DNA of 64,000 bases from Basidiobolus meristosporus CBS 931.73. Taxonomy: Eukaryota; Fungi; Basidiobolomycota. The position numbers and the translations under genes were made by a program. The stretch covers positions 62,001 through 126,000 of the forward strand of contig MCFE01000042.1 in assembly GCA_002104905.1 (NCBI GenBank), given 5' to 3'. Within the stretch, counting starts at the first letter, position 1. The number at the start of each line of letters is the position of its first letter. Below the pieces are notes generated by a model. That model was not told the DNA's origin, did no database searches, and worked only from the letters and a program-made list of their open reading frames with translations. This document shows, piece by piece, positions 1 to 64,000 of the stretch.

Positions 1-826
1 GATATTTCTATTGAGAAGCCCTCCTTGGTTGATGACATGGCCGAAGAAGATGAAGATGAGGATATATCAGACGAACAGTCTGAAGAGTCGGAAAAAGAGG
101 CCAGCTTCGAGGATGATTTCGCTAAAGTTAACAAAGAGCTTAGCACCAAGCTGCGCAAGCGTAAGAAGGTATGGATTGTTGGATTTCAGATATACTTCCA
201 GTACACTCTAACGTGAACGTTTGGATCAATAGGCGGATAACGACTTTGGTGACCTGGATATTCAAGATATTGAATCCCAATCCACCAAGAAGCGCTCGTT
301 GAGAGATTATGTAGCCAAGATCAATCAATCTTCCAACAAGCGTGACATTCGTAACAAATTTGCTGGTGATACTGATATTCCCTACAAATCACGTGACAAC
401 CGTTTCACTAAGACACTGCCCAAGAATATTGGTGGTGGTGATGATGATGACATGGCCGACTTGGGTGTGGATGACAGTGGTGAAGATGATTACTATGAAG
501 AGGTCAAGGAAGCGCTTGGCAAGAAGCGCCAGGAGAAGGCAGAACAAGCAGCCGCTGCACAAGTTAGAGAAACAGAATGGGTCGACGACACAATTGAAGA
601 CGGCGACAAGCGACAAATCAATTATGCTATCCTCAAAAACAAGGGTCTCACACCAAGACGCAAGAAGGAGAACCGCAATCCACGTGTCAAGCACAGAAAC
701 AAGTTCGAAAAGGCCAAGAAGCGCATCAAGTCTATCAAGGCAATTGCCAGTGGCCCCGAAGGAGTGTATTCTGGAGAAAAGACTGGTATCAAGACCAAAT
801 TGGCCAAGAGTGTCAAGCTCGGTTAA
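1..826 (+). CDS. SAS10: U3 snoRNP / SSU processome protein Sas10/Utp3, 3' part (5' truncated by window, intron ~170-230)
   Basis: C-terminal Sas10 motif RQINYAILKNKGLTPRRKKENRNPRVKHRNKFEKAKK...GVYSGEKTGIK; acidic stretches upstream. Confidence 0.9.
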
Positions 827-1225
827 GCCAATCTCTCATTCGTTACTTTCCATCTCTTGCTCACTTACCCTCGTCATTGTCCTATTTCTATCACGCTACT
901 TACAAGAGCTTGCCAAATCTTCCTTCCTTCATTCACTTCAACTCCCCCTCATGATTACAGCTGCTCTTGGACTAATTTCGCTTGGTCGATGATTGAATTG
1001 GAATTCTTCTTTTCTCGGACACGAGTAAGAAATCTGTAATCTTTGATACTCTCATAATGATTCCTTTGTTATAGACTTTCCCATGAAATAAATTTGCTTT
1101 TTCTGTTTCCCCGTCAACCGCTCTCATTTTCTCATGTATTTATTGTTTTATGTACTGAAATGTTGGACTACTGGCAAGTATTTTAACAATCACTAGTGGG
1201 CTGGTTGTGCCCAACACCATGAACC

Positions 1226-2687
1226 TTACACCGCTTCTTTTGGTCCATCCTCATTCGAAGGAACTGGATTCTTTACATCGGGGTCAGCGAACGGGTCTTC
1301 GAGCAGAGTGGTGTTTCTGGGCTCGCTGGTGCTTTCGTTATCCGTAGGACACTCGGTAGCGTGGATATCCAAGTTGGTCACCCCGTTTTCGAGCTCCTCC
1401 ACCGGCTCTGGGCTGTGGAGCTCCGCAGTCTCACCGGGTGGCGATGAAGTAGCAGTCTTGTTTTGACGCTGTAGAGCTTCTCGGGCCTCGCGCTGTGCTT
1501 GCTTTTCGTGGCGCTCGCGCTCCTCACGCTCTTGCTCTTCGATAATGCTTTGGCGAATCGCCTCCATGACCATCATCTCCTCCAGATCTCCCCCCATGTG
1601 GCGCAAGTAGCCGTTGTGTTCATGTGTACCGCTGGGGTTACGATTGCTGCCGCTGGGGGTTCGGGGGATGACCAAACGACGGGAGGTGTTCGAACCCTCC
1701 CCAGAAAGAAGACGAGCAGCGTTGGCTATGGTGCGAGCTTGGATTTCGAGACGACGGGCGTAATCGGGGCGAATATCATCTTTGAAGAGAGGGTGAGTTA
1801 CGGCCTCGAAATCAACCGAACCGTGCGAGTAACTGCTTACCACTAGTAACAACATCTGGGTGATTATAGTTGACAGACTTTCGACGGTGATCTTCATCAT
1901 TTGAGTCCGAACTGGCGTTCTGGTTTGGCATGGTGGGTCTCTAAATGGCAGTGTAGTTGAGGTACCGGTCAGCGTAAAGAGATGGAGCAAGTGTAAACCA
2001 TACCAAATCGGTGGATATATTGTGTGAGGTGCTTTGTGATTCGCTAGGGCCTTGGAGATAGAACATAACGTTTTGGGGTGGTTTGTAGAGGACTCCGAAA
2101 TGCGGGCGCACACAGAACGGACATCTGTATTGAAGGGGAATCAAGGAACATAACCGGAAATAGGTGGTTGGGTATGACTGAAGAGGGGGCTGCAAAAAAG
2201 ATACACTGCTGGGGTGCCAGTTGCCTCGGGTCTTTTGATTTGAACGAAGCATTCGGTGCAGATGGGCTGCTCACAGCATCTTGAGAAGTTGATGTTTCGG
2301 GGATAATACTGTACACAAGGTCATGTCAAAAGATGAGACCGCTGCTCAGACAAAAAGGTTTACCACAAATCATCTCACCAAAAAGCAGATGGGACATTCA
2401 ACCGCTCCGCGATAAAGGTCGGCCATGGTGAGCTTTGCTGTACTATCTCTAGATTTTACCGAGCCGCTGCGGTGTTTTGTTCCCTCGTGGGGGTGATTGC
2501 TGGACGGGAGGGTTTTCAGGGAATCGAGGTCAGGCAAGCCCTTGTAGAAGGCAGCTAGCCGTCGTTCTTGGATCAGCTTCTTTACCACTCTGTGATCGAA
2601 ATCCTGGGGACCAGAGTAAACGCCGTAAGGCACAAAGCCTCCACCATCTACACTCTCATCCTCTTTCTTAGTATTCACGTTCCCCAT
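1226..2687 (-). CDS. SIP5: Sip5-like protein (RING-like C-rich region), multi-exon
   Basis: MGNVNTKKE...[45 protein letters not shown]|[50 protein letters not shown]. Confidence 0.85.
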
Positions 2688-3194
2688 GATTTAGGAGGAG
2701 TTACTTTGGGAAGGGGTGTTTGCTATGTCTGGAAGGGGAAGGCGGCTTTTCTGCAAGGTCAAATTGGTTTACGCAGTTTCAGAAAAACTTGCGGAAATAA
2801 CTAGAAGCGGTACTTCAAATATCAGGTAACAACAACAAATATGAGACTAAGTAGATGGATTGAGCCGGAATGCAGCGTAGGGAATATAAAATGGGACTTT
2901 AAATCCTCCCCCCAAAACGGTTATCATCCAAGTAACCAGCCGAGTCAGGTGACCTGGATCGGGGCCTGATCAAGTTGAAGTGGCAGTAATATATCCTTGA
3001 CAAGCCATTCTGGCACATTTAGTCGAGATCTCTTGAACATTTGGTAAGAACGGGCTGAAGCATCATAATATACATGACATTGAATGGACGTAATATATAC
3101 AAAGAGATTGTGCGAGTGTGTAGAGTCGCAGTGGAAGATAGACCAAGGGGAGTGCTACCGGCTATGAATCTCTAAACTCTAACAAGGCATGCTT

Positions 3195-3814
3195 TTATTC
3201 CCGGTAAACAATATGTGAATAGTGCCCAGGAACCGCCCGCTGGCATTTACTACAATCCTTCTGAAATCCGAAAACCAGCATTTTTTGCTTGGGAGACTGA
3301 GGTCCGGGTCTATCTGTAGTCTACATCCAACGATATTAGAGAATGGGCAGATATGCCATTGGCTGAGAAAGGATGAAGGGCTTACTGTTGCTGTCTTGCT
3401 TAGGGCTTCGTCCCGCTCTAATTCTATATATTCGTTCTTATCCACATCCATGCCCAAAGCTTCTACTTTGAGATGCTCTTCAGGGTTTGCTTTAGCCGTG
3501 GGTTCGGCGAGCCGTGTCTGAGATTTCATTAGGTTTAAATATTCCATAGTATTGTGTAAAGGTGTGTGAGGCGAAGAAGGGGCAGCGTTCGCAAGCTCCA
3601 GGTCCTTTGAATACTGGAAGTCTGGTGGGCAAGTGTTGTGTCGTTTCTACAAATGGGTGGCTTCAGTTAGCTATATTTTATGGTAAGCCTGAATGCGGGC
3701 GGTTAGGGCGACCGACACACTGGAGACGGAACTTACGTTTTGTTGTGAGCCTTCATAATAATCGATCTGGCCAAGAAGCCTTTTACGAAGGTTAGAGTTT
3801 TGATATGTCATCAT
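3195..3814 (-). CDS. Small 3-exon protein (~154 aa) with C-terminal FGFQKDCSKCQRAVPGHYSHIV motif
   Basis: Exons 3814-3737, 3646-3386, 3320-3195 joined in phase by GTAAGT/GTAAGC...TAG introns; C-x2-C-x3-VPGH-x2-H resembles a motif I recall from uncharacterised fungal proteins. Confidence 0.7.
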
Positions 3815-4165
3815 GATGGGGGAAGTGGAAGATGGGCAATAGATAAGAATCAAACAACAATGCAAAGGTTTCGAAGTGCCATGTGGAAGTGGGGAAAGAA
3901 GAGAAGAAAAATATTTAGTGTATACAAATAGGCGAGCTATCAGCGTTTTCTTGTTTAGAATATTTTGATGAAGTGCATGCGATCTTGATCAGAAACGATT
4001 TTGAACAAATTCTAATTTGTTGGGTGCCAACCAACCCATCACATGGCGAGGCTTGTCATGTCTTGTCTTGGTGCTTTAATTATCAATCTGTTACAGGAGA
4101 GAATAATTGGAAGGATGTGATAAATATGAATGAATCTAGTGAGTTATATGCCAACAGAACACAAT

Positions 4166-4944
4166 CTACTGTGCGGATTTTTTAGGCTTCAACCATTCCT
4201 TGGGGAAGGCAAGGTTCTTCTTGGGCTGGGAATGGGCCTGGAGGGGGATGTCGGCAAATGAATCCGAGGGATTCTGAGAAATCCGAGTTAATAGAGGCTC
4301 ACTCAATGCATTCTACCGAGGATCATTACCTTAGAATGCTCGATAAGCTTATCCAACAAATCCGATGCATGCTTGTAGTTCTGCTCGCGTAGACGGTACT
4401 TCTCGCAGGACAGTTTGAGTTCGTTCTTATCAGCGTTGTAGCGAGGGCCGGCAAGCAGGAAAAGTTTGTGCTTTTGAGTAGCATCAAGGTTAAGGTCGTC
4501 AACGTTGACGGTCAATACCACCTTGCGGGCATTAGGATGGTCTTCGCCAAAATACTCGGTGGTTTTGTAAGCAACAACCTTTCCGACGGACTTTGGTGGG
4601 ACAAAAGGCTTTTGGAATTCTGTAAGCGTAGGGGGGGGGTTGAGTAGGTGATTTGTTAGCATATATCCGAAATAAAAATGCTTACTGGCAAGCTGGGGCA
4701 GTTCGTATTGAGCCTTCTTCAAGTAAGATCTGACATCACGAATGTTCTCAAGCATGTTGTGGCCAAACCAGGTGTGGTCGTTGAAATCATAATCGGGCAG
4801 GTCACCAACGTCTTGTTCGGGAAGCTTGTTACCAGCTCCGGGCTTTGCACGGGCAAGCGCGGTCGAGGTTACAGAAATATGACGCTTGGCCAGCGTGCCA
4901 ATTCGGAGAAGTTGGCTGAGACTGGTTCTAGTGCAAGGATTCAT
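4166..4944 (-). CDS. RSM24: Mitochondrial small-subunit ribosomal protein Rsm24/mS35-like
   Basis: Basic Ser/Thr-rich presequence-like N-terminus; HPNARKVVLTV..DDL.L...KHKL.LLAGPRYN and C-terminal FPKEW; introns 4685-4620 and near 4330-4275. Confidence 0.8.
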
Positions 4945-5567
4945 TCTGATTCTACGCTTGAAAATAAAACAGTGCTTTAGAAACGGAGGCACAAACACCA
5001 CGACTAGGTCTCTTCCCAACCTGAATAAATGGCTACAACCACGCTCTTGTCAGATAAAGCAAAGATTCAAATATTTCCACATAGTGAGAAAATTTCTTAA
5101 ACTACCAAGGAGATGATTTGAATGAATGGAGGGTTCATGCGATTTTGGGGACCGTCCATATTTGGACAGTGATTGTAATGATCAATGTCGGGGGTTATCC
5201 TCAAAAGAAAGCCATTATTAGCAAGAGAAGCACATCAATTGTTCTGCTCCAAGCCTGAAATAGCACATTCTTTGTTTCTGCTCCTGGCCTGAATCTAAAT
5301 TCCCGTTCGTTGTGAACGGTAATGGGAGTGAGTGGCGATCAATGGCTTTATGTTGAAGGTGCAGTTGTTGCATCCATGGGCCATTTCAAACAAATTCGAT
5401 ACAATCGCCTATAGTTCGGGGATATACAACGGGATGGTCATGAAACGGCTGGGCTATTTATATGAATGGTCTGCTTGGAATCCAGCGGCACTGGTTGACA
5501 TATTGGTGGAATTGAACCATAGAGCGAGTATTTAAATAGACATTCCTTTACAAATCTCTAATTAGAC

Positions 5568-6395
5568 ATGCTTGAGCAATCATCGGCCCAGAATCTCTTG
5601 ACCAAATACTTCCGTGCCTCCAATTCTGATCTAAAATCTAGTTGTGTTGCCTCCAATTCTGCCCTAAAATCTAGTTGTGCTGCCTCCGATCTAAAGCCAA
5701 GCGTCGCCACAACAAATGCCCCGCCCAGCATAACAGAAGATGCTGCACATCAACTTAGACGACACTTGATAGGTATGCTGAGTCATTGGCTGCGACTAGT
5801 CATTCCGGGCTAATGTAGATATCCTGTAGAGATTGCTGCCAAGATAGTCAACTGCCTATTCCAGTGCGGGAAATCCAAAGCACTGGAGTCGGAGGAGCAA
5901 GAGCTCCCGAAGCTGACAGATTTCATTCATCGCCTGCTGCGTCGCACGAAGCTCTCCAACAACAACCTCCTCACAGCGTTGATCTATCTCATCCGGCTGA
6001 AGCAACGCCATCCCGGGTGTAAGGGGGCATATGGCTCGGGCCATCGACTCTTCTTGGCTGCCATAATATGCGCCAACAAGTATCTTCACGATGACGCTTA
6101 CCATAATAAGTCCTGGGCAATAGCGGCAAATGGCTTGTTTACGTTGAGCGAAATCAATCAGATGGAGTCTGAGCTATTGTACTACCTGAACTTCAAGCTG
6201 GTTGTTACCAAGGAGCAATGGCTGGACTTTCTGACATTAATGGAGCCCAAACTATTAAAGAGTTGGGCTCGTCAGGACTACCATGGCCCTAGCGATTATC
6301 TCCTCAGTACCTGTACTGCCAACATCGATGGCCCGTTGGGCAACCTAAATCAAGGTATGCGGCCTTTGCGTTCTGCGCCTCCTTCTTTACACTAA
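5568..6395 (+). CDS. Pho85-type (PCL/PHO80 family) cyclin; 3' end uncertain
   Basis: LPKLTDFIHRLLRRTKLS...LLTALIYLIRLK...HRLFLAAIICANKYLHDDAYHNKSWA; intron ~5773-5819. Confidence 0.8.
5616..5696 (+). repeat. 33-bp tandem duplication (~2.5 units) in cyclin N-terminus
   Basis: GCCTCCAATTCTG(AT/CC)CTAAAATCTAGTTGTG(T/C)T repeated; encodes ASNSDLKSSCV-ASNSALKSSCA-ASDLK. Confidence 0.8.
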
Positions 6396-6849
6396 CAACA
6401 CCTCACTTAAGAGAAACCGCCCGTAGCCCCAGCATATATAGATATTGGCAGTGTCGTGAAGAACCTGGACCTGGCATTACTGGGTGGGAACAAGGAGCGA
6501 CGTACGAGTGTCCCGACCTTGCCACCAGTTTGGGAGCTTTTGGCACAGCAGAATACAAGATATCCATAGATATAAATAGACCGCTTAAAGTCAGCTATTT
6601 CTAACCACATGTTCGTGCTATCCTAACCTTGCAGTAGATATTGTCCAAGATGTACATATATAATCACTATTTAAACGGAATTAAAATCTAAATCAGCCAG
6701 CGTTTTCTAGGTCCATCTATGAATTACTCAATTCCACAGTCCAACCGCAGTAACCGGTGCGCTTCTTGGCAAGAGGCTATTTATCAGCTACCAGGGAGCG
6801 GTCTCCTCCAGTTCTTTTCATTCCTTTAATATCTATTGCGAGATCAGCC

Positions 6850-9294
6850 ATGTCCGAAAAAGTTAGTGTTTATTTATACGACCTTTCCAGAGGATTAGCT
6901 AGTTCCTTGTCCGTTCCTCTGGTCGGGAGACAAATCGGTAAAGTTTAGCTCGTCGTGGGCAACAAATCAGCTTGACCTTACCTTGAACCTTTCTCCAGAT
7001 GGAATCTGGTAATTAGGGAAATCAGTGGCTTGATCGCTCACGTATCTGAACGTATGCCGTGTTGCTATTTAGGCATACCTCTATAGTTGTTTACGGTAGA
7101 GAATACTATTTCGGACAAGGAATCATTCATATCTACCCGGTACCCTGTGACGTTGCCTTATTTTCCAAACTACCTAGCTAATTGACATCTATAGGGTACG
7201 ACACACCACGGGGAGCCTTTGAGAGTCCTTGACATGGGCTCAACCGAAGTGCCCAAAGAGCTGTTCTTGGAATACATCGAGCAGCTCAAAAATGTCTACA
7301 CGTAAGCCCATGCAACGAGAGACTGCTTCACTTGACTAGGCGTAACTTTTGATGTACTGTGCCTAGGGCCGATAAATATCATCTACTGGACAACAATTGC
7401 AACACTTTCACCAACGAAGTCTGTCAGTTCTTGACTGGAAAGACTATCCCTGATTACATCACTGGTAAGCTTGTGGTTCTTGGCTCGCAAGAAGACAGCC
7501 CGTTAACGCCTTACGCTCTCTCAGGACTCCCCCAGGACTTCCTAAACACGTAATATGCCGATCATGAGCCATCTAGCGTGAACTCCATTATTCATCGCCA
7601 TTTATTGCACCTTAGACCTCTGGGCCAACAGCTGCGCCCACTTATCGATGGATTTTTCAGACCTGGCAGCCAGAGCGCTTTCATCCCATCAGTCTCTACT
7701 GCTGACGATCAGAACCGACAGGCCCAGCAGGTGGCAACCGAGGAGACGCACGCCGGACTTCTCACATATCCAGACACAGTAAGAGCGGCAGATGCGTTCG
7801 TCAAAGATCACCATGCAAGTGTTCTGTATTTTGGCCAAGCGGAGTCACCGGAATGCCAGCATTTGGAGCCCGAATTTATCCATTTGATCGGACAATACTC
7901 AAAGATCCCCGGCAAAACCATTCATGTCGCCAAGATCGATGTCAAGCGGCACACCGATATCGCCTACGTCTATTCTGCTCGATCTTGTCCACTGATTAAA
8001 TTCTATCTCAAGGGAGAGAAGGTAGTGCCGAGATCTCCGTATCTTTGTCCTGTGATGCTGACCAATTTCGTATCCAGATCAATGAGATCACCCAGCCAAC
8101 CGCTGCTCTGCTCGATAATGCTCTAAAGGCTTTGTACCGACTAGCATATCCTGGTGTGTACGCTCGATTGATGATGTCCCATCGGCCCTCACTAAATCCT
8201 TGTTTCACATTGAACAGCTCATGACCATTTGACTTTGTCCACGAGCACCTTGGAAGCCCTATCGATTTCTCCTATCCAGTGGCCAGAGCGGGAATCTCTG
8301 GCGGAGCTAAAGAAGCTTGCGGGAGAAATGATTCCTAGCTGGACACCTCGCGACGACGCATCTCTTACAACCTTGAAGTTACTTGAAGGTGACGAAAAGG
8401 CCGATCAACAAGAGGTGGCGCAAACCATCGGTAGGCTTCCATAGCTATATTATCCGAGAGAAACGACTGCTAACAGATGAGCCCGCAGTGAAGTTGATTG
8501 ATGCATCGTTGGCAAAAAACTCGGTAGCGTTGGAGGTACTCTCCGAAGTTGCTTTACAAAGTGATGGCGTAAAGGAAATCCTGGCACACGCCGAGCAGCT
8601 CTACGCCATCTTCGAAAAAGACCGATGGACAGACGAGCACGCATTTGTTAGGAAGTCCGTTTTGCATCTGGTAAATTGCCTCGCGCTCGTGTATATCCTC
8701 CGCCACTCTACTCACAATCCCTCAGGCCTGCTCTCTGCTCTCGTCGATCCAAGGGGCCCGTGCGATTCTCACCAAGATGGAGCCACGTCGATTGGTTACC
8801 GAGCTTCTGGTCGACTGCTTACTTGTCGAAGAGGAGGAGATTCGCAAGGCGGCCAGCTTTGTTTTGTATAATATAGCCGTCTGGATCGGACAGGATAGAA
8901 GACAGACATTCGAATTGATCGACCTACCGGAGGGGGTAGCCTTCTCAAATGAAGACACCGAATCGTGGTTGGTCGAGTTGGTCAGTGCCGCTGTCTCCGC
9001 AGTTGAGATGACCACCACAGCTCAAGGTTAGTTGGGGAATGTCGGGTTTGTTGCTCCATAAAATGCACTCTAACTGGCTTCTCACCTTTAGATGCTGGAC
9101 TTGCTCAGAATCTAATTACCTCCCTTGCGCACCTTTTGTTCCTTGGTGATGCTACTGTCATCTCGTTGGCTAGCATCTTGGGTCTGTCTACTTCCTTGGA
9201 GCAGATCGCACACCAAACTGCTGATGCGCCATCGGCTCCACTCATTCAAGAGATCAGTAGTTTGCTTCAGCATGGTGAAGATTTGGAAGAGTGA
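6850..9294 (+). CDS. PPPDE (DeSI-like) peptidase + thioredoxin-like + PUL-like domain protein, many exons
   Basis: VYLYDLSRG...[20 protein letters not shown] (catalytic His) and [11 protein letters not shown] (catalytic Cys); Trx-fold segment ...HVAKIDV...; helical C-terminus; last exon 9092-9294 is in frame. Confidence 0.85.
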
Positions 9295-9791
9295 TGGGAA
9301 ATTCCCTCTCTAATAAATCCGGGGCCTGAATAGAGATATCTGTATCTTGATGTACTGTGGTAATAAATCTATGTAGAATATGGATTTTACTTTGAACATT
9401 GCCAAAGCTGGGTAGGTGGTAACCTATGACTGCATCCAACGTATGTACTGTGGTGGTAACACTGAGAACTCATCTCATTGCAGCTAAGCAAAAAACTAGC
9501 CACTTGAGCTATTACCAGCCCCAAAAGCATCCTACTTCTTAGGGTTGCCCAAAAGCCTCCAAACTCTGCATACATGTTCTTGGGATCTCCCTATACATAT
9601 TCTCAGCATTGATTTTATCATGACCATGTAAAAGTATAAAAGTCCCTTTTACATTCTAAAGATCATTGAGTGAGATTCACTCAACATACTTGCTTCCCCA
9701 ATCACTTCTGATATGGCCTCTTGCAGCACAATAGGCTTAGGAAGGTCACAAGAATATGTATGCAAAGCTTGAAGCTTTTGGATGTAGTGAG

Positions 9792-10136
9792 TGTTGTAAG
9801 AGTCTTGGAGATATTGGAAGTGATTTGGAGAACAAGTAGACTATGTGGTCTTCACTTAATGATTTATTGAATGTAAAAGTAGTATTTATCCTTTTACATG
9901 GTCTTGGCATAACAAGCACATAAAATACTCTTAGGAAGGTCCCAAGAACATGTATGCAAAGTTTGGGGCTGTTTGGACAGCTTTGAGAATTTACATGCTC
10001 TGGGTACCTGGTGTTTTGATGAGAATATTCTAAGTTTCAACAAGCAATTTGATCAGTATTCTTTAAGATCTGTAGGTAATGATCTGAGTCACCAAGTTAG
10101 TTGAGTATTCAGGTGGAATTAAAAATTTTTACAACA
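9792..10136 (-). mobile_element. Copia family-A LTR (solo, ~345 bp); inverted partial copy at ~9510-9710
   Basis: TGTTG...ACAACA termini; clear similarity to LTRs at 10996, 13100 and 44045 (forward) and 13836, 22939 and 44414 (reverse). Confidence 0.75.
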
Positions 10137-10995
10137 GTATATATGCAGTTTACACCTGAACCATTCATGCAGCTTTGATATTTGCTCCTATGAAAAGTCT
10201 CAAACTTGGAATTCATCTGATTTGCAGCTGGTATTCAACTGGTGTTTTTGGTTCAAAATTTCAAATGCAATTTTTGATGGGAATAATGGGCAGCTAATTA
10301 CCAAATTTGATATGAATGGTACTTGGCCTGGTCTCCTCCTGGAGAGTTTGTTTGCTTGCCTGCTCATAAGCTAACAACAGAGATATTGAGAGTTGTCAAT
10401 ATTGAGATACTTGGAGTTCAGCTGATATTACAATGGTATTTTGCTGGCCTTTTCTTAATTTTTCCTCTTAGGGTTCCCTATGAAAAATAACTGTGATGAT
10501 CCTATCAAAAGGCTGTCACAAAACCTAGATCCTGTCACTTAGATGTATTGATGCCATAAGGACACTGCAAAAATCATTGGAAAAAAATTGCATCTCAGAT
10601 TTTGCAAAAAACTTTGTCAACCCATCTCATCACAACAGTCCCTATATTGTTTTTGATAGGTTCTCTGCCATTTGTCTCACTTTCTGATCCCAAACACTGA
10701 ATCATCTACTTCATTTGTATACATTGATTGGCTGTTGCCTCTTTTTCACACTCCTTACTTCTTGATTCAGCCAATTCTCTTACTTCTCATGCATACAAAT
10801 TGGTTTATTTCCATTGAATATTCAGATGTAGCATTATCATTGATTGCACTGACCTATACAAGTCCTTAAACCCAACACTAACATTAAGCACAACCTCACA
10901 CTCAACAAGTAATTCCATTAAAATCTACCATGCAACCAGTCTTTCTGCCATAACACCCTTTTCCCATGACTCTTGTAGGTACCCTATGACTTTAT

Positions 10996-13060
10996 TGTTT
11001 TAAGAGTCTTGTAGATATTTGAAGTGATTGGAAGAACAAGTAGATTATGTGGTCTTCACTTGGTGACTTATTTGATGTAAAAGTAGCAATTATACATTCA
11101 CATGGTCTTAGCATAGGAAATGTGTAGAATATGCTTAGGAAGTCCCAAGAACATGTGTGCATAGTTTGGGGCTGTTTGGACAACTAGAGCTATTTCATGC
11201 TCAGTGTTCCTAATATTTTGGTGAAGATATTCAAAGTAAATCATGACAAGAAATCTGGTCAGTAATCATTAAGATTTGTAGGTATCATCTAAGTGACTAC
11301 ATTTGGTGAATATTTAGGCAGAATTACAAATGTTAAAATACTACCACTCAACTAAATACTAGTCCTAATTGTGACCTAAGATATTCAAATTTGTCTCTAG
11401 CCAATGATTTGGTTAGTATGTCTGCAATCATTTCATCTGTAGGACAGTAAATTAAGTTAACAAAGTTACTCTCTATAGCTTCATGTATGAAATGATGTAT
11501 AATATCCAGGTCCTCAGTTCTAGCATGAAAAGTTAGATTTCTACCTCATTGTATACATCCTCAATTATCTTGAGATAAAGTAATTGGTGCTGTTTGACAT
11601 AAGCCTGAGTTTTGGAAAAGCTTTCTTAACCACATTGCTTTTTTTGTAGCTTCACAGGCTGCCAAATACTTGGCCTATGTGGTGGAAAGTGCTACAGTTG
11701 GTTGCTTTCTTGAATTCAATGAAATTGTTCCTTTACAGTAATTAAAGCTGTGACCTGTTGTGGAACTTCTGTCTTCTACATTTTGTTCCCAATTAGCATC
11801 AGAGTATCCTACAAGAATCTGTTCTGAATCCTTATTGGGTGTACATTACACAGAAGTCAGTAGATCTATTTAGGTATCTAAAAGTCTGTTCAACTGCTGC
11901 AGTATGATCAGATCCATAGTTCTGATTATGCTGGCTGACAACCTGCACAGAGTATAAGATATCTGGACATGTTCCAAATATGATATACATCAGACTGAGG
12001 ATCATAGATTGGTAAGGGAATTCTGACATTTTGGATGATACCAAGCTCCCTTGATTTGGTAGAGTATTGACCAAGTTATGTTTTGGCTCCATTGGGGTAG
12101 CTGCTGTTTTGCAATCTATCATTTGGTACTTTTTAAGTATATCTTGAATATACTTGGACTGGCTTAGGGTGATAGTCTGGGTACACCTGTCTATGGCAAG
12201 CTTTATCCCTAGGTAGTAACTGAGCTCTCCTATATGAGTATCTAGAACTCCGTAGGTAGGCTGGATTTAGTCTTGTCCTAGGTGGCTGTAATAAGATCAT
12301 CCACAATAGAGATAATAGCACCAGGTTTGCTCTATCTGGCTCTTAGTAGATACTACTGTTGGTAGTACTGCTTTAGAAACTCAAAGATTCCAAGTAAGAT
12401 TCTATCTTGCAGTTTCAGGCTCTTGCTGATTGTTTGAGACCATATAGAGATTTTTTAAGCTTGCAGACCAAATTGGGACTATTTTGGTCTGCAAAACCAT
12501 CAGGCTGGTCCATGTACACATCCTTGTCAAGCTCCACATTGAAGAGTGCAGTGTTGACATCTGTTAGATAATTATAAAACTGATATTTGGCTGCAATAGA
12601 AAATATTAATCTGATTGTATTAAACTTGGCCACCAGTGCAAAGGTCTCAGTAGAGTCTAGCCCTTTTGTCCCTACAAAAAATAACTAGGTCCTGCAGGTG
12701 GATTCAATCCAGATCAGCCATCAGGATCCTGCAGTGAGTCTGTCATAATGTCGGCAGCTTGGAATTATTGACACTCCACACAATCTTATGATGGGATTGT
12801 GCAACATTTTGCTGATGTAGCTGCCAAATAAAGTAGAAAATATGATGGTGCTCAAGCCATCTTTTGACAAGAAATGCATGGCATTCCAATGGTCTTGATG
12901 TGCTCTTTATTTATCTGCGCAGACCTAGCTGGCTAATACATCCTATTGCTTTTTATGGCAAGAAACTTGATAGTATTCTGATGACCTCATTGCAAACCTC
13001 TACAGGCATTATATTGATAGTATGGCAGCCTACAGCTAGTTCTGTATGAGGCTACTGTAC
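10996..13060 (-). mobile_element. Decayed Ty1/copia 3' half: LTR 10996-11340, PPT remnant, RNase H and RT pseudogene
   Basis: Minus-strand remnants ...TDVNTALFNVELDKDVYMDQPDGF...CKLKKSLYGLKQS and FPYQSMILSLMY; many stops. Confidence 0.85.
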
Positions 13061-13099
13061 CCCTTTACCAAATGGCATTTTTGTTTTTTACCCCCCCTT

Positions 13100-13830
13100 T
13101 GCTATAAGTGCCATGGAGATATTGATGTGACTGGGAGAACAAGCAGATTATTTGGTTTTTCACCAAATGATTTATTGATTGTAAAAGTAGTATTTATACT
13201 TTTACAAGGTCTTGGCATAATAAGCATGTGGAATAGTATTAGGAAAGTTTTAAGCACATGTGTGTAGAGTTTGGGATGGTTTGGACAACTTATCTAATTT
13301 AGATGTCTGGGTACCTGATATTCTAGAGAAAATATTTTAAGTAAATCCTAACAAGGAATTTGGTCAATATTCTCCAGGATATGAAGATAAAGATCTAGGT
13401 GACTAAGTTAGGTGAATATTTAGGTGGAGTTCTGAATCCTTATAACACTCCATTCAACTAAATGTTCATTCTGACTAGTACTTATTTTGACTTAGGATAT
13501 TCAAATTTCTCTCTAGCTAATAATTTGTGAATATGTCCGCAATCATTTCATCTGTAGGCCAGTAAACTAAGCTAAGTTATTCTCTATAGCTTCACATATA
13601 GGATGATGTCTGATATCTATGTGCTTAGTTCTATCATGAAAATTGTGACTTCTACCTAACTGTATACATCCTTGATTATCTTGAAATAAAGTAACAGATG
13701 TTTTTGATATAGGCCTTAATGCAAAAGAAGCTTTCATAGCCATTTTGCTTCTTTTGTAGCTTCACAGACTGCCAAATACTCTGCCTCTGTGGTAGAAAGT
13801 GCTACAGTTGATTGCTTTCTTGAATTCCAT
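13100..13830 (-). mobile_element. Decayed copia 3' end: LTR 13100-13447 plus RNase H remnant
   Basis: Family-A LTR followed by CTCCATTCAACTAAA (reverse PPT) and sequence paralogous to 11345-11720. Confidence 0.75.
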
Positions 13831-13835
13831 GAAAT

Positions 13836-15500
13836 TATAGTAAAAACTTGTAATTACACCTAAATATTCATATAACTTGGTCACTTTGATCATTATCTTC
13901 AAATCCTAGAGAATACTGGCCAAGTTCCCTGGATGGGATTTACTTGGAATATGTTCACCATAATATTAGGTACCAAGATCCTGAAATTTTCAAAAGCTGA
14001 CCAAGCAACCCCACACTTTGCTCATATGTGCTTAGGACTTTCCTAAGCCTATTCTACATGCTCTCTATGCCAAGATCATACAAAGTTCTAAATACTACTT
14101 TACATTCAATAAATCATTAAGTGAAAGCCACATAATGTACTTGTCTTCCCAGTCACCTCTAATATCTCCAAGACTTTTACAACAGGTTATGAGCCCCAAG
14201 CTGCCATTCTCTGCAATGCTTACCACTGCTATTACTGGAATTTTCCCTCTGCTGAAAAGTTGGATGGATCTAACTACCAAGTGTGGAAGGTAAAGATGAA
14301 GATGCAGCTGAAAGGAAGCAGCCTTTGGGATATTGTCTTGGGAGGAGAGTGCCCTCATAAAGATGTGGGAGAGAAAGCCTTGAAGTACCAGAAGAAAAAA
14401 CAAAGTGCCTTTAACTGGATTTGCCTTAATGTCAAAGAAAAATAGCTAATTCAATGCTCAAGAGAAAAAACCACAAAGAACGCCTGGAAGGCTTTAGAAG
14501 ACACCTACTAGCCATGTTTTGCTACTAAGAAAATGTATTGCAGACCAAATTCTATATTATAAAGATGCTGCCAGGAGAAGAAATGAAAAATCTAACTAGC
14601 AGAATTACCCTGCCAGTGGATGAGATGGGATCTGTTGGTAAACCAACTGCTGATGAGGATGTGATATTTACCATTTTGAATAGCCTGAAAGGCAAGTTTC
14701 AGGGCCTTGTATCAGCCCTAGAGTCCAGAACTGAAGATTTGACCTTAAATGACATATATTGAAGGCTCCTGGAACAAGAATCAGAAAATCAAGCATCAAC
14801 AAGAAGGAAGAAGAAAATGCTTTAATATGCAATGATAACCAACAAAGGAGGTACTCACAACCCTTCAAAGGCAACAGCAACCTGTTTTTGCAAATACAGC
14901 AAAAGGAAAGGACACACATTAGACTGGAGCTTTCAAAAGAGTGATAATCAGCAAAAGATGCCAGAATATGAAAATGCTGCAACAACAGAAGATAGACTAT
15001 TCATATATGCACTTAATATGACCACAAATAAGGATTCTCAGATGTGGCACCCTGACTGTTGAGCATCTCAACACTTTATACACCCAAAAGGACTTTTAGC
15101 TCAATATCAAGAAATTCCATTTAAGAAAGCTTTCTTGGGTGACAATAGAACACTTGATGAAATGGGAGAAGGAACCATCTATGTAAACCTTAGAAGCAGT
15201 GAAGGAAGCCATTCTCTTACTATCAAAGAAGTACCATATATACCAGATATAGCCAAGAACCTACTATCTGTAAGCAAGGCCACTGCAGAAGGACTCAGTT
15301 TCAGCCTTGACAATTCTGGATGCAGGATCACTTATCAAAATGATGCCCATATTGCTTTGGGTATCAGAGATCAGCATCTACATAAGTTGACTTCTATTCC
15401 ATTATATCTGGCAGCCAATATAAGTAACTTAAATGAAGAAACACCAATGCTTTGGCACAGGAGATTTGGGCACATCAATTTTGATTATTTGTGCAAAATG
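13836..15500 (+). mobile_element. Decayed copia family-A 5' half: LTR 13836-14184, PBS GGTTATGAGCCC, gag-PR-GAG-pre-integrase pseudogene
   Basis: LDGSNYQVWKVKMKMQL, VSALESRTEDLTL, PDIAKNLLSVSK, LWHRRFGHINF; interrupted by stops. Confidence 0.85.
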
Positions 15501-18500
15501 TTCAGTTATACCTCAATTGCCAATTGTATTGACCTATACAAGTCTCTATACCCTACACTAACATTAAGCTCAACCCCACACTTAACAGGTAGCTCCATTA
15601 AAATCCACCACTCAATAAGTATTTCTGCTGTACACTCTGGTTCCACAACTTTGGTGGGAACCCAACAGCTTTATGCCACTGTTCATTCACTGGTTCTCAC
15701 ACATCCTGGTCTTAAGCTGGCACTGCAAGGTCTAGCTCCTCATCTGCCAGTCTTTGCAATAAATTCTTGCAATATTCCAGTGCATTTTCTTGAGCACTGC
15801 TCTTGAAGAAGTGCTGCAACATCTTGGTGTGCCTATCAGTGCTCCAAAACTCCACTGAAGGCAATGTGATAGTCTTTTGAGCTCTTGACATTGTAGCCTT
15901 GCCTGTCAGCAGGATCTCCACTCTGTCAACAATAGAGAATGTGGAGGCTGTAGAGGCTGTGGTAGACAAATTGCCTTTTTCAGCAAACTCATCTACCTTG
16001 CTGGGGTGTAGCTCATCTGACTGCACTTCCAACTTCTTTGAAAACAGCTGTTTTTGTGTTGGTAATTCTTCTTGGCTATGATGGGATTCAGTCTGTTCCT
16101 GGCTTGCGGTGTTAATTGGTAAGAACTGCAGTTTTTCTTGCATGCCTCCCTGTCTCAGGCTTTGGTAGACATTTTTCCCTTTACCTTTTTGTTTATCACT
16201 GCCAGGTCTTTCACTGCTGCTTAGTCTAAGTGCTTCTTATATAGAACTATGTTTTCTCCTGGATAAATTCTGCTCTGATGCATCTGTTTTGGCCTTCTTG
16301 TCCCTTGCTGGAGCTCTTCTGGGAATCTGACATTTCTTTTCTGCTTATTTTGAGCTCCCAACTGTAGTTATGACAGGCTCCTGTAAAAGCTGCTGGTTTT
16401 TATCACTGCCAAGTCCTTCACTCATACTTTGACCGGGTGCTTCTTGAGTGGTACTATGCTTTTTCCTTGATAAATGTTATGCTGGTGTATCTGTGTCTGT
16501 CTGTTTGTCCCTAATTGGCACTCTTCCAGCTACCTGACATCTCTTTGATGCTTGTCTGGAGCTTTTGACCCTGCTTGTAACAGCCTCTTGAGGAAGCTGC
16601 TGGTTTTTAGCCATGGCACCCTAGTTCTTCTGCCTTTGATAGTTTCTGCTATTCTTAAGATACTTTCTAGGCACACCAATGCTGGCCCAAAATCTGTTTG
16701 CATGCTTGAATCCAGGATAATGCTCATGGAACAAGTCAAGTGCATTCTGCTTAGCTTTGAGTTCCTGATGGTCCCATGGTAGGCCAGCCTTAAGGTGATG
16801 GCATGCTAGACTTCTGATGGCCTCTTGTATATTAGCCCACTCTTCATTATTGCACTCAATGGCTTCACAGATCTTCAATGTCTTTTGATTTTTAGGCTTT
16901 GGTATAAACACCACACTGTCTCCCTCCCATGCTGTGATAGGTTTCTCTGTGGGCTTTATCTTTGGGCACTGTTGTTGCGCTTCAAAGACTGTACAGTATT
17001 CCTCTGCTGTTATGTTGGGAAATGGCTCAATTCTTGGCTGTGACATTAGCTACTTGAGTTCCTTCTTTGCAGCAAAAATACTGCTTTCTCTACCTGGGAT
17101 ATTGATTGCTCTACATGTATTATTTGCTCATCCTGTTTCTGGGCTATTTCCTGATTTCTCTGGGCCATTGCATCTATCCTATCAGCCACTCCACCTAACT
17201 ACTTAATTAATGCTTTGGTAGGAGCTGACAACATACTTCCTAATATGGGTGGTGGTGATGTTATCATGCCCACTTGCTGATCTTCAACAGAGGGTACTGC
17301 ATTTGCTACATTCTCATCTGCCTGAGCATAACAGTCAGCTTGTGGCTCCACATAGGTTCTCAATTGCCTACTTGACTGAGAGCCTGAGGAGTCCACATAA
17401 TTACCTTCAATGGGCACACTGTCCACAGGGCCTTTTTTGGATGTAGCCCTGCTTGTTGCACTGAATGTCAAAGCAAGCTGTTGTCCAACTGTTCTTCTGT
17501 TGCCATCAGCAGTGGGGTTTGGTTGAGAACCAGACAACTTTGCTTTATTTTTTGGCGGCATATATATGGAAGTAAGTCAAACCAAAGGGGAAATAGTGTT
17601 ACATATACATGTGTATGTGGTGCCACAAATTTATTTTTAATGCTTACAATGGTGGGTCATAATTAAATCTTACATTCATGTAGGTGCAATGTCTCAAATG
17701 CAAGACTGTCTTAAGTTCACATGAGTATTGACCAAAAAGTGATATAATAGCATTAGTTTGTTGAAGGTCAAATTGTTTGCCCCATGGACATGACTACTTT
17801 GATGCAACACTGTAAGAGAAGAGAAAAAAGATTATGTGGCTATTGTGGCAAGCCTATCAGCCATGAAGCACACAGACAGTATAGGAAGAATTACAAGGAT
17901 CATGACAAGTGTTTTGCCACCCAAGTCATATTTGACCATTCATTGGTCACTACTGTACCAACATTATCTTGCTGGCCAGTTGATACTTCTATATTGGCAC
18001 CTGGCTGTCTTTGTCACCTTGCACAAACTGAGTCAGGTGAGTTTGTGACACCTTTAGGCTCACCTCAGCCTTCTGAATATGGCACGCAGAGTGATAGCTC
18101 TGACAATGAAGGTTCACTGATGGATTTTGAGGCTATCTCCTCTAACAACAGTATCACATATGAGCCTGGTCAAATCCCTATATGCAGTTAGATAACACCT
18201 GTTGAAACAAGTGCCAAGGATACTTTATGGAGCCAAGTGAGCCCAGTAATCCATCTACTGGAGAATGAAGTAATCTTGTGGCTAAAGAAGTGGTGCGTTG
18301 TAGAGGTACTCCAGGGAGAAGCTACACAACTCAAGGTGTGTGAGGTGTCTGATGGGTGCAATAACCTCTGTGTCTAAACTGCTGGTGTCTTTGTCAATAT
18401 GTCACTATTGTAAAAGCTCCTGCTTCTCTAGCTTCCTAGGTGCTCCAAGTGTCTCCAAAGGCCTCTGTGTGTCTTGTGCACTACCCTGAAAAGCTCCTTG

Positions 18501-21150
18501 ATGGCAGGTCTGAGATGTACTGTTGTAGGCATCAGTGGAATTCTTGATGACATCACTATTAGCTAAAAATATGCCAAGAATGTCCTAGAGGGTTCTAAAA
18601 GGCGCAGCACATCCAGCCAATCAGGTATCAGTAGTCTGAAACCTGTGCAGCATAGAAATACCATATATGGTATTGAAATGATAGGGATGGTAACATAGAC
18701 TTAGGTCATGTGTCACAGGTACTGACGTGGGTACTTGCCTTATGTAGATACATATACTGATCATAAAGCTGAATAACATCTGGGATAACTAATGCTAATA
18801 GCTAATCAGGGTAAACATCATATGGGGATAATACTGATAATATGGGCAAAAGAAGAATGGGAAAATACTGATAAGATAAAATATGAATAAATACATCATA
18901 ATGACTATATGAATTAACTTGTCTGTAGGAGGTATGTTTACCCTACTACAGCATTTCCACTAGTATCAGTAATGGGGGCTTTGAGGATTTATTACTACTT
19001 CTTGCCAAAATCATACCAGGATGCAACTTACCATGTACATGGTACAAGTGGACAACCGTCATGTGGCTGGCAACATATGATCTAGAGACTGTGCTGATTC
19101 CAGCATGTGTTAACAGTTGCATGGCATTCACATCCAAAAATGCTACCATTGCAATGTGTCCAAATTGTCAGGAATCCACCACCATTGAGGGAAAACATTG
19201 TTCACACTCCAGATATATTCAAGTCATACCCCATCTGAGGAAGCTGATGCAGTCCAACAAGTATTGCAAAGCTATAAAGTACCATACCTAGTATCAATCA
19301 AGCACAAACATATCCAATATATTTGATGGCAAACATTACAAACAGCTAAGAAGCACGGGCTACTTTGAAGGTATGTATGGCCATGCCTTTGCTTTAGCAC
19401 TTGATGGATTCTCATTAAACAGATACTCTACCAGCAAATCCTGCTGGCCACTGATTCTCATCAATCTGAATCTGCTGCCCATCTTACAGTATCAGAGAAA
19501 TAATCTGATGGTAGTCTCACTAGTATCTGGGCCTAAATCACCATCCTACCTGGATAGCTACATGTATCCATTGCTGGATGAGCTTTGTATGCTTTCCTGC
19601 AGGATAACAGTAAATGGCTGTTGAGTAAAAGCATATACTATTATCTGCATTGGAGATACCCCAGCCATCAGCAAGATAGCAGGTTTTTCCGGGCACAATG
19701 GATGGTATTGCTGTTGAATATGTGAGATCCAGGGGATTTACTCCATAACTCACACACATTATTATTATCCAAACACCAGCACTAAGAACATCATCTTTCC
19801 ACAGAGAGAATGTATAGAAGTAAGCATGCAATTGCAGCAAAGTTGGCAAGCTATAATCCATTGGCCAGAACATGGAATCAATTGGAAACCAGAGATACTT
19901 AAGATAGAGGGTATCTGTTGGAGCAAAAGCTTTCTACTGGGAGCAATGCATTTGCTTTTCAACAATATTCCTATACTGATGACCAAGTTGTACATGGGCA
20001 TTTTAAGCTAAATGAGCCCTTTGAGGTACCAGAGACATTTGAAAGAATTGGCAAGATATTACAGAGTGTCTGCTACCCTAAGTACTTCTCATGAGCTCCA
20101 ATTAATATTTATATACATATGCAATAATACAAATGCAAAGACTGGATGAACTGGATATGTATTTATTTAAGTGGTGTTCTGAAGCCATTCTTACCCAGAG
20201 TACATTGGAAGCACTGGGAGTCATATGTGGACATTGTAGGAATAAGACAAGTCAAGTTGTATGTACTACCATATAATAATCTCATCAAGAATATTACCTT
20301 CAAGTCCATCATGGATGTGATGAGTTGGCACATGGAGGACAGCCAGAAAGAGTTGGAAAATACTGAGGACAAATGTGCCCATGGAGACACCTATGCCTAT
20401 GGCATTAAGAAGCCAAGCAGCTCCAATGTGTGGGCAATCAGTTAAGAAATGCAAACTTGGGTTGGGTGCAACAAGCAACTAGTTTTTATCAGGAAAACTC
20501 TACCAAGATATGCTGGATTTCTCATGGTCACCAGCCAACTTCTATACCATTCAATATGGAGTTCACACAAACAAAAGCCAGAGGGCACCTATAGTGGGGA
20601 CTGGAATCCAGCAGGGAGAAGGAACATATTGGCTAAATACCAAGAAGTTCTTTGCGGATATTCAGGAGGTATTCATGGCAGAAGTGGCAACAACCAAGCA
20701 TATGTTTGCAAGATGATATGTTACCAGCAGTACAAGGTATATGGCAACTCTGCAAGTATCACACTAAAAAGCCATAAAGTTAAGGTGATAGAAGTATGTC
20801 AATTGCAGCAGGTGTGTGTGTTTGTAGAGGTTAGTAAGCAGGAGGCCATAGTTTTTTTTGATTCAAACTATATGTGGAATACCCAACATAGCAGTGGGTA
20901 AGCAAACAAAGAGGGGTGATTCTACAGTGGAATATATGATTTGCACAAGGGGAGGCAGAAAAAGGAAATACCATTTGGTAGATTGGTACAGTAGCATTAT
21001 ACAGATCCAGCAGTAGGCCATTATACTGCCAATATAATGCCATCAGAGTCTTGCTGCAAGGCCATCAAAATACTGTCAAGTTTCTTGCCATATAAGGCAA
21101 TTGGATGTCCTGGCCAACTGGATCCACTTAAAATAGTTGTAGAGCACTAA
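15500..21150. mobile_element. Decayed CACTA/EnSpm-like DNA transposon, copy 1: Transposase_21-like pseudogene on + (~19000-20900), accessory ORF remnants on - (15712-17561) and + (17784-18191); ends not defined
   Basis: LIPACVNSCMAF...CPNC, FDGKHY..L...ALALDGF...SCWPLILINLNL...NLMVVSLVSGPKSP.YLDSYMYPLLDEL are Transposase_21-type motifs; paralogous to 30.9-33.2 kb. Confidence 0.75.
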
Positions 21151-21249
21151 AAGACTGCAACAGTACCATGCAAATATTGTCACAGCACTGTAAAATTAGC
21201 AAAACACCATCATAATCCCATCATAAGATTGTTAGGAGGGTCACTAATT

Positions 21250-23267
21250 CCAAGCTGCTGGTATTTTGAAGGTCTCTAAATGGGATCTTGACAGGTGATC
21301 TGGATTGGATCCACCTGTGGGACCAAATTATTTTTCACAGGGCAATTGTGGCTCAGCCTGAATTAGTGCCCAGAAATATCCTAGAAGTGACATTATAGTA
21401 TCAAATGCCTGGAGATTCTACTGGACAAGAAATAGCCAAAATTACTATATCAATGAGGGTACAAACCTAGCCCACACCTATTGAGTCCGTGTTGATGAGC
21501 CCCAGACTGTAAAGGAGGCCCTATATAGCTCTCAGACAAGGCTTTGGAGATCTGCAACTGCTGAGGAATATCAGGCCCTGACTGAAAAGCAAACTTGGGA
21601 CTAGGTCAAATTACTAATTGACCAAAATCAATTGGATGCAGATGGGTCTTTAAGACAAAGTGCAAGGCTCATGGTACAACTGAAAGATAAAAAGCAAGAC
21701 TTGCAGCCAAAGGATACTTTCTAACAAAAGGACTTAGCTATATAGAGACCCTTGCACTAGTAGCCAAGTTTAATTCCTTCTGATTAATATTGGCTGTTAC
21801 AGCCAAAAATCTGTTTTCTATACATCAAACAGTAGTAAAAACTACATTCTTGAATAGAAAGCTTGATGAGGGCATGTATATAGACCAGCCTGATAGGTTG
21901 GCTGACCAAGATAACTACCATTTGATCTGCAAGCTTGAAAAATCTCTATATGGTCTCAAATAATCACCAAGAGCCTGGAATTGCAAGATAGATTCTTATT
22001 TGGAATCTGTGATTTCCAAAGGAGTTCAAGATGTCCAATCTAGGAGAGCTTAGTTACTACTTGGGGATAATGTTCTCTATAGACAGAAGTACCCAGACTA
22101 TCACCCTAAGCAATCCAAGTATATTCAAGATATACCTAATAAGTACCAAATGGAATACTATAAACCAGCGGCTACCCCAATGGGGATAAACCTTAACTGG
22201 GTCAAAACTTAACCATATTGAGACACCTTGGTGCCATCTGAATGCTCTGACTTTCCTTATTGATCTATGGTTGGCAGTCTGATGTATATCATGCTTGGGA
22301 CATGTCCAGATATCTCACATTCAGTAGGAATTGCCAGCTAGCATAATCAGAACTATGGATATGATCATTTTGCAGCAGTTAAGAGGATTTTTAGACACCT
22401 AAAAGCAGCTGCTGATATATGCCTAAGATATACTTATAAGGATTCAGAACAGTATCTTGTGGGATACTCTGATGCTGATAGGGGACAAAGTTTAGAAGTC
22501 AGAAGATCCACCACAGGAGACACCTTTTTTTACTGTCAAGGAGCAATTTCATAGAATTCAAGAGAGCAACCAACCCTAGCACTTTCTGCCACAGAGGCAG
22601 AGTATAGGGAGGCCTTTGAAGCTGCAAAAGAAGCAATGTGGCTAAGAAGCTTTTATAGATTTAAGCCTATGTCAAAAAACACCAATTACTTTGTTTCAAG
22701 AGAAATAAGGATGTATACAATTATGTAGAAGTTGCACTGTTCATGCTAGAACTAAGTACATAGACATTGGACATCATTTCATATGTGAAGTGATAGAAAA
22801 TAGCTTGGCTAAATTAGCTTGCTATCCTATGGATGAAATGATTGCAGACATATATACCTAACCATTAGCTGGAGACAAGTTTGAATATCTTAGGTCAAAA
22901 TCAAGACTAATCAGTATAAACATTTAGCTTAGTGGGAGTGTTGTGAAAATTTGTAAATCTACCTAAATATTCACATAGCTTAGTCACTTAGATCATTACC
23001 TTTAAATTCTAAAAAACACTGTCTAAATTCCTTGTCAGGATTTGCTAATAATATTTTCACCAAAATAGCAGGTACCCAGCATATGAAAATCTCAAGGTTA
23101 TCCAAACAGCGCCAAACTTGGCACACATATTCTTGGTACCTTTCTTAGCGTATTTTATGTGTTTATAATCCCAAGACCATGTAAAAGTATAAATACTTCT
23201 TTACATTCAATAAATCATTAAGTGAAGACCACATAATCTACTTGTTCTCCCAATCACTTCCAATATC
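21250..23267 (+). mobile_element. Decayed copia 3' half: RT/RNase H pseudogene, PPT and LTR 22939-23267 (3'-clipped)
   Basis: Decayed KARLAAKGY, KLEKSLYGLK and ALSATEAEY-like coding remnants; AGTGGGAG immediately before TGTTG. Confidence 0.8.
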
Positions 23268-24240
23268 ATTAGTGTATCTTGAATATACTCAGACTGTCTT
23301 AGGGTGATAGTCTGGGTTCTTCTGTCCATAACTGAGTCCTCATAGATTGGATTTCTTGAACTCTCTAAATAGGCTGGATTTAGTCTCTTCCAATGTATTT
23401 AGGTTATTAGTGGCTATAATTAGATCTTCTACATATAGAGCTATAGGAGTGAAATTGCTCTATCTGGCTTATAATATACACTTTAGTCAGAATTGCTCCT
23501 TTTGAAACTTAAAGATTTCAAATAAGATTCTAGCTGGCAATTCCAGGCTTTTGGTGATTGTATGAGTGCATATAGAGATTTTTTAAGCTTACAGACTAAA
23601 TGGGTGTTATCTTGGTCAACAAACCTATCTGGCTGGTCCTTATACATCTCCTCATCATGCTTTTTGTTCAAAATGCAGTTTTTACATCCATATGATGTAA
23701 TAGAAACTTACATTTGGCAGCAATGCCAACATTGATCTGATGAATTAAACTTGAGTACTGGTGTAGAGGTCTCACTATAGCCAATTCCTTTTGCTTGAGA
23801 GTATCCATTGGCTACAAGTCTTACTTTGTATCTTTTAGCTGTACCATCAATGTTATATTTTGTCTTGATGACCCATCTGCATCCATTTGAATTGCTCTAC
23901 ATTGCTTACTTGACAAAGTCACAAGTCTGATTTTTCATCAGGGCCTGACACTCCTCAGTTGTTGAAGAACTACAAAACCTTGTCTGAGGGCTTTCTAAGG
24001 TCTCTGTTACAATGTGCACCCTTGTTGATATAGAGATTTGGGCTATTTCTGGTCATTTGGATCTCCTGGTTTGTGATTCCAAATTATCACTTCTATGATA
24101 ATGCCAGGCACTGACTCAGACTGAACCATGGTTGTAGAGTCCACCAGATTGATAAAGTGGACTTGAGATCAGATTTTTGTCATCAGCTAAAATAATTTCT
24201 TGGCATATACTCTACACCCAGATATTCTTAGATATTCTTC
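23268..24240 (-). mobile_element. Old copia family-A element, RT segment (continues at 29271-30880 and probably 43919-44388)
   Basis: DQPDRFVDQDNTHLVCKLKKSLYALIQSPKAWN remnant; joined to 29271 across a 4-bp CTTC TSD. Confidence 0.8.
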
Positions 24241-24279
24241 TGTTACAAGTCTTGGTATAAGAGTTGCAGAGGATTAGGG

Positions 24280-27200
24280 TGTTGCAATTTAAGAAGTGAT
24301 TTGGATATAAGGAACTTATCAAGAAACAGTGATAATAGTTGAACTGTTGCTTGTTCATAAAGAAGCTCAGTATTTATACCTTTGTAGAAGTAATACAGCT
24401 GCAACACTAAGTAGGGAGGGTTTCTCAATATTCAGGAGCATTCTGTAACAGTTTCAGGGTTAGTACATAATGTTTGGTAATAGTGCTAATTTGATCCTGA
24501 CTATAGGGGAATAATCATAAGATCATATATCTAGAGAAAGTGGCAAAGTTAAGGCAATAAATGAGTCCTACAGTGACTAAGACTAGCCTAGAATTGTTAA
24601 GTAAATTTTTAGCTGCTGAATGATACCAAATAGTCCAATATTTCAACACTCCCCCTCAACTAAATAATTTCATAATCCCAATTTCTCTCTAAGGATCTCA
24701 AACTGTGGCCTAGCTAGTGGTTTTGTCAATATGTCTGCCACCATTTTGTCAGTTGGGCAGTAAACCAGCTCTACTAAGTTATTTTCTACAGCTTCCCTCA
24801 CAAAGTGATGCTGTATATCAATGTGCTTAGTTCTGGCATGATTAGTAGGATTTCTAGCTAATGAAATACAACTTTGATTATCCTTGTAAATACATGTTGG
24901 TTCACCTGAATTAAAACCTAAGTCTTTGAATAATTTTTGTAGCTATATAGCCTCCTTAGTTGCTTGACATGCAGCCATATATTTGGCTTCAGTTGTAGAT
25001 AGTGCCACAGTTGGTTGTTTCTTGCAACTCCAAGTAATAGCTGCACCAGCATAAAGAAATACATAGCCTGTGGTAGAGCATCTGTCAATCAAATCCCTAC
25101 CCCAATCTGAATCACTATAACCATCAAATTTTTGCCTATTAGCTGCTCCAGAGTATTCCAATACCATATTTATGGTACCTTGTAGATATCTGAAAATCTG
25201 CTTAACTGCTGCAATTTGATCTGATCCATAATTCTGCATAAATTGACTGACTATTCCAACTGCTACTGCAATATCATGACGTGTAGACACCATCAAGTAC
25301 ATTAGGCTACCAACCATTGATTGATAGGGAAAGTTTTGGTCCATATTTGAGCCGTTTTCATCTATAACTGGCTGAGATTTGCTTAATCTCAGGTTATTGT
25401 CCATAGGGGTTGCTGCAGGCTTGCAATTTTCCATTTTGAAGCGTCTAAGAATGTCCCTGATGTACTTAGACTGATTCAGCACAATTTTCTGCGTAGGTAT
25501 GTCAAATTTGACCTCAATTCCAAGAAAATAGCTCAATTTTCCAAGATCTTTCATCTCAAACTTGCTGAAGAGATCTGATTTCGTCTGTTTAAGTGCCTCT
25601 TGATCACTTGTAGCTATAATTAGGTCGTCCACATAAAGAACTAGGATGATCACAACCTTTTTGAGCTGTTTCACATATATACTGTGATCTGCAGTGCTAC
25701 GAGAGGACCCAATTTCCTCTAGATATGTGTCAATCTTGTTATACCATGCTGTGGGTGCCTGCTTAAGCCCATACAACAATTTTCTAAGTTTGCACACCTT
25801 ATGGGGGCTTTTTGGATCGGTAAAACCTTCTGGTTGCTCCATATATATAGTTTCTTGCAAATCCCCATTTAGAAAGGCTGTTTTGACGTCCATTTGGTGT
25901 AGATCTAGACTGTGTACAGCTGCCAGGGCTAGAACTGTCCTGATAGAGTTAAACTTGGCAACCGGAGCAAATGTTTCCTTAAAGTCTAGTCCCTGGATCT
26001 GGGAATAGCCTTTAGCTACCAATCTAGCCTTGTACTTATCAACGGCACCATTTGAGGTTATCTTGATCTTGTAGACCCATCTACATCCTATTGGCTTTCT
26101 CCCATTTGGTAAATCTACCAGTTCCCACGTTTTTGCCTTGATCAGTGATTGGTACTCCTCCTGCATGGCTTGTTGCCACTTAGTAGCATCTGGACCTTGC
26201 ATTGCCTGTTCCAGATTCTGAGGTATGGCACATAAGGCAGGATAAGCTTCTTCATGATCATTGGATGTCTGCCACCAGGATCCAGGAGCATTTCTTATTC
26301 TGGTAGATCTCCTAACTGGGATAATCTGTTCTGATCTGGAACTGGTAGAAGTATCTTCCTCATTTGTGTCGATTGCATCATCAGGCAGCTGGCCAATGAT
26401 TTCTGTGGCTTTCTGATCTGAATTCTCCTCAAATACAACGTCCCTGCTCTTGATCAGCTTCTGAATTTTGCCATCATACACTCTATACCCTTTAGTATCT
26501 TTAAAATACCCAAGAAAGATCCCTTTTCTACTCTTTGGTTCCAACTTTGAGCGTTTTTTGTCAGGGATGTGATAAAAAACATCACTGCCAAAGATCCTGA
26601 GGTGCTGGAGATCTGGTTTTTTGCCTGTATATGCTTCAAAGGGTGTAGAATCACGTAGTGCTGTTGTTGGGCATCTGTTCTTGATGTATACAGCGGTAGC
26701 AACAGATTCAGCCCAAAACTTGTAGTCCATTCCCTTATCATGTAGCATAGATCTTCCCATCTCTACTATTGTACTATTTGCACGTTCTGCTACTCCATTT
26801 TGCTGTGGAGTATGAGGAACTGTGGTCTGTTGAAGTATACCAGTAGACAAGCAGTATTTTGCAAACTACTTTGAGCAGTATTCTCCTCCATTGTCACTTC
26901 ATAGTACCTTCAATTTACACCCAGTTTGCGTTTCTGCCATGTTCTTAAAGTGCTTAAACGTCTCTAAAGCTTCATCCTTTGTTTTGAGGAAGTACACCCA
27001 TGTATATCTTGTCTTGTCATCAATAAACGTCATAAAGTATCTCTTGGCTCCAAAGGACAGTGTTCTCATGGGGCCACATATGTCTGAGTGTACAATAGCC
27101 AATATTTCGGTAGTATTGATGCCTTCTGAGCTCTTGAAACGTTGCCTAGCTTGCTTGCCATATGAACATTCCTTACAAACATTCAATTTGATCGGAATTG

Positions 27201-28936
27201 AGTATTTTAGGCCCAAAACAAGCTGATTTTTCACCAATTGGCTCATTTTCTGTTCCCCTATGTGTCCTAGCCTCCTATGCCACGTCTCCCAGTTGGTTTC
27301 ATCAGTTTCAGCAATGTTGACATACTCAGGTACAAGGATCTTGCATTGTAACTTGTATATATTGTGATCTCTGATTCCCAAAGCCAATTTTTGTCCATTT
27401 TCACTCAATATTGAGCAGCTCAGCTTAGTAAAAACAAATTTCAGTCCCTGAGTAGTTGCTTTACTGACTGAGAGTAGGTTCTTAGCTATTCCAGGTACAT
27501 AGAGTACGTCAGTCAGTTTTGCTGTTGTTGCCCCTGAGTTATCACTCATATTTAGTTGTATAGACCCACTAGCGGTAGCTTCCAATGCAGAGTTATCTCC
27601 CAGATAAACCTTTCTTATGGGAATAGTCTTTAAGTTGCTGAACCAATCCTTTATACCACAAATATGCTGTGATGCTCCAGAGTCAATATACCATTCATTA
27701 CTTTGGTTACTTGCACTCTCTTGTACAGTGACAAATAACTGTTCATCAGTAGTTATATGGTTTGCCTGCTCCAGTTTCTGTTTTTTGTCTGCTTGTTTCT
27801 TCTTGCATTCTCTTGCCCAGTGTCCTGGCTTCTTAGAGTGGTTACAGCAGCCAGGTTTTCTTCGGTTTTGTTGCTTTCCCTTCTTTTCTGTATGCCTTTC
27901 TGAACTGAATAAAGCATTATCTTCAATTTTCTCTGCTTGATCATTATGTCTGAGTTCTTCATGGAGAAGTCTTCCTTTGACATAGTCTAAAGTCAAGTTG
28001 TCTTCTCTGCTTTCAAAAGAAAGTATGAGTGGCTCATACTCGTCTGGTAGGCTGCAAAGCAGACAGAGTATCTTTTCTTCATCATCTACACCAGCATTAA
28101 TACTGTAAAGTTCTTCTGCAAGTGTCTCCATTCTGGTAATGAGTTGTAGCATGTCATCATCTGGCTTTTTTCTCATGTTGAAGAACTTTTGTTTCAAATA
28201 AAGCTTGCTTGATACTGACTTTGCTCTAAAGATCTTCTCTAAGGATTCCCATGCTGCTTTGGCAGTATTTGAGGCATGGATTTGTCCAATGAAGGAGTCT
28301 TGCACATTGATGCATATTGCATTGAAGGCCTTTCTCTCCTTCTCTTGAAACTTCTCCACATCTTCTGCTGTTCCTTTGGGCTCAACTTCCTTTCCTGTTA
28401 CTATGTTCCAAAGCTTTCTTTCCTCAAGGTGGATCTGCATCTTGATTCTCCAAAGTCTGTAGTTCTTCCCATCAAACCTCTCCTTTACAGGGAAGATGTT
28501 GGTATTGCTTTGTTTGCTGGTAGAAGTCATCTTTTAGAATAGATTAAGGCAATCAGGGCTCATAACCTGTTGCAATTTAAGAAGTGATTTGGATATAAGG
28601 AACTTATCAAGAAATAGTGATAATAGTTGAACTGTTGTTTATTCATAAAGAAGCTCAGTATTTATACCTTTGTAGAAGTAATACAGCTGCAACACTAAGT
28701 AGGGAGGGTTTCTCAATATTCAGGAGCATTCTGTAACAGTTTCAGGGTTAGTACATAATGTTTGGTAATAGCGCTAATTTGATCCTGACTATAGGGGAAT
28801 AATAATAAGATCATATATCTAAAGAAAGTGGCAAAGTTAAGGCAGTAAATGAGTCCTACAGTGACTAAGACTAGCCTAGAATTGCTAAGTAAATTTTTAG
28901 CTGCTGAATGATACCAAATAGTCCAATATTTCAACA
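24280..28936 (-). mobile_element. Near-intact Ty1/copia family B, 4657 bp; LTRs 28568-28936 (5') and 24280-24648 (3'), each 369 bp
   Basis: TG..CA LTRs with ~8 differences; 5-bp TSD TAGGG (24275-24279, 28937-28941); PBS GGTTATGAGCCC at 28567-28556; PPT AGTTGAGGGGGAG. Confidence 0.96.
24670..28530 (-). pseudogene. Copia-B gag-pol polyprotein with two in-frame nonsense codons (26899-26901 TGA; 24943-24945 TAG)
   Basis: gag, PR (WYIDSGASQH), IN (VHSDICGP...KVL*SDNGGEY...QQNGVAER), RT (LVLYVDDLII), RNase H (YSDSDWG, ATKEAI*L). Confidence 0.93.
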
Positions 28937-29270
28937 TAGGGAGGCTAGCTAGAATTGTATTCACTAAAACTTGAACTGATCTTTATTGAGGTTCCAGCAG
29001 CTTCTTATATACATTTTGCCAGATGAATTGCTGACTAATTGTAATTCCTAATGTAGGCTATGGCTGATGACTCATTTGATTTCATCATCATCACCCAATA
29101 AGACTCTACTTATTGTATCTATTTCCGTCTGATAAGGACCTGCTGATTCATTTGCTGACTAATGCTACTGATTTGATAGATCAAACAGATATACTGATAA
29201 GCTAAACATATAACTAGTTGATTTGACTAAAACTGATCTAACTTAAACACTCAAGTGGCAGATCATAACA

Positions 29271-30880
29271 CTTCACTTGGTCTGTATTCATAACATGCTT
29301 CAAGTGGATCAGAATCACAAAGTACTCTGTTATAACCCCTACTTTTAAAATATACATATGCGGCATATGATAATTATTGATCATGGATCATAGATTTTGC
29401 CACATCAATTACTGATTGCATGCACATTCTGCTACTACAGTTTGCAATTGGGAGTATTGCATAGTAGTCTCTTGCTTTATCTCACAAATTTGCAGAAGAG
29501 GTAGAAGAGTTTTGAGCTATATTCTCCACCATTGTTGGAGCATATTTTCTTGATTTTTTTACCAATTTCTCTCTCCACCATGGCTTTAAGCTCCCTGAGC
29601 ATAGACAGAGCATCCTCCATTCTTTCCATGAAGTAGACACATATGTATCTTGTATGATGATCAATACAAGTGCTCAAATACTTCATCCCACCCAAGGATA
29701 AATTTTGCATAGGTCTACACAGATCCAAGTGAATCAAACTCTATTTCTTCTTAGTCTTTATTAGCAGAGAGATCTTAAACATTCCCCTGGCTTGTTTACC
29801 ATATATGAAGGCTTCACTGTACTACAAACTAGCTGGGGGATCAATTATTACTCTGAAAATTAGTAAATATTTGGTAGTTTTGCTTTAATAATCAAAACTG
29901 ATGTGTTCAAATCTCCTGTGTTAAAGCATTGGTGAATCTTCAGTCAGGTTACTTATATTGGCTTCCATATATAATGGATTAGAAGTCAGTAGTCCAAATT
30001 CTGATCTCCAATATCCAAAGCAGTATGGGCACCATTTGATCAGTAATCCTGCATCCAGAGCTGGCTAAGCTAAAACCAAGTCATTCTGTTACTGCCTTGC
30101 TTACAGATAGTAGAAACTTGGCTATTTCTGGTACAAAGCGTACTTCTTTGATGGTCAGCGTATGACTTTCTTCACTGCGCCTAAGGTTTACATGGATAGA
30201 TCCTTCTCCCACTGTATCAAATGTTCTATCATTACCCATGAAAACCTACTTGGAATTTCTTTATGTTTGTAAAGAGTTGCTTATCATCATATTTAGTGCA
30301 GATTTAGGTAGGGTCTGATGATTGTCTTTCCTTTTGCCGCAGTTACAAGACAGATTGCTATTTTCTTTAAAGGGTCATAGGCATATCCTTGCTTAGTTAT
30401 TGCTGACTATTAAAGCATTTTCTCCTTCCTTCTTGTTGAGCTTGATTTTCTTGATTTTTCTTCCATGAGCCTTCCATATATACAATATGAGGTCAAACTT
30501 CCAGTTCTGGAATCTAAGGCTGACATGGCCATGAAACCTATGTGTCAGGCTATTCAGGATGGTAACTATCATGTACAAATCAGAGGTAGGTATGTTGACA
30601 GATTCCATCTCTTCCACTAGCAGAGTAATTTGGTTAATTAGATTTTTCATTTCTTCTCCTGGCAGTGACTTTGTAGTAACATATTTTTGTGTAAGATACA
30701 TTTTCATAGCAGCTGAACACAACTGAGAGGTGCCTCCTAATGCCCTACAAGCATTCTTAGCCACTTTTGCTCTTGGGCATTGAATTAGCCATTGTTCTTT
30801 TATATTTAAACAGATGCTATTGATGGCACTCCATTCTTTCTTATGGTACTTAAAGGATTCCACTCCCATATTTTTAGAAG
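29271..30880 (-). mobile_element. Old copia family-A element, gag/PR/integrase segment (decayed)
   Basis: IHLDLCRPMQNLSLGGMKYL...CSNNGGEYSSK; gag remnant LPGEEMKNLINQITLLVEEMESV paralogous to 14.5 kb. Confidence 0.85.
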
Positions 30881-30889
30881 GGTATTATA

Positions 30890-33176
30890 TTGAATGAGGT
30901 AGAAATTGGCTTGGGACTGGGTGAAGCCCAGCATACCTTGGTAAAGTTGTCTCAAAACAACTAGTTGCTTGTTGCATCCAACCCAACTCTGCATTTCTTA
31001 ACTGAATACCCACACATTGGGGCTGCTTAGTTTCTTAATGCCAATGACATAGGTGTTTCCATGCCCAAATCTGTCATTGGCATTTTCTAACTCTTCTAGC
31101 CTGTCCTCCATTTGCCAATTCATCACATCCATGAGAGACATAAAGGTAAGATTCTTAATGAGACTGGATATGACAGTACCTGAAAATTGACTTGTCTTCC
31201 TATCTCCCCACACATCCGCTCCATCAGAAACTCCCAAAAGGTGAAGCAAAGCCCAACATTTTCCACTCACCTAGCAAGATGGAGTAGAGAATGAATACAG
31301 TAGCAGCCAAGATCTACACATTCACCTTTATGCTTGCAGTATAGCTGCTCAAATCCTATCACAACCTCCCTTACATAAAAGCTGCTGAGGTGTCAAGTTG
31401 GCATAGGTAATTTGCTTCTGGGTAAATACTCCTACAATGTCAACATATGACTCCCAATGCTTCAAATGTATTCTTGATAGAAATGGCTTGAATGGGCCAC
31501 TAGCATAAATACATATCTAGTTGTTCCAGTCCTTACATTTGCATTCTTGCGTATGAATATGAATATTGATTGGAGCTGGTCTGAAGTACCTTTAGCTGCA
31601 GACACCCTGTAATATATAGCCAACTCTGTAATATCTGGCCAGTTGTTTCAAATTTCCCTGGTATCATAAGGGGCTCATTCAGCTAGAAATACCCCATGTA
31701 CAACTTGGTCATGAATATATGGATATTATTGGAGAGCAAATGCATTGCTCCCAGTGGACAGCTTTTGCTCTAAAAGATACCTCCTCTCTTAAGTAACTCC
31801 AGTTTCTATCTAATTCAATATTCTGGCCAATTGATTATAGGTTGCCAACCTTGCTGAAATTGCATGCTGACTTTGATATGTTCTCTCTGTGGGTAGATTA
31901 TGTTTTTAGTGTTGATGCTTGGTTATTAATATTATGTGAGAGTTATGGAGTAAATCCCTGGGATCCCAAACATTCAACAGCAATACACTACATTGTGCAC
32001 AGAAAAGCCAGCTATCTTTCTGATGGCAGGGGTATCTTCAATGCAGACAATACAATGCGCTTTGATCTAATGGCCATTTAGTGGTATCCCACTGGAAAGC
32101 ATACCAAATTCATCCAGCAATGAATACAGGTATCTGTACAGGTTGGATGGTAATCTAGGCTCAGATATTAGTGAGACCACCATAGATTTCTGCAAAATAC
32201 CATAGGATAGGCAGCAGACCAAGGTTAATGAAAATCAGTGGTAAGCAGGACTTGCCGTTAGAGTACTTGTTCAATGGGAACCGTTCAAGTGCTAAGGCAA
32301 AAACATAGTCAAACATGCCCTAAAAGTAGCCCTTGCTTCTGCGTTGTTTGTAATAATTGCAGTCTAATATATTGAAGATGTTTGTGCTTGATTGATACTG
32401 AGTGCAGTAATATATAGCTTTGCAATATTTATTAGCCAGCATGAACTTCTTTAAATAGGGTGTTACTGGAACATATCCAAAGTGTGATCAATGTTTTCCT
32501 CCTTTGGTGGTGGATTCATGACAAGTTGCACACCTTGCAATGATGATATTTTCTGATGTGAATATCATGAAGCTGTTAACACATGCCAGTATCAGTGCAG
32601 CCTCTAGATCATATGTTGCCAGCCTCATGACAGCTGTCCATTTGTACTATGCAGATGGTAAGTTGCATCCTGGAATAATTTTTACAAGGGGTAGGTGTAA
32701 ATCTCAGGCCCCCGTTACTGATATTTGTGGAAACACGCCACTTCACTAGCCACAACATCACATCAGTCACCAGCAAATGGTGTGCTGGGCTCACTTGGTG
32801 CCATAAAGTCTCCTTGGTGTTTTTTCTGCAGTCTTTGTCTCAATGCATATTGGGATTTGGCTGGGCTCATACAGCAATACTGTTGTTAGAGGAGATAGGC
32901 TCAGAATCCATTAGTAAGCCTTCTTCTTCAGAGCTATCACTCTGTGTGCCATATTCATAAGGCTGAGATGAGCCTAAAAGCTTTGTAAACTCACCTGACT
33001 CAGTTTGTGCAAGGTGAAAGCATGGGCAAATAACTTGTGTAGAGTAACCATTATCCCAGGTAGGGAATATATTATATTTGCTGCAATGAAGGAACTTGAG
33101 TAGCTCAGTGTCACAGCCAAGAGTTGAGCCATTTCCAGTATAACAGTAGAGGAAAACTGTATGGTTTTTGAAGCTC
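30890..33176 (-). mobile_element. Decayed CACTA-like transposon, copy 2 (inverted relative to copy 1); continues at 38115-38304 after the gypsy-1 insertion
   Basis: Reverse-complement similarity to 17.9-18.2 kb and 19.0-20.6 kb; flanks of gypsy-1 rejoin to read VSQPRVEPF..MVFEA|HQQYPKMK..PIAAWEG, homologous to ORF 16621-17046. Confidence 0.8.
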
Positions 33177-36100
33177 TGTTATGATCTGCCGCTTGAATGT
33201 TTAAGTTAGATCAGTTTTTAGTCAAATCAATTAGTATATGTTTAGGTTATCAGTATATCAGTATTATCTATGAAATCAGTAGCATTAGTCAGCAAATGAA
33301 TCAGCAGATCCTTATCAGACAGAAAAAGATATATTAAGTAGGATCTTATTGGGTGATGATGATGCAATCAAATGAGTCATCAGCCACAACCTACATTAGG
33401 AAATACAATTAGTCAGCAATTGATCTGGCAAAATGTATATAAGGAGCTGCTGGAACCTCAATAAAAATCAGTTCAAGTTTTAGTGAATACAATACTAGCT
33501 AAACTCCCTATTCCTCTACAACTCTTATACCAAGACTTGTAACATTGGTAGCAGCGATAACCAGAAACCTCCCTCCTGAAGAAAGAAGAAAACACCCTCA
33601 AGATGTCGGACAATCAAGAATGGAAGAATGCCATGCAGCAAATCCTGGCCCAACAGCAACAGCTACTCCAGATCCTCAGCCAACAGCAACAAGGAATGAC
33701 TACCATGGCTCAGAGCCAGCAAAGCCCTATCAAGAGCAACTTTAGTGTGAAGGTCAACCGGTACCATGGCAGAGTCAATGAAAACCTGGGAACTTGGCTC
33801 TTTCAGATTGAAGAAGCTTTTAAAGCTAAAGGAATTGCTCCAGAGAGCAAGTTGCATTATGCAGCTTCTTACCTGGCAGATGCAGCTTTACAGTGGTACC
33901 ACAACAAGATCAGGTCAGCTACTATGATGGGATGCTCTACAATCTCTACCTGGGATGAGTTTGTGTCGGAAATTCAGGATGCTTTTGAACCTCCACACCA
34001 GCAGACACTACTAAGAAGGAAGTTAAAGACACTCAGACAGAAAGGAATGGTGCAAGAATACATCTATGAGTACAGATGTCTACTTGGACAAATTGAAAGA
34101 ATGGACCCCTTGGATCAAGTTGAATACTTTATTGATGGGTTGAAAGAAAGAACTCGCAAGGAAGTCAATTACCGAAGACCTCAGACTATTGAAGAAGCCA
34201 TCAAGATTGCCATTGACTATGACTCAGCTATGTTTGGAGTTGGGAAGCCTACAGTGACTAGTCAGAAAGGCTATAATCATTATGAAAGAAGACAATCAGA
34301 AGCAGTACCAATGGAAATAGACGCTATGCAGAAGAATCCCTCCTCAGAAGAATGCAAGAAGAGAGGACTTTGCTTTAATTGCCACCAGCAGGGACATATT
34401 GCAAAATACTGCCCTCAGAGAAGAAATGGACACCAGCCAACAAGAACCTTCAACCATATTGAATCCCATGAACACAATAATGAGGAAGATGAGCTTGAAG
34501 AAGACTCGGAACTCACCTTCCATATGACAGAAGAGTACTTGTCCCAAATGACTTCAAACTCAGGGAAGTTATTGTACCTGAATGGAGCAATCAATGGAGT
34601 ACCTGCCAAGATCATGATTGACTCAGGAGCATCGCATGAGTACATGTCAGAGCAATTTGCTTTGAAAGCTGGAATCAACTCGGAACCTACCAAATCAACT
34701 TCAGTCTCCACAGCAGATGGGAACTCCCACATAATCAACCGTATTACCCAGCCAGTAAGAATGAAGATCAATGACTATGAAGAAGACCTACAGGCTTATA
34801 TATTTGGGAACTGCAAGTTTGACCTTGTACTTGGGAAAACCTGGCTATTTTGTCGTAATCCATCAATCAACTGGAGAACCCATGCTACTCAGATCCAAAA
34901 AGACAACAAGACCTATGAGCTATTACCTGCCAGGCTGGATTTCAACTTGGTCAATTCCAGTGTGTGTGAGACAAGTGAACTTAGCAAGACCCAGTTCTGT
35001 AGAGCACTTAGAAAAGGTACCCAGATGTTCCTCATGGCGGTATTACAGGAGGATTCCTCTATCCCAGCACCCCAGCAGGTCCAGACTCTCTTGAAGAAAT
35101 ATTCAGACGTGTTTCCAGATGAGCTTGTAAGCCTACCACCAGTCAGAGACGTGGATCATGCCATTGACACAGGAGATAGCCCTCCAGTGAGCAAGACACC
35201 TTACAGAATGAGTCCATTGGAATTGGAGGAAATGAAGAAACAAATTGATCAGCTATTGGAGCAAGGATACATCAGGCCCAGCAAGTCACCTTGGGGAGCA
35301 CCAGTGCTTTTTGTGAAAAAGAAGGATGGAACACTTAGGATGTGCATTGACTACAGAGCCCTGAACTCAGTTACCGTCAAGAATAAGTACCCCATACCTC
35401 GGATTGATGAGCTTTTGGACCAACTTAATGGAGCCACTATTTTCAGCAAGATCGACCTCATGTCAGGATACAACCAGATTAGGGTGAAACCAGAAGATAT
35501 CCCTAAGACAGCATTCAGGACCAGATATGGACATTACGAGTACTTAGTCATGAGTTTTGGCCTCACTAATGCCCCTGCAACATTCATGACGCTGATGCAG
35601 ACTGTCTTTCAGGAGTACTTAGACAAGTTTGTGATAATCTACCTGGATGACATATTGATATACAGCAAGACAGAAAAGGATCACATGGTGCACATTGAAA
35701 AGGTCTTGAAGAAACTAAGAGAGAACAAGCTATACGGCAAGCTAGCCAAGTGTGAATTCTTCAAGGAACACGTAGAATATCTGGGACACATAGTGACTAG
35801 CACAGGAGTAACCTTAGACCCCAAGAAGGTGGAAGTAATCAAGAATTTGAAGCAGCCCCATAGCATATCAGAACTCAGATCCTTCCTTGGAATGGTTTCC
35901 TATTATCGGAGATTTGTCAAGTCATTTGCAAGTATTGCAGCCCCTTTAACTGATATCCTCAAGAAAGAGAATACCTACAAGTGGGACATAGCTTGTGAGA
36001 CTGCCTTCCAGACGCTAAAGAATGAACTTGCTAAGTTACCAAGCTTAAGAATACCAGACTTCAGAAAAGAGTTCACTCTATGCACAGATGCTTCAGATTA

Positions 36101-38114
36101 TGCAATTGGTGGAGTGCTGAGCCAAGAACACGAGGGAAAGGACTACCCTGTTGCCTTTGAATCCAAGAAACTGAACTCAGCAGAACAAAACTATCCAGTC
36201 CATGAGAAGGAGATGCTTGCTATAATACACTGTTTGAAGACATGGAGATGCTATATTGAAGGAGTCAAATGCACTGTGAAGACTGATCATGCCTCCCTCA
36301 AGTATATATTTACTCAGAAGGTACTCTCTAGAAGAATGACAAGATGGAGTGAATACATTCAGCAATTTGACCTGGAGATTGTCTACTGCCCTGGAAAAAA
36401 CAACACGGTTGCTGATGCCTTATCAAGATTAGATCAAGTTGCACAACTCAACTTGGTGCATGAATCAGATTGGCCTAGCCTATTACCAAAGTACTTGGAG
36501 GACCAAGCCATTCCTAATGAGGTGGATGAAGATATCAAGAAGATAATCCGGGATGAAGCCAGCAAATTTGTTGTACAGGATGAAACACTCTACCGAATTG
36601 TTGATGGAAGCCCTATTGCCTATTGTCCTTATGTTGCTCGCCTGGATTTAATACATAAGCTACACAATGGATATGGACATCTTGGGATTGAAGGAACCTA
36701 TAGCCTTGTAAAAGCCAGAGCATGGTGGCCCAGAATGAAACAAGACATTGAGAAGCTAGTAAAAACATGCCCAAACTGCCAAATCAATCAAGGCCAGCCA
36801 CAAAGAATTGCCGAACTCTTCCCTTTGGAGCCTGTAAGACCATTTGAGAGATGGGGAATTGACTTTATTGGAAGACTGCCAACTACCAGGAAATGTAACC
36901 GTTGGATCCTAGTAGCTATTGACCATGCCACTAAATGGCCAGTTGCTAAAGCCGTACCAATAGCCAGTGAACAAGAAGTTGCAAGTTTCATTTACCATGA
37001 GATCCTGATGAAGTTTGGATGCCCTGTGGAGATCTTATCCGATAGAGGTGCAAACTTTATGGCAAAGACATTAGAGGCTTACCTGGAAATGCAGCAGATC
37101 AGACACTTGAAAACCTCGGCATATCACCCCAGAACTAATGGAGTCACTGAGCGGTTTAATGGATTATTTGGAAAAATGCTGACTAAGTATGCAAATGGAG
37201 TTGTCAGTAGATGGGATGAGTATATAGACCAAGCACTCTTTGCATGCAGAGTCAGAGTACACAACACCACCCAGCAATCACCATTTTACTTAGTTTATGG
37301 ATGTGAACCTAGGATTCCAGGAGATCTCACACAACCCAAGCTTACAGATGCCTTAGAAGATGAACTTAGTCAGCCAAGTAGACACCAGCAACTGGAACAA
37401 AGACGTCAAGAGGCACAGACCAAAGTATCTCAAAGTGCAGAAAAGATGAAGCAGAGATTTGATAAGACTATAGCACCAGAAGCATTGACAGTTGGGAACT
37501 TTGTATTGCTAAGAAACAACACTCGGAAGAAGTTTGAGCCACAATGGACAGGACCATTCAAGATCATCAGAGAATGTCCATTTGCAACTTACCAACTGGT
37601 GGACAAGCAAGGTAATATCCGGGAAGACTTAGTGCATAGGGACAGACTCAAGCTTGCAAGACTTGCTGATAATACTGAACCATCAAGATATTGGTATCAC
37701 AAGAAAAGAGATTCAGGAGAACTCTCTCAACTTTAGTAGGGGAGAATGTTATGATCTGCCGCTTGAATGTTTAAGTTAGATCAGTTTTTAGTCAAATCAA
37801 TTAGTATATGTTTAGGTTATCAGTATATCAGTATTATCTATGAAATCAGTAGCATTAGTCAGCAAATGAATCAGCAGATCCTTATCAGACAGAAAAAGAT
37901 ATATTAAGTAGGATCTTATTGGGTGATGATGATGCAATCAAATGAGTCATCAGCCACAACCTACATTAGGAAATACAATTAGTCAGCAATTGATCTGGCA
38001 AAATGTATATAAGGAGCTGCTGGAACCTCAATAAAAATCAGTTCAAGTTTTAGTGAATACAATACTAGCTAAACTCCCTATTCCTCTACAACTCTTATAC
38101 CAAGACTTGTAACA
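33177..38114 (+). mobile_element. Intact Ty3/gypsy LTR retrotransposon (gypsy-1), 4938 bp; LTRs 33177-33544 and 37747-38114 (368 bp)
   Basis: No LTR differences found by eye; 4-bp TSD GCTC; PBS TGGTAGCAGCG (33546-33556, initiator-Met-tRNA-like); PPT AGTAGGGGAGAA. Confidence 0.97.
33603..37736 (+). CDS. Single-ORF Gag-Pol polyprotein (1377 aa): gag+CCHC, protease, RT, RNase H, integrase with GPF motif, no chromodomain seen
   Basis: [14 protein letters not shown]; MIDSGAS; IYLDDILI; TDASDYAIG; HNGYGH..CPNC; WGIDFIG..SDRG..TER; WTGPFKI. Confidence 0.96.
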
Positions 38115-38370
38115 GCTCATCAACAGTACCCAAAAATGAAGCTCAGAGTAAAACCTATTGCAGCCTGGGAGGGAACAACTGTGGTGATTATATCCAATCC
38201 TGGAAATCAAAAGACATTGACAATTTGTGAAGCCATTGAGTGAAGCAATGAAGAGCTGTGTAATCACCAAGTGACCTTCAGAAGTCTAGCATGGCATCAG
38301 CTTAAGCACAGTACAACTTGCAGCACTGGCATTAGCTAATTCTAGCTGTGGGCACTTTATGGTACCCAAC

Positions 38371-38802
38371 TCAGCAGCAGTCATCATAGCAATCATCCCA
38401 GCATGGGTCACAGCAATCATCATAGCAAGGATCATAGCAGGGATCACAGCATGGATCACAGCAGGGATCACAGCATGGGTCACAGCAAGGATCACAGCAA
38501 GGATCACAGCAAGGGTCACAGCAAGGATCACAGCATGGGTCACAGCATGGGTCACAGCAGGGATCACAGCAGTCATCATAGCAGGGATCATAGCAAGGAT
38601 CACAGCAGGGATCCCAGCAATCATCATAACAAGGATCATAGCAGGGGTCACAGCAATCATCATAGTCATAGTATGAGTAGCCTCTCTTCTGAACTTTGCT
38701 GGTACCTGCATCTGCCTGACCATGGGGAAGGGAGAGTGTGGTTCCAAGGAAAAGAACACCAACAACAGTGGCCAGTGAGAGATTGCTGAAAGAGAACTTC
38801 AT
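38371..38802 (-). CDS. Secreted Cys/Asp/Pro-rich repeat protein, copy 1 (143 aa from ATG at 38802)
   Basis: Hydrophobic signal peptide, KR at residues 39-40, then GYSYYDYDD + 23 C-[CYW]-D-[PD] units + CC; intronless. Confidence 0.75.
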   Translation of the reverse strand: MKFSFSNLSLATVVGVLFLGTTLSLPHGQADAGTSKVQKRGYSYYDYDDCCDPCYDPCYDDCWDPCCDPCYDPCYDDCCDPCCDPCCDPCCDPCCDPCCDPCCDPCCDPCCDPCCDPCCDPCYDPCYDDCCDPCWDDCYDDCC

Positions 38803-38977
38803 TTTAACTAAGAGAAAGAGATGAGTTTTTATAGGAATACCACTAATGAGTTGAGGCAAGATAGGATGATGCTATACCAGTGGTGACCATTTGGACTTAA
38901 ATACTTTTTCTCCTTGCCAGTCATCTCCACTAACAGAGCCTCAGATATGTTTCTATGGCACTGTGATCACTATAGAC

Positions 38978-39053
38978 CCATCAGTAAATCAGGCCCAGCT
39001 GCCATCAGTAAATCAGGCCCAGCTGCCATCAGTAAATCAGGCCCAGCTGCCAT
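38978..39053. repeat. Perfect 24-bp tandem triplication CCATCAGTAAATCAGGCCCAGCTG
   Basis: Three consecutive identical units plus CCAT. Confidence 0.95.
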
Positions 39054-39566
39054 GCTATCTCTATGATTGTTTTGTTAGCCCACCTAGGTATTATCAGATT
39101 TGCCATGAGATCTATCAGTAGTGATGTCTGGCAGTTGGGTTTAGAGCTGGGCCTTAGTGCTTCAGGTGCAGGGTTCCATTCCCACAAGCTCCATAATTCT
39201 GGCAGAAATGAAGGTCAAGTCAGTGATGTAAAAGTAGGCTGGTTTGCAAGAATATTTTAAACCACAGATTCATTTTTGTTGCCCAGACCCAAGTAAAAGC
39301 TAGTGTAGGCTGACTAACCCTAAACAGCAGCTTTCTTTTTTGTACTCCACTTGTTTATGCCCTGATGATGGGAGAGTGCTTGATAAATAAGAGCCACATG
39401 CTGATCCCTGAAATCACAATCTATCATATATACATATCAGCTAACAAGAGTGACTTTATTCAAAATTGCAGACATTGAGTAATTTAGGTGATGCAAAACC
39501 AGCACAGTACAACTTGCAGCACTGGCATTAGCTAATTCTAGCTGTGGGCACTTTATGGTACCCAAC

Positions 39567-39998
39567 TCAGCAGCAGTCATCATAGCAATCATCCCAGCAT
39601 GGGTCACAGCAATCATCATAGCAAGGATCATAGCAGGGATCACAGCATGGATCACAGCAGGGATCACAGCATGGGTCACAGCAAGGATCACAGCAAGGAT
39701 CACAGCAAGGGTCACAGCAAGGATCACAGCATGGGTCACAGCATGGGTCACAGCAGGGATCACAGCAGTCATCATAGCAGGGATCATAGCAAGGATCACA
39801 GCAGGGATCCCAGCAATCATCATAACAAGGATCATAGCAGGGGTCACAGCAATCATCATAGTCATAGTATGAGTAGCCTCTCTTCTGAACTTTGCTGGTA
39901 CCTGCATCTGCCTGACCATGGGGAAGGGAGAGTGTGGTTCCAAGGAAAAGAACACCAACAACAGTGGCCAGTGAGAGATTGCTGAAAGAGAACTTCAT
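39567..39998 (-). CDS. Secreted Cys/Asp/Pro-rich repeat protein, copy 2 (143 aa)
   Basis: Same sequence as copy 1; upstream TATA-like CTTAAATA (~40050-40057) and downstream AATAAA (~39456-39461) on the minus strand. Confidence 0.8.
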   Translation of the reverse strand: MKFSFSNLSLATVVGVLFLGTTLSLPHGQADAGTSKVQKRGYSYYDYDDCCDPCYDPCYDDCWDPCCDPCYDPCYDDCCDPCCDPCCDPCCDPCCDPCCDPCCDPCCDPCCDPCCDPCCDPCYDPCYDDCCDPCWDDCYDDCC

Positions 39999-40219
39999 TT
40001 TAACTAAGAGAAAGAGATGAGTTAATCATAAAGTATTCTGTTGTAACTCCTATTTAAGGTATACCACTGTGGCAGCTGATTTTGCCCATGAGTTACAGGA
40101 TAATCTTAAATCATGGATCATAGAACTCATCATATCAATCATTGATTTGATTGCTCATTCTTCCACTCCATTTAACAATGGGGAGCAGAGCTTAGTGTAT
40201 CCTGCATTATCCCATACGT

Positions 40220-43200
40220 TTTGCTGATGTGGATGAAGAGTCTTGAGGTGGTAAAGTACTCAAGGTTCTTGTGGTCACCAAAGATCTTTATCTTTTAGGC
40301 TGCACCATCAAGGTAGTGTCTCCATTGTTCAAAGGCAACAATGATTGCAAGTAGTTCCTTATCATAGATATCTTAGTTTACCTCAGCTGGAGTAAATATT
40401 CAGGAGTAGAATGCAATAGGGTGTAGTACATTCTTATCATTGTACTGGGGAAGGATTGCACCAAGTGCAAAGTCAGAGGCATCAGCTTCTATGATAAATG
40501 GTTTCTCAAGGTCAGGGTGAGTAAGCAGGGGAGTGTACAGGAAGGATTTTGTGATGGAATTAGAGGACTTGGACTGTTCCTCATTCCAGGCAATGGGCAG
40601 ATTCTTCTGGGTGAGCATTGTCAACAGAGTGACTATTCTGGAGTAGTTGGCAATAAATCTACACTAGAAGTTGGCAAATCCAATGAAGGACTGCACATCT
40701 TTTACGGAACAGGGAGTTTTCCACAGCCAGATGGCTTCTACTTTCTTGGGGTCCATTCTTGTTTCATTTGAGCTGACAAGATAACCTAAGAACTCAATTT
40801 CTTTCTGGTCAAGCTCACATTTCTACAGTTTGGCATAGAGGCCAGCTGTGTCAAGTTTGGTCAAGACTTTCTTGACATGAGGGTTATGTTCTTCTTGGGT
40901 CTTGGAGTAGATCAAGATGCCATCAGGGTAGATAACCACAAATTGGTGAAGGTATTCATGGAATATGTCATTCATCAGGTGTTGAAAGACAGCTGGGGCA
41001 TTGGTGAGACCAAATGGCATAACTTTATACTCAAAATGACCATATCTTGTTCTGAATGCAGTTTTCCATTCATCACCAGGCTTGATCTTGACAAGGTTAT
41101 ATGCTCCTCTGAGGTCAATCTTAGTAAATACTTTGGCAACAGAGAGTTGATCCAACAGGGTGTTGATCAGGGGCAAAGGGTACTGGTTCTTGATTGTGAT
41201 CTTATTCAGTGCACAGTAGTCTACACACATTCTTAGAGTACCCTCCTTTTTTTTGACACAGAGGATTGGGGCACCAGCTGGGGACTTGGAGTGCTGAATA
41301 AAACCTTTCTGGAGGTTTTCTTGAATATAGCCATGGATTTCTTTCAACTTGGGTTGCAAGAGGTTGTAAATAGGACCAAAAGGTGGGGATTTTCCTTCTT
41401 CAAGGTTGATGGGACAATCATAGGGTCTATGGGCTGGGAGTAGTTTGGCTTTCTTCTTGTCAAAGACATGGGCAAACTCTTGATATTTGGCAGGTATTCC
41501 ATTGGAGGGGGTTCCTTCAGTGATGATGGGCTCCTGAGTCTGGGGTAGCTTAGGAAAGGATACTTCTTTACCTGAAAAATCAGGTGGTTTCATGGAGTTG
41601 ACATGGTGGATTCTGGGAATGTCAGGATTTTGGTCTTCCAGTTGATAGCTGGGTTATGGTGACTAAGCCATGAGCTTCCAAGGACTATGGAGTAGTGGGG
41701 AGAGTTGATGATGTTGAAGGCTAGTGTTTTGTGGTGGCCAGTACTGGACAGCTGGAGTAGACATGTCTCATGAGTAACAGCACTGGAAGAGAGGGACCTT
41801 CCATCAATAACTTCTACTTGGACAGGACAGGATTTCAGGACAGTGGGGATTTTGTGCTTCTGGACAAATGACTGGTCAATGAAACAGGAGGAAGCACCAG
41901 AATCTATGAGGGCAAGGACACAGACAGGGCTGGATTCAGGGAGGTGGATGTTGACAGGCATTTTTAAGGACTGGATGGACTTGGTAGTGTATGATGTTTC
42001 TTGAATGTGCTGTATTTTCATTGGAGGTTCCAGTTGCAAGCCTGTCATTGTTACTGGACATGGGAGTTTCCTGATAATTTGGGTGAAGATTGTTTACAGG
42101 ATGATTGCAGGAGCTTGAAGCTGGACTTCTTGTTAGGACAAGACTTAGCAAAGTGGCCTGGCTGGCCACAGTAAAGGCAGAGGTTTGCCTGCTGATGTCT
42201 AAATCTTTCTTCTTTTGTGAGTTTCTTATATTTAGCACTGTCAATTTGCATAGGATCATCAGGCTTAGTATTGGGTGACTGGATTACTGGGAAGGAGGTT
42301 GGCTGATAAGTATGTTGGAATTTCAGTTTCTTCTGGAAAAGACAATAGTCACATTGGATTACTTGATGCATAGCTTCACCCAAGGTGGTTGGGTCATGGA
42401 GAGTGAGAAGTAGGTCACTGACTTCATCATTAAGCCTATCTTGAAATTGACTAACCAGGGCAGCGTCACCCCAAAGGGTCAAATCACTGGCTAGTAGCTG
42501 GAATTCAGAAGCATACATGGATGCAGGTCTGTTTCCTTGCTTCAAGCTCTTGATCTTGTTGGCAGCAGTTCTGGCTTGGTCAATGTTGCCAAATGTTAGC
42601 TCCATTTCTTTGAGGAAGGCATGGTAGTTGCTGAGTAGAGCAGAGTTGGTTTCCACCAAAGTGGAGAACCATTTCTGGGCAGCTCCAGTCAGCAGGTTAG
42701 AGATATAACTAACTTTTGCTTGATCTGTTGGGAACCAATTGGGTTGTAGTGACAAGTGGTTTTTCACTATGCTGATGAAGCCTTGGAATTCATTCTGGGA
42801 GCCATTGAGCTTGGTAGTGGAAGTGATCTTGGGATCATGGTAGGAGGGAGCCTGGATAGGCTGTTGAGCATTTTGGCTCTGGAGCTGAGCAACAGAGTTT
42901 CTGAGGGCTGCATTGTCTTGTTGCAGCCAGGCAAAGGCAGCCATGAGACTTGCAAAGTTAAACTCTGGGCTGGACATGTCCTGGTAGCAGGAGGCAGAGA
43001 AGTCTCTGGGACTTGTTCAGGAATACTGGATATTGCTAGCTAATTTGTGGTTATAAAGCCACTAGTTTGTCAAGAATACAATTATTGAGCCACAATCCCC
43101 AACTTTGAATAAGTTAGCATCACTTCAGAAGGTACTGGCTTTAATGTTCTTTGATAGAGTATTGTACTAAAGCTTCCAATACTGTAACAACTGTAAACTA

Positions 43201-43918
43201 CACCAGCAGAGTAATAAAGTGAATGAAGCTTTGGCCATAATCTTACAAAGATAAAGTATCTTTTCCTTAAGAGGACAAGACTAGGGAAAGATTCAGGGTG
43301 ATACTTATAGTAGGTATTCCTTTACAAGTACTTTTCAAGAACTTTGGGTAGAAGGCAGAGATCCACAGGTAAGTCAAGAGTAGTCTGATAAAACTGTTAT
43401 GAATAGACACAAGGCAGGAAAGTAGGGCTAGGCAAGGCAAGACCAGAAAAGGACTTAGGTGTGGATCAACAAGGCAAGGTGTGTTTCCAAGGCAAGGCAT
43501 TTATTCAAGACCTGTGTTTATCAGACTGAGGAATACATAAGGGGGATAGGACTATATATACTTTTTGGCTATACTGATGCCAAGAGATATTAGCTAATAC
43601 TAATGGGTTGTGGGGTGAGGCACAGTAAGTGTGCCAAGATAGAATATACTAAGAACAGACTGGAATATCACATGGAGATATGTCAGGGGTCAGCTGATCA
43701 TGCAACCAGGTAAAATGACATGTAGTTACCATATATGGCATGGGACTACATAAATTCTAATGGGAAGCTTCCATAGAATGTTCTAATGTGTAATGTTGAC
43801 TTGGAGCTTTCAAGAAGTTGCTAGATTGTAGTACAACTTTCTAGAAGGAACTGAGATTTCTTCACTGACTTGATTTGCCTAGATAATTGGAGACCAGGGA
43901 TGTCATGCAATCATGACA
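40220..43918 (-). mobile_element. 3'-truncated, decayed Ty3/gypsy (gypsy-2, sushi/PEG10-like gag): putative 5' LTR ~43183-43918, gag 42051-42977, PR 41590-42048, RT 40823-41593, RNase H to ~40220; integrase and 3' LTR absent
   Basis: CLYCGQPGHFAKSC; ALIDSGASSCFID; [25 protein letters not shown]; VIYPDGILI (decayed YxDD); IEADASDFALG; DKELLAII. Confidence 0.9.
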
Positions 43919-44388
43919 CTAGCAGCATCTTTATCTTCACCTTCATGCTTGTTAGTTAAATCCATCCAACTTTTCAGCCAAGGGGAAAATTCCAGTTATG
44001 CAGCAGTAGACATCAAGAGAGTGACATGCTTGAGGCTCATAACCTGTTGTAAGAGTCTTAGAGATACTGAAAGTGATTGAGAGGACAAGTAGATCATGTG
44101 GCTTTCACATAATGATCTATTGCTTGTAAAAGTAGTATTTATACTTTTACATGGTCTTAGCATAGTAAACATAAGGAATAGGCTTAGGAGGGTCCCAACA
44201 GCATGTGTGAAAAGTTTGGGCTGTTTGGACAACTATGGGAATCTTCATGGTCTGAGTACCTGATATTTTGGTGAGAATATTCCAAGTAAATCCCAGCAAG
44301 CAATTTGGTCAGTATTCTCTAAGATTTGAAGGTAATGATCTAAGTGACTAAGGTGAATATACAGGTGGAATTGCAAATTTTTGTAACA
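43919..44388 (-). mobile_element. 5' end of a copia family-A element: LTR 44045-44388, PBS GGTTATGAGCC, first ~120 bp of gag
   Basis: Paralogous to 14185-14310; cut at 43919 by the gypsy-2 terminus. Confidence 0.85.
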
Positions 44389-44413
44389 ATATGCGTATTT
44401 AGTTGGGTAGGAG

Positions 44414-44756
44414 TGTTGTATATTTTATATTTGCACATAAATATTCACCTTAGTCACTTATATCATTATTTACAAATCTTTGAGAATACTGACCAAATCC
44501 CTTGTTGGGATTTACATGGATCATTTTCATCAAAATATCAGGTACCTAGAGCATGAAGTCTTGATAAGTTGTCCAAATAGCCCTAAAATTTGTCACACAT
44601 GTGCTTGGGGCCTTTAGAGACATATTGATGTGTTTTTATGCCAAAATCATGTGAAAGCACAAGCACTACTTTTAATTCAATAAACTATGAGGTAAAAGTC
44701 AGATAATGCTACCTGTTCTCCTGATCACTTCCTGTATCTCCAAGAATCTTACTACA
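44414..44756 (+). mobile_element. Copia family-A LTR in opposite orientation, preceded by a PPT-like AGTTGGGTAGGAG
   Basis: TG..CA, 343 bp, similar to 22939 and 13836 LTRs. Confidence 0.75.
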
Positions 44757-46395
44757 TCTACTTAGCATATTCTGTTGCTCATTGTAATAGGTATACCAGA
44801 ATCATTTGCTAACACAGTGCTATTGTGCAAACTTAGAGTCATGCAGGATAATACATTAATCCTGTGTTAGTGTAGACTTATACCAACTAGCTAACCATAC
44901 ACATGCAACAGCAAGTAACATATACCAGTTTATATAATTACTGTAGCTGAGTGAAAGTGTTGTAAGTACTTTGCTTGGCCCTAAACCATCTATATATGCT
45001 AAGATTCTACTTGGCTAAAGTTTGCCTAAAAGTACAACCACTTTATATGGACCCAATAAAAAAGAAATGAATACCAGGCAATTCTTTTAGTCCTCCAAAC
45101 AGCTTTCAACACTACCTAGACTTTTGCCAGAAGGAAGCCTTGCATATATCTTGGCCTCAGGGTTGGGGATTACAGGAAAGTACAACGCAGAGGGTTGTGT
45201 TTTAAACCTTTTAAGTTAACCATCCATGTGTGTCACTTGAAGTCCAGCCTCTAAATTTCCCTTTGGTCCAAGACAGAAATTATGCGGAGTCAACAGAATG
45301 GACTAGCTACGAAATCCCACCTTAGCTGCATAGGTATGCTATGTGCCATTGTTGACTGAAGCCTGCTCAGATAGGTTCTTTGCCCAGCGGGTATGACTTG
45401 GTGTAGTATAGGTAATATAAAACTAGACAACCTTGGCACCTAAAACCCATCCCGCGGCATCGGGCGGCCCTGGGGAAAGGGGGCTCTGCTTGGTTTATCT
45501 GATTGAAGGCGAACCAGGAAATGAGGGGCTGTCAAGGGGGGGGGATTGGATGATGTATTTACGGTGGTGGGAATTGCAATATCCGGGAAGGTTCATAGCT
45601 GAATGATTCTTCACTACCATCACTCCTCCCCGCAACAAAAAAGAAAATCAGATCGGATTTAGGGGCGTGGTGTGTGATACGGAGTTTTGAAGGAGTGGAG
45701 CCGAACCGGCGAGCTCGGAACCAACCAAACCACCAAGCCTAGGAGTGAACGGGTCGAAGTAGGTCAGTCGTATCGTCGTACGACCCGACCATCTTTGGCA
45801 TCAATCTGACCATCCGAAGAGGCAGGTTATCAAGGAATCGCCATGGATACTTGAACCTGGGGGACCACAGGGACCGTACCACGGTGACGGGTCGAATCCA
45901 AAAGAAATCCACCACCCCCTCCCACGTGGGCCAATCTGGATCCATCCTAGCTATGGTCAGTTTTGGGAAGACGACCCAGATCATGATCGGCCTGCAACCG
46001 ACATGGCGTCATTCAGTGACAATAAATGGGGAACGACAATCATGCATCCATTCCATCCCCCCGCCAATAATCTGACTGATCGGACCGGGATTTTCGGCGT
46101 TTTCCGAGGATGGCAAATCCCAATCCAGATGGCACTACAGTGAGCCAATCGATATCCAGTCCATCCTTATCAGATGGTAATGCGATGGATGAAATACAGC
46201 GCTGATTAGAAATCAGTATGGGATGCCAAGAGAGCGGGCGAAAGGATGGAGAAGGGGAAGGGGAAGGGCAAGGGCAAGGGCAAAGGAAGATGAGGTCTCG
46301 TTTGGATTGGAAAAGTGGTGTTTATTGGAGCGACATAACAAAATTAGAAACGTGGCGGGAATGTTGTACAATGGTTGAGAGGGAGTTGGGTAGAA

Positions 46396-47553
46396 TTATT
46401 TCATCTTCTTGGATAACTTGGCCTTCTCCGCCTCTTGCTTCTTGCGGTAGTTCTTGTACTTGATGTCGGTACCGAAGAGATGGTCCCAGATACGGAAGGA
46501 GGATGCGTAGTTGTTGACGAAGAACTGGTGATGGTAGTCGTGATGATCGGCACCTAGGGATGGGGGGTTAGGATGGGCGGGGGAGGAAGGTTCGTGTGAA
46601 GGCCATGCTTACCACTCCAGATGGGGCACCAGTGACGTGCGGAGAAGGGGAAATCGTATCCAGAGTGGGAGTCGACTGCCTGGATCAAACGACCGGTCAT
46701 CCACAAAAGAACGGTGACTACGTGGAGATCGCCGGTGCACAAGATCCAGATAAGTGGGCCACCGAAGGTTCCCATGGCGAGAAGCATGGTTTCGGCGGGG
46801 TGGGCGTATTCAGCAGCCTACACGGGTGGCGATCAGCAAGGTGACTGGAATTCCTGGAAATCTCCGAAACTTACCAAACCGAAGGGGGCGGTGAACTCGT
46901 GGTGAACCTTGTGGATGTACTTGTAGAAGAAGCCCCAATGGAAGAGACGATGGGCCCAGTAATGGTAGAAATCTTCGAACAAGAAGAACCACATCAATTG
47001 GATGGCCATTTGGAAGCTGGGCGGAAGGATTAGTCATCGGGGACGGGGACGTGGACGAGCAGTGATGCGACAACTTACAGGCTGGGGAAAGGATCGGTGA
47101 TCTTCATGCCAAGAAGCTCGGCACCGGGGTGGAAAGCGAGGATCATGGGGAGTTGGACGAAGTGGTTCTGAATGAGAACGCTCTTCAAGCATTTCCAACG
47201 CAGGGCACTGGTAACCGGTTTGTTCTGGTAAACGAAGGAATTTAGCCCGGCGTGGAGGGGGGCGTCTCGCACAACGCGTACTTACAGGCTGGATCTTGTA
47301 CTTGTCGCAGGCGGGAATGTGCTCAGCGATCCAGAATGGCACGTAGCGTCCATAGTAGAAGAGCTGATGACTGATGAAGGTGACCGCGGCGAGCACTACG
47401 GCAGGGTTGTTCCCTTCGAATAGAGACAGCCACCAGGACTCGAAAATGTTGGGCTGGTAATCAGAGATCACGGTGGTTCCGTTGAACGACCTTCAAGACA
47501 TTATTAGCACTGTGGGTAAAGGCAAGAGCTGCATCACAGAAAAGAACCTACAT
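46396..47553 (-). CDS. ERG25: C-4 methylsterol oxidase (fatty acid hydroxylase superfamily), multi-exon
   Basis: His boxes [19 protein letters not shown]; [19 protein letters not shown]; start codon inferred to be split by intron 47551-47491. Confidence 0.9.
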
Positions 47554-48330
47554 CGTAGAGAGTGTGCCGAGAGAAGATGTACGGGAACGAAATTCCTCGT
47601 GATCTTCTTATAAGAAGAATCCATCGAAAGGCCAGACTGGCCGATGGAATGGAGCGTTTCCTGTTAGGGAAGATGGCAATATCAGCTTATGCTTGGCAGA
47701 ACCGAACACTGTACCGGCAACAAATATTTCAAGGAATGCAGCGATCAAGATACTACGAGCCGCCGTTACCTGTTTCAGAAAGCCTCACGATTCAAAGCCG
47801 ATCCATCCTCTAATGCACTGTATCGCGAGGCAAGGAGAGCTGTTAGTTTCTCGGCCTTGGATCTAGACGTGAGTCGGCTATACTTGGCCTCATCAACAAT
47901 ATGATAATGACCCAAATGGGCGGGCTGATTGGGCCAATTAAATTGGCGTGATCGCATACAATGCACAACCAAATTCCAGGATCACCTAACCAACAGCTTG
48001 CATGGATTACTCTTGATTACTTATTTAACGACCACTCTCTTTGGTCTGGATTTCCTGGCAATGGGCCCTTCCGGATATCTTTCGGTAGGGCAAGTGCCGG
48101 GGACAAACAGTCGTATTTATAATCACTTGGCAGTCACCACTCCAAGTGCCGTCAAATATATCAATGCCTACGTTCTAGATGCTCCCCAGGTTAGCCTTAG
48201 TCGTGCACTAGATTCGACTTGATTCTTTATTATAGCTACAAGGGAAGAAAGGCTTAACAGCAAGCTTTACACAAATTGAACAGATCTTGGTGACTGGGAT
48301 GGCATCAAAACAGTGGCTGTGGGCACGAAG

Positions 48331-50174
48331 TTAGGGATCCTCGGTCTGCCTGCTGGATGGGAGATAGGAGGAGTATCGCTTGGAATTGGCTGGACTGCGC
48401 TGCTGCTCCCCACTCACACCCGCTCGGTAGAGTTGTCTAGGCGCCATCGACGTGGGGCGCTCCATACGTCTCCTGTTTATCCAGGTTTCCAAATCAACCT
48501 CGGAGTCGGATGGTTTGGGTTTGGCGTATTTCCCGTTTGGATTCTTGGCAATAGGGTACATATCCTCCGGGAAGACAGTGTCTACGTACTCGATGCAGAG
48601 GCGAACAATACTTCCGACTGTTCCACCTCCTACTGTGCATAAGGAAACGTCTACCAGAGGGTTTCCGCTGCGCACAAGGTTCGGGGACCAAACTACGGCT
48701 AGATTGTATGGCGTCATGAGATTTATGGAGCTCTTGGCAGAGATATCACTCATGAGCCGGAATATTTGTACAAGTAGCAGGAGCATGGGCTTGGAAAGGT
48801 GTGGGAAAATGTTGCGTCGAATGTACTGAATAGACTCCATGTCATTTCCACAGCTTCCCATCTCTCGAATCAGCTCGTAAATGTCTGCAGGGAACGCCGG
48901 TGTGGGTAGCTCCCGGAAAAACATCTTTAACAAGACCGCGGCGACATGAATCCCGTAGTCGTCCAGATTTAATGAATTGCCTGCAAGGGGTTCAATTAAC
49001 GTTCACACCGGATTCAAGCGGCGGTCTACCTACCTCGATTGTATATCTCTTTGGCCTCTTTCAGCGACCTTGAGGCCGGCGAGCGTCGGAATATACCCTC
49101 CACCTCAATTCCTGGCATATGAAATCTCAATACTCCCGCACCGTCAAGTACTCGTGGAAACACAACAAACCATTGACTCTTATAAACTCTATACAGTCGC
49201 AGAAGAACTCCGGCAACCCCAGTTCACCTTCCTGGCCCATCATAGTCTCTATTGGCACGCCGAAAGCTTGCGGCGTAAAGGAAGTCTTGTCTTGATTAGA
49301 AGGAACAATAATCTGAGATTCAAATTGGAAATTGAACCTGACAAACAATCGTGACACGTTAGCACCACCAACAGAAATGGGTAAACCCACTGAGACATCT
49401 TACTCGTAAACGGCATCCGGTATTTGAATTTGCTGGATCGGTACATAGCTAGCCAACTTTGATAAAGTTTCAACGTAGACCACTTTTTTGGCGAACTTCG
49501 GGCTGCTGAAATCGTTAGTATGGAGCGTGAAGGATTCTTATGTAGAAAGGCCAACCTGACTACGACGTTCATCATGTCCAGAATAAGTCGGGGCCAGCGC
49601 GAGGGATGGACTACATAAAGATTCTTGAGATTCTTTTTGTATCTAAAGGCGCGGTTAGTTCCTCTTGTCATTCGGTTACAGGTGCTGACCAAGAAACGGG
49701 CTTACTTTCGGCTAAGCTTGCTGTACGCTTTGAATAACCAGACCCAACTTGGGCGGTACGTGGCACCGCCAGAAAATAGCACCACGGTATAATCACTCTC
49801 AACGAACTGATCGAGCTTTGCCAGGATCAGACTAGAATTTAAAGAAACTCGCGGGTTTAAAAGAAGTGATGCATATGGGTGTGAGAGAACCAGTGGAACA
49901 TACGCGAGCATCTGATCGTAATCAACAACTTTCGGGTTTGGTAAGCTACAGGCGCTGAATACCAGCATAGGTTTACTTTCAAGGTCAACACCTGTTGTTT
50001 GGTGCAAGGTGAGTATCGGAATAAGACAGCTTGGATAGTTCTTCGGCTACCTGACTGGTATATGATCTTCGTGTTGACCAGCTCTGAAAGCTCTTCATCT
50101 GATTGAGCGTTGAGTGCTGAGCTACTGCTACTGGAAGCAAAAGAGCGTAGCCCACTGAAACTAAACCCACTCAT
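48331..50174 (-). CDS. BCH/CRAL-TRIO (Sec14-like) + RhoGAP protein (ARHGAP1/Ecm25-like)
   Basis: VDLESKPMLVFSAC..LDQFVESDYTVVLF..YKKNLKNLYVVHPS; RhoGAP FGVP.., EGIFRRS, LLKMFFRELP, NLMTPYNLAVVWSPNL. Confidence 0.88.
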
Positions 50175-50954
50175 ACTATCGAAAGGATCTTGAGTGTCCT
50201 GCGGATGATTGTAGGTTGGTTGAAAGGAGTTTAGAGGCGAAAACAAACTTGAGGGACGACCTGATCGTAAGTATACTACAAACTTAACTATTGTGCGATC
50301 AAGTTGACATAGCTAAACGCATTAGTTGTTAATAGGAGCATAAATCGGTGGGACCCAACGCAGAATCGAAATGTAAATAAAGGAAAGGTTAAATGGATCA
50401 ACTGGGTTTAGGTATGATCGTGGTATTGGATAATCACACCATGTTCGTGCGATCATTAATAGCGCAACGCTTGTAGAACACTGGTAGTACCTATGTCTTA
50501 CTTGATATTAGTAAACAACCGTGGATGAAAATGTAGACGGGATGAAGACGGTCCGAATATTTATCCAATCCTTTCGTTTCTCACATCTTATAGAAATGTA
50601 ACTATTACATATGGCTAGTCATTGCTGGTAATACCAATGATGATGGCAGCTGGTAAATCGCCCAATTCCCCTATCTCACCTCGTAGCCAATGCCCAGTAT
50701 CCAAAAACATGAATCACACAGAGAAAGCGCTACGGCAAAGGATGAGCACCAGAGATGTGATGGAAGTAATTAGATTTAGCCTCTAGCAGAAGTTAATGTT
50801 GCACAAGGGTTTCTTGTTGGTCATAGGGATCCCGGGATTGGATGATGGCACAAACATAAGGTTAGGTTTAAGTTTGGGGTAGCGTACCCAGAATAATATA
50901 AAGCCACGCAGCGTGTCCATGTCAAGCACCTGCTGGCACTCGACTTCCATCATT

Positions 50955-52287
50955 ATGCCAAACGTGAGTGATCCGGAAAAATCGGACGAGTTTCAATCTG
51001 AGAAGTTAACCCTTGATGAGGATTCTAAACTCGACGTTCCTCCAGAAGGTGGCTATGGATGGGTGGTGGTGCTTTCGAGCTTTCTAATCCACTTTGTCGT
51101 TCTCGGCGTCCAATACTCCTGGGGTATTTATCAGCAGTATTACCTATCACACACCTTTGCTGGTCGCGTGAAAGCTTCGTCACTATCGTTGGTTGGGACT
51201 ATCGGTGCTGCTGCCATGCCCATATGTGGCATCGTGACTGGCCGATTGGCAGATAGGTACGGGTTTAAACTCATCGCTTTTTGCGGAACAGCAACCCTCA
51301 CCTTAGGCCTGATACTTGCCTCCTTTGCAAAGGAATTATGGCACCTGTACCTTACTCAGGGGCTGTTGTATGGAGTTGGCAGCTCTCTATGCTTCTTCCC
51401 CGCAATCAGCGTCCCATCACAGTGGTTTAAGCAGAGGCGTGGATTGGCAGTGGGTATTGCTGTCTCCGGCTCAGGTATAGGCGGATTGGCTTTGGGCCCA
51501 GCCACCGACAGGCTGATCTCAAGCTTGGGCCACCAATGGGCTCTACGGGTTACTGGAATCTTCTCGTTTGTACTGCTTAGTGTAGCATGCATCCTCTTGC
51601 GAACCAGAGCCAAGACCAAGGTGAACAGCCCAATCATTGACGTAAAGTTATTCAAAAACCCAAAATTCATCATCATGTGCCTTGGTGGAGTGACATTTAG
51701 CTTTGGCTATCTGATCCCCATGTACTATATTCCTGACTACGCTTCGTCCATCAGCCTTTCGGCCAGCTCTGGTGCTCTGATAGTTGGGCTCCTGAACGGC
51801 GCCTCCGCCTTGGGTCGAGTGTTGCTTGGCACGGCGGCGGATAGATTTGGCCGGCTGAACCTTCTGGTGTTCTGTATGCTGGTTGGATCCTTGTCCACCC
51901 TGATTATCTGGCCGAATGCGGGCTCTTTTGCACCGCTTCTGATCTTTGCTCTCCTGTTCGGGTTCACCGCAGGCGGGTTCATCAGCTTGTTTCCGGTGGT
52001 GATTGCTAATATATTCGGTAAGTGGAGCATACAGTGAGTTTCAGTGATGATTCGTGGTAACACAAGCCTCTCTAGGGTTGGAGAATCTCGCCACAGTGAC
52101 TGGCCTGGTTTATGCGTCCACGGGTGTTGGGAACCTCGCTGGGTCGCCCACAGCAGGCGCGCTTCACGATAGCACCTCTGACTATCTGCCTGTGATCTTA
52201 CTCTCGGGCGTTACGATGGTATTCGGTACGCTGGTCAACTTTGGGTTGCGTATGATGGTCGAGAGGAAGTTGTTCGCAAAAGCCTAG
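50955..52287 (+). CDS. MFS transporter, MCH/monocarboxylate-porter family (one intron near 52018-52076)
   Basis: PPEGGYGWVVV, GRLADRYG, QWFKQRRGLAVGIAVSGSGIGG, GRVLLGTAADRFGRLN. Confidence 0.92.
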
Positions 52288-52626
52288 AATTCAGTGAATA
52301 ATACGTGTATATAATCCATTAATAAAGTTCTGCTACTCCTGCCTTGAGGATTGTTCTATGTATCCATAATAGGATGACCGGAAGTTTCCTACACAATGGC
52401 GATAATAAATCAATCCAGCTAGCAAATCCAGCTAGCACAGTATAATTAAGGAGGAAGAAAAGGGGATCTGCTTGCTTGCTTTCAACTCCCGACCCAATCG
52501 ATAAATACTTGTCATCTGGCATTATTTACCCCGCGTTCTCTTATCGAACTTTTATACAACCTGTGCTCCCTTTACGCTTCGTACCTTCCCACAACGTTTG
52601 ATCGCTTTGTTTGCGTCTTGTAGAAT

Positions 52627-54168
52627 ATGCGACTGCCTGATGTCGCGGAAGTAGCATTGACGTGGTTTGTTCTGCTCCTGGGCATCTTTCCTGCTGAACC
52701 TTCACCGCTTTCGACTGTCATAAAGGTTCGTGATATCGGTCTCAGAAAAAACGATGGTAAATAGAGTTGCTGACCCATGGTTTCTTGGCTGTATTTGACA
52801 CGATTCCCCAATCCGATTTAGTGGCAGCTCTAACTGAACAATGTGGCCCGGACATCTATTGTTTACCCAAATTCAACGTCACCTGGACCATGGGTAGCGT
52901 AGGGCTGTTAAGGTGGAACCCGAACTATCCGACCTTCAGAGTCCAAGGCTTTGTTGACATACGTTTGTACGAGATGACCAACACACGCAAGCCAGTCAAG
53001 GAGTGGCTCAACATAACCAATGAGGATGGTTTATGGTCCATCAATCTAGATCACTCAAGTGGCATTTTCCCCGAGGTCTTCAGGCGCCCCAAGAACACAA
53101 CGGTGACTCGACATTACCGGTTTCTAGTGACTGCCAACAGCGACCCTATCGAGGGAAAACAAAAGGGCCCCATTTTCACCATAGAAGGTGAGTCTGCCTT
53201 CCCACTCGTTGGCGCAACTGATCACTCACTTAACACCGCTTCGTAGACCCGCCGCCGCCTGAAGAAGTGAACTCCAACCCCCTACATTTTGCTCTCCCTA
53301 TATCCAACAATTCCTTATTGATCCATCCTGAGGGCACCAGCTCCAGTGCAGCTCCACATACCACTGTTGACCCCGACAAGTCCCAAACAGACGAATTCTC
53401 CAGCGCAGATGCCACCAAGTCCTCGGATAAACCCCCAAGATCCTCTCCGTCGTCTGGCACCGTTGTCGGGATAATCGCTGGCACGTCGATTGGCCTTATG
53501 CTTCTCATTGGATATCCTTTAATTCCGAATCTCTTTGAATTCACTCGTTTGCCTTGTATATTTGTATGGTGCCTTAACTCGCAGCTTTTACGCTAATTTA
53601 TTATCTTATTCGACACTGCGATCGAGCCAATTTCGTCAGAAGAGCCAAATCCCTGAACCAAAATCAATCCAACTTCCCGCCAATGATCGAGACCCACCAC
53701 CAGAACCTCTCGCGCTATTCTGTGGCAGGGTACGCCAGCACCGAAGCTTTCCTCCCCACCAGTGACCATGAGAATCGAAGTCACTCCTATAGCAACCATG
53801 ATCAGCACATCCTGGCCGCTCTGCCAAACAATTCGTCCGGCGCCAACCAGCTCTCCCCAACTGAGCAAGATTTTGAGCCTGATCCCTTACGCCTGACGGT
53901 AAAAGATGCTCAGCTGATAGCGGAAACGTACAGGAGGCTGCTAAGAAAACCTAGCTGGAATGCTGACGAAGGAAAAGATTTGGCAAAACGCAACACATAC
54001 ACAGACGAGCTATTACGACGAGAGCTCCAAGCCGATGGGAAGGGGGTGAAACAAGTGAATACCGCACCCACTATAATAGTAGTGAATGAGGAGCAAAAGC
54101 TGAACCGGACCAGTATGATGTCAGTGGGGCATTTGGAGGAACTGCCTAGCCCAACCAGAATGATATAG
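52627..54168 (+). CDS. Putative type I single-pass membrane protein, unknown function (multi-exon)
   Basis: Inferred exon 1 signal peptide MRLPDVAEVALTWFVLLLGIFPAEP; beta-rich ectodomain; Ser/Thr stalk; TM GTVVGIIAGTSIGLMLLIG; tail DAQLIAETYRRLLRKPSW. Confidence 0.65.
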
Positions 54169-54761
54169 CTTGTTGGGCCAGACGATACATGCAATTTTGA
54201 ATGAAAGATACGCTTCGTTGAAGAGATTTTGTCGTCTCAGCTGGTCTACGGTGTCCAGGCTACTCTCGATGAATCAATATTGGCAACACCTATTTGGTCA
54301 GAAACCCCCTGCCAAGAGGCAAATTGAAATACGCTTTGATATCCCCGATCCTCGGGAAACGAACTCAACCATGGATTGATGGTTGCAAGGGTAATTAATG
54401 GACATTTCGGGACATTTACCAACAACATCTTTGATGAATGCGTGTTACGTAATAAAATCCCGATTAATCTTATTATCAAAAATATCGGCACTGGTGGTTG
54501 TTGGATGGAGAAAGGCATACGCCTGTGTCATTGATTGGCGGTTAGCGCGTAAAAATAGCCCAAATGTTAGGATGGTTGATGGAGATTCAATTTGCGCAGA
54601 GTTAAAGTTACTAAGGTAAGATTCCATGCAAGTATTGGACTTTTCGGTCAAGCCAACTAGCGCGATCTTATTGGTGATCCATTGATACATTCTGTCAGGT
54701 CAACTCAATTCGAAGGATAAAACTCGACTACCGTAAACTAGCCCTTCAGTGTGTACTGAAA

Positions 54762-56429
54762 ATGTCTTGTAAAGCAGTTATTCTAGTTGGTGGTCCTTCT
54801 CGTGGCACCCGGTTTCGCCCACTCTCTCTCAACGTCCCCAAACCTTTGTTCCCCGTCGCTGGCCAACCCATCTTGTATCATCATGTCTGCGCACTCGCGA
54901 AAGTTCAAAACCTTACTGAAATTCTGATGATTGGCTTCTATGAAGACTCCATCTTCACCAGCTTCATCGATCGCATCAACTTCGAATTCCCTCATCTCAA
55001 GATCACGTAAGTACAGTTTGAAGTATTTTTCCTCTGTTTGGCTGATGTAGTTAACGGTGGACATATTCTATTATTCTAGCTACCTTCGGGAGTATCAAGC
55101 TCTTGGAACTGCAGGTGGTATTTATCACTTCAGAGATAAAATTCTTCTTGGCGCTCCTAGCAACTTCTTCGTTCTGAATGCCGATGTGTGCTGCTCCTTC
55201 CCACTTAACGAAATGATGGCTTTCCACAATGAGAAAAACGCCATGTGTACCATCTTGGGCACCAAGGTAAATCCCAACCCCATGAGAGTTTGAGAAGTTC
55301 GCCAGAATTGAAGCCTTTGCAATCGATTTGACAGGTCGAAAAGGCCACTGCTAACAGATTCGGTTGTATCGTGGCCGAACCTGAAACCAACGAAGTTCTT
55401 CACTACGTAGAAAAGCCCGAGTCCTTCGTCAGTGACCTTGTGAGCTGTGGTATCTACCTGTTCCAGCGTTCCATCTTCACTGAGATCAAGCACGCTGTAG
55501 AGAAGAAGGACGAAGAGTATCCTTTAACTATATGATAGCTAGCATTCGAATTGGGAATCCTGTTTGTTACAACCCTTAATTTAATGCCTCCATAGTGTTA
55601 TTGATAACGAGGCTGGATTCGTTGAAGAAAGTACCGAGCGTCTTCAATTGGAACAAGACATTTTCCCAAGATTGACTGCGCAGAAAAAGATGTTCGTGTA
55701 CTCGTCCCGAAGCTTCTTCAGTCAGATCAAAACTGCGGTGTAAGCTTAGAACCCATTCGAGTTGTTGGTGGCCCTTTCAAAACTAACGTTTGGTCGTTCC
55801 AACCTTCATCCTATCAGGTCCGCATTACCTGCCAGCAACCTTTATCTCCGAGAGATGTATGAGAACTCCCCAGAGAAACTGGCACGTACTTCGCAACATG
55901 GACCAGAAATTGTCGGGGCTGTTTACATTCATCCTTCAGCCAATGTCCACCCAGAAGCTAGAGTAAGTGTTCCAAACTGCGGAGCAAACTGCGATCCATC
56001 AAGTCTAACCATAGCTAAACTTGGTTTTAGATTGGGCCCAATGTTTCGATCGGCCCTCGTGCAGTAATCGGCAAAGGTGTTAGAATCAGAGATTCCATCA
56101 TTCTTGATAATGTGGAGATTCAGGTGGGTTGATTGACATGCATGCGTGACCTGGCAAATACTAACATGGTTTATCCCATTTCCCAGGATAACAGTTGCGT
56201 TCTTTGGAGTATTATCGGTTGGAGCTCTCGTATTGGCACTTGGGCTCGTGTTGAAGGCACCCCAATGGACAACTACAACGCCACCGTCACTCAGAACGGC
56301 GTCAAGATCCAGTCGATCGCAATCCTTGGCAAGGAGGTCAACGTTGATGACGAGGTGGTCATTCGCAACTGTATCGTCCTCCCTCACAAAGACCTTACCA
56401 TCAACTGTCACAACGAAATTCTACTATAG
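54762..56429 (+). CDS. GMPPA: Mannose-1-phosphate guanylyltransferase alpha-type subunit (GMPPA/mpg2-like), multi-exon
   Basis: [28 protein letters not shown]; [12 protein letters not shown]; HYVEKP; left-handed beta-helix C-terminus ...NCIVLPHK. Confidence 0.9.
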
Positions 56430-56714
56430 ATACAAATTCAACTACAGAGTGATCTCACTAAAATTCCATAATAAATCCTTGATTTTTATCGACCGACGAG
56501 GGTCATTGCGGGTGGCATGGAATTTTTCTTTCTCAAAACAAATTCCGATTTCTTCCTTGTTCAAAACAACCACAACAATAGCATTAGACTACTTTGGCGT
56601 GACGAACTCGTGTGCGAGACCGGATTTTGTTATTGTCGCTTTTTGCTAGAATTCACATAGATACGCACCACTGCAATCCCCATATCACTTGTTCGGTTCT
56701 ATAATTTATATCCA

Positions 56715-58941
56715 ATGTTACATGAATTACTCTTGGCGTTGTCGGGACATCCGGGAGATATCTTCGTTTTGCACTTGACGGATTCTTCGACCACCCCAGT
56801 CTTCCGAATTCCTGAAGATTTCACTTTTCTACACCCGTCAGAGAAAGGGGCCTTGGAACAGTTGGCTCAGCTAGGTGGCTGGTACAGAAGAGTCAAAACA
56901 TTTACAGAACAGCATCGTTCTAAAGAGTGGTTGAGCGGGTCGTCAAGGGTCAAGCTTCCCCACGGTGCGTACTTTCAAGGATTTTGCCAAGGAATTCGCC
57001 AAGCCTTAAAGGACTATGAAGACGCGATCGTGGAGCTGGAAGGGCGCATTCTGAAACAAACGTCATCTCAGACCCCTTTAAGTTTGATCTCCTCCTGGCT
57101 GTCACCCTTCTTTTTCATACTCCCTCACCTAGATAGTCTGGTTGGTTTGATTGAGGAAAAGCCCGATCTCTATCACGGAGGTCGTCTGCTCTCCCTGCTG
57201 GCTTCCAAATGCGAGTCAGGTGTGAGTGAGGTTAGGGAGACTATGCTCAAATTAACGCAACACGTGAGAAAAGTATTCTATCAACAGATCACCTCTTGGA
57301 TTGTTTATGGTACATTGGCTGACCCGCACGGAGAATTCTTCGTGAAGCGATTGAGTAGTGTTCATTTTGCACCTAACTCTAAGGAGGCCCACGAAACTAG
57401 CTACTCGCAGTTAGAGAACGACAACTTTACTTTCCAGAAGCTATTCACCCTTGACACCAAGCAAATTCCCGATTTCATCCCCATCAAAGTAGCCAACTCA
57501 ATCTTATTTGTTGGACAGTCAGTCTACACCATCAGGATGGCCAATATTAGCCAGGTACACTCCATTCCGACGTTCCTCACCTCTAAGCATTTGAAGCTAC
57601 TTCTCGAATTGAGCAAATCTCCGGTGTACCGTGGAATAGAGTTGGAATCTGTGGTATTGGAGATTCGAAAGGATGTTTCGGAATGGCTTTGGAAGGTGGT
57701 TCTGGTGGGTGAAAAAACTCTGGGCTGCTTGGAGGTTTTCCGAAAGTTCTTTCTTCTCGGGAGTGGCGACTATTTCTTGCAACTTATCGAATCTTTTGAG
57801 GCATTACGTACAGCACGACAGAAGGAGATGCGCAAGGTGGTCATCAAGGAACAGGAACTCAATGCAATGATGATACAATCGTCGGTTGGCACATCGGTCG
57901 AGGATGACCCTACTCTAGAGAAGTTGTCATTTAGAGTAACTCCAGCGTCAACTAAACCCGGGTACGACTCGCATAAAGACGAGTTAAGTGACACACATAG
58001 TCCCAGTAACTTGTACAACGATCTTCTCCTGTTTGGATCACGGATTGAGCTTCAATATTCCATATCATGGCCTATGGATTTGATATTTACTGATGTCGAG
58101 ATGGAACGTTACAATGCTTTGATGAGCTTCTTGCTGGTTTTGAGACGTACCCATAATCGCCTGCAGAAGGTCTGGATGCTCGGGAACGCCGTGCGCCGAC
58201 AGGACCTTCGTTGGCAATGCAAAGGCCGTCTCCATGACGAAAGTCGTTTTTACGAGCCCAAGGAAATGGCCCACGATGAAAGGATGTGGCGACTTCGAAC
58301 AAAGATGCTTCATTTTGTAGATTCCATATGGTCCCACGTTCAGGTTAGCAATATTCAGTTTATTGGTCCCATTATTGAAGCTAAGCCAACCTTATCCCTA
58401 TAGACCGACGCTATTGAAACGTGCAGCACTGACTTCTCAGAGCTGATTCGTGCCACCGCCTTAACTCAACCTGGGGAAGTCTCAATTGAAGGCTATCGGG
58501 GCTCTACTAAGCCACTACACGATTTTGAAGATATCCGCTCAGCGCACTCCCTTCATCTGGACCAGCTCTTTGCAGCGTGCCTATTGTTCTACCGACCATT
58601 AAGCTTGGCCTTGAGAAAAATATTCGTCACATGTGACACGTTCTGTAATCAACTGGAGAAAGGGCTGTCCTCGGATTCCAAAATATTCCATTTTGAGGAG
58701 AATGAGCATCCGGTCGAGCGAATTGAGCAGGTAAGAATCAATAAGTCTATGATGAAACCACCAGCTACTTATCCATCTACATCAGGAATTCGGGGAGCAA
58801 AGCGAATTTTTCTTCCGTACAGTGTCAGATATGAATCGACAAGGAGGCTCCAATACCGGACCTGCTCGTCATCTCGACCAACTTCTACTCCGGTTGGACT
58901 TCAACAACACATATTCCTTGGCGCGAACCACGCTTAATTGA
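56715..58941 (+). CDS. Gamma-tubulin complex component 4 (GCP4/Gfh1-like)
   Basis: MLHELLLALSGHPG, FLHPSE, WIVYGTLADPHGEFF, FFLLGSGD, YSISWPMDLIF, terminal LDQLLLRLDFN; two 3' introns inferred. Confidence 0.85.
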
Positions 58942-60148
58942 TGTATAAATGCTGTTTCGGATCCCGCCACTTCGTGAATGCATGCATGTAAATAAATGTC
59001 TAATCGCATCATTTAGCTCTGGCTCGTGGCCTGCTCCACCCTTTGGTCGTATATATGGTAGTTTATTCATTGCCCTCCAGCAGTGTTTCCTTTACCCAAA
59101 CCGACAAATGTTCAGCGGGCAATTTAAGGATTCGGGGAATTCGGTGGGGTTTTATCATATTAGATAAAGATTTGTGTACAGGAGCGTAAACGAATTTGCA
59201 GATCATGACCCTTTAAAAATCGATCGTGTTTGGCGCTCTTTTACGCATTCAATGCATAACTTTTCTAGCTGTTCAAAGTCATGGGATAGATAGGTTCTCA
59301 TGGAAACAGAATGGCAGCTACAGTTTAGCGGATAATCGTTGCTCCATTACACTTGAGGCTAGCCGCATACACGCTCTTCAGGCGCGGAATAAGCGATTCT
59401 CGCTGTATAGTCCAAGACAATAGACAGCGTAAGGCCAGAATTAGCTTAAAACTCGATATTCATGTCAGTAGCGACAGCAGTGATAAGAAAGGGAGAAATG
59501 ATGAAATGCCACACGCGAATACCTGGTCCCTGAGTACTTGCCTTAAGGACAAGATTGCCACACTTATAGTGGACTCCAACATCATCTTGATTGCTGTATA
59601 TAACGGTTTACTCTTTTCTACCCCCCTCTGGCATTCAAATACCTATACCTGCTGATTCTGATAAATCCATTAATCAATCCATCAGCAGTATGGCCACCCC
59701 TACTCTACCGCTGTTTACGCTAAATGCTCCCAAAACTTGGGCTACGCTGGATGGTTACTGCAACAACATTTCGAACCAATTATACGCTGGGAGATACATC
59801 TAAAAATTCCCCTCGTTATCATTATTATATACTCAGTGATATATCGAAGCGGCTTTAGATGGCTTAACCAAGTCTGAAGGTAAGTTGGTGGTTTGGGGGT
59901 CGCAAGTTGCGGTCCTCAGGCTGGTTGGATGTCGAAAATCCAAACTCTCCTGGATATCGATCTCACTCTTGACAAGAAATATTTACAAGTAACACAGCTT
60001 GGAGTGAACTTGTAGGTGGAGCATTGTTGATAAAAGTGTGTATGTACGTTTATATTCATTGTATGTATATATGAAATTTTTTCAGTAAACTTCAATACTT
60101 TCTAGCTAGTTGGAAATCAAATGACTTAAACGTGGTGACTAGTTAGTA

Positions 60149-60830
60149 TCAAGGTCCAGAACCACCAAAAGCAATGCTAGCATCTGGGATACTTGGATTT
60201 GTTTCCTCCGTCTTCTGTACGCCTAACTCTTCGTTATTTGGAGGCGGATGCCTGAAATACAACCAATGATAATACTGTCGCTGATGAACAAAGGTTGCTA
60301 CCTCTTGCTTCAATATAGCTTCACGGAAAGATTCCCTTTGTAGCATATCAAGAAAATAGAGAGCATGAGGGTAGCTAAAGTGGTGGAAAGTGAGTAAGAA
60401 TCGACAACGAAAAACACGGATTATGTCACATCGACCCTCAGTCCTATCGTAGAAAAACTTACACGACGAACTTTGCATATTCAGGTTTCTTCCAATACTG
60501 TAGGTACTCCAGATAGTTCAAAAAGGCAGCATTTTTAAAATACTCCTGTTGTGCTAGATCTAAACATTTTGACATATTTAAAAGGGAGTTGCTTAGTGCT
60601 GCGTATTTGTTCAACGAATAAGGTAGCTAATTATTACAGTTTAGATACCACGGGTTTGCCAAGCACTGAACAAATTCGAGCTCCACTTGGAAGCGTTCCT
60701 TGTTAGGATCGATGGGAGGCTCAGACTCGGGTTGAGTCTCGCCAGTGGCTTCGGCGTTGTTTTCTGAGCGAACCTCTGCTAATTCATTAGCGCTGGGTAC
60801 ATCTACAGGCTGCTCACTTGAAAGCTCCAT
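60149..60830 (-). CDS. MED31: Mediator subunit Med31/Soh1, multi-exon
   Basis: RFQVELEFVQCLANPWYLN; YLEYLQYWKKPEYAKF; YPHALYFLDMLQ..FR. Confidence 0.92.
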
Positions 60831-61676
60831 CTAGCGAGGCCTCGTATATTGCACGTTTGGACTAAATAGTATGAGCAATATATATCTACCTTCATAGATT
60901 AGCATTTAATAGTGAATGAAATTTTTCTTTAGTTAACCGTAAATCAGTAATAATCGCCCAAAATAGACCTAGTACGATTAAACCCTAGAAATCAACAAAA
61001 GTCTGTAAACGTTGACCATTTTGTTGATAGAATCCGAAGGCTTATGTCAGAAACACTAACGCTTATGACCACCACTACTTTTCCGCATCAGAATACATGG
61101 CTCTCAATCCAATAAATAGCACGCAAACGCCATCTCCTACAAGAACTAAGCCTCCCCATTCTTATAGGTGATGTATCACAAGTAAATAGATCCATTCTCA
61201 AGTCGTCAGGTGGATCATAAACAAATATCTCGGATTGACTACAATCCCAGGTCTGGGCAGAAAAGTGAGTGGAAACCTGATTTCCCCTATCTATTAAATA
61301 TGAGAATTGTGATGTTTTTGGCTTCGTCACTTTAGCCAGTTTTATACTTATTGGACTGCGCTTTTAACAGGTTCATCGCTCAATTGATAAGCATTGTCAC
61401 TTGGCCTTCGCAACACTCATTGTGTTTAAATTCCCATATTTAACCATCGTGTGTAATTGCCTCTCTTCCATATCTATATTCTGTTAAGGGCACCAAGCAA
61501 AGATTGTGACGCCTGCTATTCCTTATTACAGTCTTCACCTCAGTCTTCTATAGTTTTGTGCAAAAGTCGATATTGCATTGCAGTCGTCAACCCGATTGCC
61601 GATCGCTATCAGTTCCGGAAACACCGGTCTATCTGCCCTTTGACACTTTATGTCAAGAAGTCAATACCTCAATACT

Positions 61677-62904
61677 ATGCCTGGAAATAACCACAACAGC
61701 AAACGTGAACGTTTCACCAATGAGCTGGACCTGGAGGAGTTTGCGCAGGAATGGTCTAGTGGTTGTGCCACTCCAGTAAGCATCACAAGTATGTTGTAGA
61801 TACCTTTTCTCTGCAGGTTTTAGCAAGCTAACATTGAAACCGGTAACCGTAAGATTCATGGATTCAGATATCCAGTCGAGAAATGTCCTCTGCCTCTGAA
61901 GCGGAGGAAGAGGAAGAAATTGAAGAGGAGGTCAATGACCCATTTAGTCGACGTCGTACCCATATTGGTCTCGAAGAGACTTTACTCAAAGCAAGGTATG
62001 CTTGTGTGCACTCAGAAATGATTGGTGCTATGATTTTGTAACTAAAATTCGCCCTGGATACCAGCCTACACTCGCTCCTGGCGACCACCTCCACATCAGC
62101 CATCCCAAGGAAAAAAGCAAAGAAGAGCTATACGCACAGCACTTCGCTTGCTGCTTCAACTCCAATTCCTGTGCCTCAGCTCAACGGCTCGCCTCCGATG
62201 CTACCACTACCCTCCAGCCTCCCAAATTCGCCTTCGATGGGCGGAATTCCTAATATGCTTCTAAATAACGAGTCTGATGCTTTCAAACATCCCATCGAGC
62301 GAACAGCCAGCAGAACATCAGCCTGTATGGATGAAAATATGCCACAGGCAATATTGCTGGATGAATGCGGGTTCGAAGAGGCCATTTCGCACGACATCAC
62401 CGAAGTGGAGAAGCCAGAGCTTTTACACGACGGACCTTCTGCGCAAGCATGTAAGCCAGGGATCCCACATACGTTGGCAATGTGTTGGGATCGAGCCAGA
62501 CGGCCAACACCACCATCCGCTCTCGTGGACGTCATTGCATCGGACGGTTTGCTACGTAACCACGTAGAAAACCACCCAGTGAAAAGAAAACGAGAGATCT
62601 CAAGTCAAAGCAAGACCAAGCCGAGTCATAAAACACGTAGTAAAAGGTACCTCTGATTCGGAATAGCGTAGTAAACGATGTTTCTCATCTAATGCATACT
62701 CATAGCAGGAAGGAGGACGTCACCATGCGTCTCTGGATGGCAGCACTGATCTCAGTTGCACTGTTTGGCACCGGGTTTTCAGTAGGATTTGGCGCAGGGT
62801 ATGTACACGTACGCGCAAGTGTGAACCGTGGATATATGCTAACGAGAAACCTTCCTCGCCACAGGTATTTCCTGCGCTACTCTCGATTCTACGCCACCTC
62901 ATGA
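61677..62904 (+). CDS. Putative tail-anchored membrane protein of unknown function (5 exons inferred)
   Basis: Phase-consistent GT-AG joins give MPGNNHNSKRERFTNELDLEEFAQEW..EAEEEEEIEEE..low-complexity..LWMAALISVALFGTGFSVGFGAGYFLRYSRFYATS*. Confidence 0.6.
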
Positions 62905-63485
62905 TCAAGACAACGCAATTTTTGGAGACATATGGACAACATAGCCTTGTGGCTGTATTTGCTAGATCTATGGACAATGTAACCTTGCAGCTAATCTTGA
63001 TGGCTAATTTATCCTAAGCTTAAGTCATCATTGCCACCCTAACCGCATACCACAGCCAAATAAATCACCATCACGTACACAGCCAAATAAATCACCCATC
63101 TAATCATGATTAAGAAATCACTATGCTGCATACCACCGATGATGAAGACTAGATGGGCACCATTGCGTACGGCACCCCTCAAACTCAAATAGATTAATCG
63201 CCCCACCCAAAGGCCGGATTTGGACGTAAGACTATTTTTGATCACGACCCTGATCAACCAGCATTTGGCTTTTCCATTTATTATGACTATTCATCGATTT
63301 TTTTTTCTTTTTTCTTCACGCTGCTTTTTACCCCATTTCAAATCGGATTATTCAATCAAGGATAAATTCCCTCGTGTCCCTTTGGTCTTTAACCACACGT
63401 TTCATTTTATTCGGTTGTGTACTCTATAAAGGAAACGGACTCCCCTGTATCTCCATACTTTCGTCGTGAAACTACTTCCTTTAAT

Positions 63486-64000
63486 ATGTCCAACTACGGT
63501 TCCTCTTATAATTCCTACAGCTCTAGCTCTTACGGGGGCTCTGGATATTCCAACGGTGGCTCCTACTCCAAGCCGTCTTACGGTTCCTCCTATTCACGTC
63601 AATCTTCCTCTAACTATGATCGTGGAAGTGATCGCTCTTACGACGATGGAAGTCGTCGTGAACGCAAGAGCTATGACTCGAGAGACAGAGATGGCTATCG
63701 TGGAGGCTCATACGGCTCCAGCCGCGGCCAAGGCTACGATAGCCACTATGGAGGCGGTGGTTCGCGTATGTCCGACGCAGGACAAGGCCTTCGCAAGCCT
63801 GAATGGAATCTAGAGGAGCTTCCTAAATTCGAAAAGAACTTCTACGTTGAGCACCCTCAGGTCTCCGCTCGTTCCGACGAGGAGATCGAAGAGTTCCGTA
63901 AGAAGAATGAAATGAAGGTGTTCGGAAACGGGATTCCCAAGCCTGTCACCTCCTTCGAGGAAGCCAACTTCCCCACCTACGTGTTGAACGAGATTCAAAA
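63486..64000 (+). CDS. DBP2: DEAD-box RNA helicase Dbp2/p68, 5' part (runs off window)
   Basis: G/Y/S/R-rich N-terminus then GQGLRKPEWNLEELPKFEKNFYVEHPQV..PKPVTSFEEANFP. Confidence 0.93.
   Translation, partial: MSNYGSSYNSYSSSSYGGSGYSNGGSYSKPSYGSSYSRQSSSNYDRGSDRSYDDGSRRERKSYDSRDRDGYRGGSYGSSRGQGYDSHYGGGGSRMSDAGQGLRKPEWNLEELPKFEKNFYVEHPQVSARSDEEIEEFRKKNEMKVFGNGIPKPVTSFEEANFPTYVLNEIQ

Follow-up and report, generated by a model that had tools for sequence, protein, structure and literature searches.

Two identical open reading frames for a small, predicted secreted and cysteine-rich protein lie close together in the 64-kb window analysed here (MCFE01000042.1:62001-126000 of Basidiobolus meristosporus CBS 931.73), and the question they raise is whether they are a self-contained pair of genes, as the initial annotation took them to be, or part of something larger. 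Both are where it had placed them, on the minus strand at 38371..38802 (copy A) and 39567..39998 (copy B); each is intron-less, is 432 nt long including the stop codon and encodes the same 143 amino acids. There is no third copy of the gene in the window.

Structure and surroundings of the locus

The two genes lie in segments of 523 bp (38305-38827 and 39501-40023) that are 100% identical at an offset of 1196 bp and that consist of 25 nt before the ATG, the coding sequence and 66 nt past the stop codon. Between them is a 673-bp spacer (38828..39500, minus strand), found once in the window, which comprises the native 3' flank of copy B and the native upstream region of copy A. Gene segment, spacer and gene segment together (38305..40023, minus strand, 1719 bp) amount to 1.44 units of a repeat that is 1196 bp long and arranged head to tail, and the sequences that flank this array piece on its left and right bear no relation to each other. 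Copy A keeps its native upstream spacer and its native 3' flank ends at +66; copy B keeps an AATAAA 107 nt past its stop codon (39455..39460, minus strand) and its native upstream sequence ends at -25. Neither local copy is a complete native unit. The "tandem pair" of the initial annotation is thus correct in that there are two identical copies, but the locus is a broken-off array piece and not a self-contained effector pair, and its interpretation as a piece of an array from a multi-copy family is very probably right. It is extremely unlikely that the local duplication is an artefact of long-read assembly within a repeat; the perfect identity of the two segments and the repeat-rich surroundings are what such an artefact would give, but the outer flanks of the two copies differ, and contigs from runs X1 and X2 span both inner junctions (38518-39007 and 39024-39666), the latter being weak evidence since the assembly was probably built from these very runs.

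On its left the array piece adjoins a truncated older repeat, here called repeat X (38115..38304, plus strand; 79-82% identical to minus-strand positions 16791-19184), which resumes at 32505-33176 beyond a young gypsy-type LTR retrotransposon (33177..38114, plus strand) that has inserted in it beside the array piece. The gypsy element has identical 368-bp LTRs, a GCTC target-site duplication and an intact 1377-aa ORF. The right border of the array piece is unrelated sequence, and the whole piece sits in a nest of transposons. The idea that the array piece had itself inserted into one copy of repeat X was rejected, as the left flank continues X and the right flank has no significant match to it. 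A RhoGAP gene is a neighbour of the locus.

Several candidate control elements can be read from the sequence. A putative promoter element, TATAAAAA, is found 24-31 nt 5' of the copy A ATG (38826..38833, minus strand), and a second TATA-like sequence, TATTTAAG, which may have a similar role, about 95-102 nt 5' of it on the same strand; copy B carries ATGATTAA at the position that matches TATAAAAA of copy A. Farther upstream, 176-251 nt 5' of the copy A ATG, Tandem Repeats Finder reports 3.2 copies of a 24-bp unit (38978..39053), which may be a reiterated control element or no more than a minisatellite. No AATAAA occurs within 460 nt downstream of the copy A stop codon, because the native flank stops 66 nt past it. 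Rfam and tRNA scans of 37500-41000 gave no match.

Copy number, base composition and reading frame

The contigs from X1 and X2, which form small sets (and are probably from the same sample as the assembly), cover the LTR at a depth of 17-92 and one full, permuted unit (38458-39666) at a depth of about 9-12 with 0-5 mismatches. They cross the spacer at a depth equal to that of the gene, and they leave the sequences peculiar to this locus almost uncovered. For X5 and X6, which carry the same species label, C-x-D-P-like contigs have depths of 1,200-10,700 versus 7-24 for single LTR-variant contigs, and the 24-bp repeat reaches summed contig depths of 21,000-27,000 (X5) and 16,700-21,900 (X6); contig depth is not a copy count, and that runs X1-X6 are DNA is our guess. 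From these reads we infer that other parts of the genome carry tens to hundreds of copies of the 1196-bp unit and its diverged relatives. The head-to-tail, high-copy organisation of a satellite is represented here by 1.44 units, with depths that indicate many copies and give no count. Many decayed, satellite-like copies had been named at the outset as the finding that would speak against a pair of genes; the copies are indeed many, but they are not decayed.

The 1196-bp unit contains no CpG where about 59 are expected (none where ~29 are expected in the spacer alone), and in being CpG-free it resembles the surrounding transposons. This CpG-free, transposon-like composition suggests silenced chromatin, and the substitution patterns point to a CpG-methylated, repeat-like compartment as the place where the family lies. 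CpG avoidance accounts for the codon choice, with the protein kept: ahead of GAT the second Cys is invariably TGT, the Asp codon ahead of GAx is GAT, and Pro is never CCG.

The C-x-D-P region is encoded by a 12-nt array (22.8 copies with 80% matches in both genes according to Tandem Repeats Finder) in which all six frames are open, so ORF length alone is no proof of coding; the reading frame is supported by how the units vary, by the architecture of the N-terminus and by relatives that are in frame. Positions 1, 2, 4, 7 and 8 of the 12-nt unit are invariant and all four third positions vary; in the protein, the array shows no changes other than Y or W in place of C at site 2 and D in place of P at site 4. 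A single-base change placed at random in the repeat region has only a 15% chance of being synonymous; among related contigs 10 of the 15 readable variant sites are synonymous (p about 1e-5 if they are independent, which overstates the case given their shared ancestry), and four of the other five are C/Y/W swaps. As originally described, C, D and P are retained while the variation is mostly synonymous, both within the array and among its relatives. Three relatives are in frame in the pro-region (LPHGEASNAG, HGQAANGGS and PHGQASSAGS versus LPHGQADAGTS here), and there are no stops or frameshifts among the units and relatives compared. Such substitution patterns would be those of a protein-coding family under purifying selection, and it seems fairly likely that the gene is truly coding and that its product is made in some life stage. 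If so, purifying selection would here be acting on a gene that resides in a methylated repeat compartment.

That the ORF is no longer expressed, either at this locus or anywhere else, strikes us as distinctly unlikely. The high copy number, the lack of CpG as in transposons, the location in a transposon nest, the loss of one native flank from each local copy and the absence of a gene model from the public collection would all agree with a dead ORF, but the differences among units and relatives are biased to synonymous sites and confined to a narrow residue repertoire, the frame is uninterrupted, the pro-regions of relatives remain in frame, and homogenisation alone does not give a synonymous bias. 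The same bias, restricted residues and in-frame relatives also separate the family from a satellite without coding constraint. The exact look-up in the public collection found no gene model with this product and none for two ATG ORFs in other frames; since the adjoining transposon ORFs are also missing from it, we suspect that repeat masking may be the cause, and masking probably hides the whole family from gene catalogues.

The predicted protein and its resemblances to known proteins

The product begins MKFSFSNLSLATVVGVLFLGTTLS..., and its anatomy is as the initial annotation gave it. A putative signal peptide (about 38731-38802 in copy A and 39927-39998 in copy B, both minus strand) is followed by a pro-region (38683-38730 and 39879-39926) that ends in KR at residues 39-40 and by a mature part of 103 amino acids (38374-38682 and 39570-39878), which consists of GYSYYDYDD, 23 tetrapeptides of the form C-x-D-[PD] (38380-38655 and 39576-39851) and a terminal CC. 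The signal peptide is called by hydropathy and the -3/-1 rule only: the 11-residue Kyte-Doolittle mean rises to 2.46 over residues 8-20, and the predicted cut has small residues at -3 and -1 (T-L-S before LP). The tetrapeptides are 14 CCDP (11 of them consecutive), 3 CYDP, 4 CYDD, 1 CWDP and 1 CWDD. In all, the mature part has 39 Cys, 31 Asp, 18 Pro, 11 Tyr, 2 Trp, 1 Gly and 1 Ser, so that Cys and Asp make up 68% of it, and it contains no Lys, Arg or His and no aliphatic residues. Its predicted mass is 11.7 kDa and its net charge about -32, and it contains 18 Asp-Pro bonds. A single-sequence AlphaFold2 model had a pLDDT of 48 and was set aside. The mature peptide has no trypsin sites, and standard proteomics would therefore miss it. 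If expressed, this would be the product of an orphan, massively amplified gene, with a composition among the most extreme of any natural protein.

The absence of any named family, noted initially, was borne out by the searches. Against 5.8 billion proteins the whole protein gave compositional CCDPC matches only and residues 1-49 gave no match. Exhaustive HMMER against 1.84 billion representatives returned 1363 matches, and among the 22 inspected of the best 150 there was no homologue, all being xxDP or Cys-periodic low complexity. No Pfam family was above threshold (only MSSP, PF03940, at 15.4 bits versus a cut-off of 21.2), and solved structures gave only circumsporozoite NANP repeats (E 1e-13), a compositional match. 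The best ESM Atlas score was 0.67, and its hits are leads only. In a metagenome scan a Tyr-rich junction pattern found nothing and a pattern of four CCDP found 20 ORFs, all unrelated. Metagenomic and bacterial (CCDP)n ORFs (P0002, P0005, L003, L008, L011, L020 and others) resemble the protein in having runs of 4-11 CCDP or CYDPCYDPCWDPC-like strings, but none has an N-terminal signal followed by a single KR, a Tyr-rich start and repeats, and their G+C differs; only P0092 has a Pfam match (bacterial surface-protein domains). They are probably convergent low complexity.

Three better-known groups of repeat proteins bear some resemblance to it. Among 1461 fungal strains B. meristosporus CBS 931.73 ranks first in Kex2-processed repeat proteins (KEPs), many of which are duplicated (PMC7329392). 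Like the KEPs (alpha-factor precursors, Ustilago Rep1), the product here has a putative signal peptide (by the hydropathy and cut-site evidence above), a KR before its repeats and a lineage-specific repeat sequence, but KEP repeats are parted by dibasic sites, whereas here there is the single KR; as there is no K or R past it, the repeats would stay one chain of 103 amino acids. Keratin-associated proteins and Drosophila Mst84D/87F (the MSSP family) share with it a Cys content above 30% in short repeats, of CCxP or CGP type, and are encoded by multi-copy gene clusters and form disulfide cross-linked matrices; they differ in being animal, intracellular, devoid of a signal peptide and not acidic. 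The NANP/NVDP repeats of the Plasmodium circumsporozoite protein share the period of four and the Asn/Asp-Pro ending, and, being strings of Asx-Pro turns, they offer a plausible model of the backbone here. That parasite surface protein has no Cys in its repeats, however, and the match is periodic and compositional and does not indicate homology.

Possible functions of the product

If the protein is made, its signal peptide would come off at about residue 24, and cleavage by a Kex2-type protease after KR40 would free the 103-aa peptide. The latter is probably non-globular, a chain of Asx-Pro turns with Pro at most fourth positions that would display Tyr and paired Cys. So high a gene dosage suggests that the product is made in bulk, and we propose that it is an extracellular polyanion whose Asp and Cys residues bind divalent cations and which may be locked in wall, spore or adhesive material by disulfides (the number of Cys, 39, is odd) and by oxidative coupling of Tyr and Cys. 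Secretomes of Zoopagomycota are characterised by a secreted tyrosinase-domain group (PMC9391592). This bulk, cation-binding and cross-linkable function is the likeliest of those considered but a tentative assignment, about which we are rather doubtful; the explanation as a whole (array piece, coding family and cross-linkable cation-binding polyanion) is the best we have, and we give it an even chance. If the gene is expressed, fungi would have an extracellular material, or a chelator chemistry, of a new kind. A bolder form of it is a long shot: hundreds of gene copies would be kept for a new encoded polymer, poly(Cys-Cys-Asp-Pro), under protein-level selection in methylated repeat-like DNA and expressed at one specific stage of the life cycle only, its product being a redox-active thiol/carboxylate cation sponge, a quinone- and disulfide-tanned spore or adhesive material, or a chain broken at Asp-Pro into tetrapeptides in the acid frog or reptile stomach. 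We know of no described fungal counterpart of such a polymer, and the literature on CCDP repeats and on Basidiobolus expression or secretome offered nothing specific.

A related possibility, which we regard as unlikely, is a heavy-metal chelator like metallothionein, its gene amplified under metal stress but its product sent by the secretory route to the wall, vacuole or medium. The model for such amplification is the CUP1 metallothionein tandem array of Saccharomyces cerevisiae, where copper tolerance tracks copy number (PMC8150848); there as here a small Cys-rich gene lies in head-to-tail units of 1-2 kb, and gene dosage is the apparent point. The mature peptide is 38% Cys (39 of 103 residues) with 14 CC pairs and the terminal CC, beyond the roughly 30% in CC or CxC motifs expected of a metallothionein, and an anoxic gut could leave extracellular thiols reduced. 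But there is no sequence similarity to CUP1, nor a match to any metallothionein family (Pfam gave only the sub-threshold MSSP and HMMER only compositional matches). The CUP1 protein is cytosolic, lacks both a signal peptide and a Kex2 site and is not rich in Asp, Pro or Tyr; the present protein has a hydrophobic N-terminus and a KR pro-region that would route it through the oxidising secretory pathway, and, with its 13 aromatics (11 Tyr and 2 Trp), 31 Asp and lack of Lys, the negative charge of metal-thiolate clusters would go uncompensated. The CpG-depleted, transposon-like DNA of the unit is also unlike a recent adaptive amplification.

The product may instead be a secreted peptide directed at a host or at microbes: an effector, an anionic antimicrobial, or a precursor split by acid at Asp-Pro into PCCD-type tetrapeptides in the host stomach. 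The Asp-Pro bond is acid-labile and there are 18 in the peptide, and a small, predicted secreted, Cys-rich, lineage-specific product encoded in a transposon-rich compartment has the outward marks of an effector. We nevertheless consider this very unlikely, as effector genes do not usually come in tens to hundreds of near-identical copies and there is no complete transcription unit at the locus, copy A ending at +66 and copy B at -25. The initial annotation's analogy with effectors in the transposon islands of pathogenic fungi is not supported, on these grounds and given the absence of CpG, and B. meristosporus is a fungus of amphibian and reptile guts and of soil, not a plant pathogen.

The C-x-D-P protein

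The two minus-strand ORFs of the initial annotation, at 38371-38802 (copy A) and 39567-39998 (copy B), are present with the protein anatomy it described, and they encode identical products of 143 amino acids. The prepro-peptide begins MKFSFSNLSLATVVGVLFLGTTLS; near its N-terminus lies a hydrophobic core, where mean hydropathy reaches 2.46 within residues 8-20, and then T-L-S, an arrangement consistent with a predicted signal peptide. A KR pair (residues 39-40) precedes a 103-amino acid mature part made up, in order, of GYSYYDYDD, 23 tetrapeptides (14 CCDP, 3 CYDP, 4 CYDD, 1 CWDP and 1 CWDD, with a longest CCDP run of 11) and a terminal CC. The mature part consists of C39 D31 P18 Y11 W2 G1 S1, with a computed mass of 11.7 kDa and net charge of about -32. 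The 12-nt repeat that encodes the tetrapeptides is free of stop codons in six of six frames, so ORF length is no evidence for a gene here. The plus strand also carries ATG-initiated ORFs of two types, of 128 amino acids (38403-38789 and 39599-39985; His/Ser/Asp-rich) and 105 amino acids (38359-38676 and 39555-39872; Ile/Ala/Thr-rich); both are by-products of the stop-free repeat, with their variable sites at second codon positions, and an exact look-up found neither product on record.

The earlier remark that the protein belongs to no named family holds in every search made. Pfam gave only MSSP, below threshold; word-indexed protein searches with the whole protein returned only proteins with short CCDPC strings, and those with the N-terminal 49 residues returned no match. 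Each match inspected from an exhaustive HMMER search was xxDP-periodic or Cys-periodic low complexity, and solved structures yielded matches to circumsporozoite protein repeats (NANP/NVDP) alone. An AlphaFold2 model was uninformative (pLDDT 48). Public collections of proteins and genes lack the exact product, and they also lack the transposon ORFs next to it, so repeat masking may explain the missing gene model. Among the public runs listed none was of RNA, which does not prove that there are none. The composition of the protein is unprecedented; tandemly amplified, Kex2-type secreted Cys-rich repeat peptides are a known kind.

A metagenome scan for four consecutive CCDP units found 20 unrelated ORFs, all lacking the order of parts seen in this gene, and the three of these that were scanned matched no Pfam family. 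Small unrelated ORFs with (CCDP)4-6 occur on metagenome contigs with a G+C of about 0.30 (L003:1324-1581 and L020) or 0.35-0.40 (L008, L011 and L012). One group is 86-87 amino acids long, rich in Gly, Tyr and Phe in the middle and hydrophobic in its C-terminal tail, and the other is Cys/Pro/Lys-rich with CCPKKKE repeats; Pfam assigns no family to the L003 and L011 ORFs. It seems that the CCDP motif has arisen several times over.

A CpG-free gene array and its probable coding constraint

The two copies share 523 identical bp (38305-38827 and 39501-40023, offset 1196), comprising 25 nt upstream of the ATG, the coding sequence and 66 nt downstream. This duplicate is no discrete mobile unit but the overlap within a 1719-bp piece (38305-40023) that holds 1.44 units of period 1196. 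In gene orientation the spacer runs from 39500 down to 38828. On the left the piece adjoins a truncated copy of an older repeat, which we call repeat X (32505-33176 and 38115-38304, with an identity of about 80% to 16791-19184 of the opposite strand) and which is split by a young gypsy element (33177-38114) sitting inside it. On the right the sequence turns unrelated at 40023/40024, and from about 40400 onwards there are remnants of gypsy RNase H and RT. Copy A keeps its native upstream region, with putative TATA elements TATTTAAG and TATAAAAA (38833-38826) and 3.2 tandem copies of a 24-bp unit (38978-39053, 176-251 nt upstream of the ATG), all in the spacer; its native 3' flank ends at +66, and no AATAAA-type signal lies within 460 nt. 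Copy B keeps its native 3' end, with an AATAAA in the spacer (39460-39455, 107 nt after the stop), and its native upstream sequence ends at -25, exactly at the TATA element. Each copy lacks part of the native transcription unit.

Evidence on copy number comes from contigs of public sequencing runs placed on 37700-40700. Two tiny contig sets presumed to be DNA, X1 and X2 (0.38 and 0.56 million letters), are probably from the sample behind the assembly. Jointly they contain one full permuted unit (38458-39007 and 39014-39666, with 0-5 mismatches) at a depth of about 9-12; depth is 17-92 over the gypsy LTR, and the stretches peculiar to this locus are almost uncovered, with 0-5 over the repeat X fragment 38115-38305 and none right of 40023. 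Since only repeated DNA is expected to assemble in such small sets, we take the unit to be multi-copy in the strain of origin, its abundance comparable in order to that of a young gypsy family. Two further sets, X5 and X6, derive from a separate sample with the same species label. They were judged to be DNA on two grounds: LTR variants occur by the dozen at similar low depth, and contigs extend past the polyA signal into the spacer. In these, contigs with a similarity of at least 85% to the C-x-D-P region reach depths of 1,200-10,700, against 7-24 for single LTR-variant contigs, and the 24-bp repeat is as abundant as the C-x-D-P-like contigs. Contig depth is not a copy count, and we infer tens to hundreds of copies of the unit and its relatives. 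The 24-bp unit, CCATCAGTAAATCAGGCCCAGCTG, has an E-box-like core, CAGCTG. Summed over contigs, the depth of this unit in X5/X6 (16,700-27,000) is on a par with that of the coding repeats, and it either travels with the gene family or is a widespread minisatellite.

The 1196-bp unit has no CpG against about 59 expected, and the spacer alone has none against about 29. The observed/expected ratio is 0.10 in the transposon nest (10000-46000) and 0.19 in the young gypsy, compared with 0.79-0.86 in the host-gene regions (1-9500 and 46715-64000). Such CpG loss is what CpG methylation with subsequent deamination leaves behind, and these ratios point to a strong footprint of this kind limited to repeats in B. 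meristosporus. The species keeps a CDCA7-family protein, linked to DNA methyltransferases in one study (PMC10538959). The initial annotation had offered, as one reading by analogy, an effector gene pair sheltered in a transposon island; what lies here is instead a broken-off part of a CpG-free gene array that has been amplified.

CpG avoidance also accounts for odd codon usage: the second Cys codon, preceding GAT, is TGT in 14 of 14 units, the site 3 Asp codon is GAT whenever GAx comes next (five of five units), and none of 19 Pro codons is CCG. The synonymous variation first noticed among the units is real. Positions 1, 2, 4, 7 and 8 of the 12-nt unit are invariant across all 23 and the four third positions all vary, yet the site 1 Cys and site 3 Asp never change; second codon changes are G-to-A or T-to-G (Cys to Tyr/Trp), and the remaining amino acid change is a double one, CC to GA, by which Pro becomes Asp. 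By computation, if single bases of the repeat region changed at random, only 15% of the changes would be synonymous, and stops would arise from 6.6%. Among 15 readable variant sites in related X5/X6 contigs, ten are synonymous, four are C/Y/W swaps and one is Asp to Val, a synonymous excess with p ~1e-5 on an assumption of site independence that does not fully hold; read in other frames, the same changes fall at second codon positions. Loose ends of related contigs read, in frame, LPHGEASNAG, HGQAANGGS and PHGQASSAGS, compared with LPHGQADAGTS here, so the start of the pro-region is conserved in the family and the remainder is variable, as is usual in secreted peptide precursors. From these patterns we conclude that the family is probably under protein-level selection now, or was until very recently. 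It appears to have resided long in a repeat-like, probably methylated compartment with its protein sequence kept.

Possible roles of the mature chain

After removal of the signal peptide, a single Kex2-type cut after KR40 would free the mature chain. Pro at most fourth positions would prevent ordinary helices or sheets, and the chain would probably form consecutive Asx-Pro turns like those of NANP repeats. It carries 31 carboxylates, 39 thiols and 11 Tyr; as 39 is odd, at least one thiol must be free or intermolecular. High gene dosage speaks for a product made in bulk and not for a signal or classic effector. We tentatively favor an extracellular cation-binding polyanion that disulfides and Tyr/Cys oxidation would lock into the material of walls, spores or adhesives. 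A hallmark of Zoopagomycota secretomes is a group of secreted proteins with a tyrosinase domain (PMC9391592). The main rival, somewhat less probable, is a secreted metallothionein-like chelator, for which the amplified metallothionein gene CUP1 would be the model; the peptide's aromatic residues, absence of Lys, excess of Asp and secretory route speak against it.

A silenced relic array is a little less probable again: the CpG-poor location raises the chance of silence under laboratory conditions, which does not imply death of the family, and the coding constraint stands on the other side. A host- or microbe-directed peptide, possibly freed by acid cleavage at Asp-Pro bonds, is unlikely. The genus inhabits amphibian and reptile guts, also lives as a saprotroph in soil and litter, and is occasionally an opportunistic pathogen (PMC9391592). 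That the local pair is an assembly artefact is very improbable.

Neighbouring elements

The window is MCFE01000042.1:62001-126000, its stretch 46715-64000 being matched at 100% identity by MCFE01000042.1:108715-130941. Host genes lie at both ends of the window, and about 10-46 kb is a nest of copia and gypsy elements. The young gypsy LTR retrotransposon is apparently active: its LTRs, each of 368 bp, show 100% identity, it has TG...CA ends, the 4 bp GCTC are duplicated at the target site, and a single 1377-amino acid gag-pol ORF (33603-37736) is intact; its LTR variants are very abundant in X5 and X6. Repeat X is unclassified; its 141-amino acid ORF (16621-17046, minus strand) has no Pfam match, and the copy beside the array piece is pseudogenised by an in-frame stop. 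A copia-type element (24943-28530, minus strand) has a 543-amino acid gag/Pol beta-barrel/pre-integrase ORF and a 635-amino acid RT ORF. A gamma-tubulin-complex exon (56715-58400) matches K493DRAFT_297294 of B. meristosporus CBS 931.73. This species has two such paralogues, 99% and 72% identical to the exon, and B. ranarum has two at 86% and 77%, a pairing consistent with large-scale gene duplication in the genus.
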